From positions 32,001 to 96,000 of the IMG/VR virus record IMGVR_UViG_3300025009_000054: a DNA stretch of 64,000 bases; one strand, written 5' to 3'. The notes under the pieces were generated by a model. The model ran no database searches. It was not told the origin of the DNA and was given only the letters and a program-made list of their open reading frames with translations. Shown in pieces: positions 1 to 64,000 of the stretch. Positions within the stretch are counted from its first letter, which is position 1. Each line of letters begins with the position of its first letter. The translations under genes and the position numbers were made by a program. The DNA is from a virus.

Positions 1-488
1 TCTGACAACGCCGGACCAATATCTTTACTCGCTTTATAGAAACATCTGGTGCCACGTGCGCCACTCGGTATGTGCACGAAGAAATGTTCCCACGTCTGCA
101 TACCAGATGTGAGCTGTGAGAAATTCTTATCTATTCCAGCTACCTTTTCGGAATGCAAAAATATATTTTCTATTGGTTTGGATTTTACTAATGCGGACAT
201 TGCATTAGCAACGACCTGATATGTATCATCACCAAGCGCGATATCCCAGATGCTCACAAGCTTACCGTCTATAATCGCGACAGTATCACCAACAGTCCGA
301 ATGAATTGCTTACAAGCCGTACAGTCGTACTCCGCACGTTCCTTGTATATAGGATTCGTACCTTCAGGAAAACTACTTAGGTACGTATCCCATAGGACAT
401 CCTTATCTACATCAGTTCTTAACATGTTGTACTGCGCCATAAGACTAAACTGTTTTGCTATAGCATCTTTGAAAATCTTGAATTGCAT
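1..488 (-). CDS. Conserved phage hypothetical protein, N-terminal part (runs off window start)
   Basis: Not in the ORF track. Manual translation from ATG at 488: MQFKIFKDAIAKQFSLM...LWDTYLSSFPEGTNPIYKERAEYDCTACKQFI..., open to position 1. Confidence 0.75.
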   Translation of the reverse strand, partial: MQFKIFKDAIAKQFSLMAQYNMLRTDVDKDVLWDTYLSSFPEGTNPIYKERAEYDCTACKQFIRTVGDTVAIIDGKLVSIWDIALGDDTYQVVANAMSALVKSKPIENIFLHSEKVAGIDKNFSQLTSGMQTWEHFFVHIPSGARGTRCFYKASKDIGPALS

Positions 489-530
489 GTGATTACCTTT
501 CTTAATATTATTTACGTTTTACTAAATATT

Positions 531-833
531 CTATTTCCCGCCAATCTTTATAACCGCGTTGCATGCTGTACAATCCCAATCGCTACTACGTGGGTACTGC
601 AGCATCGGCTTACCACATATAGAGCATCGAATAGCAGACACCACAACATATTCTACTACGCGTTGTGCGAATTGCACAGTAATCTTCTCCATGTCTGGAG
701 TCTTTTCTACGATTTGATGGTGAAGAGGTAGTCGTATCTTAAACTCTTCATCGCTGAATAATTCAGTATTTACAATTCTACCATCAACGCCCTTATGCCG
801 TACACTAAACATTCTATTTGAAATTTCCATCAT
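531..833 (-). CDS. Hypothetical protein with C-terminal Zn-ribbon
   Basis: CSIC...CTAC motif pair; packed in the minus-strand run. Confidence 0.6.
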   Translation of the reverse strand: MMEISNRMFSVRHKGVDGRIVNTELFSDEEFKIRLPLHHQIVEKTPDMEKITVQFAQRVVEYVVVSAIRCSICGKPMLQYPRSSDWDCTACNAVIKIGGK

Positions 834-991
834 TCATCACCATATTCACTAGTAATGTTTATAGCTACAGCAATTAACTCTTGTCTTGCTTTATTCTCAC
901 TATCTGATAGATCTTCATCATCCAGGTGCCTGACGCAATCCTTCAGGTCGTTCAATGTGTTCTCGAATCTGCAGTAGCCCATGTTCCCCAT
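830..991 (-). CDS. Small phage protein (MxNMxYCRFENT-type), 53 aa
   Basis: Below the ORF-track cutoff. Manual translation MGNMGYCRFENTLNDLKDCVRHLDDEDLSDSENKARQELIAVAINITSEYGDE; its stop overlaps the next ATG (ATGA). Confidence 0.65.
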   Translation of the reverse strand: MGNMGYCRFENTLNDLKDCVRHLDDEDLSDSENKARQELIAVAINITSEYGDE

Positions 992-1205
992 AGCCTTTTC
1001 TCCCTTCCAGTAATTGTTCTAAAGTCCATGTACCAGGTATTCGATCAGCCCGTATATCGCCACAATCTCTACACTTCTTTAATATTATTGTATACCTCTC
1101 TATCGGCTGATCTAAAATATTTTTCCTTATTTCTTGCTGTGAATCGATGATCTTCCAACTATGTTTATGTAACCACATTAGTAATCTCATTCCCATCTTT
1201 ATCAA
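918..1205 (-). CDS. Hypothetical protein (HxHxW...CxxC)
   Basis: ORF track; true start probably downstream; tail overlaps 830..991. Confidence 0.45.
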   Translation of the reverse strand: MIKMGMRLLMWLHKHSWKIIDSQQEIRKNILDQPIERYTIILKKCRDCGDIRADRIPGTWTLEQLLEGRKGYGEHGLLQIREHIERPEGLRQAPG

Positions 1206-1761
1206 GCTCTATATCGATACCAATGCCAAATCGATTCTCAATTATTCTTGGATCCGAAATGCCATTTTGTTTATCGTACCAGGTATTGAATGCCAGATCG
1301 TCTGGTGCTAATACCCATTTAATGAGGTGATCTGTTTCATCTGTATCACCATTGAATCCATCACCAGTCACCTCATAGCAGACTGGCAATTCTTGACCTT
1401 TCGGTAGTTCCTGATTAATACTCATTACCTGTGGCACTATAGTCTCGATATAACCTGCCGCATCCTCAGTCATATTTGATATGCGATATCCGCCATCCGG
1501 CATGAAGTATGCGACTGTATCTCTTCTACTAAATTCCTTTATACTAGCGGCTAGACTACTCAACATTAGCGCGATGCTGTTAACTTCATCACGGAAACCT
1601 CTAATTTCAGCCTCAGCCATTATCTGGTGTCTCTCCTCGGACGTGGGTATAGGTTTGAGATTTCTAGAGAAGCACTCTTTACAGATCGTATCTACGCTAG
1701 AATTTGGGCATCCGCACTTGAGACATTCCATTAATCTATCCACTAGTAGCCATCCTCCCAT
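1165..1761 (-). CDS. Hypothetical protein, N-terminal Zn-finger
   Basis: CLKC...CKEC motif. Confidence 0.6.
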   Translation of the reverse strand: MGGWLLVDRLMECLKCGCPNSSVDTICKECFSRNLKPIPTSEERHQIMAEAEIRGFRDEVNSIALMLSSLAASIKEFSRRDTVAYFMPDGGYRISNMTEDAAGYIETIVPQVMSINQELPKGQELPVCYEVTGDGFNGDTDETDHLIKWVLAPDDLAFNTWYDKQNGISDPRIIENRFGIGIDIELDKDGNEITNVVT

Positions 1762-1982
1762 CTTTCCCCAGCATATGTGGGGTCAAAGTCTGAGGGAGCA
1801 TTCACCGGATATTTGGTACGCTGTTCCTCATCAAACTTACATCGCTCTTTCCAGTGGTTCTCACAGTACGGGTAGCTTCTATAGCCACTGACCGATGTTG
1901 CACTTTCTACCATTTGATACGTTACAGGACCACTACAATTTCCTCTGTGGTCTTCTCTACATACAAGTGCCTCTTCTCCCAC
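1743..1982 (-). CDS. Hypothetical protein
   Basis: Cys/His motif and a C-terminal PSDFDPTYAGERW; tight packing. Confidence 0.55.
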   Translation of the reverse strand: MGEEALVCREDHRGNCSGPVTYQMVESATSVSGYRSYPYCENHWKERCKFDEEQRTKYPVNAPSDFDPTYAGERWEDGY

Positions 1983-2258
1983 TTATTCCTCCATATCTGG
2001 TAAGTCTACCACCATGTTAGCCATAGCATGACCACAATCAGAAAGAAATTTAATCTTACCATCAGTAATATATGAATGGCAATGTACGTCTTGTGGTGTA
2101 TTTGCATTGACATTTATTGATGGCTGAAATGTTGGTTTTTCATAGTCACCATTGAACGTCCATCTATCATCAACCATATGCCATGTGTTACATGCTGGAC
2201 ATTGGATGGCATAGCCAACATGTTTGCCATCCTCTATCATATTTAATACTTTAGACAT
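1983..2258 (-). CDS. DUF6527-like small metal-binding protein
   Basis: CPAC..H...WTFNGDYEKPTFQPSI...CHSYITDGKIKFLSDCGH pattern; GGAGG RBS. Confidence 0.65.
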   Translation of the reverse strand: MSKVLNMIEDGKHVGYAIQCPACNTWHMVDDRWTFNGDYEKPTFQPSINVNANTPQDVHCHSYITDGKIKFLSDCGHAMANMVVDLPDMEE

Positions 2259-2266
2259 CTGGCCTC

Positions 2267-2476
2267 CTAATTATCAGATTTTGTACGCTCAAGACCCCAG
2301 AAGTATCTACCCCAGTGTCTATCTAGGGTCTGCGTTAATACCTCGTCTGGTACAGAACATTCTTCAAAGCATTTGTTTGCGGTGTTGTAGGAGTCCGTGA
2401 CTACCGATACTCCTAGTGATTCTAGGTGCGGTCCATCAATATCGGGGTCTTGTGAGTAGATCCAGCCTTTGAACAT
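2267..2476 (-). CDS. Hypothetical protein
   Basis: GGAGG RBS; ORF track. Confidence 0.6.
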   Translation of the reverse strand: MFKGWIYSQDPDIDGPHLESLGVSVVTDSYNTANKCFEECSVPDEVLTQTLDRHWGRYFWGLERTKSDN

Positions 2477-2484
2477 CGCGCCTC

Positions 2485-3054
2485 CTATGTCGTTTTATTT
2501 ATCTCCGCTGCTATGGCACCCAATCTTTTCTCTACGCCTATGTTGATACGTCTCTGCACCGATAGCTCAATGGCAGCATTAATCATATTATCAAGATCTA
2601 GGCTATCAATCTTCTCTTCGATACGCTTATTGAGTTCGGTGTATTTAGCGGATACTGTCGCATTAAGTTTATCTGGCGAAAACTCAGCATATATATCCTG
2701 CATTTCTGATTTTAGACACTCATTGAACATCTTGATAGCTTCGGCCTTTAGCGTTCTATTCCACGAGTTAGATCTACTTTTTTCGTAGTACAGGCTATCT
2801 ACGTACATCTTAGCTGCATCTGCGGCATTCTGTACCATCTTCGTATTTGCGACACCCTTTAGATATCTTGATGCGAACGATTGTACGATATTGTCTCTGA
2901 GTTCTACTTCCGCCTGTGAATCACCGCCAATGAGATCTACTAAATCCTGGTATCCAAGTTGAATGATAATTTTGGTGCGTCCACGTGGATCTCTTTCATT
3001 TTCTTCCATTAATTTACCCTCCGCGCTATATATATATGGTTCCTGAGATGTCAC
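2485..3054 (-). CDS. Hypothetical helical protein
   Basis: ORF track; likely start at the Met near 3009 behind GGAGG. Confidence 0.6.
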   Translation of the reverse strand: MTSQEPYIYSAEGKLMEENERDPRGRTKIIIQLGYQDLVDLIGGDSQAEVELRDNIVQSFASRYLKGVANTKMVQNAADAAKMYVDSLYYEKSRSNSWNRTLKAEAIKMFNECLKSEMQDIYAEFSPDKLNATVSAKYTELNKRIEEKIDSLDLDNMINAAIELSVQRRINIGVEKRLGAIAAEINKTT

Positions 3055-3265
3055 CGCTTTTATCGTACTTATCGAATATGCGGGTTTTACCGTTCTGTAT
3101 TATCGTTATGGTCTGAGTTCCTTTATCACCATCCGTAAATTCTTTCATTACAATCACTGTCTTTCCATCAGACCCAACGCACTTAGTTTCACGACTGTAA
3201 TCATCACAGCCACCTATAGCAATTAGTGTAAGTATGACAACTATGACAACTATGACACGCTTCAT
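3026..3265 (-). CDS. Putative lipoprotein
   Basis: MKR, hydrophobic stretch, then lipobox-like IGGC. Confidence 0.55.
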   Translation of the reverse strand: MKRVIVVIVVILTLIAIGGCDDYSRETKCVGSDGKTVIVMKEFTDGDKGTQTITIIQNGKTRIFDKYDKSGDISGTIYI

Positions 3266-3510
3266 GGTTCCTTCTCCAATCCGGCGACAAATTCCTTCAT
3301 AGCCTTCCTAGTATGTGGAATGCCGATCCTCTTACATGTTCTCCTAATAGCTACACTGTATAAATTCGCCGTTCCAGCTATCATAGCATCTACCATTTTC
3401 GCCGCTACTATCGGCATATTTTCTACTGGCCACGCATATTTATCAGGCAGTTCTATTACTACACGTTTCAGCTCTTCCTGGTATATCTGCAGAAATTCCT
3501 GCTTTGTCAT
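3262..3510 (-). CDS. Hypothetical protein
   Basis: GAGGTG RBS; ATGA overlap with the next gene. Confidence 0.6.
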   Translation of the reverse strand: MTKQEFLQIYQEELKRVVIELPDKYAWPVENMPIVAAKMVDAMIAGTANLYSVAIRRTCKRIGIPHTRKAMKEFVAGLEKEP

Positions 3511-3531
3511 TTAGCCACCTCTACAATCTAG

Positions 3532-3684
3532 CTATGGCATATTCCTATACCAATTAGTACCGTAAGCCCTCTTATTGACTTCATATTTTAAAATGCCAAT
3601 CAGTACCAATACTGCAACGCAAACGATGATATGGGTAGTTAGATAGTCGCCCATATCAATGATTTTATTTACAATTATACTCAT
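3532..3684 (-). CDS. Small single-pass membrane protein, 50 aa
   Basis: Manual translation MSIIVNKIIDMGDYLTTHIIVCVAVLVLIGILKYEVNKRAYGTNWYRNMP; GAGGTG RBS. Confidence 0.5.
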   Translation of the reverse strand: MSIIVNKIIDMGDYLTTHIIVCVAVLVLIGILKYEVNKRAYGTNWYRNMP

Positions 3685-3965
3685 TTAGCCACCTCTACGT
3701 ACAAACCATCAGGCCATGACAGGAATTCACGATTTCTATCTTTATTCCTGAGAACCCTCATGTTGATATTGACCACTTCAAATGGACCGTAATAGTACGG
3801 TTTTAGGTGGTCATTTTTATCACGTCTTTTACCAAGCTCATAAACTTGATCACCCTCACTTAATTCGCACCAAATCTTCGTTTCCATAGTACCAAGTTCT
3901 TCTGGCCAGGGCATTGTCATTCTCCTTACGCACGTAATACGCCAAATCCATGGCAATGTGGGCAA
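3681..3965 (-). CDS. Hypothetical protein
   Basis: ORF track; true start probably downstream of 3926. Confidence 0.5.
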   Translation of the reverse strand: MPTLPWIWRITCVRRMTMPWPEELGTMETKIWCELSEGDQVYELGKRRDKNDHLKPYYYGPFEVVNINMRVLRNKDRNREFLSWPDGLYVEVAK

Positions 3966-4858
3966 TCTTCTAGTGGTTCGTTAATATCCACCATGAGATC
4001 GTGTAGGTATGACTCAATCTTTTGCTCTAGATCTCTGTAGTTATCACCTTGGAATATCGGGCACGCTGGATAGCCCTTGTATAGACCATCTCTATTTCTA
4101 ATCGGGGCCATTCTGCACACTTCTATATCTCGATGTGTACGATACTGCGTTTGTTTTCTAGACTTTTTGCCAACTATGACTTCCGTTGTGTATGGTTCGG
4201 GTGAATCCAATCTTATATTCTTGGTCACCGTGAGACAGAAATCATAGTCATTCATCCTGGCGTGATGGCCATCGATATTTTCCCTGATATGATGCCTAAT
4301 GATGGCGTATGACTCCTCTGATGTAAGTTTACATGGCCTAGTCGCCAGCAATATATCTGGGAACAAGACTCGATCAATCACTTGATGAATAGCCGTATTA
4401 TCAGTTATTGTCTTTTTGATATTGCGTTCACCGTAGTCGTTATTTTTTGTAATGCTAAACGAGTATCCACGCAGGTCATCTACACTATCAACTTCCGCTA
4501 TTACAGAGATTGATAGCTGTTCATTGACATACTGTTCGGGAACCACGTCATATACCCTATAATACAAAGCAGATACATTATCATCTGGTGAATCTGATTC
4601 CATTGGTAGTATGTCTGTTGGAACGTAACCTTCTCTAAGACGCCATCCATGGTAATCTCTACTCTCTGGAATAACCAACTGACACGTTTCTGGCATCCCA
4701 TCAAGCGCAAACCACAGTTTATGGAATGTTGGCTGTGGTTTCTTACCATCAAACAAAAATGATGATATTACCGACTTATTGCTAACATAGGTTGCGGTAA
4801 CTTCTGATGTAGACGCGACGAGAACACTGGTTCCCATCTTGATACCAAGTAATTCCAT
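3926..4858 (-). CDS. Conserved phage hypothetical protein with C-terminal CxxCxGxG
   Basis: 310 aa; DYDFCLTV and CPHCHGFG motifs. Confidence 0.65.
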   Translation of the reverse strand: MELLGIKMGTSVLVASTSEVTATYVSNKSVISSFLFDGKKPQPTFHKLWFALDGMPETCQLVIPESRDYHGWRLREGYVPTDILPMESDSPDDNVSALYYRVYDVVPEQYVNEQLSISVIAEVDSVDDLRGYSFSITKNNDYGERNIKKTITDNTAIHQVIDRVLFPDILLATRPCKLTSEESYAIIRHHIRENIDGHHARMNDYDFCLTVTKNIRLDSPEPYTTEVIVGKKSRKQTQYRTHRDIEVCRMAPIRNRDGLYKGYPACPIFQGDNYRDLEQKIESYLHDLMVDINEPLEDCPHCHGFGVLRA

Positions 4859-4870
4859 TCCATGCCCCTC

Positions 4871-5332
4871 TTAGATTCTTCTATGCTTATTTCCAAACTC
4901 AAACCACTGTACTACTGGCTCATCTGGCTGCTCGTCTAATCCCCGTTTCGCAAGCTTATCTGCCATTTCATTTAACAGATTGCCAGAATGTCCCGCAGTC
5001 CATTTAAAATGTGGGTATACATTAAGCTTTTTAAACTCCTTGACATAGCCCTTAGCGCATACCTTGTTCGCTTTCCATTTTCCACTAGCCCAATGCGCAA
5101 CTCCGTTGTAGTCGTGCAAAATTGTGATATTATCACCGGTCACCATTTTAAGTGCTTCTATAACGGCAGTACACTCAGCCGCTACATTCGCGGATTCTGC
5201 CCATGACTGCCTGGTAAGTTTACACCCATAGCACGTGCCGATAATACTGCCATCATCACGTGCTACTACGAATGACCAACCGAACTTACCTTTATAGCTG
5301 CTACCATCAGTCGCTACTGTTATTCCCATCAA
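4871..5332 (-). CDS. rnhA: Ribonuclease HI
   Basis: TDGS, AEC, HDY, WTAGHSGNLLNEMADKLA give the RNase HI D-E-D-H-D catalytic set. Confidence 0.9.
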   Translation of the reverse strand: MMGITVATDGSSYKGKFGWSFVVARDDGSIIGTCYGCKLTRQSWAESANVAAECTAVIEALKMVTGDNITILHDYNGVAHWASGKWKANKVCAKGYVKEFKKLNVYPHFKWTAGHSGNLLNEMADKLAKRGLDEQPDEPVVQWFEFGNKHRRI

Positions 5333-5513
5333 TATCCTCGTCGCTCTTTACATTAATATGTAAACGCGAAGCGTACATGGTATTCCAGCAAACTTCCAAT
5401 TGAAGTAGACTCTTTAGTATTTTCTCCTTAATCATTTCATCCTGGCCGTCGATCTTGTTATCGATAGTCATTTCAACATGGATTACTTGTTTCACGAGTT
5501 TCACCTCCAGCAT
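5307..5513 (-). CDS. Hypothetical protein
   Basis: ORF track; packing. Confidence 0.45.
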   Translation of the reverse strand: MLEVKLVKQVIHVEMTIDNKIDGQDEMIKEKILKSLLQLEVCWNTMYASRLHINVKSDEDIDGNNSSD

Positions 5514-5688
5514 TCATTAGTCCGCGTATCTTGTCCCACGCTTCTACTATGTCACCGCGATCTTCGGAATCTGGTGGCATTACCATAAGTATAGACCCAA
5601 TAGCGCGGAGCGCGGTCGCCAACGTCTTTCCATCTATGGTGTAGTCAACTGCACTCTGGTCTAGGGGTGATTCACATATATTCGTCAA
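5473..5688 (-). CDS. Hypothetical protein
   Basis: ORF track; overlapping start/stop. Confidence 0.45.
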   Translation of the reverse strand: MTNICESPLDQSAVDYTIDGKTLATALRAIGSILMVMPPDSEDRGDIVEAWDKIRGLMNAGGETRETSNPC

Positions 5689-5984
5689 CTGTCTATATCC
5701 TTCCTATGATACTCAAACTCAACCTGTGGGTCACGTGGAATGTTATTTACAACAATCCATGATATTACACAGTGTGCCTCGCGGTATGTCTTCATACCCG
5801 CAATAGCGTCCATTTTACCAGCATATTGTCGGCTAAGTCTTTTGGAGAAATCAGGATTAGTTAATCCTGCTTTATCGTGTATGGTATATACTCTATGCAT
5901 TTTGTTATTCTCACTTTCAAATAATGCCGGTACTACGGAGCAATCATTGGTTTGCTGTTGTATTTTTGGTTGTGTGTTTATCAT
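5685..5984 (-). CDS. Hypothetical protein
   Basis: ORF track. Confidence 0.5.
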   Translation of the reverse strand: MINTQPKIQQQTNDCSVVPALFESENNKMHRVYTIHDKAGLTNPDFSKRLSRQYAGKMDAIAGMKTYREAHCVISWIVVNNIPRDPQVEFEYHRKDIDS

Positions 5985-6075
5985 GGTACAGCGTACTTCT
6001 CAAACGCATGCCACGATTTTAATTATGCCAATGTTACCATCCACATTTGACCTTTCAGCCAGTACCGGCAAACTG

Positions 6076-6270
6076 TTAATTACCGCATCTTACACTAATT
6101 GCATCACCACTTACCTTATTTAGTGTGCTTATACGTATAATCATGCCACACTTCCTACATGTTGATGTCCTACCACCAATAACGCACGATAGTGCGCCAA
6201 ATCTCGACATATCATGACCCAGACTTTTTGCTTGATCACGCGCATTACGAGATATTTTCTCATAAGTCAT
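6076..6270 (-). CDS. Small Cys/His protein
   Basis: GGAG RBS; GHDM...CRKC...C. Confidence 0.55.
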   Translation of the reverse strand: MTYEKISRNARDQAKSLGHDMSRFGALSCVIGGRTSTCRKCGMIIRISTLNKVSGDAISVRCGN

Positions 6271-6279
6271 GTATAACTC

Positions 6280-6546
6280 CTATCTGAGTATGTATGGAAT
6301 TAGTCTCGACATAGTACCCATTACCACACCCATTATGATCCCGTAGAGCAGATGAATAAAGAGTACTATGATCCGTTGCTTCCATTTATTCTTCTTATAC
6401 CATTCTCTAACTGTGATACTATCCTCATTTAGAGAACGTTGATGATCATTGCCTCTGCATAGTCCACGCGACCATCCTGACTTAATTGGTCGGGGTTGGG
6501 AACGTGATTGTTGGGTCACGCGTGAGTGTGAATTCTGCTCTACCAT
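6280..6546 (-). CDS. Hypothetical membrane protein
   Basis: C-terminal hydrophobic segment; start uncertain. Confidence 0.4.
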   Translation of the reverse strand: MVEQNSHSRVTQQSRSQPRPIKSGWSRGLCRGNDHQRSLNEDSITVREWYKKNKWKQRIIVLFIHLLYGIIMGVVMGTMSRLIPYILR

Positions 6547-7051
6547 GGAACTGGTAGCCTCCCAGCATTTCTATTGCTACTGCAGCGTCATCTGATGTCA
6601 TACCAGTATTGCAATCAACTCTTATTAACTCTGGCATGTCAAGCGGAAGGTCATCTAGTACCACAAACATAGAATCCTTTTCGCATAAACTCATGTGCTG
6701 ACGTATTTCATTAACACGCTCTACAAGCCCAACTTCATACAAATTCTTGCATTGTTCTAACTGTTCATCAGATACGTCTACGTCCTCGTCCGAAATAGTA
6801 TAGCCGTGAATCCTACCCTCACAATTTACTCCGCATATGAGTAACATGTGTTCAAATCCAAGTATTGTCATAGATTTTCGTAGTACCATATATCGCCACG
6901 CTGATGATATTACTATTTTCACATCAGGCACCGCATCAATTATCGCATTGAGGTTATCAACACATTCCTTTTTGATACCGGAATAACCGTTAGCATGTGA
7001 TATGTGATCGTTTAATACTCCATCTATATCTAAAAATATATATCTATCCAT
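6482..7051 (-). CDS. HAD-superfamily protein (Swiss-army-knife RNA-repair HAD type)
   Basis: IFLDIDGVLN motif I, ISSAWR motif II, VVLDD motif IV. Confidence 0.8.
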   Translation of the reverse strand: MDRYIFLDIDGVLNDHISHANGYSGIKKECVDNLNAIIDAVPDVKIVISSAWRYMVLRKSMTILGFEHMLLICGVNCEGRIHGYTISDEDVDVSDEQLEQCKNLYEVGLVERVNEIRQHMSLCEKDSMFVVLDDLPLDMPELIRVDCNTGMTSDDAAVAIEMLGGYQFHGRAEFTLTRDPTITFPTPTN

Positions 7052-7495
7052 TTACATCTCCATACCGATGAGGTTATGCTTCACTATATATTCCCTGAAT
7101 TCGCGCTGCAGTTTCATCATTTCTTTGCCAACTTCTTCTAATGCTACCTCAGCATTATCAATTGCCCCTTGATAATGCGAGATTTGATAACGTGATAGTC
7201 TAGTCTGTGATATCATCTTGCTGAGATCCTGTATGTCGTTAAGTATTGTACGATATTTAGCGCGGACTTCATCGCGCTTCATAGCCATCTTCTTTGCTAC
7301 TTCTGGTGGTGATTCGACATCAGGCTCCGTGACTGTCACATTCTTATTTAGTATATTTATAGCACGAGCTATGCCGTCATGGTGACCTCTATAATACGTG
7401 TGGAGTCCATTGCCACTTGTATCCCGCTTATATCTTGCATGATCTTTTATACCCTGAAGCGCAATTATGATAGTGTCGTACTCCTGCTGTGTCAT
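7052..7495 (-). CDS. Hypothetical coiled-coil protein
   Basis: ORF track; heptad-like C-terminus. Confidence 0.55.
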   Translation of the reverse strand: MTQQEYDTIIIALQGIKDHARYKRDTSGNGLHTYYRGHHDGIARAINILNKNVTVTEPDVESPPEVAKKMAMKRDEVRAKYRTILNDIQDLSKMISQTRLSRYQISHYQGAIDNAEVALEEVGKEMMKLQREFREYIVKHNLIGMEM

Positions 7496-7515
7496 CTAAT
7501 GCCCCCCTATAGTCG

Positions 7516-8025
7516 CTATGATTGCATCGGAGCATCATATTTGTAGGCTCCGATTGCTATTAATATTGCTGCCGTTGTGAGCAGTCTTGGATCTCCAGTT
7601 GTGCATATGGCTCGTACGTAGTCGCCCATATCGTTTAAGGCTATGCCATTTGATGCCGAGTTTATTTCCGTGATATGCAATGCTGCATCGCGGGTTTCAG
7701 CATCCGATAGGATTGTGCGGACCGTATCGCGTGATACCGGTTGTCCAGACTCCGCTAATCTCCCCAAATAGTACGCCACCATGCATGGTCTACAACAAAA
7801 ACTGTGTTCTTCTTCATTATCAATTACAGAGAGCCATCCATCGGGTATGTTTACGTTCTCTACTGGCTGTTCTACATCTAATCCGCAATGATTACAAAAG
7901 TATTCCTCTACTTTTGTATCATCAGACTGTCCTCCATGCAGTACACGGAATATTTGATCAGCCATATTTACACCCCCGACAGCATCTTTACCGATCTTCG
8001 TATCCAGAGTTGGATACTGTGTCAT
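7516..8025 (-). CDS. Hypothetical protein with CxxC...CCxxC Zn-finger
   Basis: GGAGG RBS; first gene downstream of the motif at 8073-8108. Confidence 0.6.
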   Translation of the reverse strand: MTQYPTLDTKIGKDAVGGVNMADQIFRVLHGGQSDDTKVEEYFCNHCGLDVEQPVENVNIPDGWLSVIDNEEEHSFCCRPCMVAYYLGRLAESGQPVSRDTVRTILSDAETRDAALHITEINSASNGIALNDMGDYVRAICTTGDPRLLTTAAILIAIGAYKYDAPMQS

Positions 8026-8072
8026 ACAATTACCTCCGTAAGTTTCAAGGGATGCACACCGCGCCCTCTAAG

Positions 8073-8108
8073 AGTGTAGACGTACAGCAAGGAGCGAATG
8101 GGGCCAAT
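8073..8108 (-). promoter_or_regulatory. Candidate phage (ECF-sigma-type) promoter, copy 1
   Basis: Minus strand ATTGGC-N17-GTACGTCTACACT, intergenic, 48 nt upstream of the ATG at 8025. Confidence 0.6.
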
Positions 8109-8159
8109 TTCGGTTCATGTCTGTTACGGCCAGGTCGGACTTCCGTATGTTCTTGAGGA

Positions 8160-8197
8160 TCGTGACGGGAGACCTGACGATGATACTCCCGTCACGA
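8160..8197. terminator. 12-bp perfect stem-loop (terminator or processing hairpin)
   Basis: TCGTGACGGGAG-(14 nt)-CTCCCGTCACGA, just downstream of the 8243..8836 stop. Confidence 0.5.
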
Positions 8198-8242
8198 AGG
8201 ATACAGCTTTTTTATCAAAAAGGACTCTTGAGGTCTTAAGGT

Positions 8243-8836
8243 TTATTGGACATCGTCCTTGCCTTCTTTGAAAAGAGACTCGAAGCTCTTGATATGCAAT
8301 GAACGACTACCCATCGCAAATCCTATGATCCAAGCAAGTGTAACCATATTAAGAGCTACTGCCTCCTCAGATGCCTGTTTATATCCATTCATATCACGCA
8401 TAATTCTTAGTATGAAGTCTAACATCGCGCTAGCATCGGTTCTGTCCATTTTACTACCGTATATTGGAGATGCTATATCAAGTAAATTAGCTGTAGCCTT
8501 ACGACCCTCATTATTAATTATCATCCGATCTGTACCGGTGACCACAGATCGGATGAATGCCACTAACATATCGCGCATAAACACTGTTGGTGGCATTCCT
8601 GTGATATTACTCAAGTGTAATATATACTTATCCATCATTGAACATTTTTCACAGTGGCCTTCGCACATACTACATGATTTGTTTATAGAGTCGAATGTGA
8701 ATGGCATATCCGCGTCATCAATACTGGTGAATGGCGAACCGTACTCCAGCTTCTCCCTGTAGATTTTCGATTTCTTCATCAGTAAACACATTACTCTTAA
8801 CGATTGCTTCCATCGTGGCAATGGGTTCACTTTCAA
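8243..8836 (-). CDS. Hypothetical protein
   Basis: Cys cluster CSMCEGHCEKC; true start probably downstream. Confidence 0.55.
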   Translation of the reverse strand: MKVNPLPRWKQSLRVMCLLMKKSKIYREKLEYGSPFTSIDDADMPFTFDSINKSCSMCEGHCEKCSMMDKYILHLSNITGMPPTVFMRDMLVAFIRSVVTGTDRMIINNEGRKATANLLDIASPIYGSKMDRTDASAMLDFILRIMRDMNGYKQASEEAVALNMVTLAWIIGFAMGSRSLHIKSFESLFKEGKDDVQ

Positions 8837-9013
8837 TCTCGTCGTGGCTTAAGTCAATGCGGTGATTCTTGCGTAGGTATGCATCCTTGTAGATTTGCGC
8901 CATGCATTCTTTTACATCAGAGATTGATGGCTTCCTATTGCCACCGTTATCAATCTCACTTTTATCCATGGATTGCTGCCCTAAATTTTTAAATTCCTGG
9001 GTGTTCTCGGTCA
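8718..9013 (-). CDS. Hypothetical acidic protein
   Basis: Start moved to MTENTQ behind AGGAGG. Confidence 0.55.
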
Positions 9014-9088
9014 TTGGACCCCTCCTAAAATTATTCTGGGTGATATATAAGACCGAGAACACCTAAAATGCCAATTCTTTAGAGGTCA

Positions 9089-9514
9089 TCAATGTATAAT
9101 GTGGTATCTACACATAAGAGTTGCATCGTCTACACCTGGTACGGTTGGTATAGAGGCTTCGCTACTCCAAAACTCGGTTTCTGCTTTATATGCTTCACTA
9201 CGCGTATGAAATCTATATGACCTTAATATTTTCACTATGATAGGCAATACAATTCTGCTATTATCAATAAGTGTTATCTCCATTATCGATGTACCAAGTT
9301 TATTATTACTATCGATAGGGTATATTGGAGTAGTTATTTCTAACATGTTTCTAGGATCCACATACCCTAAATAGCTAGAATACGCTTGATGATCCCATTT
9401 TGTGGGCAATGGTTCTTCCATCCCGTTAGGGAATAATACTTCCATCAACATTCTACTCCAGTCTATAATATTTACCATCTTTACATCTGAAGTATCATCG
9501 TCATTATATAGCAT
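9089..9514 (-). CDS. Hypothetical protein
   Basis: AAGGAG RBS; downstream of promoter motif copy 2. Confidence 0.6.
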   Translation of the reverse strand: MLYNDDDTSDVKMVNIIDWSRMLMEVLFPNGMEEPLPTKWDHQAYSSYLGYVDPRNMLEITTPIYPIDSNNKLGTSIMEITLIDNSRIVLPIIVKILRSYRFHTRSEAYKAETEFWSSEASIPTVPGVDDATLMCRYHIIH

Positions 9515-9578
9515 GATGGACTCCTTACAGTCACTTTAATGTTATTATCAACAAAGTGAACACGTTTTCGTTCCTATC

Positions 9579-9614
9579 AGTGTAGACGTACGGGGAGCAC
9601 TAGACGTCGTTAAT
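9579..9614 (-). promoter_or_regulatory. Candidate phage promoter, copy 2
   Basis: Minus strand ATTAAC-N17-GTACGTCTACACT, intergenic, right after a terminator. Confidence 0.55.
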
Positions 9615-9630
9615 TCTATTTCCGCTATCC

Positions 9631-9675
9631 AAATAATGATAATGGCTAAGTCCGATGTAGACTTAGCCATTATCA
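9631..9675 (-). terminator. Intrinsic terminator
   Basis: Perfect 16-bp stem TGATAATGGCTAAGTC/GACTTAGCCATTATCA with a 7-nt loop, followed by TTATTT on the minus strand, 25 nt after the 9700 stop. Confidence 0.7.
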
Positions 9676-9699
9676 GTGAACAAACCACGAGAAATAAGA

Positions 9700-9966
9700 T
9701 CAAGTCGCGGTTCCTATCTTTTGTTTCTTCGATTCTCGTATTGCCTTTTGTACAAACTCAATCGCTATATAGATAACTCCCCAATATATAGCAATCTTCT
9801 CGTTAGTATTGATTGCGCTATGCAACCAAGTAATCCAATTATCAGAGCAATAAGTCAGCAACGCTGACCCAGCAATAGTGGCAAACCTTCTGAGTATTGC
9901 CCCAGCCGCGATCGCCCACGGCTTCCAGTTTTCCTCACTTTTGAGTAGCTGTACCAACCAGTTCAT
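9700..9966 (-). CDS. Small membrane protein (holin-like)
   Basis: Two to three hydrophobic segments and a basic C-tail (KKQK); GGAGGTG RBS. Confidence 0.5.
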   Translation of the reverse strand: MNWLVQLLKSEENWKPWAIAAGAILRRFATIAGSALLTYCSDNWITWLHSAINTNEKIAIYWGVIYIAIEFVQKAIRESKKQKIGTAT

Positions 9967-9981
9967 GGTTGATCACCTCCC

Positions 9982-12444
9982 TTACACCTTCGTTATCTCC
10001 ATAATAGGGAAATTGACAGCATACTCGCCATTTTTCTTCTTCATTTCATCGATACGCTTAGCCCAAGGCGAACTACGTGGTGCTACTCTATCAACTAGGA
10101 CGAGTGCAGTCTCTGTATCTGGGTTAATATTATCGACTATACCACGCAACTGGTATGTAGAACCAGTCTGCGGATCACGTCTATTAATAGCGACTTCATC
10201 ACCAATTTTGAATGGTATACTAGTCTCAGGTTTCGCATTAGGGTCGTACAGATACTGCAACGGTGCCATCTGGTTATTAACGATGTTATTACCCTTACCA
10301 ACAGCATCCTTAACGCGCTCAACTTTCCTCTTATACTCAGTAGAACCTGGCTCTAGTCCATCAGTCATTCCAAGTGCGTCCGCTACCATCTCTCTATTCC
10401 ATGGGTGTGTTGTGCTACTTGGAAAAGTATGATACATAAGCCACGCATCGCGATGATGTTCTGGCATGTTACTAATTGCATCAGATATTGGAGCTATCGT
10501 ATCTTCCCACTCCATCTGTTCCTGCATCTTGTGTGGTGATCTAATAGCATTTGGTCCATTTGCTTCAAATGAATCATTGCCATCATCACCTGGATCACCT
10601 TCGCTACTGTTTCCATGAGGCGCATCAAGTGATATCTGGTTATCTTCGCGTAACTTCTGTTTACGCAGGTAATCCTTTTTCTGATTATGGGCTATCATAA
10701 ATAGCCATGTCTTAAAACTAGAATTGCCCTTGAACGTATCAATCTTTGCGTATGCGTTAACAAACGTTGACTGAGCAACATCATGTGCCATTTCTTGATT
10801 GCAACCTTCACTCACCATTAGGCCGACCACATTATTATAATTCTTAGATATTAGCTCATCCCACGCACCCTGATTACCTTGGCGTGCTGCATCTACCAGT
10901 GCAAGTTCCTTAGGGTCAACGTTGCGGTAGGTCGGGCGTAGACCCTTCTTACCTTTCTTTGCCGTAAGCACGTACACTTCTTGTGCTATCGCATCAACAT
11001 CACCCTTACTAAGTTTAACACCACTAGACCTGATTTCATCGATGAATATACGGAATGCATCGTTAAAATCCTTAACTTCATTCTCATCATACTCTTCGTA
11101 TATTCGATCCTCCTCTGCTAGGAAGTCCTGTGCGAATTCTTCTACTTGGTCGATTGACAGAGTACGATTTACCAGGCTCTTATTTTTAGTACCCTGATCT
11201 TTAGGACGGGGTATACTTCTATCGAATGTATCGCGTTTCCTTATATCCCCATCATGCTGTCTCTGGAATAATTGCTGCAATATGGGATCTTCTTGTATAT
11301 CATCATCGTCTGATTCAACGCTCTCTGGTAGAAGTCTATCATCTTCACCAGTATATGAATCAGTTTGTATATCCGGAGTCTTGCTAGCATCAATATCATC
11401 GACTACAGGAGCTGTCTTACGACGCTTTACACGACGTCTAACGTCAGCTCTGCTCTCGTCACTATCTGTTTCTTTTGTTTTTGGTGTAGATGTTACGCCC
11501 TTTGGCTTCATATCCCAAGTCATAAGTCCAGCATATGACTCCAACTGGTCCATAGCATCCGAGTCACCAATAACATTCTCAAACCGACTTTTATCAGCAT
11601 TATATGATCGACGTGACAGATGAAATCCCATATCTTCTAGGAGCCCTATATTTTCACGTGTAGTCTGTACCCATCCAACATACTTATCGGCCTTGACTCT
11701 TTCGCCATCTTCTTGCGATACTATTGGCCGACCATAGTGGTCTATAGCTACCACTGACTTAGGTTTTTCATTAGGCGCTATATATCCACATTGTACTGTC
11801 GTGACGAATACACCGTAAAATTGGCCACCAGGTATACCAACTTTAGATTTTTGTTCATATTGGTGCATGATCTCTCCTTCATACACCGGTATCTGATCAC
11901 CATACTCATCGAGTTTAGGTTCACCTTTTTTATATTTAATATACTCTCTTCCGTCTTCATCGGTATCCATAACATTTTCATTATATCGCTCATACTTGGG
12001 CTGTTCGGATTCCTGCATTGTGGATGGTGCACTTCCCATCATCCTTGGTGCAGTAGCGGATGGGTCTAATGTGTGTCCAAGTCCTTGATAATACTTGCAC
12101 CTTACACCAGGAATTACTCCAGTTGTCTCATCCCACCGCTCTTCGTCCCATACTAGCACCGATGTTGGTGCCGCCGATATATCAGGTGCCCCACGACATA
12201 TCTTTACGAAATGTCTGTCACGAAGTAACGGGCATTTCACCATCCCAGGATATTGTATTATACGGTCGACGTATGGCTCAATATGATAGCCAGCATCATC
12301 AGCAATACGCTTGAGTTCCGCTACAGTAACTCCAAGAGTTTTAGCCATCTGTACATCATCTGATCTAAGTAGAGTTTTTGATGCACGTTTGGTAAGATAT
12401 GTTCCCATTTCTGGATATCTATGAAGCAATTCACACAATTCCAT
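9982..12444 (-). CDS. Large multi-domain protein with an ECF-type RNA polymerase sigma factor core
   Basis: Region 2: AWDELI...AHDVAQSTFVNAYAKIDTFKGNSSFKTWLFMIAHNQKKDYLRKQK. Region 4: AISNMPEHHRDAWLM...EMVADALGM. About 500-aa N-terminal extension and a KOW/SH3-like tail. Confidence 0.85.
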   Translation of the reverse strand: MELCELLHRYPEMGTYLTKRASKTLLRSDDVQMAKTLGVTVAELKRIADDAGYHIEPYVDRIIQYPGMVKCPLLRDRHFVKICRGAPDISAAPTSVLVWDEERWDETTGVIPGVRCKYYQGLGHTLDPSATAPRMMGSAPSTMQESEQPKYERYNENVMDTDEDGREYIKYKKGEPKLDEYGDQIPVYEGEIMHQYEQKSKVGIPGGQFYGVFVTTVQCGYIAPNEKPKSVVAIDHYGRPIVSQEDGERVKADKYVGWVQTTRENIGLLEDMGFHLSRRSYNADKSRFENVIGDSDAMDQLESYAGLMTWDMKPKGVTSTPKTKETDSDESRADVRRRVKRRKTAPVVDDIDASKTPDIQTDSYTGEDDRLLPESVESDDDDIQEDPILQQLFQRQHDGDIRKRDTFDRSIPRPKDQGTKNKSLVNRTLSIDQVEEFAQDFLAEEDRIYEEYDENEVKDFNDAFRIFIDEIRSSGVKLSKGDVDAIAQEVYVLTAKKGKKGLRPTYRNVDPKELALVDAARQGNQGAWDELISKNYNNVVGLMVSEGCNQEMAHDVAQSTFVNAYAKIDTFKGNSSFKTWLFMIAHNQKKDYLRKQKLREDNQISLDAPHGNSSEGDPGDDGNDSFEANGPNAIRSPHKMQEQMEWEDTIAPISDAISNMPEHHRDAWLMYHTFPSSTTHPWNREMVADALGMTDGLEPGSTEYKRKVERVKDAVGKGNNIVNNQMAPLQYLYDPNAKPETSIPFKIGDEVAINRRDPQTGSTYQLRGIVDNINPDTETALVLVDRVAPRSSPWAKRIDEMKKKNGEYAVNFPIMEITKV

Positions 12445-12481
12445 AGTTGATTTCCCCTTAGCTATAGATCGCGGTCTAATT

Positions 12482-12925
12482 TTATTCGGATTCGTAGCCT
12501 TCTGGTTCTGCTGAAAATACTAGGTTGACGATTAATTCGCCACTGTCTCCGATCCTTGGTACAGTAACAGATGAGAATGTCCAGTTATCACCATAGATAC
12601 CCACGGACCCGCTGATGCTATCGTAAACTTCTGACCATTTGATATAGTCGTTGGCGTTAAGCTCTTCTATTACTACGTCTTGCACTTCCTTCGCATTTGA
12701 AGGATCGTTAATTCCAGGTATCCCACTAAAGGCTAGCGATATATCACCTGTGATATACATCTTTGAGGGCTGATGTTGGGATAGACCAGATTGCGCTTCA
12801 CCATAACATTCGAGTACTGTCATGATATTGGGCAACTGTTCAGTATCTAGTTCAAATTCTTCTGCATTACCCTCCTGAGCACTATGTAAACTCGCATGTG
12901 ATACCATGCTAGTTAGCCATTCCAT
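12482..12925 (-). CDS. Hypothetical acidic protein
   Basis: Start moved to MEWLTS behind GGAGG; the ORF-track 5' extension is the promoter. Confidence 0.6.
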   Translation of the reverse strand: MEWLTSMVSHASLHSAQEGNAEEFELDTEQLPNIMTVLECYGEAQSGLSQHQPSKMYITGDISLAFSGIPGINDPSNAKEVQDVVIEELNANDYIKWSEVYDSISGSVGIYGDNWTFSSVTVPRIGDSGELIVNLVFSAEPEGYESE

Positions 12926-12976
12926 GTCTTGCCTCCAAAGGCTCAACGAACACGGGGCCGACGGTTCCACACTTCC

Positions 12977-13006
12977 ATTATACCACGAAAAGCCCATTCT
13001 TGTCAA
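12977..13006 (-). promoter_or_regulatory. Consensus sigma70/SigA promoter
   Basis: TTGACA-N18-TATAAT with extended -10 (TGnTATAAT); an inverted repeat CCCATTC/GAATGGG brackets the -35. Confidence 0.8.
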
Positions 13007-13062
13007 TAGACGAATGGGTACTAAACAATCAGCCCCACGATCGATCGAGTCCTATTTGTTTA

Positions 13063-15963
13063 CTATACTTGACGTCTCGCAACTCGCTGCTCATATTCCA
13101 CTTCAGCCTCAGCCTGACTACGAGCAGCTATGTAGTCGTTCTCGTCAAATTGACCATCCTGTATATCGTATTTGCTGTAATTGAAGTCATCAATTAGGAT
13201 TTCCTCAGTACGGTCTACAATCTCCTGCGATGCAGTTCTCATAGCCGATGCAGAAAATGGCATTGGATCCTGACTAGGAATACCACTAGTTCCACCTACT
13301 GATGGTCCGCTAGTTTCCCATGGAAGATTTCCGGCACCAGGCTGCCTACCCATCTGCGTGTCGAAGTCATTAGTTTTCTGTTCTTTACTTTTAAGATCCT
13401 CAACACGTCTTTTCTTTTTATCTTCTACGATACTGAGAATCCTCGCGGCTTCATTTGTTGCGTGAGAAGCAAGCCTACTACTTACACCATTGGCAATATC
13501 ATAAGCCCTTACCCACCTATCATATGAGCTGCCACCCATTCTACGTGCCATTGACTCTAGCATAGCAATATATCGCTTGCCATCTTCACCAGCATTCTTA
13601 ATCGTAGTTATGGTAGAAGCTAGATCCTGTACTATATGATCATCACTTGAGCCACGATAATCTGCACCAAGATCATTATATGCTTTCATATAGGCACCCT
13701 CAAGATCGCCTATATATCTCAATTGTGCGGCTCTATCCTCAGCTAATGCCATCTGAGTATTTGCCGGTAATCCCCATCTAGAATCGTGATCACCCATGGG
13801 TTTACCAAGAGTAGTAATAGATTTTTGATGATCTCGACCAAATGGATCACTATCCTCAAGCCCAGCTTCATCTTTATTACTATTCATTTCGTTCATGATT
13901 TGATCGGCAGTTGGACCAGCTTCGTGTGGTCCAACTCCAACATCTTTAAGTGTCATCTTTAAAGCATCTTTAAGGCTATTAGATCTATTTCTATTTGCAA
14001 GCAGTTTATCCGTAAAACGAGTCTTACCACTAGACGACCCATCTACATTAATGGATGAACTTGTACTATGATTTACCGCATCACCAGTTGGTGTACTAAG
14101 TACATCCGACAATTCACCATCAGTCTGTGCGGTTCTCATTCCAGTATCGCCACTAACCTCATGCCAGCCATCACTGTCATATCTATTTTTTACTCTCTGA
14201 CACTCAGCGTCACCATAGCAATCAGTAAGCAATTTGCCAGTCTCGGCATCTATGAAATCAAACCACGCCTCTTCTCCATCATGACTATGATCACTCTTGA
14301 TCATATATCCATTACTTACGTCACCATCCATGTCGCGAGTGGCGTGGCCTTCCAATTGATCTTCATGCCTCTGATCAGCATGAATGTCATCGTATTTATT
14401 ATCGTCTTGTGCTGTACGTCTGCCAGGTGACGGGTCATCATTATCGTCACTATCATATATACCAGCGCACATATTCTGTGCAGCCTCTCTAGACAATCTC
14501 TTTTTATGCCCAGTCTTACCAACGCCACAGCTCATAAGGTGAGCAACATGCCCATCAAATCCGCCTTCAAATGAGCCATCTTCGTTCATATGTCTGCAAT
14601 AGTGCTTCTTCGCTTCTACCTTTACCAGTCTAGCGAATTTATCCATATTGCGGGCACCACTGAAAAATCCACTCTGTGGTATAGATATATGCCCATCCCC
14701 ACGGAATTCTTCATCACTACGTATACCTAACTGCGTATCGGTATCAAAGTCGCGATGCATAGCCGGACTATCGTACTGACTGCGTTCTCTATCCTCATGA
14801 TATCCACACGATACGCATTCCATCTTAGCCCAGTGTGGTCCACCACCAGGAATCTCTTCCATATCATTTCCACACTCTGGACAACTACCCATTTCAGAAG
14901 TATCAGCATGGTACTGACTAGTCTTAATTTTCTTAGATTTACCATCTACACCAGCAGTATCAATCTCTACTATATTGAAATCTTTTATGCTATCTTCATA
15001 TTTCTTATCAGTAGGATTACCAAGATGCTGATTATGAGGTTCGGACAGCTCTACTGGCATGGTAAACGGAAGTGCTTCTCTTCCTTTAGGTGCTGAGACA
15101 TCGAACCCAAGATTTGCAATCTCATCAATAACTTCTTCAACATCATCACTGGACATTGATGAATTCATCTTCATCATACCATTGAAAACAGTCTGTATGT
15201 CCTGTCTCGTTTTTTGAGCTACTCTGAGAACCTCTTCGGCCATTCTAGGTGCCGATAATGGTGCACCAGGGAATACTGGATTTCCCCAAGGTCCACCTTT
15301 AAACCCTGCAGCAGTCTTATTCATAGCTGTTAGCTGGTTATGTACTATACTTTCATCACCATTTGGTGAAATATCGGTGCGGTCTGACATCTTACGTGTA
15401 CCAGATTTAGCTATACCAAGATCAACAGCCATATCTTCAAGACTCGGCTTTTCAAGTTGATCTAGAGCGGATGCAACTACCTCATCAAACTGCTCCGGAT
15501 CCAAGTTTTCCTTGAAATAGGTCATAGCCTTATCACGGTGTGTCCTAAAGAACAGACCTATATCATCGATCAGCTCTGTTCTAGTAAGAGTGTCAGCATC
15601 TTTACCGGTATTAAACGTAGTTAGTGCTTTATTAGTGGTGTCTACCATGCTGTCATCATTAGGATCGTCTACTGCATATCGACCATTTGCATATGTCACT
15701 ACAACCGGCATCTTAGATTGGCCTGTCGGGTTAACATATACAACGTCAAACTGTAGTTTTGCTACCCTAACGTTGCCAACACCACACGCATTGATGTCTA
15801 CGTTGAGCATATCCATGCCAGTAAACGAAGCCTGAGCCCCATCCAGTTTCAGAGACTTACAGTATTCACTTACCTTCTTATATGCACATTCGACTAGTCG
15901 GTGACGCTCATCACTACCAATCGATCTATCACTATTCGTATTGAGCGCGGCTTGTATACGCAT
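13063..15963 (-). CDS. Large acidic multi-module protein with RTAQ/RTAS motifs (putative virion internal polyprotein)
   Basis: 966 aa; NKTAA, RRTAQ, MRTAQ, MRTASQ; Zn-ribbon CPEC...CVSC. Confidence 0.7.
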   Translation of the reverse strand: MRIQAALNTNSDRSIGSDERHRLVECAYKKVSEYCKSLKLDGAQASFTGMDMLNVDINACGVGNVRVAKLQFDVVYVNPTGQSKMPVVVTYANGRYAVDDPNDDSMVDTTNKALTTFNTGKDADTLTRTELIDDIGLFFRTHRDKAMTYFKENLDPEQFDEVVASALDQLEKPSLEDMAVDLGIAKSGTRKMSDRTDISPNGDESIVHNQLTAMNKTAAGFKGGPWGNPVFPGAPLSAPRMAEEVLRVAQKTRQDIQTVFNGMMKMNSSMSSDDVEEVIDEIANLGFDVSAPKGREALPFTMPVELSEPHNQHLGNPTDKKYEDSIKDFNIVEIDTAGVDGKSKKIKTSQYHADTSEMGSCPECGNDMEEIPGGGPHWAKMECVSCGYHEDRERSQYDSPAMHRDFDTDTQLGIRSDEEFRGDGHISIPQSGFFSGARNMDKFARLVKVEAKKHYCRHMNEDGSFEGGFDGHVAHLMSCGVGKTGHKKRLSREAAQNMCAGIYDSDDNDDPSPGRRTAQDDNKYDDIHADQRHEDQLEGHATRDMDGDVSNGYMIKSDHSHDGEEAWFDFIDAETGKLLTDCYGDAECQRVKNRYDSDGWHEVSGDTGMRTAQTDGELSDVLSTPTGDAVNHSTSSSINVDGSSSGKTRFTDKLLANRNRSNSLKDALKMTLKDVGVGPHEAGPTADQIMNEMNSNKDEAGLEDSDPFGRDHQKSITTLGKPMGDHDSRWGLPANTQMALAEDRAAQLRYIGDLEGAYMKAYNDLGADYRGSSDDHIVQDLASTITTIKNAGEDGKRYIAMLESMARRMGGSSYDRWVRAYDIANGVSSRLASHATNEAARILSIVEDKKKRRVEDLKSKEQKTNDFDTQMGRQPGAGNLPWETSGPSVGGTSGIPSQDPMPFSASAMRTASQEIVDRTEEILIDDFNYSKYDIQDGQFDENDYIAARSQAEAEVEYEQRVARRQV

Positions 15964-16030
15964 TTGTACTCAACCTCCATCCCAACGCGTGTTGGGTATC
16001 ATACTTACACTACCATTAGTATAGTAGAGC

Positions 16031-17140
16031 CTACGACCAGGAATCCACTATCGTAGCACCACCGGACATTGCATTAGCCATGTCCTGTTCCTCGGTATCA
16101 TATACTCTAACAGACGATGGCATCGATTTACGCCCATCATTATATGCAGCCTTGATTGCCATAGAATCTCCATCTTCTACATATGGAAGCCTATCGTAAT
16201 ACTCAGGCGTCTCATCTAGATGAGCAAGAGCTATTTTAGCCGTCTCGATATCATCGTCGTCTGTGATGTTATTTTTACCAGCCTTAGTCCCATGCTCCAG
16301 CTCCACGTTTAGCCCATCGCAGAAGTCTTCTACCGTGAACGGGTTTGTATCCCAATTTATGCCAAGCTTCTCACCGATCTTCTTGGCTTCATCAATAGAG
16401 AATTTAGAGCGATGTTCCTTTTGTGCCGATACAGTCTTACATCTTGGGCATTTCTTACCTGTAAACTTCATACCACACTGTTTACATCTTACTTCTTGCA
16501 CTTCTTCTTCATATGGACCATGAATGCCCTTGTCGTACCGTTCTCCGTTAACCCTAACTTCTCCACCAGGCCATATTGAGACAGCCTTTTCACCATAAGC
16601 ATTCATGAGATATCCGGTAACATCGTTGATCCTTTGATCTTCAGCATGCTCCGCTGCTTCTTCACGCTGCTTCTTCATCTTCATCATGTACCCAAGCCAG
16701 CGTTTATGCTTCTCCTGCTTCTCCTGGTCTGATAGTCCAGCTACTGCGGCCATGCCACTCCGCTCGTGTATGTCCTCTACAATCTCGTCCATTTCAGACT
16801 GTGGGATTTTAGAACGTACACCATGTGGTATGTCATGCTCATGTTTAACCGAAATAACATCGTCACGGTCAACATTCTCGTCAAATAGGTCAATAGCAGT
16901 ATGTATGGGATGCTCAACGTAGTTTGGCATGGATTCACCAGTTGGGTAAACGAACGTGTAGCCACTCCTACCCTTCTTAGTGACCACTACATTATCGTCA
17001 CCCATGACATATATACGAGTATCTCTATCTGGAAGATCGTACCTCTCGCGTACTACAATACCAGGTTCATTATCTGGTCCAAGTTCTGTTGCCCTCATTT
17101 GAGCTATTCTACCTGGACCAGTAAATCGAATACTATCCAT
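16031..17140 (-). CDS. Multi-module protein with Zn-ribbon and DUF5661-like domain
   Basis: CKQC..CPRC; AKKIGEKLGINW...GLNVELEHG...TAKIALAHLDETPEYYDRL. Confidence 0.7.
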   Translation of the reverse strand: MDSIRFTGPGRIAQMRATELGPDNEPGIVVRERYDLPDRDTRIYVMGDDNVVVTKKGRSGYTFVYPTGESMPNYVEHPIHTAIDLFDENVDRDDVISVKHEHDIPHGVRSKIPQSEMDEIVEDIHERSGMAAVAGLSDQEKQEKHKRWLGYMMKMKKQREEAAEHAEDQRINDVTGYLMNAYGEKAVSIWPGGEVRVNGERYDKGIHGPYEEEVQEVRCKQCGMKFTGKKCPRCKTVSAQKEHRSKFSIDEAKKIGEKLGINWDTNPFTVEDFCDGLNVELEHGTKAGKNNITDDDDIETAKIALAHLDETPEYYDRLPYVEDGDSMAIKAAYNDGRKSMPSSVRVYDTEEQDMANAMSGGATIVDSWS

Positions 17141-17158
17141 TACTAACTCCAGTCAGCT

Positions 17159-18286
17159 CTATACGCTAGCCCATTCCTCATTAGACGAATAATACGCCTT
17201 AGCTCCATTGCATTCCCAATATGGAACATATCCTCCGCGATCTGCACCCTCTGGGTGGGCGTCAACATATCCAGTTCCAGGGCAGTCAATGGGCTTTTCA
17301 TCTATGCCCAGTATTTGAACCTTACCTTTATTTACATCTGGGAACGCAGACTTCTGATTCAGCTCTTCAGCTAACTCTTCATTAGTCATAGAATCACCGC
17401 CAGAACCTGACATATCGTACTGTGCAGTTCTTGGTTCAGAGTTATCAGAGTAGCCACCCTGCTGTAGGGCATTATCGAATTCTTTTCTATCCCAGGTATG
17501 CTGTTCATTATCTTCTGTGGGCCCACCTACACCATGAATAGCTAGCACTATCGCATTATAGGCATCGCCATCTTGAGATCCAGGCTCAACATCACTGATA
17601 AGACCATTAGGACCGGAGACTTCTATGCTGCCCCACTCTGAATCTGACTCATATGAGACTCCATTGATTAGCCACTCTTGGTGGAAGTTACCATCATTTT
17701 CATCAGTCGATACGAGCCGAATATTGATGGTACCACCCTGCTCTTGTGCGGTTCTTGGTTTACCACTGTTAAGTTCATCCTGATCTGCGGGAGCGGTAGT
17801 CATATCTTGATACTTCACTACATATTTTGGTTTTCCGGTAGTGGGATCAATTGTAGAGCTGTCGATAGTACCGGATTTACCATTATAATTCACCTGCTGG
17901 CCATTACTATAGGTCTGCTGTGCCGTTTTCGACATAGCAACCTTGGCCCCACCAAACGATAGTGGCTTTAGACCTTTCGCTTGCAAGTAGCCACGTACCA
18001 TGTCATCATCGTCATCTTGCGCTCTAACAAGCATTTCGCCATCAACCATCCATATAGCTCCAGTTGACGGATGCTGATATACGCCCTTACCGTGATCTAC
18101 TAGCTGCGCGGTTACAGACCTACTAAACGGCACACTATCCCTGCCCTCTAGAACTACAGAAGTAGGGTCAATTTTATTACTAGCCGTCCTCATGCTGGCT
18201 GTCCGGTTCTCAGCGATAGCATCGGATTCTAAGTCTGTAAGAAAACTTGGCAGTTCATCGTACTGCCGCGCTATTTTTCTAAACAT
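17159..18286 (-). CDS. Acidic multi-module protein with repeated R/K-T-A-Q/S motifs
   Basis: RTASMRTAS, VTAQ, KTAQ, PRTAQ twice; SH3/KOW-like module between KTAQ and RTAQ; GGAGGTG RBS. Confidence 0.7.
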   Translation of the reverse strand: MFRKIARQYDELPSFLTDLESDAIAENRTASMRTASNKIDPTSVVLEGRDSVPFSRSVTAQLVDHGKGVYQHPSTGAIWMVDGEMLVRAQDDDDDMVRGYLQAKGLKPLSFGGAKVAMSKTAQQTYSNGQQVNYNGKSGTIDSSTIDPTTGKPKYVVKYQDMTTAPADQDELNSGKPRTAQEQGGTINIRLVSTDENDGNFHQEWLINGVSYESDSEWGSIEVSGPNGLISDVEPGSQDGDAYNAIVLAIHGVGGPTEDNEQHTWDRKEFDNALQQGGYSDNSEPRTAQYDMSGSGGDSMTNEELAEELNQKSAFPDVNKGKVQILGIDEKPIDCPGTGYVDAHPEGADRGGYVPYWECNGAKAYYSSNEEWASV

Positions 18287-18352
18287 GTGACACCTCCAAA
18301 GTGTTTGCTAATCAATATAGTAGGGTATGAGATATTTACGGTGATGTTCAAA

Positions 18353-18388
18353 AGTGTAGACGCACAACGAGAGCTAGGTGGTGCCAAT
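18353..18388 (-). promoter_or_regulatory. Candidate phage promoter, copy 3
   Basis: Minus strand ATTGGC-N17-GTGCGTCTACACT, between the TerL stop and the ATG at 18286. Confidence 0.6.
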
Positions 18389-18393
18389 AATAA

Positions 18394-20127
18394 CTACCTG
18401 TAACGACTTCTATTCATGGGCGCACCGCCACCTCCACCAGATAATCCTCTACCCATCGCAGGGGTTCTCGCCCTCTGTCCTCCACCGCCACGGATAACAC
18501 GCTTAATATGCATGAGTTTATCTGCTATATAGCATACCATGGCATCAGCACATGGGTGATCGTCGTGTTCACCATTTGGCGCACAAATCTTCTTATTAGG
18601 AGAGTTTAGCATGGTGTGTTTTTCTAGGTTTTCCCATTGTCTAACCGAATTCTGAAATGGCTTATGGCCACTACCACCATCATACCCATCAATAGCTGAC
18701 CTATCTGGATATTTAAATAGCCCACGGTCAACTTCCATAAGTATGTGGTCAAATATGGCATTTTTCCAGTTTTTGCCAGATTCTGGGTCTGTCCTACTGT
18801 ACATAATACCATATACGCCAATACCCTTCAAACTCTGCCTAGCAAAATCGAGTACAGGCTGTCCGCATCCGGTCATATCAATGATTAACGCTTTACATGG
18901 GAATCTTCCATCTTTTGATATCAGCGACCTAACCCACTCAAGCTGTACGGTGTAGTCAGTGCCGTACCTCTCATCGCTATGCACTTTAGTCTTTAGATCT
19001 TCCACTTTCCTAACAATACTGAGTGCAGACCAGTCATTTTTACCAGTACCATCAGAATCGGTTGATGAACCTCCAGCAGGATCCCATGATGCATAGTATT
19101 CGCCACCATCCCATGATGTGCTACCATGTATTATCGGACCACCACCAAGCATGCCCTCTACCTGCTCTTCACTAAAGAAGAGGTCTGCATCTACAAGCCA
19201 TTCAAGCATATACTGTGTTCGGAAGTCATCTGGTATCATATCTCCAGGTAGATCGTGTATCCTCATTGTACGTCCATCGACTATAACAATCGGGTTATGA
19301 GGATATGTCTCCTGCTTGATAGCTATCGGCATTCGATCAAGTACATATCTAGATGTCTGTGTTCCATCTACATCGATAGTACCAGATCTATTGAGGATCC
19401 CGCACATTTCCCATGGGAATATACACTTCGTATATGTCGGGTCTTTGAACGAGTGATGAAAGTGGTTACGTAGTCTTGGTGTGCCGGACTTTATAATTCT
19501 TGCTCCCCAAGCACCTCCCATTGGGAGGATTACTTCGGAGACGACCTTATCGCTTACTTTCTGCGACTCGTCAATCATTATCAATCCAGCACTAAAACCT
19601 TCGATATTTGCCATTTCACTAGCTGACGCCTGTGAAATCTGAATACCTGGTTCACGTGACCATTTAGTACCCTTATCCTTAAAGACGATTGTACCCTTGG
19701 TAGACGATTTCCAATCAACTATATCATCAAAGTATGGCCTATACCTAGCACGTTCATGTATACGGTTAAGTACTAATGCAGCTTGACCTTCTCTAGGACC
19801 AAATATGAGTATATTACCGTGTTCCTTCTTCGTGTACCTATCGCCAAGAATAAGGGATCCCTGCGCCAGAGAGTCGGTCTTTCCTGTCTGTCTTGTCATA
19901 AGTAGACAGACCTTAGCCAGAGCTCTATTTGCAATGGCGTTTACTGCGGCAATCTGGTTCTCATAGACAACGATGCCCATGTTCTTCTCAACATAGTACC
20001 TATTATCTAATTCAGCCGCAAAGATATTGCCGATATCAGTAGCTGTTATTCCATTATACGCTGGTTGCTGCGACAATTTCTTCACCTTTAGTCTTATAGA
20101 TATACTTCTCGGCGAGTTCATGTCCAA
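18394..20127 (-). CDS. terL: Terminase large subunit
   Basis: Walker A MTRQTGKT, Walker B IMIDESQ, coupling motif SGTP, nuclease SWDPAG...IIDMTG..GQPV...HDDHPCAD. The start may be the TTG near 20076. Confidence 0.9.
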   Translation of the reverse strand: MDMNSPRSISIRLKVKKLSQQPAYNGITATDIGNIFAAELDNRYYVEKNMGIVVYENQIAAVNAIANRALAKVCLLMTRQTGKTDSLAQGSLILGDRYTKKEHGNILIFGPREGQAALVLNRIHERARYRPYFDDIVDWKSSTKGTIVFKDKGTKWSREPGIQISQASASEMANIEGFSAGLIMIDESQKVSDKVVSEVILPMGGAWGARIIKSGTPRLRNHFHHSFKDPTYTKCIFPWEMCGILNRSGTIDVDGTQTSRYVLDRMPIAIKQETYPHNPIVIVDGRTMRIHDLPGDMIPDDFRTQYMLEWLVDADLFFSEEQVEGMLGGGPIIHGSTSWDGGEYYASWDPAGGSSTDSDGTGKNDWSALSIVRKVEDLKTKVHSDERYGTDYTVQLEWVRSLISKDGRFPCKALIIDMTGCGQPVLDFARQSLKGIGVYGIMYSRTDPESGKNWKNAIFDHILMEVDRGLFKYPDRSAIDGYDGGSGHKPFQNSVRQWENLEKHTMLNSPNKKICAPNGEHDDHPCADAMVCYIADKLMHIKRVIRGGGGQRARTPAMGRGLSGGGGGAPMNRSRYR

Positions 20128-20434
20128 TAATACGTTCTGGCTTTACTCCAAGCTTTGCGGCACGTTCAATACCCTGCCCGACGCCTTCTTCCATTTCACC
20201 ATCTGAGAGTGGTCCTTCAGCTAGTGCCTCTGATACGACGTGTGCTTCCTTATTGGCACGATCATCATTACAATAAAATCCTGGTCCAATAAATCTTGTA
20301 GCTACACGACGTGATAGCTGTTTTTCTGTTTTAGTACCACAGGCACATTCCGGTCCATTATTCATTTCAGAAACAGATCTAAATACTTCCTGAGTATCTC
20401 CGCATTTTGTACACTTATATTCATAGAGTGGCAT
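20054..20434 (-). CDS. FmdB-family zinc-ribbon protein
   Basis: MPLYEYKCTKCG...CACG...FIGPGFY signature. Confidence 0.8.
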   Translation of the reverse strand: MPLYEYKCTKCGDTQEVFRSVSEMNNGPECACGTKTEKQLSRRVATRFIGPGFYCNDDRANKEAHVVSEALAEGPLSDGEMEEGVGQGIERAAKLGVKPERIIGHELAEKYIYKTKGEEIVAATSV

Positions 20435-22041
20435 TATCCACACCTCCTAAGGTTTCTTGCTTTTACTATAAATCTACGTGCGGCACCACGCCATTCCCTA
20501 GATGGATCATCATGGAAGTTGCGTGTAGTCTGATGGTTTATATCTTTATCCCACTGTCCGGTGTATTTACCATCAGATAGATCTAATAATTCTTCATTAA
20601 CATTAAATAGATCTGTGTTGGCGAAATTATCTCCATTTGGTGTGTACTCGATGATGGATCCGCCGTTATGGTGGACATGCACACCATAGCTTACTGCAGC
20701 GGCAAGTTGCCCATCATCTTTTGCATTTGTAATCATGTAGTACAGCGTGCTTATTCCAATGGCCGCATCATCGCTAACTGAGTTACCATCTTTACTCCTA
20801 CCTGGTAGCATCGCCGCTGAGTTCATTAAATTTGATATTATCATCATTCCAATAGAGTTGTTTAACAGCGATATCTCCGTAAACAACTCTGACATATACC
20901 ATATATCATCGATGTCACTTTTATATTCCTCAGGTATACGATTTATCGCCCTGTACACGACATCAGGATATTCTTTCTTCAATTGGTCGACGAATCCATG
21001 TACGACGCTCAATTTCCCATTTTGTCTAAGGGCAAATGATATCGATGATATATGGCCTACTGCCCATTCCATACATGCGTTTTCAAATTCATACGCCATA
21101 CGGCTAGTTACGTCCTTGAATTCCGACTGCAACTTATCATAGTCAGCCATAGCATTACCGCCGAACGACAACTTATATTCAAGCTCGTACCACCTTTTGA
21201 TGAGGTCTACATCTATTGAGATGCCATCGGCTTGTGCTGTTCTCATACTAATAGATTCACCTTGACTATCAACCAATATATCCCTAATCGTAGTACCTGT
21301 AGTAATCACAACTCCTGGATTAATATAATATGTCTTACTATTATCACTGTTACTAAACTTCCATATTGACTCAGCCTCATCACTACCGAAATATAATGCA
21401 CTCTCCCCTAATGATGCCTCCAATGCTATTGCTAGATCATCACCACGACCTGGATTATCACTAAAGTCTGGTCTGCCAGGGCATATATATCCAGCCATTA
21501 TATCGTACAGTGTTATAGCGCTATCCCTTGGCTCATCTAGAAAATCATATCCAATATTATGAAACCACTCCTGTATATCATCAAGGTTCGATCTTATCCA
21601 TTGATTAAACGGATCACTCTGTGCTGTTCTCATAGCTGTGGTATTAAACTGGCCAGGCACAGGTATTACTGGCTCTACTACAGGTTGATAATTTGGATTG
21701 TCACCACCGATGGATTCTTCCCACGTTTTCGGCTTATTCTTACCAAAGTATACTGCCGCAGCTAGCGCATGGCTACAGAACCTGTTGCGCAAGTGGAATC
21801 TCTGCATAATCTTGCACCACTGGCCCCACAAACAGTCACAGCTCCACCAGTTTACAGCCTCTGGGTTTGATCTACCACCAGGATATGCGAGTACTATATT
21901 GTATGTACCATGATGGCCATCAACTGTACCCTCAAATCGCTCTGGTGTCATCACACTTGGATGAACAGCACCACTATGGTATAGCTTAAATGCCTTACGC
22001 TTTACATCAGACCACGCGGCCTTACGTTCCATCTCATTCAT
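20434..22041 (-). CDS. SWIM Zn-finger multi-module protein with two MRTAQ motifs
   Basis: WSCDC...FCSHALA (CxC-xn-CxH) at the N-terminus; MRTAQSD and MRTAQAD split it into three modules. Confidence 0.7.
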   Translation of the reverse strand: MNEMERKAAWSDVKRKAFKLYHSGAVHPSVMTPERFEGTVDGHHGTYNIVLAYPGGRSNPEAVNWWSCDCLWGQWCKIMQRFHLRNRFCSHALAAAVYFGKNKPKTWEESIGGDNPNYQPVVEPVIPVPGQFNTTAMRTAQSDPFNQWIRSNLDDIQEWFHNIGYDFLDEPRDSAITLYDIMAGYICPGRPDFSDNPGRGDDLAIALEASLGESALYFGSDEAESIWKFSNSDNSKTYYINPGVVITTGTTIRDILVDSQGESISMRTAQADGISIDVDLIKRWYELEYKLSFGGNAMADYDKLQSEFKDVTSRMAYEFENACMEWAVGHISSISFALRQNGKLSVVHGFVDQLKKEYPDVVYRAINRIPEEYKSDIDDIWYMSELFTEISLLNNSIGMMIISNLMNSAAMLPGRSKDGNSVSDDAAIGISTLYYMITNAKDDGQLAAAVSYGVHVHHNGGSIIEYTPNGDNFANTDLFNVNEELLDLSDGKYTGQWDKDINHQTTRNFHDDPSREWRGAARRFIVKARNLRRCG

Positions 22042-22060
22042 ATTATACTCCTATGTGGTA

Positions 22061-23044
22061 CTATCCTTTATTTCTAGTTTGCAACGTATTACGTTCTGGT
22101 ATCTTATAGTAATCGATACCCATATCATCATTATATGCAGACTCAAGTTGTGGCCTATCGATAACATATATCTGGCTATTATCGAACACTATATATGATT
22201 TCCCACCCTCATATTCGTTATCATAGATAATTCCATCATAACCCTTAGACTTAAGGACGCTCACAAAATCTTGTGGAGTTTTTATCGTACCATCAGTAAA
22301 CTCCTCAGATACTCGACTATCACTACCGAACGCATTTTTGAGATTCTGTACCTCGTCCCAATATAAGGGATCACGATTAGTGTACATAGGGTTATTTATA
22401 CGCAAATACGCACGAAATACGTATGGGTCGGTATCACTCTCGTATCTATCATATGACGACTCTACGGCACCAGTCATATTATCGAAAGTACCCTTATCTC
22501 CAAAGTGGAAACCAATATCACCGTGTTCAAAGGTAGTAAAATCCTTATCAGTTATGTGATACACCACCATCGGCTTTCCATTACCATCAACTACCTTTGA
22601 TCCATTAAACCACGCCTCTACATCTGTATCTGTAGTTTGTGATGCTCTCTGTCCTGGAAATCTATTGGTTACAGGTGATCCCACGGTGCTCGGCATGTAA
22701 CCACGTGTAGCATCATTGATTTCCATCCCGCCCATTACAGGACTAACATTAAATAACATTAATAGGTCTGGATTGTCCTTCGATTCTTCTACGATATTTC
22801 CAATAGCTGTTACTCGATCAGGATATGTGTCCGCATTATACAAATCTATAAATAGCGGCTTATACTTGTCTGCGGCCATAGCTGACTGCTCACTACTGTA
22901 GATGATATCGGCGTATCCTATGAGCTGATTATAGAGATCATCAACTAGTTTTGGGTCGAACCATCCTTGTGAATCATTTCTATATAATTCACCAAGCTCA
23001 ATGACGTTAATTTGTTGTGCCGAAGACTTCATTTGTTCCTCCAT
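22061..23044 (-). CDS. Protein with C-terminal ADP-ribosyltransferase-like (ART-PolyVal-type) domain
   Basis: WFNGSKVVDGNGKPMVVYH.T..DFTTF...GFHFG...AYLRINNP...GYDGIIY.N..EG..SYIVFDNSQI. Confidence 0.7.
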   Translation of the reverse strand: MEEQMKSSAQQINVIELGELYRNDSQGWFDPKLVDDLYNQLIGYADIIYSSEQSAMAADKYKPLFIDLYNADTYPDRVTAIGNIVEESKDNPDLLMLFNVSPVMGGMEINDATRGYMPSTVGSPVTNRFPGQRASQTTDTDVEAWFNGSKVVDGNGKPMVVYHITDKDFTTFEHGDIGFHFGDKGTFDNMTGAVESSYDRYESDTDPYVFRAYLRINNPMYTNRDPLYWDEVQNLKNAFGSDSRVSEEFTDGTIKTPQDFVSVLKSKGYDGIIYDNEYEGGKSYIVFDNSQIYVIDRPQLESAYNDDMGIDYYKIPERNTLQTRNKG

Positions 23045-24441
23045 TGCTGAATCCTACTCTCTATATACGCCTTAATCTTCTCGTATGTTGCACGATACAC
23101 TTGATGACCCTTCATATAGGTATTGTAGAATGGGTCACTCTCGTCTTCTTTAGGGCGCACTAGACCCATCTTTTCCATATCCTCAATCTCACCTTCCCAA
23201 GCGATATCGGCAGCGAGTTGTGCGTACTTATATGGGTCTTTAAGCACTCTCTTCGTTGCAGGTGAGTTATCGGTTAGCGCATTTCCAATGAGGTCAAATA
23301 CGTGCCTATCTTCTAGTCTTACAGCAACATCCCCAGGCGTACAATACGCAAAATCTCTACCTTGGGCTGTCATGATATATATCTGGCGTTCGGCATCCCA
23401 TGTTGCTGTATATGGATTCTCGAAATCACCTGGCTCGTACCAATCGTCGTTATCATCACCACCGTATCCACGATCTATATCTATCGGAGTACGCGGTGGT
23501 GCAGTCGTTATCCTTGATTGTGCCTCTCTCCATCCAAATATTTTTGACACATGAGAAAGCATTTCATTGGACATGCCATGCTTCCTTCTCTCTTCCTTCA
23601 ATGTAGATAGTACATGTATATACCCATATCTTTCAAGGATTTTGTATACAATATTGGCTGGTAGCCAATTTCTAGACATCTTAAATATCTCATCATCTGA
23701 TGCGTCCATTGGCATGTTGAAAGCGGATATTCTTTCTTGATGAATCTGTTCATATTGCTTAACCATGCGACGTATATCAGCATCAACCTCGGCCATAGCA
23801 CCAATAAGCCTAAACGTAAACCACTTATCGAGCTGACCATCAGCCTCTGATGCATATTCCCTAAGTAGTCTTAGATCGGTTAAGTCTCTACTAAGTTTGC
23901 CACCTTCAATATCAAACATTCGTGCGTAGTGGATGGCTTTCATCCATATAAAGTCCATTATGCCACGTGGGCTCCATGATATATCAAGATGCGGAGGCAT
24001 CTTTAGCCATACATTACCGTCAATACTGTATATGGCATCGGATTCAAGCTTATTATCAGTCCTCATATAATAATTAATGGGGTGATGTGTTCCTGGTATT
24101 ACTTCACCGTTAATGCCACGAATAATATGAAGTAATGTGGTCCACGCATCCTTCTCATCAGCATCAACCCCATTAGCCATTTCAAACTTATCCCTATCAA
24201 TAATTACAGTGACATCAATATCGCTGTCATTTGTCCACTGTTCAGTTGCTGAGCTACCGATAAGATATAGTAATGTCCACTGATTCGGGTCATTGAAGTA
24301 TCCGGATAAAGCATCGAATATGCGTAGAGTCACCATGCCCTTTATATCATCACGTAGTACTGGCACATCATCAGATGTGTTCCATATATCCGGCGACAGC
24401 TTATTGTGTGGAAGGTCGATAATCGACGCTTTTCTATCCAT
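23029..24441 (-). CDS. Pol-beta-superfamily nucleotidyltransferase with C-terminal extension
   Basis: LIGSSATEQWTNDSDIDV (GS-x10-DxD); AIYSIDGNVWLK; NIVYKIL. Confidence 0.75.
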   Translation of the reverse strand: MDRKASIIDLPHNKLSPDIWNTSDDVPVLRDDIKGMVTLRIFDALSGYFNDPNQWTLLYLIGSSATEQWTNDSDIDVTVIIDRDKFEMANGVDADEKDAWTTLLHIIRGINGEVIPGTHHPINYYMRTDNKLESDAIYSIDGNVWLKMPPHLDISWSPRGIMDFIWMKAIHYARMFDIEGGKLSRDLTDLRLLREYASEADGQLDKWFTFRLIGAMAEVDADIRRMVKQYEQIHQERISAFNMPMDASDDEIFKMSRNWLPANIVYKILERYGYIHVLSTLKEERRKHGMSNEMLSHVSKIFGWREAQSRITTAPPRTPIDIDRGYGGDDNDDWYEPGDFENPYTATWDAERQIYIMTAQGRDFAYCTPGDVAVRLEDRHVFDLIGNALTDNSPATKRVLKDPYKYAQLAADIAWEGEIEDMEKMGLVRPKEDESDPFYNTYMKGHQVYRATYEKIKAYIESRIQQWRNK

Positions 24442-24456
24442 ATCACTCTCCTATAA

Positions 24457-24744
24457 TTAATTCTTTATTCCATCTATCACTGAGGCTACTGCACAATCAA
24501 TCATGCCGCGCCAATCATGTGATTCTACCTGTTTCAAAAATCTCCTAATCGAGAAATCAGTCATATTTATCTTAATGCCGTGGATAGAAATACGTATAGT
24601 CTCAAATTTGCCAGTGAACGTTCCTAATATAAACGACTCAATATCTGTACTCGGCACTTTCGATACTATAGCATCCATCGTTTCTTGCATAAACATCTTA
24701 CCAAGTACTGGTGCTACAATTTTACTGATAAATGATAGATTCAT
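24457..24744 (-). CDS. Hypothetical protein
   Basis: ORF track. Confidence 0.5.
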   Translation of the reverse strand: MNLSFISKIVAPVLGKMFMQETMDAIVSKVPSTDIESFILGTFTGKFETIRISIHGIKINMTDFSIRRFLKQVESHDWRGMIDCAVASVIDGIKN

Positions 24745-24757
24745 TTCATTCTTCTTT

Positions 24758-25111
24758 CTATACCCTAAGGTCTATCTCGTCGCCAACCACATAACCATTA
24801 GAGTTGAACCATCCAGCATTAGCCTCTACAGCCCAGCTAGATTCTGGTGGTGCCACGCTCGTGTCCACCTCTGGTCTTACAGTATCTATAGCTGTTATGA
24901 TATTGTCATCACGCACGTAGCAGATATCGATGGAGAAGCGGACGTTTCTCATGTGATATCCCGCGCCACCATGCGTAGGGAATAATAGCCCCTTATCACC
25001 ATCTAAGGAAGCTACGTGCTGTAGCCCACGCATCTGCTTCTCTCGTGTATCCATATACGAAAGATGCATAATGACATCTCCAAACTTATTAGCTATCAGT
25101 GGATTCACCAT
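24758..25111 (-). CDS. DUF192-family protein
   Basis: RGLQH...GLLF...HMRNVRFSIDI...VEANAGWF...GD signature. Confidence 0.8.
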   Translation of the reverse strand: MVNPLIANKFGDVIMHLSYMDTREKQMRGLQHVASLDGDKGLLFPTHGGAGYHMRNVRFSIDICYVRDDNIITAIDTVRPEVDTSVAPPESSWAVEANAGWFNSNGYVVGDEIDLRV

Positions 25112-25775
25112 CTATTATTCCATCCTCATCGTCATTATTGTGTGGTAAAATGTGTGATGTATCTATTATACTCGATTCGATGGATGCTAGTCTCTCCATT
25201 ACACGTCTGGCAAACTCCGGTTCCTGTCCAGGGAACATTTCCTTAACAACTGCGGCTACAGCCCTACTAAACGTGCTAATCTCCATGTTGATGATACTGA
25301 CGTTCATAACGTCTCCGCCAGTTCCGACGCCCTCTAGAGCTGCTAAGTCGCGTACCAGTCCTCGCGCTTCTCCGATATACCCTTGAATTGTTTTATGAGG
25401 CAACTGGTGTGGGGGAATATTCTCTAACATTTCGATAAAACCGATGACTTTGGACAATAGCATGTTCAGTGTAGAAGCCTTGTCGTTCATATCGAGCTTT
25501 CCTATTTTGTATAGCTCATTGATAGACTTCATTTCTGACGATACCATTATTTGATTCGCTACTGCTTCAGTTGTTACTTTTGCATCACCCATATGTTTTT
25601 TCTTATGGGCGTATAGTGCACGTAGATTATACTTAATCGTGAATCGTTCTAGTATCTCTCTTTGTATCTCAGGCATAGATTTATTCAGGAGTATCATACT
25701 CTCAATAAGGTTACGATGTCCTGAATTACATACACTACACGTTGGATTATGTTTTGACATTGCTTTAGTAGCCAT
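25089..25775 (-). CDS. Zn-finger/HTH protein, possible terminase small subunit
   Basis: CSVC...HKKKH N-terminal finger and a helical body; location upstream of TerL. The TerS role is inference only. Confidence 0.5.
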   Translation of the reverse strand: MATKAMSKHNPTCSVCNSGHRNLIESMILLNKSMPEIQREILERFTIKYNLRALYAHKKKHMGDAKVTTEAVANQIMVSSEMKSINELYKIGKLDMNDKASTLNMLLSKVIGFIEMLENIPPHQLPHKTIQGYIGEARGLVRDLAALEGVGTGGDVMNVSIINMEISTFSRAVAAVVKEMFPGQEPEFARRVMERLASIESSIIDTSHILPHNNDDEDGIIDGESTDS

Positions 25776-25814
25776 ATGAAACTCCTATATTCTATTATAA
25801 ATAGTAGCTAGGGA

Positions 25815-26582
25815 TTATAGAACCATGTCGCCAAATACTAATCTCAGATCTTTTTTAATAGTACTAATGCGGTTGACAACACGTGTCTCACTAATACCAA
25901 ACATTGCGCTTATGGTCTTGTAGTTTTGTTCGGGGAGGAAGAAGTAAGCGTGGAATATATCGTAATCAAATTTTGTATAATTATTGAGTATGTGATCTAG
26001 CATTGTATCGACAAGTGACTTCGCATCTAACCTAGCGATTATAGCATCGGTATTGTCATCCACACATGGGCTTAAAGCATCTAAAACTGACGGATCCCCT
26101 ACCAGAACATTTCTATTCTGGTCGCGCATTAGTCGTTCTATTTTATCGAGAGCCCTAATGGACAACATCCTCTTTACAAATACATTATAATATGCAGGAC
26201 CACCAATAGTATAGTCATGTAATGTAAGCTTAGTAAATTCACTACGCGACCACACATATAACTCTTCCCACGATATTAAATTTGCATGACCTATGTAGTA
26301 TTTCTTAGTAACGCTAACAATAAGGGCTTCAAATTGTCTGAGTAGCCACTCCATAGACTCATTATCGCCATCCTGTGACAATGCTACGCGTCTATTTATT
26401 TCCGCTATTAGTGCTTTTTTACCACCGGTGCCGCCCTGTACATGACTAGGCGGCACCACTTCAATGCTATGCTCAGGCGATCTACACATATCGCATAGAC
26501 CCACATCATTATCTGAATCGATTAGATATCTAATTCCACATTCGGCACATGTGCCAAATATACCATCAGGTCCCATCACCAT
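25815..26582 (-). CDS. Sigma-70 family sigma factor with N-terminal Zn-ribbon
   Basis: SQDGDNESMEWLLRQFEALI (region 2 start); C-terminal HTH YKTISAMFGISETRVVNRISTIKKDL; CAEC...CDMC. Confidence 0.7.
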   Translation of the reverse strand: MVMGPDGIFGTCAECGIRYLIDSDNDVGLCDMCRSPEHSIEVVPPSHVQGGTGGKKALIAEINRRVALSQDGDNESMEWLLRQFEALIVSVTKKYYIGHANLISWEELYVWSRSEFTKLTLHDYTIGGPAYYNVFVKRMLSIRALDKIERLMRDQNRNVLVGDPSVLDALSPCVDDNTDAIIARLDAKSLVDTMLDHILNNYTKFDYDIFHAYFFLPEQNYKTISAMFGISETRVVNRISTIKKDLRLVFGDMVL

Positions 26583-28305
26583 AGCTAACCATCCTCACCG
26601 TACTGGTACTGCCAGTATCGGACACTGTATAAACGTAGTCCATCTGATCGTGAATATCGTCCACATGACTAATTATAAAAACCTGATCGACTGCGCACAA
26701 TGGTGACCTAAATAACGATATCATCAGTTGTCTACGCTCACGGTCCAATGTACTTAATATCTCATCCATAAACATTGAGTGTATGCCCCTGCCAGAATAT
26801 TCGGACAGCACTCTAGATATAGCCAATCTTAGTGACATATTGAACACGTCTATCTCCCCACCGGAGAACGTCGACAGTGGGTGCAATCCATCGCCACTAT
26901 ATATCTGGATATTATAATTATCATCTACTACAACCTGATTATACTTGCCATCAGTCAAGTGAGTAGTGTATTGGCTAGCGTAGTATCCCAGTAATGGTAG
27001 GATTCTACTAGTCACCTCAGATCTAAAACCAGTTAAAAGACGCTCTAATTGTGTTAGTTTGTGTTTATCACATAGTAGCGCATCGACAGTATTTTTATGT
27101 GAGTCGTATTGCGATATAGTTGACGATATTATCACTATCCTATTCTCAATACGAGAGATGTCCTGGCGCAAGGCGGACTGCACCCCCATAGCATTATTAT
27201 ATTCCGCACTTACTTGTCTATAACGATTGGCATGTTCAGACATCATCGCATTAATTCTAGCGGTAATACCATCGGCAGCATCATTATGAGTGTTAACATT
27301 AGTATTGGCAGATTCCCAATCAGCCCTACGTCTATTTATATTCAAATCAAGCACACTATACTTCTCGCTAAGGTCTACTGATGTTTTATTATATTGTTCA
27401 CCCATAGTACCGAAACACGTCGGGCATACGCCATTGGGACCCAATGCATTAATGCCCTGAATCTGTTCATATATAACGTGTTGACGAGACGCTAGACCTG
27501 ATATCTCGTTCATTATGTCGTCACGTACACGCATCCAAGCATGGCATTCACCTTGTTCACGTGCAAGTTCTACCTTAATATCATCAATAAATTGCGGTTG
27601 ACTTGGAAATAGATCAATCTTATTCTTTAGGTCAGATACGACTTGATTACACTCGTCAATAAGTGTCTGATTATTTGTGAGCTGAGTATTTAAATCACTC
27701 AACTCATCTTTCATAGATGATACGTCCGATACTATATATGGCTGGTGTTCCCCAACACGCTGATCTATGGACCTAGATTTGGAACGTGTTTCCGTGATAG
27801 CCTTATCAACACGGTTTACTCCAAGCATCGACATGATGATCTCGCGTCTTTGTGCAGGTTGTAAACTACTTAGGGCATCTATCTCTTTCTGTTTACAAAA
27901 CATTGATACCATGAATGGCTTATATCCCATTCCAAGTATGCTAGCCATCGACTTACCTACAGCATCAACGCCATGTGCTATCTCTACTCCTCCGGTGATT
28001 ATTGATGCTGTTATGGTATCATTAGTACCCTTCATTTCACGCAGGACTGTATAATCAATTCCATCTATGGAGAATGTAATTGATACTGATACGGGTTGTT
28101 TAGATGTTGACCCTCTCTTACGTAAGGCTGACTTTACATCTTTACCACTCTGCTGGATACCATATAGTGCCCATGCTATTGCACCCATAAAATTACTTTT
28201 ACCACTACCATTAGGACCAGTTATGCCTATTAGTCCACATGGCACGTCCATGTCTACCTCAGTGAATTGACAAAAATTAGCAATTTGTATGTGTTTAATA
28301 ATCAC
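26566..28305 (-). CDS. sbcC: SbcC/Rad50-like (T4 gp46-like) SMC ATPase
   Basis: GPNGSGKS Walker A, CPTC zinc hook, FSGGE signature, MFMDE Walker B, IISH. Confidence 0.92.
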   Translation of the reverse strand: MIIKHIQIANFCQFTEVDMDVPCGLIGITGPNGSGKSNFMGAIAWALYGIQQSGKDVKSALRKRGSTSKQPVSVSITFSIDGIDYTVLREMKGTNDTITASIITGGVEIAHGVDAVGKSMASILGMGYKPFMVSMFCKQKEIDALSSLQPAQRREIIMSMLGVNRVDKAITETRSKSRSIDQRVGEHQPYIVSDVSSMKDELSDLNTQLTNNQTLIDECNQVVSDLKNKIDLFPSQPQFIDDIKVELAREQGECHAWMRVRDDIMNEISGLASRQHVIYEQIQGINALGPNGVCPTCFGTMGEQYNKTSVDLSEKYSVLDLNINRRRADWESANTNVNTHNDAADGITARINAMMSEHANRYRQVSAEYNNAMGVQSALRQDISRIENRIVIISSTISQYDSHKNTVDALLCDKHKLTQLERLLTGFRSEVTSRILPLLGYYASQYTTHLTDGKYNQVVVDDNYNIQIYSGDGLHPLSTFSGGEIDVFNMSLRLAISRVLSEYSGRGIHSMFMDEILSTLDRERRQLMISLFRSPLCAVDQVFIISHVDDIHDQMDYVYTVSDTGSTSTVRMVSYGDGT

Positions 28306-29432
28306 TTATCATCTTCCTCCATCATAGACGTTCCCATGTCAATTATTTCCTGAGGTTGACCAGCACTATATTCCATCCACATCGATACCAGATCAACTCT
28401 ACTGGATGTACCATTACCTATCATTTCCATGTCGATAGTCTTGATATTGAACTTGTAATACGGTGATCCCATCAATACACTCTTAATCTGGCCCCAGTTT
28501 ATTGAGGCATGTAAATCCTTTCGCATACCGATTATATTAATTCTAAGTAATAAATCTTTACTTGGCAAAGATTCTATATAATTGCATATGGAGTCGGTTG
28601 CCTCTGCGGGATTTAGGGTACTAAGATCTATCGGTGGTGAATCGATCATTGGACGTGTTGGTATTGGTATGGCGTCAATTGATATGCTATCCATAGCTGC
28701 ACTATACTTGATGTGATATGCATAACATGGTGCCGCCTCATCAAACCCACCACGCTCCGTACCACCTGGTATCAATACCAGCTTATCGGTGCCAGGATTC
28801 GGATATATGTAATGTTGATTATGATTATGTCCAACGATAGTAAGCCTTGCATTGTCCGGTATTTTATCCATGCGAAGTACGCATTGTGCACCACTTACAG
28901 GACAATCAGGAGTGGCTACATTAGTATGTGCTACGATTATATTATAGCACTCTTTTACTGTTACTATGGAATCCATATACTGATCGAACTGTTCCTGTGT
29001 ATCTACGTATGGAATAACGTGTACAACCACATCTATTGACGAGATCGGTATCACCCTCATATCACCATGAACAAATACCACGTTCTGTTGGAAATGGAAA
29101 GCTTCATCCATCACTGAGAATATGTGTCCAGTAGACGTAGTTTTCGGTGTACAATGGTTTCCAGCATCGACAATAACCATCTTCGCCACTTTTCCCATAA
29201 TTCTGTGCTGGTTTATGGCGAATGTTGTGGTACGTGAACTTGGTCTAACGCGCTCAAACAGATCGCCAGCATTTATGACAAAATCAGGCTTTAATTCCTG
29301 TACCTTCTGTGTACAGAATGCGAATGCATCCCTAAAGTCTAATTCCCTCATGTTAACGCCGTCTATGGTCTTATATCCCGCGCTATAATCTAGGTGCGGG
29401 TCTGAAAATACTATTGCCGTCCAATCTTTCAT
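28302..29432 (-). CDS. sbcD: SbcD/Mre11-like metallophosphoesterase nuclease
   Basis: SDPHL, AGDLFE, AGNH, AH, GHNH motifs; coupled to sbcC. Confidence 0.88.
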   Translation of the reverse strand: MKDWTAIVFSDPHLDYSAGYKTIDGVNMRELDFRDAFAFCTQKVQELKPDFVINAGDLFERVRPSSRTTTFAINQHRIMGKVAKMVIVDAGNHCTPKTTSTGHIFSVMDEAFHFQQNVVFVHGDMRVIPISSIDVVVHVIPYVDTQEQFDQYMDSIVTVKECYNIIVAHTNVATPDCPVSGAQCVLRMDKIPDNARLTIVGHNHNQHYIYPNPGTDKLVLIPGGTERGGFDEAAPCYAYHIKYSAAMDSISIDAIPIPTRPMIDSPPIDLSTLNPAEATDSICNYIESLPSKDLLLRINIIGMRKDLHASINWGQIKSVLMGSPYYKFNIKTIDMEMIGNGTSSRVDLVSMWMEYSAGQPQEIIDMGTSMMEEDDK

Positions 29433-29442
29433 AATCTCCTCT

Positions 29443-30792
29443 TTAATCTATCCCATCGCAGTCGATATCATCCTGTATTGCACTAAACCTAGTGAACTTA
29501 TCGCCACCCTGAAACTTTTTATATGATTGCATCTGATCTACATAGCCCCTACTAGAGTCAAATAATGGGTCTGGATGGTAATATGTGATATCACCCTCAG
29601 GCTGAAGATGATTTTGTATATCCGGCATCGCATCCTGCATCTCCTCGGATATGATATTATATATATCAGTAATGCGTCCACTAAGGTTAATTATACGGTC
29701 TTCATATTCCTCTTTAAGAACATTATACTCTTTTCGTAGATCATCAAGCTCATCTTTATGAGAAGCAATTACCTCATTACGTGTCGATCGTAATTCATTT
29801 ACAAGATCGGTACGCGATTCCTCAGTATTACTCTCCAAGTTTTCATCTTGAAATTTAGCTACCCATGACCTAACCAACCTACGTAATACGCCAGGGTGTA
29901 ACGCCTCAAGTGCGTCGAGTTCTACAGCTCCAGTACCAAATTCTAGTTCAAATCTAGCTTTCCTACGTTCAGTTTCCTTTATAGGAATACGTGGCAGATG
30001 ATATTGCTGTATTTGCTCCTGCGTCAACATGATAGGAATAAGTTGTATGTCTTGATCTAATCCTCTATCTTTAATAAAGTACTCAAGCTTCCTCGACACT
30101 GATACTGGCATCGTCTGTCCTGCAGGGTCAAAATCACTTATGTACAAAATGCGAGTTGGTTTTCCTACATCTTCAATCCTCTTAACGGCATTTAATGTCG
30201 CTGTAAGGGATAACTCACCGAGCCCCGTCACAAGGTTAACACTACGACCCTGACAGATTGGTAATAGTATATCATTCATGGTGGATTTCTCACACCATAT
30301 CTCTATATTTATTGGCTGGATTGTGTCATAATCGTATATGGTATATCTTGGCATATCAGGAAACTGAGGGAGCGTTACATCGCTAAACCCATATGTATCA
30401 ACATTTATCGATGGTTCGGCTGGTGGATTACTATATATATGCGGATCCGGATTGCGCCTATCGACAAATGCACCTGGGTCTACTAATCCTAGATATCTAG
30501 CAGCTTTAGCGGCTTCACTAATAAATCCCCAACATTTCTCAGTGTTATGATATGGATCACCATTGGGCATCATTGGTGGTGGTGACTGACTGACGAGTTG
30601 ATAATGCACACGTCTAATGTGTACACCGTAATCATAACCATATTCATCCCACAAACCTTTAAACCATCTAGCTAACGTCTTGTCACTCTCTGTACCGACA
30701 TAGAATGGATCATTATTGGGCGATAATGCGACTAGATCGCCTACACGGCACCCAATATCCTTAGCCATTCTCTTGATATCATCGTAATTCAT
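29443..30792 (-). CDS. Spo11/TopoVI-A-like WHD-TOPRIM protein
   Basis: IRRVHYQLVS (candidate catalytic Tyr), EIWCEK, ILYISDFDPAG, ELDALE; C-terminal coiled coil. Confidence 0.7.
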   Translation of the reverse strand: MNYDDIKRMAKDIGCRVGDLVALSPNNDPFYVGTESDKTLARWFKGLWDEYGYDYGVHIRRVHYQLVSQSPPPMMPNGDPYHNTEKCWGFISEAAKAARYLGLVDPGAFVDRRNPDPHIYSNPPAEPSINVDTYGFSDVTLPQFPDMPRYTIYDYDTIQPINIEIWCEKSTMNDILLPICQGRSVNLVTGLGELSLTATLNAVKRIEDVGKPTRILYISDFDPAGQTMPVSVSRKLEYFIKDRGLDQDIQLIPIMLTQEQIQQYHLPRIPIKETERRKARFELEFGTGAVELDALEALHPGVLRRLVRSWVAKFQDENLESNTEESRTDLVNELRSTRNEVIASHKDELDDLRKEYNVLKEEYEDRIINLSGRITDIYNIISEEMQDAMPDIQNHLQPEGDITYYHPDPLFDSSRGYVDQMQSYKKFQGGDKFTRFSAIQDDIDCDGID

Positions 30793-30807
30793 ATTATTTA
30801 ACCCTTT

Positions 30808-31026
30808 CTACTGATATCCATGCACATACATCGTAAACATGCTCTGTGTCCACTCATCGATACGAGCCCTACCAGCACTAAGTGGGCACGCACTGAATAG
30901 CGTGCCCTTCTTATGTGCGGTAAGCCATGCCTCATACTGCGCAGATTTCTTATTATACACTATTTCCAGTAGAGGCATTATTCCATCAACAGGACCACTC
31001 ATTCTAGTCCTACTATGACTAATCAT
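30808..31026 (-). CDS. Hypothetical protein
   Basis: ORF track. Confidence 0.4.
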   Translation of the reverse strand: MISHSRTRMSGPVDGIMPLLEIVYNKKSAQYEAWLTAHKKGTLFSACPLSAGRARIDEWTQSMFTMYVHGYQ

Positions 31027-34000
31027 TATCCAGCACCCTCAATTAACGTAATATTGGACACTACCAGTTGTGGCTTATCCCTATTATTCGATACCTTACC
31101 TCGCATCATGCAAATAACACCGTTCTTAGCATATTCACCACAATTGATATATGCCTTGGGGAATATTACAAAGTCTAGTGTCTGTTCATCATCAGCAATA
31201 ACTCCCATACACATATCTTCTTTCTTCGCATGTGTCTTAACAATACGCGCCGATGAAATTCGCCCTAAGACGGTTAATTCACAGCCCTCATTGGCTAGGG
31301 CAGTATCCATGCTTACAGCTTCATGCGTGAGAACCTGGTATCTCTCTTTGTAATAGACGAGCGATGATACCGTTAGCTCATTACCGAGTAAACTACGCTC
31401 AGCATTTGCTATTTCTACATGTGACATGCCAGCCGCAATTCTACAACCTGGATTTACTACCTCAAATGCTCCAGCTTTAAATAGTGCTTCTCTCATCGCG
31501 GAGTTAACTATCTTGGCAGGCATCCTGGCCTTTAGATCATCGATTGAAGTGAATGGACCGTTGGCATCACGTTCCACTATGATTTTCTCTGCGCATCCAG
31601 ATATACCTCTAACTGACTGCAATCCTAGATATATAGACCCATCAGTTGGTGTATATTCACATAACGATGAATTGATATCCGGTGGCCTGAGATGGATTCC
31701 ACGTTTTCTACATTCCAGAATGAGTGTGGGCTTTCTATCTTCCTTCGCGTGATTGAGCATCGCCGCGAAGAACTGCGATGGGTATTTTGCTGATAGCCAT
31801 GCTGTCCAGCATGTAATTACTGCATAACTTGAAGCGTGTGCCCTATTGAATGAGTATCCTGCGAAGAGCTCTATGTTGTCCCATAGGGCAGTCGCCTTCT
31901 CCCTGGACATACCTCTCTCGACTGCTCCATTAGTAAACGCTTCCCTATAAGGCTGTATTATTTCTTTCTTTTTCTTCGATACAGCCTTAACGATCTTATA
32001 ACCATCCATCTTGGAGAGCCCACCAACGCGACCAACTACATCCATAATCTGTTCCTGATAGACGAGTACTCCCCACGTATCATCAACGCTTGGCCACATT
32101 AGAGGATGGACGTATGCTACACCTTCTCTAGATTCTCCATCACCAATTAGGATAGCTTCGGTACCATTTTTACGTCTAATGTACGACGGTCCACCAGTTT
32201 CAAGCGGTCCAGGTCTAAATAGTGCAACAGCAGCAACTATATCACCAAACTCCGTTGGCCTCATACTCATGATAAACGATGTGAATCCTTGACCCTCTAA
32301 CTGAAATACCCCACACGTCTTACCTTGTTGTATGAGCTCATATATCATTGGGTCATTCAGATCTATATCATTAGTGGTTGGCTGCCCTGGTATGTGTTTT
32401 AGTGCATCTCGTATAATTGATAGATTCTTGAGTCCCAATATGTCGAGCTTTAGTAATCCAACAGCAGCAATAGCATCCATATCGAACTGCGTAATAATCT
32501 GTTTCATTCCCTTACCATACTGGAGCGGAATCAGATTATAGAGCTCTTCCTCTGCTATAACAACACCACCTGCGTGGACGGATTCAGCACGTGGCATTCC
32601 CTCAACGCGCAGAGCGTCAGTGTACAGCTTTTTAAAGTACGGGTCATTATCTACTGCGTTTCTGAATGGTACTTCATGCTGATATACAATTGGCAGACTT
32701 AGTTTATGTAGGACTCCATCAATAATGATGTACGGATCTTCTGGGATAAGGTCAGTTAGTGATGCGACACCATGTACACCGCATGCCCTTGCCATATCCT
32801 TAAGTGCCTGTCTTGGCCCCAGCGTGCTGAATGACTGAATCTGTACAACCTTATGGTCACTTCCACCATAAAGATCACCCATGTGCGCAATAATCTCACC
32901 GCGTCTATCGGAATCGAAGTCTATATCGATATCGGCGGCAGTAGCATCACGACCCTCTCCCATAAATCTCTCATGCATTAGTCTGTGTTCGAGTGGGTCT
33001 AACATCGTGATACCTAGTAGCCACGATACTATCATTCCAGAAGCACTACCTCTTCCTGGACCATGTACAATACCATGTTCATCTGCGTAATCTACACAGT
33101 CAGCTACGATTAAAAAGATGTCTGATAATTCCTTATCATACATAATCTTGAGTTCTTCGTTAAGTCTACCACAATACTTATCATTGTACAAACCCAAAGC
33201 TTTTAATTTGTTCCAGCATTTATCTTCGAGTTCCCTATATGCACTATCGTACTTATCCTTATTAAACGGATATCTAGGAAGCATCTTCTGTGGTAGTATT
33301 GGTGTTACGTCTTCGCATCGCTTATATATGTCGAATGTGCCATCACTAATACCTGGGAAGATCGATAGCATCTCCTCTGGTGATTTAAGGTAGCAATCCT
33401 CACTATACATCATATCAGATTTCTTGGTAGAATCAGCCTCATCATCAGCACGTTTCTTACCAGAAGTATGTATCGACATCATTTGGCAATGCACTTCATG
33501 ATCTTCCTTTGTGAGGAAGTGAGCATCATTTGTTATAATGAACGGTATACCCTGAATATTGCCTTGTTCAATAAGGAATTCATTGAGTGGCTTCTGTGGT
33601 GCATACCCATTATCCATTAGCTCAAGATAGAACCTATCACCAAACAAGTCTCTATATTGATGTATGGCCGCTATTGCGTCATCTTCACGTCCAGCCGTAT
33701 ATAACTTTCCGACCTTACCAGCTATACATGCTGTGGTGCATATGAGTCCTTCACTGTGTGCCTCTAACATTGGCCAATCAATACGTGGTTTGTAATAGTG
33801 GCCAACTAGATATCCATGTGATGTTAGCCAGCATAGGTTTTTATATCCAATCTGATTCATCGCTATGAGTATGATATGGTTATTTGTACCTTCGGGATTC
33901 TTCTCTTTAATCCTGCAATCACTATCAGGATTCGATACATAGAGCTCTGCGCCTATAATCGGCTTAATTCCCTCAGCGACACATGCCTTGTGAAATTCGT

Positions 34001-34151
34001 AAACACCAGCCATGGATCCGTGATCAGAGATTCCTATCGCTGGCATCCCAAATTCCTTGGCTTTCTTAGCCATTTCCTTAGGTTTCATCATCCCGTCTAG
34101 TAAGCTATAATAGGAGTGGTTATGAAGTTGTATATGCCTATTTATTGCCAT
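31026..34151 (-). CDS. dnaE: DNA polymerase III alpha subunit (family C)
   Basis: PHP HNHSYYSLLDG, GPGRGSASG, DIDIDF, KLDILGL, YSFNRAH, C-terminal OB-fold; start moved to MAINRH behind AGGAG. Confidence 0.95.
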   Translation of the reverse strand: MAINRHIQLHNHSYYSLLDGMMKPKEMAKKAKEFGMPAIGISDHGSMAGVYEFHKACVAEGIKPIIGAELYVSNPDSDCRIKEKNPEGTNNHIILIAMNQIGYKNLCWLTSHGYLVGHYYKPRIDWPMLEAHSEGLICTTACIAGKVGKLYTAGREDDAIAAIHQYRDLFGDRFYLELMDNGYAPQKPLNEFLIEQGNIQGIPFIITNDAHFLTKEDHEVHCQMMSIHTSGKKRADDEADSTKKSDMMYSEDCYLKSPEEMLSIFPGISDGTFDIYKRCEDVTPILPQKMLPRYPFNKDKYDSAYRELEDKCWNKLKALGLYNDKYCGRLNEELKIMYDKELSDIFLIVADCVDYADEHGIVHGPGRGSASGMIVSWLLGITMLDPLEHRLMHERFMGEGRDATAADIDIDFDSDRRGEIIAHMGDLYGGSDHKVVQIQSFSTLGPRQALKDMARACGVHGVASLTDLIPEDPYIIIDGVLHKLSLPIVYQHEVPFRNAVDNDPYFKKLYTDALRVEGMPRAESVHAGGVVIAEEELYNLIPLQYGKGMKQIITQFDMDAIAAVGLLKLDILGLKNLSIIRDALKHIPGQPTTNDIDLNDPMIYELIQQGKTCGVFQLEGQGFTSFIMSMRPTEFGDIVAAVALFRPGPLETGGPSYIRRKNGTEAILIGDGESREGVAYVHPLMWPSVDDTWGVLVYQEQIMDVVGRVGGLSKMDGYKIVKAVSKKKKEIIQPYREAFTNGAVERGMSREKATALWDNIELFAGYSFNRAHASSYAVITCWTAWLSAKYPSQFFAAMLNHAKEDRKPTLILECRKRGIHLRPPDINSSLCEYTPTDGSIYLGLQSVRGISGCAEKIIVERDANGPFTSIDDLKARMPAKIVNSAMREALFKAGAFEVVNPGCRIAAGMSHVEIANAERSLLGNELTVSSLVYYKERYQVLTHEAVSMDTALANEGCELTVLGRISSARIVKTHAKKEDMCMGVIADDEQTLDFVIFPKAYINCGEYAKNGVICMMRGKVSNNRDKPQLVVSNITLIEGAG

Positions 34152-34192
34152 TAAAGAACTCCTTCTCGTTACTACTCTTAAGTTCAAAACGA

Positions 34193-34642
34193 TTACGATC
34201 CGCTTGATAACTCACGCTCTATAGCTTCGAGTTCCAACTGTGCCCGTAAATCTGGGCTTATAATGTCTTCAAGGCGAGATTTCAGTATATCCAGCTTTTT
34301 CCTCTTTGAAGTAATCTGTACCTTTCCAATACGCATTTTTAGATCGTCAATCCAGTCATCTACGGTAAATCCGGACCACTTAAATGGTGGTGTATCTGTA
34401 CCGAGCCCTAATTTCTCTATAGCTATACAGTACGCTGTTTCACGTTCTATTAGGAAGGCAGCAACATTTATTAATGTAGATACATTAGATTCTACATGGA
34501 GATTGATAGCATCTGCCCTCCCCTCTATATATGAGAACGAACAATTAGTTTTCCATACTGGATGGTCAAGCTTGCTTATTTCAGCTTCCTGTCTCCGGAC
34601 CTCAGTAATAAGTTTTAGGGTTCTTTCATCAGTCTGCGCCAT
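34193..34642 (-). CDS. Conserved phage hypothetical protein
   Basis: WKTNCSF...WIDDL...coiled tail; GGAGG RBS. Confidence 0.65.
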   Translation of the reverse strand: MAQTDERTLKLITEVRRQEAEISKLDHPVWKTNCSFSYIEGRADAINLHVESNVSTLINVAAFLIERETAYCIAIEKLGLGTDTPPFKWSGFTVDDWIDDLKMRIGKVQITSKRKKLDILKSRLEDIISPDLRAQLELEAIERELSSGS

Positions 34643-35744
34643 TATCTTTTCCTCCTATAGGTTCTAATCCATATGCGTGCACGATACACTCAGTTCCGCT
34701 TTCTAGTAATGCATGGAGTGATAGGCTCGTTGGTTCCTTCCATGGTATTGAATTATAGTAATGAGTCATATTGTGTTGTTTCATATACTCCGGTGAGTAT
34801 GCCTCACCTGATGCCCATTCACACCATAGCATACCATCACGTAACGTAAATGCATAACTACGTCTAATCCTTAGAATTGCAGATGTCTCATCCCTCCAAA
34901 TTGTATGTTCTTTGGAATAATAATAATATATGCCATTGTCTTCCGTAAACCAACTATATTTTATGTCAATACCATCAACCAAGAATAGACTCACAATCTT
35001 ACTGCCGTACTGTGATTTGTAATACGACTCCACTAGCTCAGCATAGTTACTAGCAACTGAATCGCACTCAAGCTTTCCTAATTTAGACATATTATAATGG
35101 AACACAAATTCCTGCCCATTCCAGAATACATACGGTTTAGTAATTCCACGTTCCTTATCTCTACTATACGATGTGGACGTTGAAGTTGGCATATATCTAT
35201 CGAACTTACCAACGTATGTCATGGTTTTAAGGTCTTTCATGGTATAGGATGCACCAGGGATGAGTTCCCTCGCCTTAACTTTCTGTGACATAAGGTTAGT
35301 ATGTTCCCTAGATACCTGGTAGTCCTGGGCGGTTACTGGTAGTAAAACTAAATCTGAGCCATGCCACGCATATACGAACTGTCCCTCTAAACCTTTACCA
35401 CGACTACAATCACACTCGCTTAGTATGAAGAGTAAATTCGGGATTGTAATTTCGAATTCGAACCCGCGTGGGTCATATACCCTTACATACGCCTGTCTCT
35501 GCTCCCAGGAGTGTCCATGCGTACCACCAACATTTTTATTTAGTACGAACCCATCAGTTGGCGCATTTACATATTCAATAGGTTCGATCTTTTTGTCACG
35601 CCAATTCTTCCATGACGTTTCCTTGCGTAATATACCTTTTTGATCGAAATATATGATATACGCCAATTTACCTGTATATGTCCCAGAACGATCTTGAAAT
35701 CCAACGTTTATTCGATCTGGGATAAAGAGTTGCTTAGATTGCAT
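34629..35744 (-). CDS. Conserved phage hypothetical protein
   Basis: VGFQ.R..TYTGKLAY...RVYDPRGFEFEIT..NLLFIL pattern. Confidence 0.65.
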   Translation of the reverse strand: MQSKQLFIPDRINVGFQDRSGTYTGKLAYIIYFDQKGILRKETSWKNWRDKKIEPIEYVNAPTDGFVLNKNVGGTHGHSWEQRQAYVRVYDPRGFEFEITIPNLLFILSECDCSRGKGLEGQFVYAWHGSDLVLLPVTAQDYQVSREHTNLMSQKVKARELIPGASYTMKDLKTMTYVGKFDRYMPTSTSTSYSRDKERGITKPYVFWNGQEFVFHYNMSKLGKLECDSVASNYAELVESYYKSQYGSKIVSLFLVDGIDIKYSWFTEDNGIYYYYSKEHTIWRDETSAILRIRRSYAFTLRDGMLWCEWASGEAYSPEYMKQHNMTHYYNSIPWKEPTSLSLHALLESGTECIVHAYGLEPIGGKDNGAD

Positions 35745-36052
35745 TAATCTTGTCTCCTATTCTTTGAGAACTTTTCTGGGTCTACAAACTTCGTAGTACA
35801 CCGTGTACAATAATATCCACTTATGTTAAGGAATACCATTGTGAGTATTATAGACGATGTATACTCTGTAGTAAATTGATTTGACCCACATATGGGACAC
35901 ACAAAATTACTAATCGCTGGTGGTTTTTGTTTGCGAGATTCGATATCTTTAATATACTCATCGAACAACATCGGTGCTAATCTATCTAAATCTTCGGTGT
36001 GGAGAACTTTCTTGGGACAAACTGGGTCTTGTGGCATAAGGTGTACCTCCAC
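35744..36052 (-). CDS. Zn-ribbon protein
   Basis: CPIC...CTRC. Confidence 0.5.
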   Translation of the reverse strand: MEVHLMPQDPVCPKKVLHTEDLDRLAPMLFDEYIKDIESRKQKPPAISNFVCPICGSNQFTTEYTSSIILTMVFLNISGYYCTRCTTKFVDPEKFSKNRRQD

Positions 36053-36097
36053 ACCCTATATAAATGTGGAGGTACAAGGTATTCTAACGACAGAGAG

Positions 36098-36907
36098 CTA
36101 CAGCATGCTGTGGAATGCCGGTATCGTCATGGCATAATCACCAACTATATCCCATACTATCTTTCTATCGGCAGCATTGAATATTTTATCTGTAGGGTTA
36201 TGTCTTTCGGATCCTGGCATCCTAAAGCTAAATATTGATGTCTTTGGAAAATCTCCAGATTCTGTACAAGCACGACCCATACCATTCGATAGGGTGTGGT
36301 CCATTACATATCCACCACCTATACTAAGTATCACTCCACCATTGACTATATCTCTTGCTAGGAGGTATGCCCTAAACGTATCATGGACTAAAGCGTGGCC
36401 CCAATCCATCGCCCTATCATCATAGCTAGCCATTGAGCAGAATTTATCGACACCAATGGCAGTATGGATTGTCACCGGCACTTTCTTCTGCCATGCGAGT
36501 TTTGATATGCATGTGCCCATACCGAACTCGTTCATATGCATAGAGATTGCATATCCCATGCCATGCGCCTTTGCTGCCTCGCTACCCGCTACATCGTTGA
36601 TAATATTTAGCGTGTCTTCATTCCACACAGCAAGATTGGGATAAGCCTCATCAACTACAATTTGTCCATGCAATCCTAAATCCATATCGCAAGATATGGC
36701 CGTACCATTCATCATTATATGGGATATATATCCACGATCAATCCAATCGCATATGTATGTACTATAACCCTGCCTCATCACATCGCCACCGAGACAAAGT
36801 ACAACGCCCTTACGAGGACTCATTTTATGAAGGGCTCTTATCGTGGACGCTGCCTGTGCTATATCTCCACCCATCATTCCATTTGGTGCTACTACTGGTA
36901 AATGCAT
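36098..36907 (-). CDS. Deoxyhypusine-synthase-like (DHS-fold) protein
   Basis: VVLCLGGDV..QG....I.DWIDRGYISHIMMNGTA..D; VPVTIHTAIGVD; GGVILSIGG. Confidence 0.6.
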   Translation of the reverse strand: MHLPVVAPNGMMGGDIAQAASTIRALHKMSPRKGVVLCLGGDVMRQGYSTYICDWIDRGYISHIMMNGTAISCDMDLGLHGQIVVDEAYPNLAVWNEDTLNIINDVAGSEAAKAHGMGYAISMHMNEFGMGTCISKLAWQKKVPVTIHTAIGVDKFCSMASYDDRAMDWGHALVHDTFRAYLLARDIVNGGVILSIGGGYVMDHTLSNGMGRACTESGDFPKTSIFSFRMPGSERHNPTDKIFNAADRKIVWDIVGDYAMTIPAFHSML

Positions 36908-36921
36908 ATAATACTCCTTCC

Positions 36922-37572
36922 TTATTTTTTATAGAGCAAGATATTCCAGTTATATTCTTTATGTAGATTTAGTCCATTATATTCAGCATCCATTAGTAGT
37001 GGGTGCGTTACGTCATATTCATTAATTCCACCATGTTTCTCAAACAGGATATCCCACCATTCACGTGGTTTATACGTGATATGCGTTGGATCGTCATCCT
37101 TATATTCAGGTGGTGGTGCATCGAACAACAAACTAGCATATACACGTCCACCTGGTTTAAGTATACGCATTATTTCACTGATCATCTTATCACATTGATC
37201 CTCAGGCACATGCTCAAATACCTGCGACGAATGGATAAAATCAAACGTGTCATCTTCAAATAGGCTTAGATTACTATCTTTGATGCACATTAATCTGTTT
37301 CTAAGGGCTCCATCAATAAGATTTTCATCAGATGTGGAATACGTTGATACGTCAACCCCATATGCATCGACGTTATTTCTTACACACGACAATACAAACG
37401 TGCCAAATGCGCAACCAAAATCTAGTACTATTTTACCACTTAGATTATAGACATTATCTATGCCGTAATAATAAGCGACTTGCCAATCACCATATGCCCT
37501 CATATCGTTCTTAGCTTTATCTACCGCCCACTCATCAAAATATTCAACTCCAAAACCTTGATATTTATTCAT
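36922..37572 (-). CDS. Class I SAM-dependent methyltransferase
   Basis: VLDFGCAFG, GVDVS, FDFIHSSQVFEH, RILKPGG. Confidence 0.9.
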   Translation of the reverse strand: MNKYQGFGVEYFDEWAVDKAKNDMRAYGDWQVAYYYGIDNVYNLSGKIVLDFGCAFGTFVLSCVRNNVDAYGVDVSTYSTSDENLIDGALRNRLMCIKDSNLSLFEDDTFDFIHSSQVFEHVPEDQCDKMISEIMRILKPGGRVYASLLFDAPPPEYKDDDPTHITYKPREWWDILFEKHGGINEYDVTHPLLMDAEYNGLNLHKEYNWNILLYKK

Positions 37573-38216
37573 ATTTCCTCCAAATTAGATTTTTTTATGA
37601 AGACTATACTCTTGTAGAAACTGACAGACTCTATAGTATTCCTCATATTATTAGTATTAGATGGTGGTGATACGCGCTGTGGTGCCGAGTTAGAATGTCT
37701 ATCTTTACTATTACCATAATCATTAACAACGTCAATAATATTGGCCGTATACTCTATAAAACTCTGTGGACCAACACCCCAACCATCCCAATATGACGTA
37801 TGTAAGTCTTCTACTACATATATACCACCTGGTTTCACGCTATCCCACAAGTCATTAAACGATGATATTTGGCTCTCCCACAAATGACATCCATCGTCTA
37901 TAATGACATCAAACTTGCCATACTTCGTCACTACATGATTAATAAAATTCTTATCGTTACTATCACCTATTTCAATAGATATTCTAGTATCACGATATAC
38001 CTCACATCTAGAGTCTATATCAATACCTACAATATCACCTAGTGGGAAATATTCCTGCCACATCCTCATGGACTGACCATGATCAACACCAATTTCTAGC
38101 AAGCTAATTGGTGATAACTCAAGATGGTTAAATTCCTTCTCATATGCCACCATATAATTATGCCCACCGGATGCCTTATCAGTACCATATTTCTGTGCGA
38201 TTTGGTCAAGTATCAT
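37569..38216 (-). CDS. SAM-dependent methyltransferase (sugar O-methyltransferase-like)
   Basis: YGTDK..HNY, LLEIGV..G.S.RMW..YFP, FDVIIDDGCH, GGIYVVED. Confidence 0.85.
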   Translation of the reverse strand: MILDQIAQKYGTDKASGGHNYMVAYEKEFNHLELSPISLLEIGVDHGQSMRMWQEYFPLGDIVGIDIDSRCEVYRDTRISIEIGDSNDKNFINHVVTKYGKFDVIIDDGCHLWESQISSFNDLWDSVKPGGIYVVEDLHTSYWDGWGVGPQSFIEYTANIIDVVNDYGNSKDRHSNSAPQRVSPPSNTNNMRNTIESVSFYKSIVFIKKSNLEEI

Positions 38217-38225
38217 GCTATCCTC

Positions 38226-39245
38226 CTAACTATCGACGATACACTTAACAGTATTCCATCTTTCGATGAATTTACTAGTGGCAAACTCAGTACCTACAAT
38301 ATTGAGTGCGTATTCCCTACAGTGATTATAAAATCCTCTGTCATCAAGGAGAATCTGATACGCCTTGACAGCTTTATCAATATCGAGCATTGGGTCAAAT
38401 GTCAGGTCTGGGAATAGCATATATTGGGTTTGCTGATGTATAGACCCTATTACTGGTATACCCATTGATGCGAGGTCTAGCGACCATCTTCCCCATGTAC
38501 CGAGTGAGTCCAAGTTGATTCCTATTGTACACCTACTGTATATTTCGTAGAACTTATCATAAGATGTGGTATCGTGTACCGTAACATTTTCAAACCCGTT
38601 ATCAGCCATAAAACTACTGACTGTATCGGGTATAGGTTTACGCGTAATAAGATTTACCTTGGTATCTGACTGCTTAGTAAGATATAAGTTACCTATAAAA
38701 TTTCTACTTAATGCCCTAAGTGCATCAGGTGGTACTCCATTAACTGCAACGATTGGAGTACTACCAAACTTAACATCTGCCGGTAGTCTATAGCGTCTAC
38801 TTACCTCTTCCCAGAATGGTATGCCTAAATATAGTACTGGCTTATCAGTTAGCATTTGATAGAATGGTCCAGATCTATCCACTATTGTACAGTATGCATC
38901 AAATGACTGCATTATCTTCATCAATAGATGACATTCTGGTATGAAATCTCTACGTAAGATATCCTGATATGCACCCTCAGCAAGGCCAATCACCTTAACC
39001 GTCGATGGTAACATTTCCCTAATACGTAGTATAGTTTCTAGATATGTTACATCAATATTTAAGTTTACTATTATATGTGAATACTGGCTGAGTATATCTA
39101 AATTATCAAAATGATTTCCACTTATCATATCACCATTTAAGATATACGGTATGCCAGCTACGGAATGCTCCATGGCACCGGGACCATCATATTTTAATAC
39201 GCATGGAGCATATACTATGACAGCAATCTTATCATTTTGCATCAA
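38226..39245 (-). CDS. GT-B fold glycosyltransferase-like protein
   Basis: C-terminal TWGRWSLDLASMGIPVIGS resembles the GT4 donor-binding motif; cluster context. Confidence 0.6.
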   Translation of the reverse strand: MMQNDKIAVIVYAPCVLKYDGPGAMEHSVAGIPYILNGDMISGNHFDNLDILSQYSHIIVNLNIDVTYLETILRIREMLPSTVKVIGLAEGAYQDILRRDFIPECHLLMKIMQSFDAYCTIVDRSGPFYQMLTDKPVLYLGIPFWEEVSRRYRLPADVKFGSTPIVAVNGVPPDALRALSRNFIGNLYLTKQSDTKVNLITRKPIPDTVSSFMADNGFENVTVHDTTSYDKFYEIYSRCTIGINLDSLGTWGRWSLDLASMGIPVIGSIHQQTQYMLFPDLTFDPMLDIDKAVKAYQILLDDRGFYNHCREYALNIVGTEFATSKFIERWNTVKCIVDS

Positions 39246-41313
39246 TACTTAATACCTGCCTTACTTTTTCAACAATATCGGTAGGGCAGATCTCCATACA
39301 CGGAGACGTTTCTATACTACCATTCAATGGGCATCCTATATTAGCATTCCTCCAGCATGGAGAGCATTTCATAGGTGACTGAATGGGTACTGATTTATCA
39401 TATATACGAACCCGACTATCGGTTGGACCAAATAAACCAATACAACTCTTTCCAAGTGTACCAGCTATGTGAAGTGCCAACGTATCCGCACACACTACTA
39501 CGTCTACCACCGATATTAACGCTACAAATTCATCAACCCCACCTTCAAAGCATTGATTTGCACTGTTCAATGACAATGCCGATGATATAACATAGCAATC
39601 CTTACTTAACTCTTCAGCGATGCGATCAAATGAATGCGCTGGGTAATCCTTATATGACTCCGCAGATTTGACGCACAATAAAACTCTCTTCTTATTAGTT
39701 AATTTTGATAATTCAGAATCAGCGATCTTAACTAATTCCTCATTTGGGAATATATCAAGGGAATAGTCATCCATCTTAATGCCAAGTGCTTTACAATACG
39801 CGACTGGACGTGAAGTTGTTATATGTGGCAATTCAGACACTTCAGAATGTGCTGGAGCGGTGGATATATCACGGATAATATCGAACTTCATATAATTTAT
39901 TTGATTTGATGGTATGAGAGCATTTAAATACGGATTACCAGAAAGTAATAGGCTTACATTATTTACCATGCTATCACGTACCGATAGGTATACTTCATTG
40001 CCAGATTCATGCAAGCTGCGAATAGCAGGTGTTGTCGTAAGGATATCGCCAAGACCACCACTATTTTCAATAAGCAGCACTTTCTTACCGCCACCCTTTA
40101 TACTAGATACGCCACATCCATATGAACTAATAGCAGACTCTATAGTTTTATGCCACTCAGGTATCATATCTCTCCACATATAATTACTAGTAACGAATTC
40201 TCTACACTGTCGGCCAAGTTCTTTCCTCTCAGATTTTGTTTTAGAGCATAAATCATATATTTTCTTAGCCATATCTTCAACATCTATGATTGGTCTGAGT
40301 AAAGGTATAACTGGGTGTATAACTCTAGCATCTTTATGATTTATCTTTTGCCACTCAAACGGGTTTTGCTCTATCGTGCCAGACCAATGAGTAGAGATTG
40401 ATGGAACACCACATGCCATAGCTTCTGTATGAGGTAATCCCCATCCTTCTCCTAATGTAGAAAGTACATGAACATCGAGCGCACTATATACCATTGGCAT
40501 GTGAAGCGCAGATATCATATCGCCACGATGTATAAATTTTCCATCTATGGAAAGTTGTACAACACTATCTCTCATGTTGTACGCATCGACTATTTCACCA
40601 ATATCGAATCCAACCGGACCATGCCAATTGCAATGCATATATAGCACAGCTTCTGGTATTTCATCAACAACCATTCTCATAGCTTTGATGAGCGATGGAA
40701 AATCCTTACGTATCTGATTAACAGCAACCATACCAACGACTATATTATCATCTAATCCAAACCTATTAGAGTCGCATGGTTTAAAGAACTCGGTATCAAC
40801 TCCGTGTGGTATATATGATATTCGATCTGCTGCCCCAGGAACTGCCTTCTGAAAAATATCTCTAGACCACTTATTATATGTCACTGTAAAATCTTGTTTT
40901 GCAATGGTATCGCACCACGATTTGGGTATTGAATTATCCGGTGTTATCGAATCTAATGGTTGGTAAAAGATAATAGGGAATCTCCTATCAGCCATAAAAT
41001 TTGGATCCGTCATATATGACGTCATCCACGTATCAAGATTTACCACTAGAACATCGGGGTTTACCATTTGCAGCCATCCTGCTATACTCTGCTTACCAAA
41101 CGACCCAGGCTGTCCCAATGCAGGATATATGTGATACGGATACATAAGCGGATTCTGCTTGGAATACGGTGGCTGACCTATGCCCATACAATGTATTTCA
41201 TATTGTCCTGGGTACATATGATATAACCCAGCAAGCACATTTCTTGCTACTGTACCAAAACCAGTCGATCCCATAGGGGAATCGGAGAACCATGCTACTC
41301 TAATTCTACCCAT
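39232..41313 (-). CDS. Fused glycosyltransferase: GT4 N-terminal plus GT9 (heptosyltransferase-like) C-terminal
   Basis: TGFG, IPHGVD, RKDF, EGWGLPHTEAMACG; then GGLGDIL, DTLALHIA, LFGPT, CSPCW...C...C. Confidence 0.85.
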   Translation of the reverse strand: MGRIRVAWFSDSPMGSTGFGTVARNVLAGLYHMYPGQYEIHCMGIGQPPYSKQNPLMYPYHIYPALGQPGSFGKQSIAGWLQMVNPDVLVVNLDTWMTSYMTDPNFMADRRFPIIFYQPLDSITPDNSIPKSWCDTIAKQDFTVTYNKWSRDIFQKAVPGAADRISYIPHGVDTEFFKPCDSNRFGLDDNIVVGMVAVNQIRKDFPSLIKAMRMVVDEIPEAVLYMHCNWHGPVGFDIGEIVDAYNMRDSVVQLSIDGKFIHRGDMISALHMPMVYSALDVHVLSTLGEGWGLPHTEAMACGVPSISTHWSGTIEQNPFEWQKINHKDARVIHPVIPLLRPIIDVEDMAKKIYDLCSKTKSERKELGRQCREFVTSNYMWRDMIPEWHKTIESAISSYGCGVSSIKGGGKKVLLIENSGGLGDILTTTPAIRSLHESGNEVYLSVRDSMVNNVSLLLSGNPYLNALIPSNQINYMKFDIIRDISTAPAHSEVSELPHITTSRPVAYCKALGIKMDDYSLDIFPNEELVKIADSELSKLTNKKRVLLCVKSAESYKDYPAHSFDRIAEELSKDCYVISSALSLNSANQCFEGGVDEFVALISVVDVVVCADTLALHIAGTLGKSCIGLFGPTDSRVRIYDKSVPIQSPMKCSPCWRNANIGCPLNGSIETSPCMEICPTDIVEKVRQVLSIDAK

Positions 41314-42227
41314 TACTTCTCCTTTTTAAATGGAAGCTCATTAATATCGAACCCGCTAGCACCCTTATGTCCGCCTCCACCATACTTCTTTGCAATCTTT
41401 TCAACATCGATCTTCATAGAATACAATGAGATTACGAATTTTTCACCATCATAGATAAACGTTATTGACATATCGTAGGTATCTGGATCAATACTGTTGA
41501 ATATTTCACTACCAACCTTGGCAGCATTTACTACTACGCACTTGTGGCCTTCCCAATTACATCTAAATGAGAACGCATCAACTAACTCTGCATTCTTATA
41601 CTTCTTAAATCTCTCGACTATACGACCATCACTATGGACTTTGCACATCATGTGTGGCGATAATACCATAGCCCATATGCTGCCATGTACCTGTTCCCCT
41701 ATCATAGGATTTGTGTCATATGATTCCATGCCAGAGAAGAAGAATCTGGTTTCATCACCATATTTCCAATCCCATACGTCACGATCACCTATGAGGAGTG
41801 TTGGTTTTGGTACGTCACTGACATACTTCTCGATATTCTCTCTTTGAAGCTCCGGTCCCTGCTCACGTATATCATCGCCAAGCAGATTAAAGTATATATA
41901 CGTAAGTACACACCCAGCAATTCCATCGATGCGCATACCAGGTATTCTCTGGTGAAAGCCCTTGTACTTATCTATTGACGTAATATGATGATCAATCCAT
42001 ATCACATCATCAGTGATAGCTAGAAGCTTATCCATATCCTCAGGTTCAAGGGAGAAATCTACTATTACAACCTTCTCATCTTTCTCTACCTTATCGAGAT
42101 ACTCATTGGATGGTATATTATAATTGGCTTTCAGGCACTCACATTCCATACCATACTTATATCGCACCCAGAACGCCGCACATCTACCATCTAGGTCATC
42201 ATGATATATACAACGCACTTTACTCAC
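41313..42227 (-). CDS. DHH/DHHA1 phosphoesterase
   Basis: YHDDLDG, IVDFS, IDHH, GGGGHKGASGF. Confidence 0.9.
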   Translation of the reverse strand: MSKVRCIYHDDLDGRCAAFWVRYKYGMECECLKANYNIPSNEYLDKVEKDEKVVIVDFSLEPEDMDKLLAITDDVIWIDHHITSIDKYKGFHQRIPGMRIDGIAGCVLTYIYFNLLGDDIREQGPELQRENIEKYVSDVPKPTLLIGDRDVWDWKYGDETRFFFSGMESYDTNPMIGEQVHGSIWAMVLSPHMMCKVHSDGRIVERFKKYKNAELVDAFSFRCNWEGHKCVVVNAAKVGSEIFNSIDPDTYDMSITFIYDGEKFVISLYSMKIDVEKIAKKYGGGGHKGASGFDINELPFKKEK

Positions 42228-42624
42228 TTAGATTCTCCTCCTTAGATTTAGTATCACTAGAGCCCACTGGCATAATACTAAGATCAATATACGGCGATCT
42301 ATCTTTAATCGGGACAAGATAAATTGACCATGCTAATCTTCCACAAGGCATTTGTGTTGGTAAAAACTTCTCTGTTGGATAACTAACAACAGAATCACCT
42401 ATTACTGCTTTACAGACATTTAGAATAGCATCTGCCAGTGATTGTGGTGTTGCACAATGTTCCCTCCATGGAGCAGCAATTATGTCTATATCGAATTTTA
42501 AGCTCCCATGGACTCCAAGAGCATACCCATATCTACGGGCAACCAACCTCAATGCTGGGATTAACGCATCATAGTATTCCTGTACCATGTCTTGGTGTGG
42601 GCTAATTCTCTTTAATTTAACCAT
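42220..42624 (-). CDS. Minimal nucleotidyltransferase-like protein
   Basis: GVHGSLKFDIDII (GS..DxD) and a later IDLS. Confidence 0.5.
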   Translation of the reverse strand: MVKLKRISPHQDMVQEYYDALIPALRLVARRYGYALGVHGSLKFDIDIIAAPWREHCATPQSLADAILNVCKAVIGDSVVSYPTEKFLPTQMPCGRLAWSIYLVPIKDRSPYIDLSIMPVGSSDTKSKEENLSE

Positions 42625-42636
42625 TTTAATATCCTC

Positions 42637-43299
42637 CTACGGAGCGCATCTGCCTTTATACCAGCAATCACCACACTCAGATTTTGGATCCGGATTGTAT
42701 TGTATTGGTATTAATTCGCCAGTTTCTAGGTATGGTATCATCGGCCACACCTGACGCTCAATCTTCATCCATCGTATGGGATCATAATCTATCGGAAACA
42801 CTTTATATTTATTGGGATCATTAAGGTACTCTGGATGAAACAAACCAGAACACATGCCTGGTATTCCCTTATTTACGTAAATGAACACCCCGCGATGGAT
42901 ACCACTCCTATGAAGATATGCGTTGAGCTGTGTCTTGTAGTTATCGTGAGGTTCTGTCAGATATCTAAACCTTGATGGACTTATCGACTTAATCTCCATA
43001 ATGTACGGCTCACAATTATTAACCATTGCATCGGGGATTATACCGCGTAACGACTCTGGACACTGATTACGACCATCGCAATGTCCACGCAACTTTAGGT
43101 CTTCCCATTCATACTCAATCTCTACCTGCTTGGTTAAATCAAGTGCCATAAAATGACTCTGTAGATATTCGTGTATGTACGTACCGATGTTGAGGACATT
43201 CTGTAGGTATGGTGGTATAGTGGGGGGAATCCCATAGTATACCATCATCTGCGCTTTTTGACATTTATCTAGTGATGAGCAACGAAATACACCAGCCAT
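42637..43299 (-). CDS. Cas4-like PD-(D/E)xK exonuclease
   Basis: N-terminal Cys, GTYIH, GHCDG, EIKS, QLNAY, CGDCWYKGRC (1+3 Cys, 4Fe-4S arrangement). Confidence 0.85.
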   Translation of the reverse strand: MAGVFRCSSLDKCQKAQMMVYYGIPPTIPPYLQNVLNIGTYIHEYLQSHFMALDLTKQVEIEYEWEDLKLRGHCDGRNQCPESLRGIIPDAMVNNCEPYIMEIKSISPSRFRYLTEPHDNYKTQLNAYLHRSGIHRGVFIYVNKGIPGMCSGLFHPEYLNDPNKYKVFPIDYDPIRWMKIERQVWPMIPYLETGELIPIQYNPDPKSECGDCWYKGRCAP

Positions 43300-43365
43300 T
43301 TGGATTACCTCCGTGTTTTGATAATAACGTATAAACCCAAATGGCTGGCATAATATTAATCTCTT

Positions 43366-44303
43366 TTAACTAATAGTCACATGTGGACATATTCCATCGT
43401 TACGAGCACGTCCTATATTGCAGTTATAACATAATAACCTATACCTATCAAATGGAAAATTATTATGTATGAGCCACTTATAAAATTTGTGCCCACTACC
43501 CCTAATCTTCCGATCATCCGATCCATCATTATCTATGTGATCTATATTTAGAAACATATAATTAGTCTCTCCACAACACGAGCATTTACTACCATATGCA
43601 TTATAGACTATATCACGTGATATGATGGTACTATATAGGGCTGTACCGCCATATTGATTTGTGCTATGTGGACACATTCCACCATTCCTCGATCTACCAG
43701 TATTACAATTATGACACAATACGCGATACCCACTTGGATAATTTTCACGACGCAATCGTGAAAATAAACCAAGTCCAGAATCAGGCTTACTTAGTTGTCT
43801 ATGGTGAGCATCACTAATATGATCTATTGATAGGAATAATGGGTTAGACTCACCACAACAAGCACACCTATCACCATAGTGACTCACTATATCTAAGCGA
43901 AGGCGTTCACTATACCTAGCACGCCATTCTTTGCCATGCGTACGTTTTGAATTTTTCTGACGAGCAATACACTTCTCACACCATTTCGAATCAGTACACA
44001 ATAAAGGTGATCCACAGTCATAACATAACCCATTTTAGTGCGTTTTGCTCTTACCATAATCGATAGGTCGTTATGTTTACGTGAACACTCACCGCATCGA
44101 GTACCACAGCTAGCAGTACTATTGCCACAATCCACACATACTCCAGACGCCTTTAACTTAATAGACCTGCTTTTATGCCTACGCTTAAATAAGTCTCTAC
44201 ATTTTAGACACTGTACATAATCGCCATCGATAGGTGATCCACACGACACACATAGATTATTGTCTTTGCGGTACTGATATTTTATCTTTTGAGATTGAGT
44301 CAT
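43366..44303 (-). pseudogene. Zn-finger-repeat, tandem-HNH endonuclease split by a -1 frameshift at 44033-44036
   Basis: Upstream frame carries CxxC-x8-9-CxxC repeats; the third repeat (NGLCYDCG...WCEKC) continues only in the -1 frame into two YG..C.CCG...IDH...LC.NCN domains. Confidence 0.7.
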
Positions 44304-44345
44304 AGACAAATAAATCACCTCTATATCATACAGTAGTGCGGGTAA

Positions 44346-45239
44346 CTATTTCCCGCTTGATCCCCATCCATGACTACCGCGTTCGCTTTGATCTAGATCA
44401 TTCACTTGTACCATATGTACATCACACACTCTATGTATAATCAATTGTGCAATTCTTTCACCAGCCCTAATAGTCATTACTTCATTAGGTATCATGCTAC
44501 GTGCACATACAAAAAATTCACCTGAGAACCCTGCATCAATAACAGACTCTTGCACTAGTATGTTGCGTTTGGACGCACTCGACCTAGCTTTAATATTAAT
44601 CCAGTATCCGCTAGGGATCTGGATTTTTAATCCGGTTGGCACTACAGTAAATCCATCATAATTAAGTACTGTATCTTCGACAGCACAAATATCCCAGCCT
44701 GCATCATCTTTATATGTCTTGTTTGGGAGCCCATACTGCCTAGCTCTATCATCCATAACAACCTTGCATATTAAGCCGCTATCGTCATCATTATTGATAA
44801 TATTCCTAGATAGTATATCGATAGCTATACTAGTAAGTCGTGGGTCTATCGATGTAACGCCAAATTCGGCAAGTTTGGCGGTTGTTGTCATTCTCCATCC
44901 AGCAGCACTACTCTTAGTGGTACAATCCATGGGACCAGATAGATAGGCGAACTCTAAATCGCTCCAATCTTTACTATCTATATCTCTGAGTGATTTAATT
45001 ATATCAATGGCGTGGCCTAAACTATATACAATATGTGTCGCCTGAGACTCTGCTACTATCGACATTGGCCTACCAGTTTTCCATACAAGTATACGTGCTG
45101 GCACCCCAATTCTATGTGCATACTCAAGTTCTTGCGCCGTACCTATTGATAGATCATCTGACAGGAAGTTGAATATGCAATAATTCGACGCTTCCACATA
45201 TCCATTATTAATAGTGCATGCTAAACTTCCTCTGGACAT
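44346..45239 (-). CDS. dut: Nucleoside-2-deoxyribosyltransferase-like domain fused to trimeric dUTPase
   Basis: dUTPase motifs DAGWD, ARSS, VIDAGFSGE, RIAQ, RGSHGWGSSG; N-terminal SIGTAQELEYA and YLSGPM...WR...IDP. Confidence 0.85.
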   Translation of the reverse strand: MSRGSLACTINNGYVEASNYCIFNFLSDDLSIGTAQELEYAHRIGVPARILVWKTGRPMSIVAESQATHIVYSLGHAIDIIKSLRDIDSKDWSDLEFAYLSGPMDCTTKSSAAGWRMTTTAKLAEFGVTSIDPRLTSIAIDILSRNIINNDDDSGLICKVVMDDRARQYGLPNKTYKDDAGWDICAVEDTVLNYDGFTVVPTGLKIQIPSGYWINIKARSSASKRNILVQESVIDAGFSGEFFVCARSMIPNEVMTIRAGERIAQLIIHRVCDVHMVQVNDLDQSERGSHGWGSSGK

Positions 45240-45541
45240 GTTACCTCCTCAATATTAGGGACTAGATCGCAACTCACAGTACCAACCCCATCTTCTTCTA
45301 TATATGGCAGCGCATTCACTATGGCTTCTGACGTGCCATCTTCTTCTACTACTAAGTCAAATAGTCTAAATCTACCGCCAATCTTCAAATCCATAAAATT
45401 AATACGAACCCACTCACCATCCCTATATGCCTGAGTTATCCTACCTATCATATCAGTTCTTACCCTTCTTAGACTTCTTGATAGCACGATTCTTAGCGCG
45501 ACTAGCTTTGGCGGCCTTATTATTTTTGTGCCTTTTATCAA
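45221..45541 (-). CDS. Hypothetical protein
   Basis: Likely starts at MIGRIT near 45451. Confidence 0.45.
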   Translation of the reverse strand: MIKGTKIIRPPKLVALRIVLSRSLRRVRTDMIGRITQAYRDGEWVRINFMDLKIGGRFRLFDLVVEEDGTSEAIVNALPYIEEDGVGTVSCDLVPNIEEVTCPEEV

Positions 45542-45701
45542 TCTTATTATAATACGCCTGGGCTTTAGTGACTATAGATGGATCATATCGCAATGTCTTG
45601 ACCTCGTCCATGGTCATATATGTAACACCATCGTCAACAAAGGTTGACTTATCGACTATATCATCACACACAATACCAGTGTATCCTGTTTCGGATTCCA
45701 A
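45453..45701 (-). CDS. Hypothetical protein with basic C-terminus
   Basis: TTG start behind GGAGG; Lys-rich tail. Confidence 0.5.
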   Translation of the reverse strand: MESETGYTGIVCDDIVDKSTFVDDGVTYMTMDEVKTLRYDPSIVTKAQAYYNKIDKRHKNNKAAKASRAKNRAIKKSKKGKN

Positions 45702-45714
45702 TTTAGACCTCCAA

Positions 45715-46338
45715 CTATACAGTAATATTATCAAACATAACTGGTATGAGATTCTTCGCATCTGCAAGTAATGGGATCATAAGCTCTTGCATCTGTGGAT
45801 GCGCGGTGAGTGGCGTTCTCATATGGAATATATGTCTCCACTCTCTCCAGTTGGCAGTTACAGCAATCTCAGTTTTCACACAGGTGGGTAGGCAATTCCT
45901 CGCGATCTGTGGCTTAAATCCTTTTACATTAACGTAGTATTCGTACTCTCTCTGGTCAGCATGCCTTCCTTCAAGCCACACATTAAATGCTTCATCATCA
46001 CCACGTATTTCCTCAGGGCAGATTACCATAATGCCTGAGCTCTTATAATTACAGTACCTGGTACTCTCCTGAGCAAATGCAGCAAGTCTATGTCTAACCA
46101 ACTCATGTGATATGCCACGATCACATATAAATTTAACAGTCATCATACTATGTTCAAACATGGCCTCATGCTTTTCGCTCATTCTAGCACGAAGGAATCC
46201 CTCATATGAATCATCTGTAATTTTCGCTTCTGACTTGTAGCATATGCGGATGATTCGCTCCATATCTTTAGCCATTTCAACCGCATCCATGTGTGAGTAT
46301 GGGAACATAATTTTGTAGCTAGGCTGTATTATTTCCAT
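45715..46338 (-). CDS. thyX: FAD-dependent thymidylate synthase
   Basis: HEAMFEH, SHELVRHR...QESTRY, ANWREWRH. Confidence 0.95.
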   Translation of the reverse strand: MEIIQPSYKIMFPYSHMDAVEMAKDMERIIRICYKSEAKITDDSYEGFLRARMSEKHEAMFEHSMMTVKFICDRGISHELVRHRLAAFAQESTRYCNYKSSGIMVICPEEIRGDDEAFNVWLEGRHADQREYEYYVNVKGFKPQIARNCLPTCVKTEIAVTANWREWRHIFHMRTPLTAHPQMQELMIPLLADAKNLIPVMFDNITV

Positions 46339-46385
46339 CGGATTCTCCTCTCAATTTGGATAAGTCTACGCTAGGTTGCCCACAT

Positions 46386-48644
46386 CTATCCGCAACGGGA
46401 CCATGAACATGCCGGATTAGAACACTTATAACATCCCTCACTATATTTTATCATCGACCCACAATCGGCACACAGCTCGACCTTGGGACCACCAAATAAA
46501 TCTAGCGTATGTCTAACGTTCTGATCCGTCGCACGTTGAATTGCTTTTCCAATAGCATCGGCACACGATAGAACGTGTGTATTCTCGTCAGCTACGCATC
46601 CTAAGCACCGTATTCCAAGAAGCTGTTCGAGGACCGTATCGACACTCAAACCTGCTCTGAGTGCATTACTGATAACACGCGACAGGCTTTCAGCCAAGGA
46701 ATGGCATCCGCTAGCCCTTCCCGTATTACACATGACCTCAAGCACACGCCCATCAGTATCCTTATTTACAGTAATATATATACTGCCACAGTTTCCAACC
46801 TTAAATACCGACGTGCTACCAGATAGAAGCTGTGGCCTAGTAGTAGATCTTATATCCTCCGGTGTATGGGTTTTCCCACCAGCAGACATTGGTTGATTCT
46901 CACGGCAGTTATTTCTATATACTGTCATTCCTTTACACCCAGTCTCATATGCCAACTTTATAGCACCAGCGACATCTTCAACTGTGGAGTTGTTATTCAT
47001 ATTAATGGTTTTGCTAATGGATAGATCTATATGCTCCTGAAACGCTGCTTGCATTTTGATATGATCAGACCAATGTATATCGTGCGCACATACAAATAGC
47101 CTCTTCAGGGACGACGGGAGTCCTGTAATATTTTGAATTGATCCATCATGTTTTTTTGCAATCTCACTAATTAAATCATTCGACCATATACCAGCACGTT
47201 TTGATTCATCGACAAACATGGGGTGAACTTCACTCATCTCAGTGCCATCAAGTACTGTCCTGGTATAAGCCACTGAGTACATCGGCTCTATACCGCCAGT
47301 GACACCTGCAATTATTGATAACGACCCAGTCGGTGCTACACACGTCCTAGTAGCATTACGGATAGCGTACTTACCATCGTATATACTGCCACTCCACGCT
47401 GGAAATGCACCACGTTCATTAGCCATATAAATAGATTCTTCGGTAGCAATATTTGAGATAGCCTGCATTACCATCTTACCAGTATCACGAGCTTCTTCGG
47501 AATCATATCTCAGTCCAAGTTTGAGTAGCATTTCTGCCCAGCCCATAACGCCTAACCCAATCTTGCGTGTGAGCAGCGTAGCATCTTTGATTTCTGGAAG
47601 TGGGTAACAATTGACATCTATTACATTGTCGAGGAATCTTACTGCAGTTCTAACAGTAGATTCCAATATATCCATGTCTATTTTTGGCATATCATCATTA
47701 GTGACCATTAAAGATAAGTTGATAGACCCCAAATTGCATGACTCGTTGGTTAACTGTGGCACTTCTGCACAGGGATTGCAGCCCTCTATCTCACCAAGAT
47801 GTGGAGTTGGATTATATCTATTAATATTACCCCTGAATAGTATTCCAGGCTCTCCAGTTGCATGCGCATTATTAACGAGTGCATCGAATAATTGAACGGC
47901 ACTAATTGTGGTTCTATTTCCAGTTGTAGGACACACAAGGTCATATTTACTATTGGTATTGACGGCATCCATAAACGCATCATCCACTAATACGCTTATA
48001 TTGAAATTTTTGAGTTTACTTAGATTACTCTTACACTTAATAAACTCAAAAATATCTGGATGGCCTATGGGCATGAGAGCCATATTGGCACCCATGCGCG
48101 CACTACCTTGTTGCACAGCATCCGTACAAGCATTGATAGCTTCTATAAACGATATTGGTCCACCGGCCTTACCATTTGTCGATGATACCAGAGCTCCCTT
48201 TGGCCTAATATGACCAAAATTAGCTCCAACCCCTCCACCCGACTTATGAATTAAGGCAAATTGCTTGATCGTATCAAATATACCTTCCATCGAATCTGGT
48301 AATGATAGCGTAAAACATGCCGCGAGTTGTCCATTATCTCGACCGGCATTGATTAGAGTAGGTGTGTTTGGAAGAAAATGCATATTACTCATTAGCGTGT
48401 AGAAGTCAATGGCCTGGCTTATCACATCTTCCATGGATGACCCATATTGCTTATCAGCCATAGCAATAGCAGCAGCTACACGTGCAAACATATCACGCGG
48501 ACTTTCTATGCAGTTACCAGCACTATCTTTACGTAGATATCTCTTAGTAAGTAGTGTAGTAGCATTGTCGCTCAACACAGGATCTAGATCTACCTGAGCG
48601 TGTATCTCAGCAATAATATCATAGGTGTTAAATTCGATAGGCAC
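46386..48644 (-). CDS. nrdJ: Class II (B12-dependent) ribonucleotide reductase with C-terminal TSCPD/Zn domain
   Basis: PNTPTL.NAG, LAACF, NPCAE, CNLGSINL, APTGSLS, SISKTIN, LSCAD and terminal Cys cluster. Confidence 0.93.
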   Translation of the reverse strand: MPIEFNTYDIIAEIHAQVDLDPVLSDNATTLLTKRYLRKDSAGNCIESPRDMFARVAAAIAMADKQYGSSMEDVISQAIDFYTLMSNMHFLPNTPTLINAGRDNGQLAACFTLSLPDSMEGIFDTIKQFALIHKSGGGVGANFGHIRPKGALVSSTNGKAGGPISFIEAINACTDAVQQGSARMGANMALMPIGHPDIFEFIKCKSNLSKLKNFNISVLVDDAFMDAVNTNSKYDLVCPTTGNRTTISAVQLFDALVNNAHATGEPGILFRGNINRYNPTPHLGEIEGCNPCAEVPQLTNESCNLGSINLSLMVTNDDMPKIDMDILESTVRTAVRFLDNVIDVNCYPLPEIKDATLLTRKIGLGVMGWAEMLLKLGLRYDSEEARDTGKMVMQAISNIATEESIYMANERGAFPAWSGSIYDGKYAIRNATRTCVAPTGSLSIIAGVTGGIEPMYSVAYTRTVLDGTEMSEVHPMFVDESKRAGIWSNDLISEIAKKHDGSIQNITGLPSSLKRLFVCAHDIHWSDHIKMQAAFQEHIDLSISKTINMNNNSTVEDVAGAIKLAYETGCKGMTVYRNNCRENQPMSAGGKTHTPEDIRSTTRPQLLSGSTSVFKVGNCGSIYITVNKDTDGRVLEVMCNTGRASGCHSLAESLSRVISNALRAGLSVDTVLEQLLGIRCLGCVADENTHVLSCADAIGKAIQRATDQNVRHTLDLFGGPKVELCADCGSMIKYSEGCYKCSNPACSWSRCG

Positions 48645-48646
48645 TA

Positions 48647-49900
48647 TTATCTTCCTCCAGGGTTTATTGCTCTTTTGATTCTCATAAGCGAGAACCTGTC
48701 ATATCTTATATCGAGATTATCACGATTAAACCGCATACTCTCGACCTTGGCATTATCACACCAGCCACATTCTATCGTAGACGCAGCATAATTACGACCA
48801 CTACTGTATGTGTTGCCATTAGACATATGACTACATGCTATGATATGTGATGCGAATGCTGGTATATCATCATCGGTTCCAGATGCCTTACATATGTTCT
48901 GCATCATTTTACCCGTATCAACCCCAAGCGACGCTATCACACTATACATTGATTCAATCATGTAGAGAGTTAAATTATACGCTTCGGGATAGATCATTCT
49001 CTCATTTGCAGAATTTGTTAAATCCCGCTCGTGCCATGTTGGGATGTTCTCCATCGCAACAACCACGTATGATCTGACCATCCTAGCGAGGGAACATATA
49101 CGTTCACATAATCCTGGATTTTTACCAGACTTATGTTTCATTGACGACGACCCAGCCGCAGATTCCTTCGACACCTCATATACCTCATCAATTTCCGGAC
49201 GAGCGAGGTTTCTTATCTCTGTTGCAATACGCTCTAGGGTGCTAGCTATAAGTGCTAGCTGACATATATACTTAGCATATACCGATCTATCGACGATCTG
49301 CGACGACGCTGCCGCTGGATATAGTCCCAGTATATAGCACGCTTTCCTCTCGACATCTGGATCGAGTACATTATACGACCCAACTGGTCCAGACATCTTA
49401 CCATAATACTCGTTAGCATTGAGATCATTGATGTGTCTTGTTATATCCCATATCCAGCTAGCCAATTTGCTAGAAAATTTCATTGGTTCTGCCCACTGTC
49501 CATGCGTCCTACCAATAATTATAGCACCAGAATTATCTTTAGCACACTTCTCTATGGCATTTCTAAATTCGACCAGTGAAGACATTATCTGTGTACCACT
49601 ACGCATACACATTAGCGACATCGATGTATCCATAACATCTGATGCCGCTAGTCCATAGTATACTGGAACGCATTCTGGATATTTATCCTCTACCCATGAG
49701 ATGAAACCTATCATTTCATGAACATATTCATTGATAAATGCGTTGATAACTGGTAAGTCACCACCTAATATCTCTGGTATGCATTTTTTGGTAGACAAGC
49801 CATGCGATTTAATTACAGCATTCATAACCTGTGCCCAGGTTTGGTATTTGGATAGATCACTCCAAATACCATTACATTTGGTATCGTATCGGCTAGTCAT
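48647..49900 (-). CDS. purB: Adenylosuccinate lyase-like protein
   Basis: GRTHGQWAEP, GKMSGPVG, GSSSMKHKSGKNP..CE, WHERDLTNSANER. Confidence 0.85.
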   Translation of the reverse strand: MTSRYDTKCNGIWSDLSKYQTWAQVMNAVIKSHGLSTKKCIPEILGGDLPVINAFINEYVHEMIGFISWVEDKYPECVPVYYGLAASDVMDTSMSLMCMRSGTQIMSSLVEFRNAIEKCAKDNSGAIIIGRTHGQWAEPMKFSSKLASWIWDITRHINDLNANEYYGKMSGPVGSYNVLDPDVERKACYILGLYPAAASSQIVDRSVYAKYICQLALIASTLERIATEIRNLARPEIDEVYEVSKESAAGSSSMKHKSGKNPGLCERICSLARMVRSYVVVAMENIPTWHERDLTNSANERMIYPEAYNLTLYMIESMYSVIASLGVDTGKMMQNICKASGTDDDIPAFASHIIACSHMSNGNTYSSGRNYAASTIECGWCDNAKVESMRFNRDNLDIRYDRFSLMRIKRAINPGGR

Positions 49901-49902
49901 TA

Positions 49903-50793
49903 TTAGCCCTCCACACGCACTAACATCTTAATATCGGTAATACCCTTAACACCTTCTAAATAAGCAAACCCATCATTTATTGACATTAATCGATATCTAG
50001 TAGTACCATGCAACATACGAACTACATCTCCATCATGCAACTCTACACCATGCGCGTCATCATTTTTACCTGGTGTCACTGGCACGTTACTGATTATAGG
50101 AACGTTAGTACTCCTAAGCAGAGTTGATATACCATCTTCCTCAATGCGACCCCACAAACCGCGCAGTACCAGTATCGATATAATCGCATAGTTCGACATG
50201 TCGCCCATGGTTTCAATTACGCTCTCTCCACCATCATCGAGTTTGTTCTGAAGAATATTGCGCATGCGGCATGTCTTATCATGCATTCGGCTGTGAATGC
50301 CAGTAACACCAACGTCAGATAGGTTCTCATTACTGTATTTTCGACCACGCTCAACCATAATGGATAAGTTGCGATCACACATTTTCTTAACCTGCTGATC
50401 TACCTGCGCTGCATCCATATAGATTAGATTGTCCTCATCGAATAATCCTGACGATGCTACTAGCTGTCCAACAACTCCATATACCGCGATTCGCTTAAAT
50501 ATGTCTATGGCAGCGCAGCAAGCTTCACGACTAATCTCACTACCAGTATATACACACGGCTTTAGGTTGTCAATATCACCCATACCGACGAGCACTCCAG
50601 CGTCTAACCATAACATCTGACACGATGCCAGTATTCCATCTACCCCTATCCTGCTAACGACTGACATTGAACGTGGTGTATCGGTTAGCATGTTGATCGC
50701 AGCAGCCCCAATACTGTCTACTTCTGTACTAAGTATCGATATTTTCACATTACGCCTCCACACTCTCTTGACTACCAGATGGCATCCCACCAC
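49903..50793 (-). CDS. Protein with nucleotide-modification-associated (DUF1599/Nmad1-like, all-alpha NTP-PPase) domain
   Basis: RGRKYS..N....G..GI..RMHDK..R...ESV.ET.GD..NYAII; start probably the GTG near 50748. Confidence 0.6.
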   Translation of the reverse strand: MVGCHLVVKRVWRRNVKISILSTEVDSIGAAAINMLTDTPRSMSVVSRIGVDGILASCQMLWLDAGVLVGMGDIDNLKPCVYTGSEISREACCAAIDIFKRIAVYGVVGQLVASSGLFDEDNLIYMDAAQVDQQVKKMCDRNLSIMVERGRKYSNENLSDVGVTGIHSRMHDKTCRMRNILQNKLDDGGESVIETMGDMSNYAIISILVLRGLWGRIEEDGISTLLRSTNVPIISNVPVTPGKNDDAHGVELHDGDVVRMLHGTTRYRLMSINDGFAYLEGVKGITDIKMLVRVEG

Positions 50794-53446
50794 CTAGCGT
50801 CGGCTGACCATCGGATGGCTCAAACCACGAAGTCGTTTCGCCATCCCATACTGCATGGACGATACCTTCTCTGCCACCTCTATTCTTACTAATATTAATT
50901 ATATGTCTGCCATACTTAAATCCAATCTCATTTATGATCTTCTCAGGTTTCTTCTGTGGAATCATGAATGTATCGCAGTCAGCCCATATCTTCTTCGATC
51001 CACCAACATGCTCGGCACCTATCGGATTAAATTCTCTCTTTTGATCCATCATGCCAATAGCTGATGCCGATAACTGTGCGGCACACACAGCAGCTATATC
51101 TAAATTTCCTGCCATATTTTTAATACCGGTGGATACATCTCTATACTCTGCCCATAGTTCACCTGAGGAATGCGACTCGCTTCCGAGTAGCTGTATGTAA
51201 TCTATAAAGACGGCAGATATATCGTATTTCAGTTTATACAAATGGGTGATAGCTGAAACAGCCTGAATTGATGCACCGTACTTTGTTTCAATAAATATGG
51301 GCATTTGGCTTATGGCATATGCAGCATCTTTAACCATATCGAGTTCTAACTGAGTTAGATACCCGTACTGCATGGCGTTTATGGTCACACGCTGTCCAAA
51401 CATTATCCATATGAGCATTGAGTATAACCTAGTCATAACGTCACCATCTTCCATCTCCATGTTGACGAAGAGGACAGGTGCACCCTGTAATGCCATGACA
51501 AGTGCTATCTTTAGCATAAGCGCACTCTTGCCTTGTCCAGGCAATGCTCCTATGACGATATACTTCTGTTTCCTGATACCGCCAAGTGTAAGCGATAATG
51601 CTGGGAATTGTGGTCTAAGGTCAAATCCTGGTAACGTGCCTGGATTTGCCACCTGGTTTATGATGAACCTCGTAGTCCTATCGACCAGAGCAATCCTATT
51701 GTGTTCTCCATCACCATCAGATGACCCTCTAACAGCGATGGCAACTACGTCACCGCTTATCTTAGATACTATTTCATCAGATGATATCGACGCGTCAATA
51801 CACATCGACATTGTACCAGTCATTTTTTCATATAGGGTACGTCTCTTATACCTATCGATAATTATATCTAAGCACGACTGCCAATCCTCATACGACGCAC
51901 TAAATACAGCATCGACATTCGTTTGAGATACCAAATTGCCTTTACCAGACGCAACTATATTAGAGTGTACGACATGGGCAGTAGGTACTCCGGCCTTGGC
52001 ACGTTCTTCTACGATCGCGCTAAATATGAATTTATTTGAGAATACATAGAAGCAGTCCTCTGTCAGCGACGATACACACTGTGCATATATCTGCTCATTA
52101 CCAGCCATAGCCGATAATATTTTATTTTCGGACGTCGCATCAGATAATACTGACGTATCATATATTCCAGACGATACGCATGCAGTAATTGTTTGCTGAT
52201 CGATTCCTACGGCATCAGATATGCATTTACACGCTATTGCTTTGTTAAGTGGACTCAATGTATGGACTCTAGAGCGTACCTTGTTTATGAGCATATGTAC
52301 ATCAAGCACGTTGTCTACTACTGTATCAAGCATAGACTGTTCTATATAGTATTGAGCAAAATGCGTTGCATTGTTGAGCTTATCATCAATTGACGCAATA
52401 CCATGAGTATTTATGACGTCATCTGGGTCTAGTCCTGGTGGCAATGTTACGATATCTAATATCATGCCATCATCTATACTAAGCTGTGATACTAAATTAT
52501 ATAGACCTTTTCTGCCACCAGCATCACCATCCCACATTAGCGAAATTCTAGATGCGCCATATTGTTTAGCAGTCATAACCTGTTCTGGCGATAGGTTGAC
52601 GTTCATAACTCCAACTGTAGATAGCCTATTACATGAATGCATGCGCATCACATCGAAAAATCCCTCTACAGCAATGAGCCGACCACTCTCTCTTATATGC
52701 TTTCGAGCTCTATGCATACCATATAACGGTGATGCAATCGGGTATACAGGAGAATTCCTACTGGTACCAGCCCATTTATCCTTTGATGGCGTCATAGCTC
52801 TACCACGAAAGAATACTATATCACCCTCAGCATCATGTATCGGGAATATCAACCTCCCACCGAATAGATTATCGTTTGTGAGCTCTAACCTATCAATGGT
52901 AATATCATCAACACCAGCACTACGCATGGCTACGATAAGGTCATGGGCATGCTCCGTATATCCTAAATTGAAGTCGTCCTGTGTCTGAGACGGAATCTGC
53001 CTCACATCAGTAACATACTCAACTATCTTTTTATTCTGAAGGTACATCTGGTGCATTACGTCAGCGGCCATACCATTGATTCCGCACAAATAGTCATGCC
53101 ACTGTTCCTCTATGGTAGGCTCTCTAAGATAATCTTTGATATCTATATTAAAATCGACACTAAATTGTTCAACAGCTTCTATGAACGTCAATCCTAGATA
53201 TGCTTGAATAAATCGTATAACATCTTTTCCATGCTTATCGGAACAGCTACCGAAGCATTTCCATATTTGTTTACGATCGCTTACTACGAAACTAGGGTCA
53301 TTATCAGCGTGGAATGGACAACAGCACCTACTTACGGATCCTGCCTTCTCTAAGACTATATATCTACCAATTGCATCTGATAGTGGAACAGCATTTGATA
53401 TGAACTGGATTAGACCTTGTGGGTCACGAACTCTTAATTTTCCCAT
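50750..53446 (-). CDS. Fused DnaG primase - DnaB helicase
   Basis: CPFH...CFGSC zinc-binding domain, VEGFFDV, DGDAGG, DPD; GALPGQGKS, NMEM, FIDYIQL, AAQL, KNRGG. Confidence 0.92.
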   Translation of the reverse strand: MGKLRVRDPQGLIQFISNAVPLSDAIGRYIVLEKAGSVSRCCCPFHADNDPSFVVSDRKQIWKCFGSCSDKHGKDVIRFIQAYLGLTFIEAVEQFSVDFNIDIKDYLREPTIEEQWHDYLCGINGMAADVMHQMYLQNKKIVEYVTDVRQIPSQTQDDFNLGYTEHAHDLIVAMRSAGVDDITIDRLELTNDNLFGGRLIFPIHDAEGDIVFFRGRAMTPSKDKWAGTSRNSPVYPIASPLYGMHRARKHIRESGRLIAVEGFFDVMRMHSCNRLSTVGVMNVNLSPEQVMTAKQYGASRISLMWDGDAGGRKGLYNLVSQLSIDDGMILDIVTLPPGLDPDDVINTHGIASIDDKLNNATHFAQYYIEQSMLDTVVDNVLDVHMLINKVRSRVHTLSPLNKAIACKCISDAVGIDQQTITACVSSGIYDTSVLSDATSENKILSAMAGNEQIYAQCVSSLTEDCFYVFSNKFIFSAIVEERAKAGVPTAHVVHSNIVASGKGNLVSQTNVDAVFSASYEDWQSCLDIIIDRYKRRTLYEKMTGTMSMCIDASISSDEIVSKISGDVVAIAVRGSSDGDGEHNRIALVDRTTRFIINQVANPGTLPGFDLRPQFPALSLTLGGIRKQKYIVIGALPGQGKSALMLKIALVMALQGAPVLFVNMEMEDGDVMTRLYSMLIWIMFGQRVTINAMQYGYLTQLELDMVKDAAYAISQMPIFIETKYGASIQAVSAITHLYKLKYDISAVFIDYIQLLGSESHSSGELWAEYRDVSTGIKNMAGNLDIAAVCAAQLSASAIGMMDQKREFNPIGAEHVGGSKKIWADCDTFMIPQKKPEKIINEIGFKYGRHIINISKNRGGREGIVHAVWDGETTSWFEPSDGQPTLGGGMPSGSQESVEA

Positions 53447-53455
53447 TTATTGCCC

Positions 53456-54073
53456 CTACATATTTGTTAATGAGAACGCTTTTTGTATGTCACTCTTAAT
53501 AGCATCGCGCAGAAACTTGAACTGCTTATATTCAGCCATACGATGCAAATACGACTGATGGAACGTTGGTACTAGTATAGCTGATCCCCACTCAAACTTG
53601 ATCTGATTTGTGGTGCCACGTACGGCAGTCATACTCGATGGTCTTTTACCAACGACACTATGGTACGCAGACACACCAAGCGTCATTATAACTGTCGGTC
53701 TTATTATATCTAATTGCTGCGATAGGTAGGTAGAGCAGCTTACAGACTCCTCCTTATTTGGATCACAGTCAGTGTCTCCATCGTGGGGTCTACATAGTAC
53801 GGTATTGGTAATAAATACATGCTCATCATCTATACCTAGCTCCGTAAGTATCTCATTAAATATGTCACCACCAGGTCCAGCGAGTATATTACCACTAGTT
53901 ACTTCCTCGGCACCTGGACACAATCCTATAATTACAAGCTTACTGTGTATTGATCCACGTGGCATTACTGGTACTGGAGACAGTGCCCTAAGTGGGCACT
54001 CGTTACAGTCCTGCATTTGTCCTACTAGATTTAGAAATTTTACTGTGTCCGGTCTATAACCTTCCATTATCAC
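53456..54073 (-). CDS. Uracil-DNA glycosylase (family 4/5, Fe-S)
   Basis: CNECPL, GLCPG..E, GPGG, TNTVLCRP, PTFHQS. Confidence 0.85.
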   Translation of the reverse strand: MIMEGYRPDTVKFLNLVGQMQDCNECPLRALSPVPVMPRGSIHSKLVIIGLCPGAEEVTSGNILAGPGGDIFNEILTELGIDDEHVFITNTVLCRPHDGDTDCDPNKEESVSCSTYLSQQLDIIRPTVIMTLGVSAYHSVVGKRPSSMTAVRGTTNQIKFEWGSAILVPTFHQSYLHRMAEYKQFKFLRDAIKSDIQKAFSLTNM

Positions 54074-54375
54074 CCCTCCACAGTCTTTTTAATATATAAT
54101 CCAGGCAACCTACGCGCATCACCATCAAAACTAGTATTGATAGCATATGGCTTACGATACCATGGTTTATACATGAGGCTGACGCCAACACTACCACCAC
54201 CAGAGGGTGCATCAATATGTATAGCTATTGGTAGACACGACGCCAGGACAGTCTGCACTAGCTGTATTAGCACATCAGTATGTACATCATATGCTATGTC
54301 GATGGAGTTTGATTCGGTACTATCACAATTCTCGATTTCCTTACTAAAGTCTGAGATAATTTCATCTATTGTCAT
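54070..54375 (-). CDS. Hypothetical protein
   Basis: GGAG RBS; packing. Confidence 0.55.
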   Translation of the reverse strand: MTIDEIISDFSKEIENCDSTESNSIDIAYDVHTDVLIQLVQTVLASCLPIAIHIDAPSGGGSVGVSLMYKPWYRKPYAINTSFDGDARRLPGLYIKKTVEG

Positions 54376-55012
54376 TGTTCACTCCTAATCCCATCATCAT
54401 ATCCCATTCATACATATTCTTGTTAGCATTAACTTTCTCGCATTGTACACCTGGGACAGCGATATTAATCGTTCTCTTCATAACATTAGCTGTTGCATGC
54501 TCAGCACTAGCCTTATCGCTAGCAATACTAGTAAAGTCTGACTGCAATACACGCAAGGCATATGTAATATGTCTGGCTCCAGCAGATATAGATTGCTCGA
54601 TAGCGTACGATATCTGCTCATTCGATGGCTTCATAGTAAACATTTGCCAGAGTGATGTAAATTGCGATGAATCGAAATCCGACATCATCAGGTTTGTGGT
54701 TATTGAGTTATATATATTCTGAAATTCTTCATTATATATGACATCTGAGTATCTAGCATTATTCTTGAGGTAGTTCACTAATCCTGGGTAGAAATACACT
54801 ATTCCAGTGGCGACTTTATCAATACTCTTTGGGGTTGACCATTTCGACATCAATTCCATTACGGCTTTGACAGGATAGTTATACGCCATCAAATCAGCAT
54901 GACACAAATCTACAGGGGTGCACTGAGCGGTCACCCCTGTAGACTCACATATACTTCTATGATGCGCAATAAGCGTCCTTCCACCGTATGTCATTGGACG
55001 CTCACTAATCAT
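54362..55012 (-). CDS. Hypothetical protein
   Basis: ORF track; GGAGG RBS. Confidence 0.55.
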   Translation of the reverse strand: MISERPMTYGGRTLIAHHRSICESTGVTAQCTPVDLCHADLMAYNYPVKAVMELMSKWSTPKSIDKVATGIVYFYPGLVNYLKNNARYSDVIYNEEFQNIYNSITTNLMMSDFDSSQFTSLWQMFTMKPSNEQISYAIEQSISAGARHITYALRVLQSDFTSIASDKASAEHATANVMKRTINIAVPGVQCEKVNANKNMYEWDMMMGLGVNNDNR

Positions 55013-55387
55013 TTATTCCTCCACACCACCATCGACTATCTGGACAGGTGGTACTGTATCATTGGATTCTTCAGATTTTGCATTACTACATGCGCACTGA
55101 TGACCTCCATCATCTACTGCCATAACAGCCTGGAGCAGTCCTAGCGTCTGTCTCTCGGTAATTGGTGCAGATGCCATCATCTTCCCATACTCAACAAGAC
55201 CCATCTGCAGCATAGTATCTGCGCCGAATGGTACGTACTCATATCTAGGCTGGTGAGTATCTGGGTCAACTTTCACACCAATGAGTACAAATGCAGCATA
55301 TCCAGCATCACGCGCAAACCTCTTAATCGGATCCTCTCCTACGATCGGTATATTTCCACCGATAGGGATTCCTCTACCACTTGACAT
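55013..55387 (-). CDS. Hypothetical protein
   Basis: AGGAGGAG RBS. Confidence 0.6.
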   Translation of the reverse strand: MSSGRGIPIGGNIPIVGEDPIKRFARDAGYAAFVLIGVKVDPDTHQPRYEYVPFGADTMLQMGLVEYGKMMASAPITERQTLGLLQAVMAVDDGGHQCACSNAKSEESNDTVPPVQIVDGGVEE

Positions 55388-55434
55388 TTAATTCTCCTCC
55401 TATGTTGTATATAAATCTAAAGACAGGTGACATT

Positions 55435-56148
55435 CTAAGCAGATTTGATCATGCGGCCAATGATCATCGGTTGTCCGACTGAAGGTACGACAACTTCCCA
55501 CACATATTCGGCTCCAATAAGATTGAGCTTCTTTACTCCAAACTTGATATTACCGTTCATATCTACTTTTGAATGCTTAGTTCTATGCACATACGACGAA
55601 TCACACTGAGAGTGTGAACCTACGATAGTAACACTATTTTTATAAAACATAGCCCACGCTATCTGTCCAATATCAAATACTTTATTCGTGACCATTACCG
55701 GTATTGTTAATACTCCATCATTACCGGCTACACTATGCCATCCATCATTATGCCTCTTCGTAGTATTTGGTCCTCTACTGCGTCTAGGCTTCTTGGGTGC
55801 TATCGAATTCGGAATGGTCGCTGGTGATGAGCAATACATCGCAAGTCCTAAAGACGGGTTCTCTTCTACTATCATTCCACCTGGATGATCAGCCACACTC
55901 TTGCCAATCGGATGATATACAAGTACCCCAATGTCAGTACCAGACATATTACCCATAGTCTGCAAATAATCTTTGGTCATCTCGCCATTATTCCACATAG
56001 ATATAACAATCGGTCTAACATCACTATGTGGAGCCCATAGCCCATCACCACGTACCTTTATAGTAACGTCGTAGGCGGTAAACACTATTCCGCTTGAAAC
56101 ATAGTCAACTACTGTATCCCTTATTGCAACCTCTAATGATGCGTTCAT
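55435..56148 (-). CDS. Hypothetical protein
   Basis: Start moved to MNASLE behind GGAG; FTAYDVT...H...VYHP. Confidence 0.6.
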   Translation of the reverse strand: MNASLEVAIRDTVVDYVSSGIVFTAYDVTIKVRGDGLWAPHSDVRPIVISMWNNGEMTKDYLQTMGNMSGTDIGVLVYHPIGKSVADHPGGMIVEENPSLGLAMYCSSPATIPNSIAPKKPRRSRGPNTTKRHNDGWHSVAGNDGVLTIPVMVTNKVFDIGQIAWAMFYKNSVTIVGSHSQCDSSYVHRTKHSKVDMNGNIKFGVKKLNLIGAEYVWEVVVPSVGQPMIIGRMIKSA

Positions 56149-56149
56149 A

Positions 56150-57421
56150 TTATCTCCCTCCATCTGTGAACTCAATCAGGTATTTTGGATTTATCTGATC
56201 AGTTCTATACACAATCCACTCATTGTTCATTACTCCAGACTTATTTGCTTTCGCAAAAGTGGAGTCATGCCCACTCTTTGGTAGATTCTCGCCATAGTTA
56301 TTTGGTACGTAATATTTGCCCATTGCCACATCACAAAGGAACATATAGCATGAGCTACTTCTAGTACCAGACCAATACCCATCTGAGTAATTCAACGCTT
56401 TGGTTGATTGGTCTGATGTATATATGCCATTGCCAAACATACGCCCAGTACAATATGGAGCATTACTTGGTGGGATAATAAAACCTTTTTGCATAATACT
56501 TAATAGATTTCCAGACCTAGTACCATGCCATCCATCCCATATATTAGGTAGATTTGCTCCATAATTGGCAAAAGCATTCGACATGGATGCTATCTCAACC
56601 TTAAATACCTTATGTGGACGAAGTCTAGAGCTTGAATGCATACTTTGTTGGGTAGATACATAGAGCTTTGTTATACGATCGATAACACTCTTGTCAGTAA
56701 CTAAACTTAATGATACCTCAAATAATTTTGGCTCTTCATTAGGTTCATTACCACTAGATACTACCATCTGAACAGATGACTCAAGAGAATCTAAAATACT
56801 ATTTTGCTTTTGAATAGCATCAATATTTGGATATAGGTACTTAAGATTGGGTTTCCTCATACCTATATTCTGTGGGATAAGTTGTAGGTACTCGTTAACA
56901 GAATCTATGAACGAAGGTGATTCATAATCATTGACTATCACATATTTACTTATACTATCAAGTAATAATCTGGCACATGAAATAGCCTCTGCCGTAACTA
57001 CTCCAAGCGGTGTAGAATATGTGCCACGGCTTTCATCGTACTGTATTGTGGTATTGGAGAGGATGTTATGTCGATTTACACTGACAAGATACGAAACCAA
57101 ATCTCTGGTTTCGTTATTATCTGTTTGTATCTGTCCTGTTGCCACTTGCGCCAGTCTTCCTGACGTAACTGTTTTACCGCTCTCCGTAGAGGTACCCCGT
57201 ATAGTTTGCGTCGCCTTGTAACCATGGGATCCCTTCTCAATGACCTTTTGGTCATAGAAACCTTTGCCATGGCCAATGACTTTTCTTTGGCCACTATATC
57301 CGACACGGCCCCAGTGAGTTTCTACTGCACCGTCGTCATATAAATAAATAGACCAAAACTTATTATTGTTTTCACTAACATCTGCCTTATTAAAATGACG
57401 CTCTTCCACTATATTTGCCAT
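56150..57421 (-). CDS. WGR-domain poly(ADP-ribose) polymerase (PARP1/2-like)
   Basis: WGR: NNNKFW...WGRVG. Helical domain: YLQLIPQ. Catalytic: WHGT, GRMFGNGIY, KALNYS, MFLCDVAMG, NEWIVY...QI.PKYL (H-Y-E triad). Confidence 0.9.
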   Translation of the reverse strand: MANIVEERHFNKADVSENNNKFWSIYLYDDGAVETHWGRVGYSGQRKVIGHGKGFYDQKVIEKGSHGYKATQTIRGTSTESGKTVTSGRLAQVATGQIQTDNNETRDLVSYLVSVNRHNILSNTTIQYDESRGTYSTPLGVVTAEAISCARLLLDSISKYVIVNDYESPSFIDSVNEYLQLIPQNIGMRKPNLKYLYPNIDAIQKQNSILDSLESSVQMVVSSGNEPNEEPKLFEVSLSLVTDKSVIDRITKLYVSTQQSMHSSSRLRPHKVFKVEIASMSNAFANYGANLPNIWDGWHGTRSGNLLSIMQKGFIIPPSNAPYCTGRMFGNGIYTSDQSTKALNYSDGYWSGTRSSSCYMFLCDVAMGKYYVPNNYGENLPKSGHDSTFAKANKSGVMNNEWIVYRTDQINPKYLIEFTDGGR

Positions 57422-57518
57422 ACCGATAACTCCGTTTCCGCCCCTACAGGGCTACATGAGTTGTACATCGAACAAGCTAATTGCGTGATCACTATAAAAC
57501 GGATATGCCCAAAGAAGT

Positions 57519-57908
57519 CTATGTCAAGCTTGACTCTAAAGCATGCTTATCATCCTGAGCAGATGTAGAGCCAGCTCCCATACCACCCTTGTCTGGATCA
57601 CTAGCCCAATCACGCTTAAATACCTCTGTTGATACTTCGGTAATCGCGTCCTGCAAATCTATGCCCTCGGCACTACAATACCCAGCTAGAAATACTATAA
57701 CATCAGCAACAGCGTCTCTAGCCTTTGATAGATATGTCTCTCTTGTCATGCCACGTATACCCTGAACACTCTTTAGATGCGCGTGTGCTAATTCACCTAT
57801 TTCCTCTACGGCTCCAAGTAGACAGTGATACGGCACTTGCTCACCAAAATTCCTATCAGACCACTCCTTTTGATTTCTCTGTAATTCTCGAAATGTTAGC
57901 TCACTCAC
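57519..57908 (-). CDS. MazG-like nucleotide pyrophosphohydrolase
   Basis: W...NF, EEIGEL, DAVADV (EE..E/D..D) motif. Confidence 0.8.
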   Translation of the reverse strand: MSELTFRELQRNQKEWSDRNFGEQVPYHCLLGAVEEIGELAHAHLKSVQGIRGMTRETYLSKARDAVADVIVFLAGYCSAEGIDLQDAITEVSTEVFKRDWASDPDKGGMGAGSTSAQDDKHALESSLT

Positions 57909-60841
57909 AGTGATAGTACCTCATACCCTTCATCAGTCGCGTATTTTACCCTATTTCTATGATGCTTCGATAGATACCTACAATTCATATCGGCAATGTC
58001 AAGAACAAGACCATTCTTCTTATCAGGTCTATTTGGATCTTTCCTCATGACACGACCAACACGCTGTATATACATGCCACGCTCAGCACCATCAACCACC
58101 ACAATTAAGTCTAAACTAGGAACATCAACACCCTCATTAATGAGTGTAGTTATCATGCATTTAAGCTCACGGCTCTTAAGTTTAGTAAATGCACGTTTTC
58201 TATCGCCTTTACTATCACTACTAATAAGCAAGATAGCACCAGGTATTAGGGGTAGTAAATTTTTACCATGCTCCACTTTACTAATAGCTATAGCTACAGT
58301 AGATCCACTATCCATAGCACGTATTACACTATCGGCTATCATTTGGTTACGTTCTGCATTGTCTATAATGAGTTGTCTATAGACATCGTTATATGATATG
58401 TCAATTTCCTTACGACATTTTGGACAATAACCTTTGTGGCCTACGAACGATGCTGAGAATTCGATTACATTACCACATTTGCCCTTACCGACCTTAGTTG
58501 GGCATATAACCTTAATAATATTTTTAGAATGATCAAATTTCTCGCACCTGATAATGGGCGGGACCAATATTCCAGCATCTATAATCTCTTTTGGACGTGC
58601 CATATACAGCATCCTCGGAAGAGCCGCTTCAATAAGCAGGTCTGTGTCATCGTCACGGTAAGGCGTCGCTGAGTTATGTACTAATACCCCATTAGCCACA
58701 AACGATGGATGCCCATCCATTTCTAAATCATATACATAGTCGATACTATCAAATACTGATAGTCCAGTATCCTTGATTTGCACCTCATTAAATGAGTAGT
58801 TACTATGGCAATATTTTGATCTTGTACCGCTACGACCATTATTCTTACCATTCATAGCATTAGTAGACCATGTTACTATATATGACGGATGTTTACCGAT
58901 AATTTTCCTACCATACACAGTTCCACCATCACGTGGTCCGGATTTTGGTGATGTAGATCCCGAAACACCTATACTACGAAGCAAACACAGAATATCCATA
59001 ACTAACTTATAGGATGTCGTGGTGTAATAACACCTTTTGCGATTTCTCGATCTTTCTGCACTATGACCATCAGAATCTATTAATCCATTTAATAATTGAC
59101 GTCTAGACTGATATGACCATGAAAAAAGACACTCACCTGGTATATGCTTCGTTAAATGGTTTACCTTACCAAAATACGATTGGAATATATCGACTAATAT
59201 AGCACTATTTATCTCTACCTGGGTAGATCCATCTCGTTTATCAAGTGTTAGATTACAATGTAGCCATGACATACTATTCACTTTACTGATAAATGCATCA
59301 ACATCTTCACTACATATCGAAAAACACAATTGATTTGTATCTATCCAACCATCTCCAATAAAATAGCCCATAATATATGCTAAATCTACAGTTGGAATGT
59401 ACGCATCCACCCACCCACCATGTGAATTACCAGAATAGATCCTAGTTGGTTTTGGCAATATATTTTTATGTTGTTTATATATACTTAACGACAAATAGTG
59501 TCCATACTGACCACGATTCCTAAACCTAAACCATGCTTTTGGGTCCAAATTTAATGCTCGACGATTAGTACTCGTCAAATCAACACATACTAGGGTTCCT
59601 GAGTCATCAGCTCTATCTGACGCGTCGATCATATCAATACCACGATCACACCAATCTATTCCATCATCTCCAATTAATACATCACCAATAATCAAATCCT
59701 GGGCTGATGCTTCAGACACTATAACCTGATGTTTGGTATCTCCAATATTTCTACCACCAGGTACTATCTTATATATGGAATGATCATTCGTCGTATTTAG
59801 CCAAGTTCCGTATACACGTACACCTGGTAGCTCACTAGATGCCGGTACATGCCTAATAAAATTTTTGATAGGTTTCCATGCAAACTTATCACCAGTCCAA
59901 CCACGTGACATTATGCCCTGACCAGATACATCTATAATCTCATATCCATCAGATGTTATATGTGATGCCATGTCAGTACAAGAAGCAATATAGAAAGCAT
60001 CTGCGATTTTACAATGTTGTCCAGTCCCAAAAGGACCACCAATAAGCTCTACATACGATTCGCTATGAACTGATAAACCTACGCGTACGTCGGCCTCGGA
60101 AAAGGCTCCGAAGGTATCGAAAACTGTCTGGGCTCGTAGGTGGTGCATTTCATCGCAAAACACGACTCTCGTGTTTTTAATCATATTCTTAAGGTCATTT
60201 GTCCGATAATCGTCCTTTGAACTCATGATCTTACCAATAGTCTGCAATGTCGCAACAGTCACCACATTAGGTTCAAATACAGTATCACCAACTATTCCAA
60301 TACCGGTACTCGGTAAATACTCCTTAAATGATTCATATGTCTGATATAAGAGCTCTATATTATGTACCAGAAACACTGATGGAACACCCATTTCAGCTAT
60401 GGCGTGAGCGGCAAGTAGTGTCTTACCAGACCCAGTAGGGAGACATATCACGCCACATTTCTTCTCAAGTATTGCTTGACACGCGGCCTTCTGATAATCT
60501 CTAGGATCTCTATTGGGTGTCCAATCGAACTTATCCTCATACCCCTTCTGAATACGATGGTCAATAATATCAATCTTAATATCTGGTCTAGCCTTAGATA
60601 TAGCCCATTTTACTCTATCGACAAGTCCTGTTGGAAATTCATATGTGTCAGAGTTAAAAACTGATACAATGCCCGACATATTCTTTTGTGCCCATTTAGA
60701 CCTATGTTTAAACCCAGGATCCTTATATGAGCACACTGAGCACGCATGGCCTACAGCATTTATTGGGTCGTAATCGCACTCTTCAATAATTATTTTACTA
60801 TACGCAGACCTTACATCTATTTTCATTACTGGTTTCCCCAT
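57905..60841 (-). CDS. SF2 (UvsW/XPB-like) DNA helicase containing an intein
   Basis: PRDYQ, LPTGSGKT, DEMH, GL[intein]SATP, EGVDVP, IQRVGRVMR. Confidence 0.92.
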   Translation of the reverse strand: MGKPVMKIDVRSAYSKIIIEECDYDPINAVGHACSVCSYKDPGFKHRSKWAQKNMSGIVSVFNSDTYEFPTGLVDRVKWAISKARPDIKIDIIDHRIQKGYEDKFDWTPNRDPRDYQKAACQAILEKKCGVICLPTGSGKTLLAAHAIAEMGVPSVFLVHNIELLYQTYESFKEYLPSTGIGIVGDTVFEPNVVTVATLQTIGKIMSSKDDYRTNDLKNMIKNTRVVFCDEMHHLRAQTVFDTFGAFSEADVRVGLSVHSESYVELIGGPFGTGQHCKIADAFYIASCTDMASHITSDGYEIIDVSGQGIMSRGWTGDKFAWKPIKNFIRHVPASSELPGVRVYGTWLNTTNDHSIYKIVPGGRNIGDTKHQVIVSEASAQDLIIGDVLIGDDGIDWCDRGIDMIDASDRADDSGTLVCVDLTSTNRRALNLDPKAWFRFRNRGQYGHYLSLSIYKQHKNILPKPTRIYSGNSHGGWVDAYIPTVDLAYIMGYFIGDGWIDTNQLCFSICSEDVDAFISKVNSMSWLHCNLTLDKRDGSTQVEINSAILVDIFQSYFGKVNHLTKHIPGECLFSWSYQSRRQLLNGLIDSDGHSAERSRNRKRCYYTTTSYKLVMDILCLLRSIGVSGSTSPKSGPRDGGTVYGRKIIGKHPSYIVTWSTNAMNGKNNGRSGTRSKYCHSNYSFNEVQIKDTGLSVFDSIDYVYDLEMDGHPSFVANGVLVHNSATPYRDDDTDLLIEAALPRMLYMARPKEIIDAGILVPPIIRCEKFDHSKNIIKVICPTKVGKGKCGNVIEFSASFVGHKGYCPKCRKEIDISYNDVYRQLIIDNAERNQMIADSVIRAMDSGSTVAIAISKVEHGKNLLPLIPGAILLISSDSKGDRKRAFTKLKSRELKCMITTLINEGVDVPSLDLIVVVDGAERGMYIQRVGRVMRKDPNRPDKKNGLVLDIADMNCRYLSKHHRNRVKYATDEGYEVLSL
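58673..60073 (-). mobile_element. Intein with LAGLIDADG homing endonuclease (467 aa)
   Basis: Starts SVHSESYV and ends VYDLEM...FVANGVLVHN followed by Ser; block B TTNDHSI; LAYIMGYFIGDG and LLNGLIDSDG; removal restores motif III GLSATP. Confidence 0.92.
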
Positions 60842-61200
60842 TTCTTAGAACCAGTCATTGATAGCTCTGGTTCGCGTAAACTACCGCGCCTCGACGTAAC
60901 ATCGTATAAAAACTTTATGGAGTGCATTACTTCTCTTAAGTAATCACGTTTTGTAATTTGATCTTTACTACCATGATCACGTACCGAATGATCAAGTCTA
61001 GACCACAAACCAACAACATATGAGTAATATGATGGTAACACCATAAACATTTTATCTACTTCATCACCAGGCACTACTGAGGGTACAGACATTCTATGAT
61101 ATGGTTCTATCGATTCAAATAGTTCCTCATAGGACACGCTCTCAACATTGTACACTGATATTTCTATTGACATATCTGTACCCTCCAAATCATACGCCAT
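60826..61200 (-). CDS. Hypothetical protein
   Basis: ORF track; helical. Confidence 0.55.
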   Translation of the reverse strand: MAYDLEGTDMSIEISVYNVESVSYEELFESIEPYHRMSVPSVVPGDEVDKMFMVLPSYYSYVVGLWSRLDHSVRDHGSKDQITKRDYLREVMHSIKFLYDVTSRRGSLREPELSMTGSKKWGNQ

Positions 61201-62002
61201 ATAAATCTAGATTTATAATCGCGTTTTTATATGTAGCCTCTACTAAGTCATTTCCTGTATAGTTTCTCCCCTCTTGTAACGAAGCTATACCCATACTAGC
61301 AGTACCACAAAATGGATCTATTATGGTCTGTCCAGGGTCTGTATATGTAAGAACTAACCTTCTACATATCTCAATTGGTAACTGGTTTAGGCCAAGACGA
61401 GGGCTCCCCTTCTTATGAAATGATCTAGATATGGTACTACATATATCGGAGATCAATCTACCACCAGGATTCCTCTTATCCTCTTTACCACCATAATCAG
61501 ATAGATACTTCTTACAATGTCTACATACTACATGGGGTTCACGTATGCGATGAAACGTCGACTCATATTCACTGAACCTATCATTCGGCATCCTACGCTT
61601 TCTAAGGACTAAGAACGCATAATGCCTAGGATATAGACCATACTTTTTGGGTCGAGCCCCACTAGGTGCATCCCAAGCTATCCAATGTGCGAACTCTATC
61701 CAATGATTTGTGCATATCTGCGCACCAGCCATCATAGTCTCATATGGCATGTGATGTAGTATGATCCATCCACCTGGCTTCACAGCAACAGCAGCATCTT
61801 CAACCCAACGATAGAGTTTTGATAAGTATATCCCATTATCTATACTGTCATTGACACTATCACCATACTGTACGTCTAAATTGAATGGTGGATCAAGAAA
61901 TACCATATCTGGCCTATTATTGCGACTAAGGATTGACTTTATAAAATCGTTATATTCCTTATTATGCATTTCATACGGCATTATTAGATATCCTTTAACC
62001 AT
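61190..62002 (-). CDS. DNA N6-adenine/N4-cytosine methyltransferase (beta class)
   Basis: FLDPPFN precedes IIDPFCGTASMG. Confidence 0.88.
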   Translation of the reverse strand: MVKGYLIMPYEMHNKEYNDFIKSILSRNNRPDMVFLDPPFNLDVQYGDSVNDSIDNGIYLSKLYRWVEDAAVAVKPGGWIILHHMPYETMMAGAQICTNHWIEFAHWIAWDAPSGARPKKYGLYPRHYAFLVLRKRRMPNDRFSEYESTFHRIREPHVVCRHCKKYLSDYGGKEDKRNPGGRLISDICSTISRSFHKKGSPRLGLNQLPIEICRRLVLTYTDPGQTIIDPFCGTASMGIASLQEGRNYTGNDLVEATYKNAIINLDLYGV

Positions 62003-62289
62003 GACATAACATCGTCAGCTATATTATCGCCACGGAATACCTTCACAATAACATCTACGTCCCAACCAAATTTCTTTATAGTCTCATTAATAACATTGTC
62101 GTGAATATTATCATAAACTACTCCCCACATATCGCTTGGACCCATATCAACCATCGGCTTCGCTACAAAACCGATAGCCATCATCACTAACTGGTCAATC
62201 AAATGTAAAGTCTTTTCACTTGAATCGAGCATTACTATCGATTTATTATCATCATATTTCTGTATCGTTATCTTCATGGCATACTCCAT
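61984..62289 (-). CDS. Hypothetical protein
   Basis: ORF track. Confidence 0.55.
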   Translation of the reverse strand: MEYAMKITIQKYDDNKSIVMLDSSEKTLHLIDQLVMMAIGFVAKPMVDMGPSDMWGVVYDNIHDNVINETIKKFGWDVDVIVKVFRGDNIADDVMSWLKDI

Positions 62290-62298
62290 ACAAAATTA

Positions 62299-62364
62299 AA
62301 GCCGTACCCATACTATAAAGAGGAAGAGGAATGACCTCCTAACTCTACGCATTGGGTACGGCTT
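62299..62364. other. Extended intergenic hairpin
   Basis: AAGCCGTACCCA ... TGGGTACGGCTT 12-bp outer stem with inner GAGG/CCTC pairing. Confidence 0.5.
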
Positions 62365-62400
62365 CATGGTATAATAAGCTACCACACCAATATAACTAAA

Positions 62401-62547
62401 TCATTGGTTTTCGATAAACTTAGCGTATTGCAGTATCATCGATGCAGCATTAAGTCGATCTTGATCAGATGTCGGTATTGTTCCATTAACTAATTTCTGC
62501 AGATATTCTATTGATTCACCAACAGCAGTAGCAAGGTTCTTATTCAT
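62401..62547 (-). CDS. Small hypothetical protein, 48 aa
   Basis: Manual translation MNKNLATAVGESIEYLQKLVNGTIPTSDQDRLNAASMILQYAKFIENQ; GGGAG RBS. Confidence 0.5.
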   Translation of the reverse strand: MNKNLATAVGESIEYLQKLVNGTIPTSDQDRLNAASMILQYAKFIENQ

Positions 62548-62558
62548 TCTGACACTCC

Positions 62559-63209
62559 CTACTCAGATTTATCTGTAACATATCCAGCGCGGTTTCTATG
62601 AACGCCCTCTGAACAGTTACAGTTCCAACAAAGCACTCTTAATCCTAAATTATCTGGGTATCCATTATTGCGCAACCATCGATAAAACTTCTCACCACCA
62701 CGCTTACCATTAATATTAGAGTGTATAATACCATCTTTATATGAGTGGTCTATTGTTAAAAACAATAGATTAGTCTCATGACAGACTACGCATTCGCTTC
62801 CATAATGAGATATGGCGTCGTACTTCAAACGACGTGAGTATTTCGTATAGTAATTGCTAGACTCAACTATGCCATTATGAGGACATTGCCCACTATTAAT
62901 AGATCTCCCAGAGTTACAATTCCAACACAATAATCTATAACAAGTTGGATATCCATCACGGACTATCTGACGATACAAAGCATGAGTATTTCCAGCTTCC
63001 CTAAGATGTGCTTTACCACCACCATCAATATGATCTAAAGTTAGGAAATCAATATTACTGATACCACAACATGAACATTTACCACCATAATGCTCAATAA
63101 TCAATATGCGGGCTTTCTCTCTGTATCTACGTTTTATAGATTTAATGACATCTGGATGTGACTGGCGATACTCAGCATTCATAACTTTACGCTGTTCTTT
63201 ACTTACCAT
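62559..63209 (-). CDS. Tandem HNH-type endonuclease (paralog of 43366..44303)
   Basis: Two YG..C..C....FLT.DH...GYP...R.LCWNCN domains. Confidence 0.8.
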   Translation of the reverse strand: MVSKEQRKVMNAEYRQSHPDVIKSIKRRYREKARILIIEHYGGKCSCCGISNIDFLTLDHIDGGGKAHLREAGNTHALYRQIVRDGYPTCYRLLCWNCNSGRSINSGQCPHNGIVESSNYYTKYSRRLKYDAISHYGSECVVCHETNLLFLTIDHSYKDGIIHSNINGKRGGEKFYRWLRNNGYPDNLGLRVLCWNCNCSEGVHRNRAGYVTDKSE

Positions 63210-63714
63210 CTAATAGTCCAGCCATTTTACACATCGTTACCCAATCGGACATTTGCATAACAACAAATCTATTAGTATCTCCCTTGATATGAAAACCCAT
63301 CCACGGAATCTTAGGCGGGCTACACTCGCCTGCATCTCTTATTATATCGTCTAAATCTTTTCTTGGTAACACAATATTCTTCTGCACTACACTATGTGGA
63401 GTAATATCTTTACACTCACCAAGTAATTTGTTACTAACAATATCACCTTTACCGAACTCTTTACTACTACCGGAGTATGGTACTCGATCAGAACCTGTAG
63501 CCTTAGCAAATGCTTTTTCATTTGCCTTACCACGTGCGCGGTTTCTACGGTTTCGCTTTATACGCTCAAATTTGTCAACACGTGCCTTTTCTAGTATATC
63601 GGCTTTCGCAGTATCTGTAAGCGTATCAAGCACTAACTTATATTTATCAAGAGCCTTCGTCTGTTCCGCTGGAGTTAGTATTGTGTTCTCCAGAGTCACC
63701 TTCTTTGATCTCAC
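63199..63714 (-). CDS. Putative Holliday junction resolvase (Hjc-like PD-(D/E)xK)
   Basis: RARGKANE...RVPYSGS...GDI...ECK. Confidence 0.65.
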   Translation of the reverse strand: MRSKKVTLENTILTPAEQTKALDKYKLVLDTLTDTAKADILEKARVDKFERIKRNRRNRARGKANEKAFAKATGSDRVPYSGSSKEFGKGDIVSNKLLGECKDITPHSVVQKNIVLPRKDLDDIIRDAGECSPPKIPWMGFHIKGDTNRFVVMQMSDWVTMCKMAGLLDGK

Positions 63715-64000
63715 TTGGCATACCAGCTTTCTGTCTTACAACGGCTATTAAATCCATAATATGCTGACAAAACACTGGATCTGATCTTAACGCAACATCT
63801 ATAGCCTTCTTACCATTCCACTTTTTGTCAGTGTTAGCAAGGTAAAACCACGACGACACTTGCGTTATAATATTAAGCGAGATTGCCTCTTCGATTAGAT
63901 TACCAATTATATCTATACCAGAATCAAATCTAAAGTCATACTCACCCTTGCCATACGGTGGAGCAACTGATGATTTCTCAACAATAACTCTAACTCTGTG
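63647..64000 (-). CDS. recA: RecA/UvsX recombinase, C-terminal part (5' end beyond the window)
   Basis: Manual translation HRVRVIVEKSSVAPPYGKGEYDFRFDSGID...IITQVSSWFY...KWNGK matches the RecA C-terminal domain pattern. Confidence 0.8.
   Translation of the reverse strand, partial: HRVRVIVEKSSVAPPYGKGEYDFRFDSGIDIIGNLIEEAISLNIITQVSSWFYLANTDKKWNGKKAIDVALRSDPVFCQHIMDLIAVVRQKAGMPSEIKEGDSGEHNTNSSGTDEGS

Follow-up and report, generated by a model that had tools for sequence, protein, structure and literature searches.

An 820-residue phage protein with an ECF-type sigma core and a class of phage promoters that it is a candidate to read

The sigma gene and its operon

The window considered here is a stretch of 64,000 nucleotides belonging to the 142.7-kb genome of an uncultured groundwater phage of lytic type. 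On its minus strand, at 9982..12444, it carries, as had been described, a gene of 820 codons; this lies within a single open frame (845 codons) and encodes a soluble sigma fusion protein of 93 kDa (P0001), the sigma core accounting for about a quarter of it. The identical protein is found on 7 contigs of the ENA and Logan assemblies, which are independent and come from two groundwater samples (possibly the source samples), and since neither a variant nor a joint is seen on any of them, a mis-assembled fusion, the risk attached to the preliminary description, is unlikely. No RNA run was found to contain the phage. A word-indexed search of 5.8 billion proteins with the whole protein, its N-terminal 500 residues or its sigma part as queries returned only P0001 itself and one ECF sigma factor of 182 residues; scans of IMG/VR with the sigma and the terminase yielded no relatives; Megablast and tblastn against cultured phages gave distant matches to sigma region 2 only; and the ESM Atlas holds no feature neighbours of the protein, the Atlas' own model of which has a pTM of 0.21.

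The gene is the middle one of a three-gene operon. It is preceded by the gene for an acidic orphan of 147 residues (P0003; 12482..12925, minus strand; pI 4.05), which is also a public gene call and has a GGAGG ribosome-binding site, and it is followed by that for a basic membrane protein of 88 residues with two hydrophobic segments (P0004; 9700..9966, minus strand), the strong ribosome-binding site of which overlaps the sigma stop codon. Neither neighbour matches a family in Pfam, PHROGs or NCBIfam, and family scans detect no anti-sigma domain in either one, the approximately 17 cytoplasmic residues at the N-terminus of P0004 being too few to form such a domain. Many groups of ECF sigma factors likewise lack an adjacent anti-sigma gene. 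The operon is closed by an intrinsic terminator (9637..9675, minus strand) with a 17-bp stem, a 5-nt loop and a T-rich tail.

Upstream, between the genes of a 966-residue protein and of the 147-residue orphan, a host sigma-A promoter with an extended -10 element is predicted (TTGACA-18-TGgTATAAT; 12977..13006, minus strand). It agrees with the consensus at 12 of 12 positions and has the orientation of the coding strand, the end of its -10 hexamer being 52 nt ahead of the start codon of the 147-residue protein. In the whole genome, it is the sole 12/12 site and also the sole intergenic site with at most one mismatch. A 12/12 site occurs somewhere in 13% of shuffled genomes, so that the weight of the prediction lies in the strand, the intergenic position, the TG dinucleotide and the distance from the start codon. 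At the level of sequence prediction, the gene has the host primary-sigma promoter expected of an early phage sigma.

Domain architecture of the fusion protein

Sigma region 2, responsible for core binding and -10 recognition, spans residues 511-605 (10630..10914, minus strand) and is as clear as the preliminary description had it. The Pfam family Sigma70_r2 (PF04542) matches residues 531-597 with an E-value of 7.8e-13 (48.5 bits; cut-off 24), and TIGR02937, the sigma70-ECF family, matches with 56.2 bits (cut-off 42.9). In the scan of the genome, in which Sigma70_r2 reaches 53.3 bits, this is the only phage protein with a sigma region 2. The best match in both sequence and structure is to sigmaE of Escherichia coli and AlgU of Pseudomonas aeruginosa: the PDB sequence match to AlgU/sigmaE covers residues 513-608, and in a Foldseek comparison the region as modelled with alignment-guided AF2 (pLDDT 95-98) superposes on sigmaE region 2 bound to -10 DNA (4lup_C) with a TM-score of 0.87, an rmsd of 1.4 Å and 36% identity, while the fold match to SigW has a Z-score of 13.8. 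The specificity loop, FKGNSSFKTW, is akin to that of sigmaE/AlgU, and the alignment with AlgU shows the residues for DNA melting and specificity (F-K-G-N-S-S-F-K-T-W ... N) to be kept.

A 32-residue acidic, unstructured linker follows (residues 606-637; 10534..10629, minus strand; pI 4.05), which, according to the ECF profile and the model, joins sigma-2 directly to sigma-4, with no sigma-3. The layout of the core is, therefore, that of an ECF sigma factor. The acidic low-complexity linker reported earlier is found here, and residues 361-400 form a further acidic stretch, with a net charge of -12.

Region 4 had been called clear as well, and here the wording has to be tempered. A divergent sigma-4, with insertions before and inside its helix-turn-helix, can be placed at residues 638-720 (10285..10533, minus strand) by profile, hhalign and fold match. 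A custom profile made from 59 ECF sigma factors runs through the helix with the LPxxxR motif (LPexxR) up to residue 670; hhalign with residues 600-740 covers the entire sigma-4 in a weak match (P 0.023); and the alignment-guided AF2 model, which leans on that alignment, matches region 4 of sigmaE on -35 DNA (2h27_D) over 69 residues with a Z-score of 6.6. PF08281 and PF04545, however, are silent even at an E-value of 10, and a search of PDB sequences with residues 630-730 alone retrieves no sigma factor. As region 4 is very divergent, the protein is no more than a putative reader of -35 elements.

Beyond this ECF core, the protein bears 500 N-terminal residues, the acidic segment included, and a C-terminal barrel of about 80 residues. 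The N-terminal part opens with a helical segment, HTH-like at low confidence (residues 1-64; 12253..12444), for which single-sequence AF2 gives helices over residues 2-64 with a pLDDT of about 57-67 and which matches no family. Next comes an orphan region of globular-like composition (residues 65-320; 11485..12252; AF2 pLDDT below 40) with neither a Pfam match nor an Atlas neighbour, then a charged, probably disordered linker (residues 321-430; 11155..11484) in which a basic patch, RRRVKRRKTAP, precedes the acidic stretch mentioned above, and finally an acidic helical segment (by AF2; pI 4.5) directly before sigma-2 (residues 431-510; 10915..11154; all on the minus strand). That this last segment might be a half-duplicate of sigma-2 was considered and rejected, BLASTP finding nothing and hhalign giving a P of 0.07. 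The single-sequence AF2 model of the whole protein has a pLDDT of 37 and is unusable, and residues 1-500 did not fold in structure prediction.

The lack of any recognizable family in the N-terminal part, as first reported, has held. Scanned separately against Pfam, PHROGs and NCBIfam, the N-terminal pieces and the barrel give nothing, and exhaustive HMMER searching of 1.84 billion representative proteins finds no relative of residues 1-500 other than one spurious match, to a repeat protein with MBG and SLH domains. Taken with the Pfam and TIGR02937 matches, this supports the earlier description of an ECF-type phage sigma behind an unrecognized N-terminal extension. At the C-terminus, a small beta-barrel with a helix (residues 738-820; 9985..10233, minus strand; model pLDDT 67-83) has a KOW/Tudor/SH3-like fold, matching the KOW domains of Spt5 and NusG and Tudor domains with Z-scores of 6.2-6.9, so that the proposed KOW/SH3-like module is supported at the level of fold, with no Pfam family to go with it. 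Both the N-terminal 500 residues and the KOW/Tudor-like tail would be accessory parts, and an extension of 500 residues appears to be unprecedented. Searches through billions of sequences bring up no relative of these non-sigma parts.

Among bacterial ECF sigma factors, the members of ECF41 and ECF42 likewise have a large soluble domain on the same chain as the ECF core and no separate anti-sigma factor (PMC7826278, PMC8999054). Their extensions are C-terminal and SnoaL-like or made of TPRs, whereas the one found in this lytic-type phage is N-terminal and relative-less. SigmaE and AlgU are proteins of about 190 residues controlled by the membrane anti-sigmas RseA and MucA and directed to a GGAACTT -35 element, while the phage protein has a divergent sigma-4 and two large extra modules, and the -35 element of the promoters described below is GGCACC.

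A private class of promoters

The phage genome contains 22 copies of a promoter-like element, TTGGCACC-N17-CGTCTACACT, all of which lie on the coding strand, each ahead of a gene, with a ribosome-binding site and a start codon 13-66 nt downstream. The consensus is aTTGGCACCa-N17-CGTCTACACT, with a GGCACC-N17-CGTCTA core and conservation from about -40 to +12. When a position weight matrix is built from the 22 sites, these score 40-65, the range from 14 to 40 is empty of other sites in the genome, and shuffled sequence reaches 2 at most. Sixteen of the elements are in the block of small genes, two after the sigma operon, one at the genes of the capsid cargo and three in the structural and replication blocks. 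Within the window, one with a degenerate -35 element is found just past the operon terminator, ahead of the gene of a 141-residue protein (9567..9616), another, TTGGCCCC-N17-CGTCTACACT, ahead of that of a 169-residue protein (8061..8110), and a third after the terminase gene (18341..18390; all on the minus strand), where it heads the cargo genes (products of 375, 369 and 966 residues) with no strong terminator before the sigma operon. The possibility that the element acts as a hairpin was rejected, as the complementarity between the stretches after the -35 and after the -10 is 3.95 against 3.82 in shuffled pairings, and 140 of 500 shuffles reach it. No second class of conserved intergenic motif in the phage is convincing.

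The elements read by sigmaE are GGAACTT and GTC, T-10 and C-9 being held in pockets, and a swap of the specificity loop gives altered specificity (PMC6648896). The 17-nt spacer and the GTC-containing -10 of the phage elements fit the ECF type, sharing both the GTC core and the spacing of about 17 nt with sigmaE/AlgU promoters, whereas the -35 has CAC where ECF promoters have AAC. Among the 58 nearest bacterial ECF genes, the sequences upstream are not enriched in AAC..CGTC, so that no tie between this type of sigma-2 and CGTC emerges from them. For the CGTCTACACT promoters, P0001 is the obvious candidate as reader, a link between protein and sites that we infer.

Predicted role and alternative readings

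The arrangement is best explained if P0001 is the immediate-early master sigma of the phage, made first and steering the host RNA polymerase to the 22 private promoters, which we hold to be reasonably probable. Read from the sequence, the host sigma-A holoenzyme would recognize the promoter at 13006-12977 and transcribe the 3.3-kb operon as far as the strong terminator. By homology, the sigma-2 and sigma-4 core (residues 511-720) would then bind the host core RNA polymerase, and the new holoenzyme would read the private promoters, the -10 of which holds the GTC core recognized by sigmaE-type region 2. Late in infection, read-through from the cargo promoter may feed back positively on the sigma gene. 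As for the accessory parts, it may be guessed, weakly, that the acidic linker and helical segment act like region 1.1 of primary sigma factors in keeping the free sigma off DNA, and that the N-terminal globular part or the barrel adds contacts with RNA polymerase or promoter, or displaces the host sigma, as gp79 does for gp36 of phiEco32. A master role agrees with the presence of the sole Sigma70_r2 of the phage in this protein. Against it, TATAAT may be a poor site for host sigma-A should the DNA contain 2-aminoadenine.

That phages redirect the host RNA polymerase with sigma factors of their own is a textbook theme, but those factors are small. Gp28 of the Bacillus phage SPO1, of about 26 kDa and with no extensions, is the product of an early gene transcribed by the host sigma-A holoenzyme and switches the core enzyme to the phage promoters of the class that follows; for the late genes, SPO1 has a further pair of sigmas, gp33/34. 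Unlike in SPO1, with gp28 followed by gp33/34, the private promoters here all seem to be served by a single sigma. In phiEco32, genes of the early class are read by the sigma-70 holoenzyme, and middle and late genes by that of gp36 (PMC12276001). From their descriptions, gp36 of phiEco32 and its counterpart in phage 7-11 resemble P0001 in being divergent two-domain phage sigmas, and they use the host core at private promoters as P0001 is predicted to do. Their promoters are of another kind (AATGTA at -11.5 for phiEco32, GGCACC-N17-CGTCTACACT as the candidate here), and phiEco32 has host shut-off and stabilization in the separate gp79, whereas P0001 itself carries 500 extra N-terminal residues and the barrel. 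A gp79-dependent open complex appears at rank 49 among the weak Foldseek matches of P0001.

Were the 500 residues to provide host shut-off, tethering to RNA polymerase or self-inhibition in cis, the design of the takeover factor would be new. As it stands, the predicted wiring is legible, one consensus host promoter leading to one sigma and from there to 22 near-identical private promoters, and would make a compact, orthogonal and easily testable switch, the generality of which is limited by its occurrence in a single uncultured phage lineage.

A variant of the master-sigma reading, and one with some claim to attention though we think it unlikely, has the N-terminal 500 residues silence the sigma until it is freed by a signal or a cut, as in the pro-sigma or self-regulated factor first proposed, and as the C-terminal sensor domains of ECF41/42 also do. 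The strongly acidic disordered stretch ahead of sigma-2 would suit such a role, as would the lack of a canonical anti-sigma gene next to that of the sigma. ECF N-terminal extensions that are removed (BldN) or inhibit DNA contacts (SigC of Mycobacterium tuberculosis) are documented, and BldN (ECF121), like pro-sigmaE and pro-sigmaK of Bacillus, carries before its sigma core an extension that could gate activity (PMC7826278). Those on record are short, however, the pro-sequences of these three factors being of tens of residues and served by dedicated proteases, whereas the phage extension has 500 residues with globular parts; a cleavage site, a partner protease and an internal start before sigma-2 were looked for and not found. 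Furthermore, a lytic phage that needs its sigma for nearly all promoters would gain little from an inactive form.

The master-sigma reading also presupposes that P0001, rather than a host ECF sigma or an unrecognized phage RNA polymerase, reads the private promoters; that another reader does so, leaving P0001 with other targets or a narrower regulon, we regard as quite improbable. The consensus, running from about -40 to +12, is unusually long and more in keeping with a single-subunit or dedicated polymerase, the -35 GGCACC departs from the usual GGAAC of ECF promoters, and the phage encodes large orphan proteins (803, 1273, 1423 and 966 residues) with no assigned function. Yet the 17-nt spacing and the GTC in the -10 are classic ECF geometry, the genome encodes no sigma other than P0001, and the multisubunit RNA polymerase families PF00623 and PF00562 are unmatched in it, with the reservation that a very divergent polymerase could escape Pfam. 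DxDGD motifs occur at about the level expected by chance. The neighbour of 966 residues, which has a DMDGD motif, was considered as a YonO-like RNA polymerase and rejected, since PDB, Pfam and Atlas lend no support and the motif falls between two predicted protease cleavage sites.

That the protein might be packaged in the virion, processed and injected, as the preliminary description suggested, finds no support. The suggestion came from the resemblance of its KRAS and RKTA to the RTA motif of neighbouring proteins. In the phage proteome, [RK]TA[QS] occurs 12 times against 1.85 expected, always with Q or S and never P at position 4, and only in the proteins of 966, 375, 535 and 1162 residues. 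P0001 does contain KRAS (residues 20-23) and RKTA (residues 342-345, within RKTAP), as stated, but neither fits the strict motif, of which it has no copy. Injection as the way in which the private promoters are started, with P0001 loaded in the capsid and cut by the head protease, possibly as a base-modified genome is unreadable to host sigma-A, is rated very unlikely. It would agree with the position of the gene directly after three proteins punctuated by the motif and next to the terminase, with nearby genes of the 'polyvalent, injected' type (ART-PolyVal, nucleotidyltransferase), with late synthesis should the cargo promoter (at 18362) run through into the sigma operon, with the placement of RKTAP in an exposed basic linker, and with a PurA/PurZ-like gene in the phage. 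On the other side, besides the confinement of the motif to four other proteins, the operon is furnished with a consensus host promoter and a terminator of its own, no feature that would target P0001 to the capsid was identified, and no injected sigma factor is on record in the literature searched. The likeness to the capsid-targeted internal proteins and Alt of T4 is one of genome position only, P0001 adjoining proteins with a putative head-protease motif; unlike T4-type injected cargo, it has no cargo motif and has a host-type promoter of its own. Indeed, delivery would not be needed, because the host RNA polymerase can make P0001 from the incoming DNA via the sigma-A promoter.

The two routes might be combined, P0001 being made early and also loaded and injected as the reader of a genome that maybe carries 2-aminoadenine and is hard for sigma-A to open. 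The chances of this are slim; it would make P0001 the first virion-delivered sigma factor, and a 2-aminoadenine-substituted genome would permit a direct test of promoter reading on such DNA. At an ECF-type -10 element, the flipped bases that are read are a T and a C, not an A.

It is very unlikely, lastly, that the sigma module is a decayed one, with sigma-2 kept only as a polymerase handle in a decoy or inhibitor of core RNA polymerase or a scaffold, as might be imagined from a region 4 with no Pfam match and with insertions in its helix-turn-helix, in a protein that is mostly non-sigma, for the melting and specificity-loop residues of sigma-2 are kept, the sigma-4 fold and its LPxxxR helix are retained, and a coherent class of private promoters of ECF geometry needs a reader.

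The sigma core and its flanking regions

P0001, the 820-aa phage sigma fusion protein, is encoded by 820 codons running from 12444 to 9982 of the window on the minus strand. The window itself corresponds to bases 32001-96000 of a virus record of 142,704 bp in IMG/VR. Since the identical protein is found on seven contigs in ENA assemblies of two groundwater samples, and since Logan contigs of two runs, which may be the source samples, cover the stretch without variant, indel or joint, a mis-assembled fusion is unlikely. The seven contigs are 142.70-142.84 kb long and end at different points, so that the phage map is probably circular and the genome essentially complete; the CheckV completeness estimate is 82%. 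The phage terminase has its closest match in Bacillus phage G (32% identity), and the DNA polymerase is DnaE-like.

The preliminary description recognized clear sigma regions 2 and 4 in P0001; the former stands, while the clarity of the latter does not. Pfam Sigma70_r2 matches aa 531-597 (E 7.8e-13), the general ECF model TIGR02937 is above its cut-off across aa 527-694, and PHROG 1740 ('RNA polymerase sigma factor') also matches. Among PDB sequences, AlgU and sigmaE match best (aa 513-608), and the loop FKGNSSFKTW and the next Asn align with AlgU residues, the loop resembling that of sigmaE/AlgU. As for region 4, neither Pfam model gives a match even at E 10, and no sigma was found when aa 630-730 alone were compared with PDB sequences. 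A profile made from 59 of 80 ECF genes gathered from bacterial genomes aligns aa 512-670 (93.8 bits), reaching the 'LPexxR' helix at the start of sigma-4, and hhalign of aa 600-740 against the alignment of the same 59 extends over the whole of sigma-4, in which it places two insertions (P 0.023). An AF2 model of aa 500-820, obtained with ECF sequences as the alignment, has a mean pLDDT of 77 (95-98 in sigma-2). Foldseek ranks whole ECF sigmas (sigmaE, AlgU, SigW) at the top and overlays sigma-2 on sigmaE region 2 with -10 DNA (rmsd 1.4 Å, 36% identity); with VIA-align, sigma-2 reaches Z 13.8, and the match to sigmaE region 4 on -35 DNA has Z 6.6 across 69 residues. Because the model leans on the supplied ECF alignment, a sigma-4 that is present but very divergent is regarded as probable rather than firm.

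The KOW/SH3-like C-terminal module proposed earlier is borne out at the level of the fold only: aa 738-820 are modelled as a small barrel and a helix, with Z 6.2-6.9 against Spt5/NusG KOW domains and several Tudor domains. The N-terminal region, described from the outset as unrecognized, has no detectable relative in sequence, family and Atlas searches: for aa 1-500, a word-indexed search of 5.8 billion proteins returned P0001 itself only, the Pfam, PHROGs and NCBIfam scans were blank, the ESM Atlas gave no neighbours, and an exhaustive search with HMMER across 1.84 billion representative proteins yielded one match and no true relative, the match being rejected as a summed one to a repeat in an MBG and SLH surface protein. 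Single-sequence AF2 (pLDDT 37) gives hints only of a helical, HTH-like aa 1-64 and a helical aa 431-497. Residues 321-430 are charged by composition (net charge -12 in the aa 361-400 block) and are probably disordered. The protein as a whole is predicted to be soluble, with a mass of 93 kDa and a pI of 5.1. The sigma core is unlikely to be translated separately as a short form, since upstream of it no in-frame start codon was found that has a good ribosome-binding site.

Two classes of predicted promoter

The phage's private promoters comprise 21 exact copies of CGTCTACACT and one CGTCTGCACT variant, all on the coding strand, with the consensus aaaTTGGCACCAttt-N13-CGTCTACACTcTTGGAGGtGGA and 17 nt between GGCACC and CGTC. 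With a PWM built from them, the sites themselves score 40-65, nothing in the rest of the genome falls between 14 and 40, and the shuffled maximum is 2. Within 13-66 nt downstream of every site come a ribosome-binding site and the start codon of an ORF that is 43 aa or longer. Sixteen lie in the small-gene block downstream of the sigma operon, two just after the operon, one past the terminase at the head of the cargo genes, and three in structural/replication parts; those inside the window are at 8061-8110, 9567-9616 and 18341-18390 (minus strand). Conserved directly after the -10 in all 22 is cTTGGAGGtGGA, which appears to act as the next ORF's ribosome-binding site in four cases, where the start codon is 13-16 nt beyond the motif; the remaining sites have a second ribosome-binding site and then a start codon 29-66 nt past the motif. 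cTTGGAGGtGGA may be a 5′-terminal SD-like mRNA stabilizer, or else belong to the sequence recognized by the sigma.

In geometry and GTC core the private promoters are like those of sigmaE, which reads GGAACTT and GTC, has pockets that hold T-10 and C-9, and owes its specificity to a swappable loop (PMC6648896). P0001 is the only phage protein with Sigma70_r2; a genome search for multisubunit RNA polymerase domains found none, and one for a T7-type RNA polymerase, made without a working control, found nothing. We strongly infer that P0001 reads the private promoters.

Two further proteins end in sub-threshold GerE/sigma-4-type helix-turn-helix motifs and are possible second-tier regulators: one of 384 aa (G000 100305-101459, L012:1411-2565, minus strand), whose gene comes immediately after the variant private promoter (genome position 101515), and one of 255 aa (window 25815-26582, minus strand). 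In the small-gene block, long gaps between genes contain dense tatatacc/ccatata-type repeats (G000 24,900-25,100 and 13,650-13,800), which could represent an origin or an array of operators.

The sigma operon itself is preceded by a putative promoter of another type. A sigma-70-type promoter scan predicts a sigma-A promoter, TTGACA-18 nt-TGgTATAAT, at window 13006-12977 on the coding (minus) strand, between the 966-aa gene and the 147-aa gene, the ATG of which is preceded by a GGAGG site. It is the only 12/12 match in the whole-genome scan and the only intergenic site with at most one mismatch, intergenic DNA making up about 8.5% of the genome. A 12/12 site occurs somewhere in 13% of mononucleotide shuffles, and what gives this one its weight is that the coding strand, an intergenic position, an extended -10 and the right distance to the start codon come together. 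The 147-aa gene (window 12482-12925, minus strand; 16 kDa, pI 4.05, of DNA-mimic-like acidity) is followed after 37 nt by that of P0001, the stop codon of which is overlapped by the ribosome-binding site of the 88-aa gene (window 9700-9966, minus strand; a basic 10-kDa protein with two hydrophobic segments), and 25 nt further on stands a terminator with a 17-bp stem and a T-rich tail. This arrangement points to a self-contained three-gene operon centred on P0001, the predicted promoter of which the host sigma-A holoenzyme should be able to read from naked incoming DNA. Neither partner protein gave a match in Pfam, PHROGs or NCBIfam scans; the 88-aa one, by its predicted length, is too short for a canonical anti-sigma.

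A perfect TATAAT is present at six intergenic sigma-A-like sites, against about one expected by rough arithmetic. Besides the operon's own promoter, they are found, with two -35 mismatches each, at genome positions 134770, 103523, 99639, 95369 (window 63369) and 77574 (window 45574), all on the minus strand and in the replication and structural parts, where private promoters are few; because of these five, the host holoenzyme may read more than the sigma operon.

Delivery of the sigma factor and role of its extension

The closest working analogy to the proposed scheme is phiEco32, in which the sigma-70 holoenzyme transcribes early genes and the gp36 holoenzyme middle/late genes, while gp36 is stabilized, and host sigma-4 displaced, by a distinct protein, gp79 (PMC12276001). 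That P0001 is instead packaged in the capsid and injected with the DNA, as had been suggested from the likeness of its KRAS and RKTA to a motif of neighbouring proteins, now appears very improbable. The putative capsid-cargo motif [RK]TA[QS] occurs 12 times in the proteome (1.85 expected), always within four proteins encoded in window 13063-24441, namely those of 966, 375 and 535 aa around the terminase and a 1162-aa protease-containing protein; P0001 has none, only RKTAP and KRAS. Its gene is also set apart from the cargo transcription unit by its own predicted host-type promoter and terminator, and no description of a virion-delivered sigma factor was found in the literature searched. Late read-through, which could add positive feedback or even packaging, is conceivable, since the scan found no strong terminator between the cargo promoter (window 18362) and the sigma operon. 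ART-PolyVal and nucleotidyltransferase genes adjoin those of the motif-bearing proteins.

Among bacterial ECFs, extensions at the N-terminus are less common than those at the C-terminus, and they are shorter; BldN, a cleaved pro-sigma, is the well-studied N-terminal case, and phage ECFs were omitted from the ECF classification because they are divergent (PMC7826278). In the viral structure library, ECF-like phage sigmas of 160-230 aa are common, with a few proteins of 500-685 aa among the weaker matches. For these reasons, what is new here is the 500-aa orphan N-terminal extension and the KOW/Tudor-like tail, phage sigmas as such being known. As to the role of the extension, we rank first an accessory contact with RNA polymerase, DNA or host sigma, possibly along with self-inhibition of the region-1.1 type, exerted by the acidic segment; second, a signal- or protease-gated pro-sigma; and third, capsid targeting.

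The phage also encodes a PurA/PurZ-like adenylosuccinate-synthetase homologue (G000 98094-99296; PF00709 in two stretches, E ~1e-24). If the genome were 2-aminoadenine DNA, how either promoter class is read would become a more interesting question.
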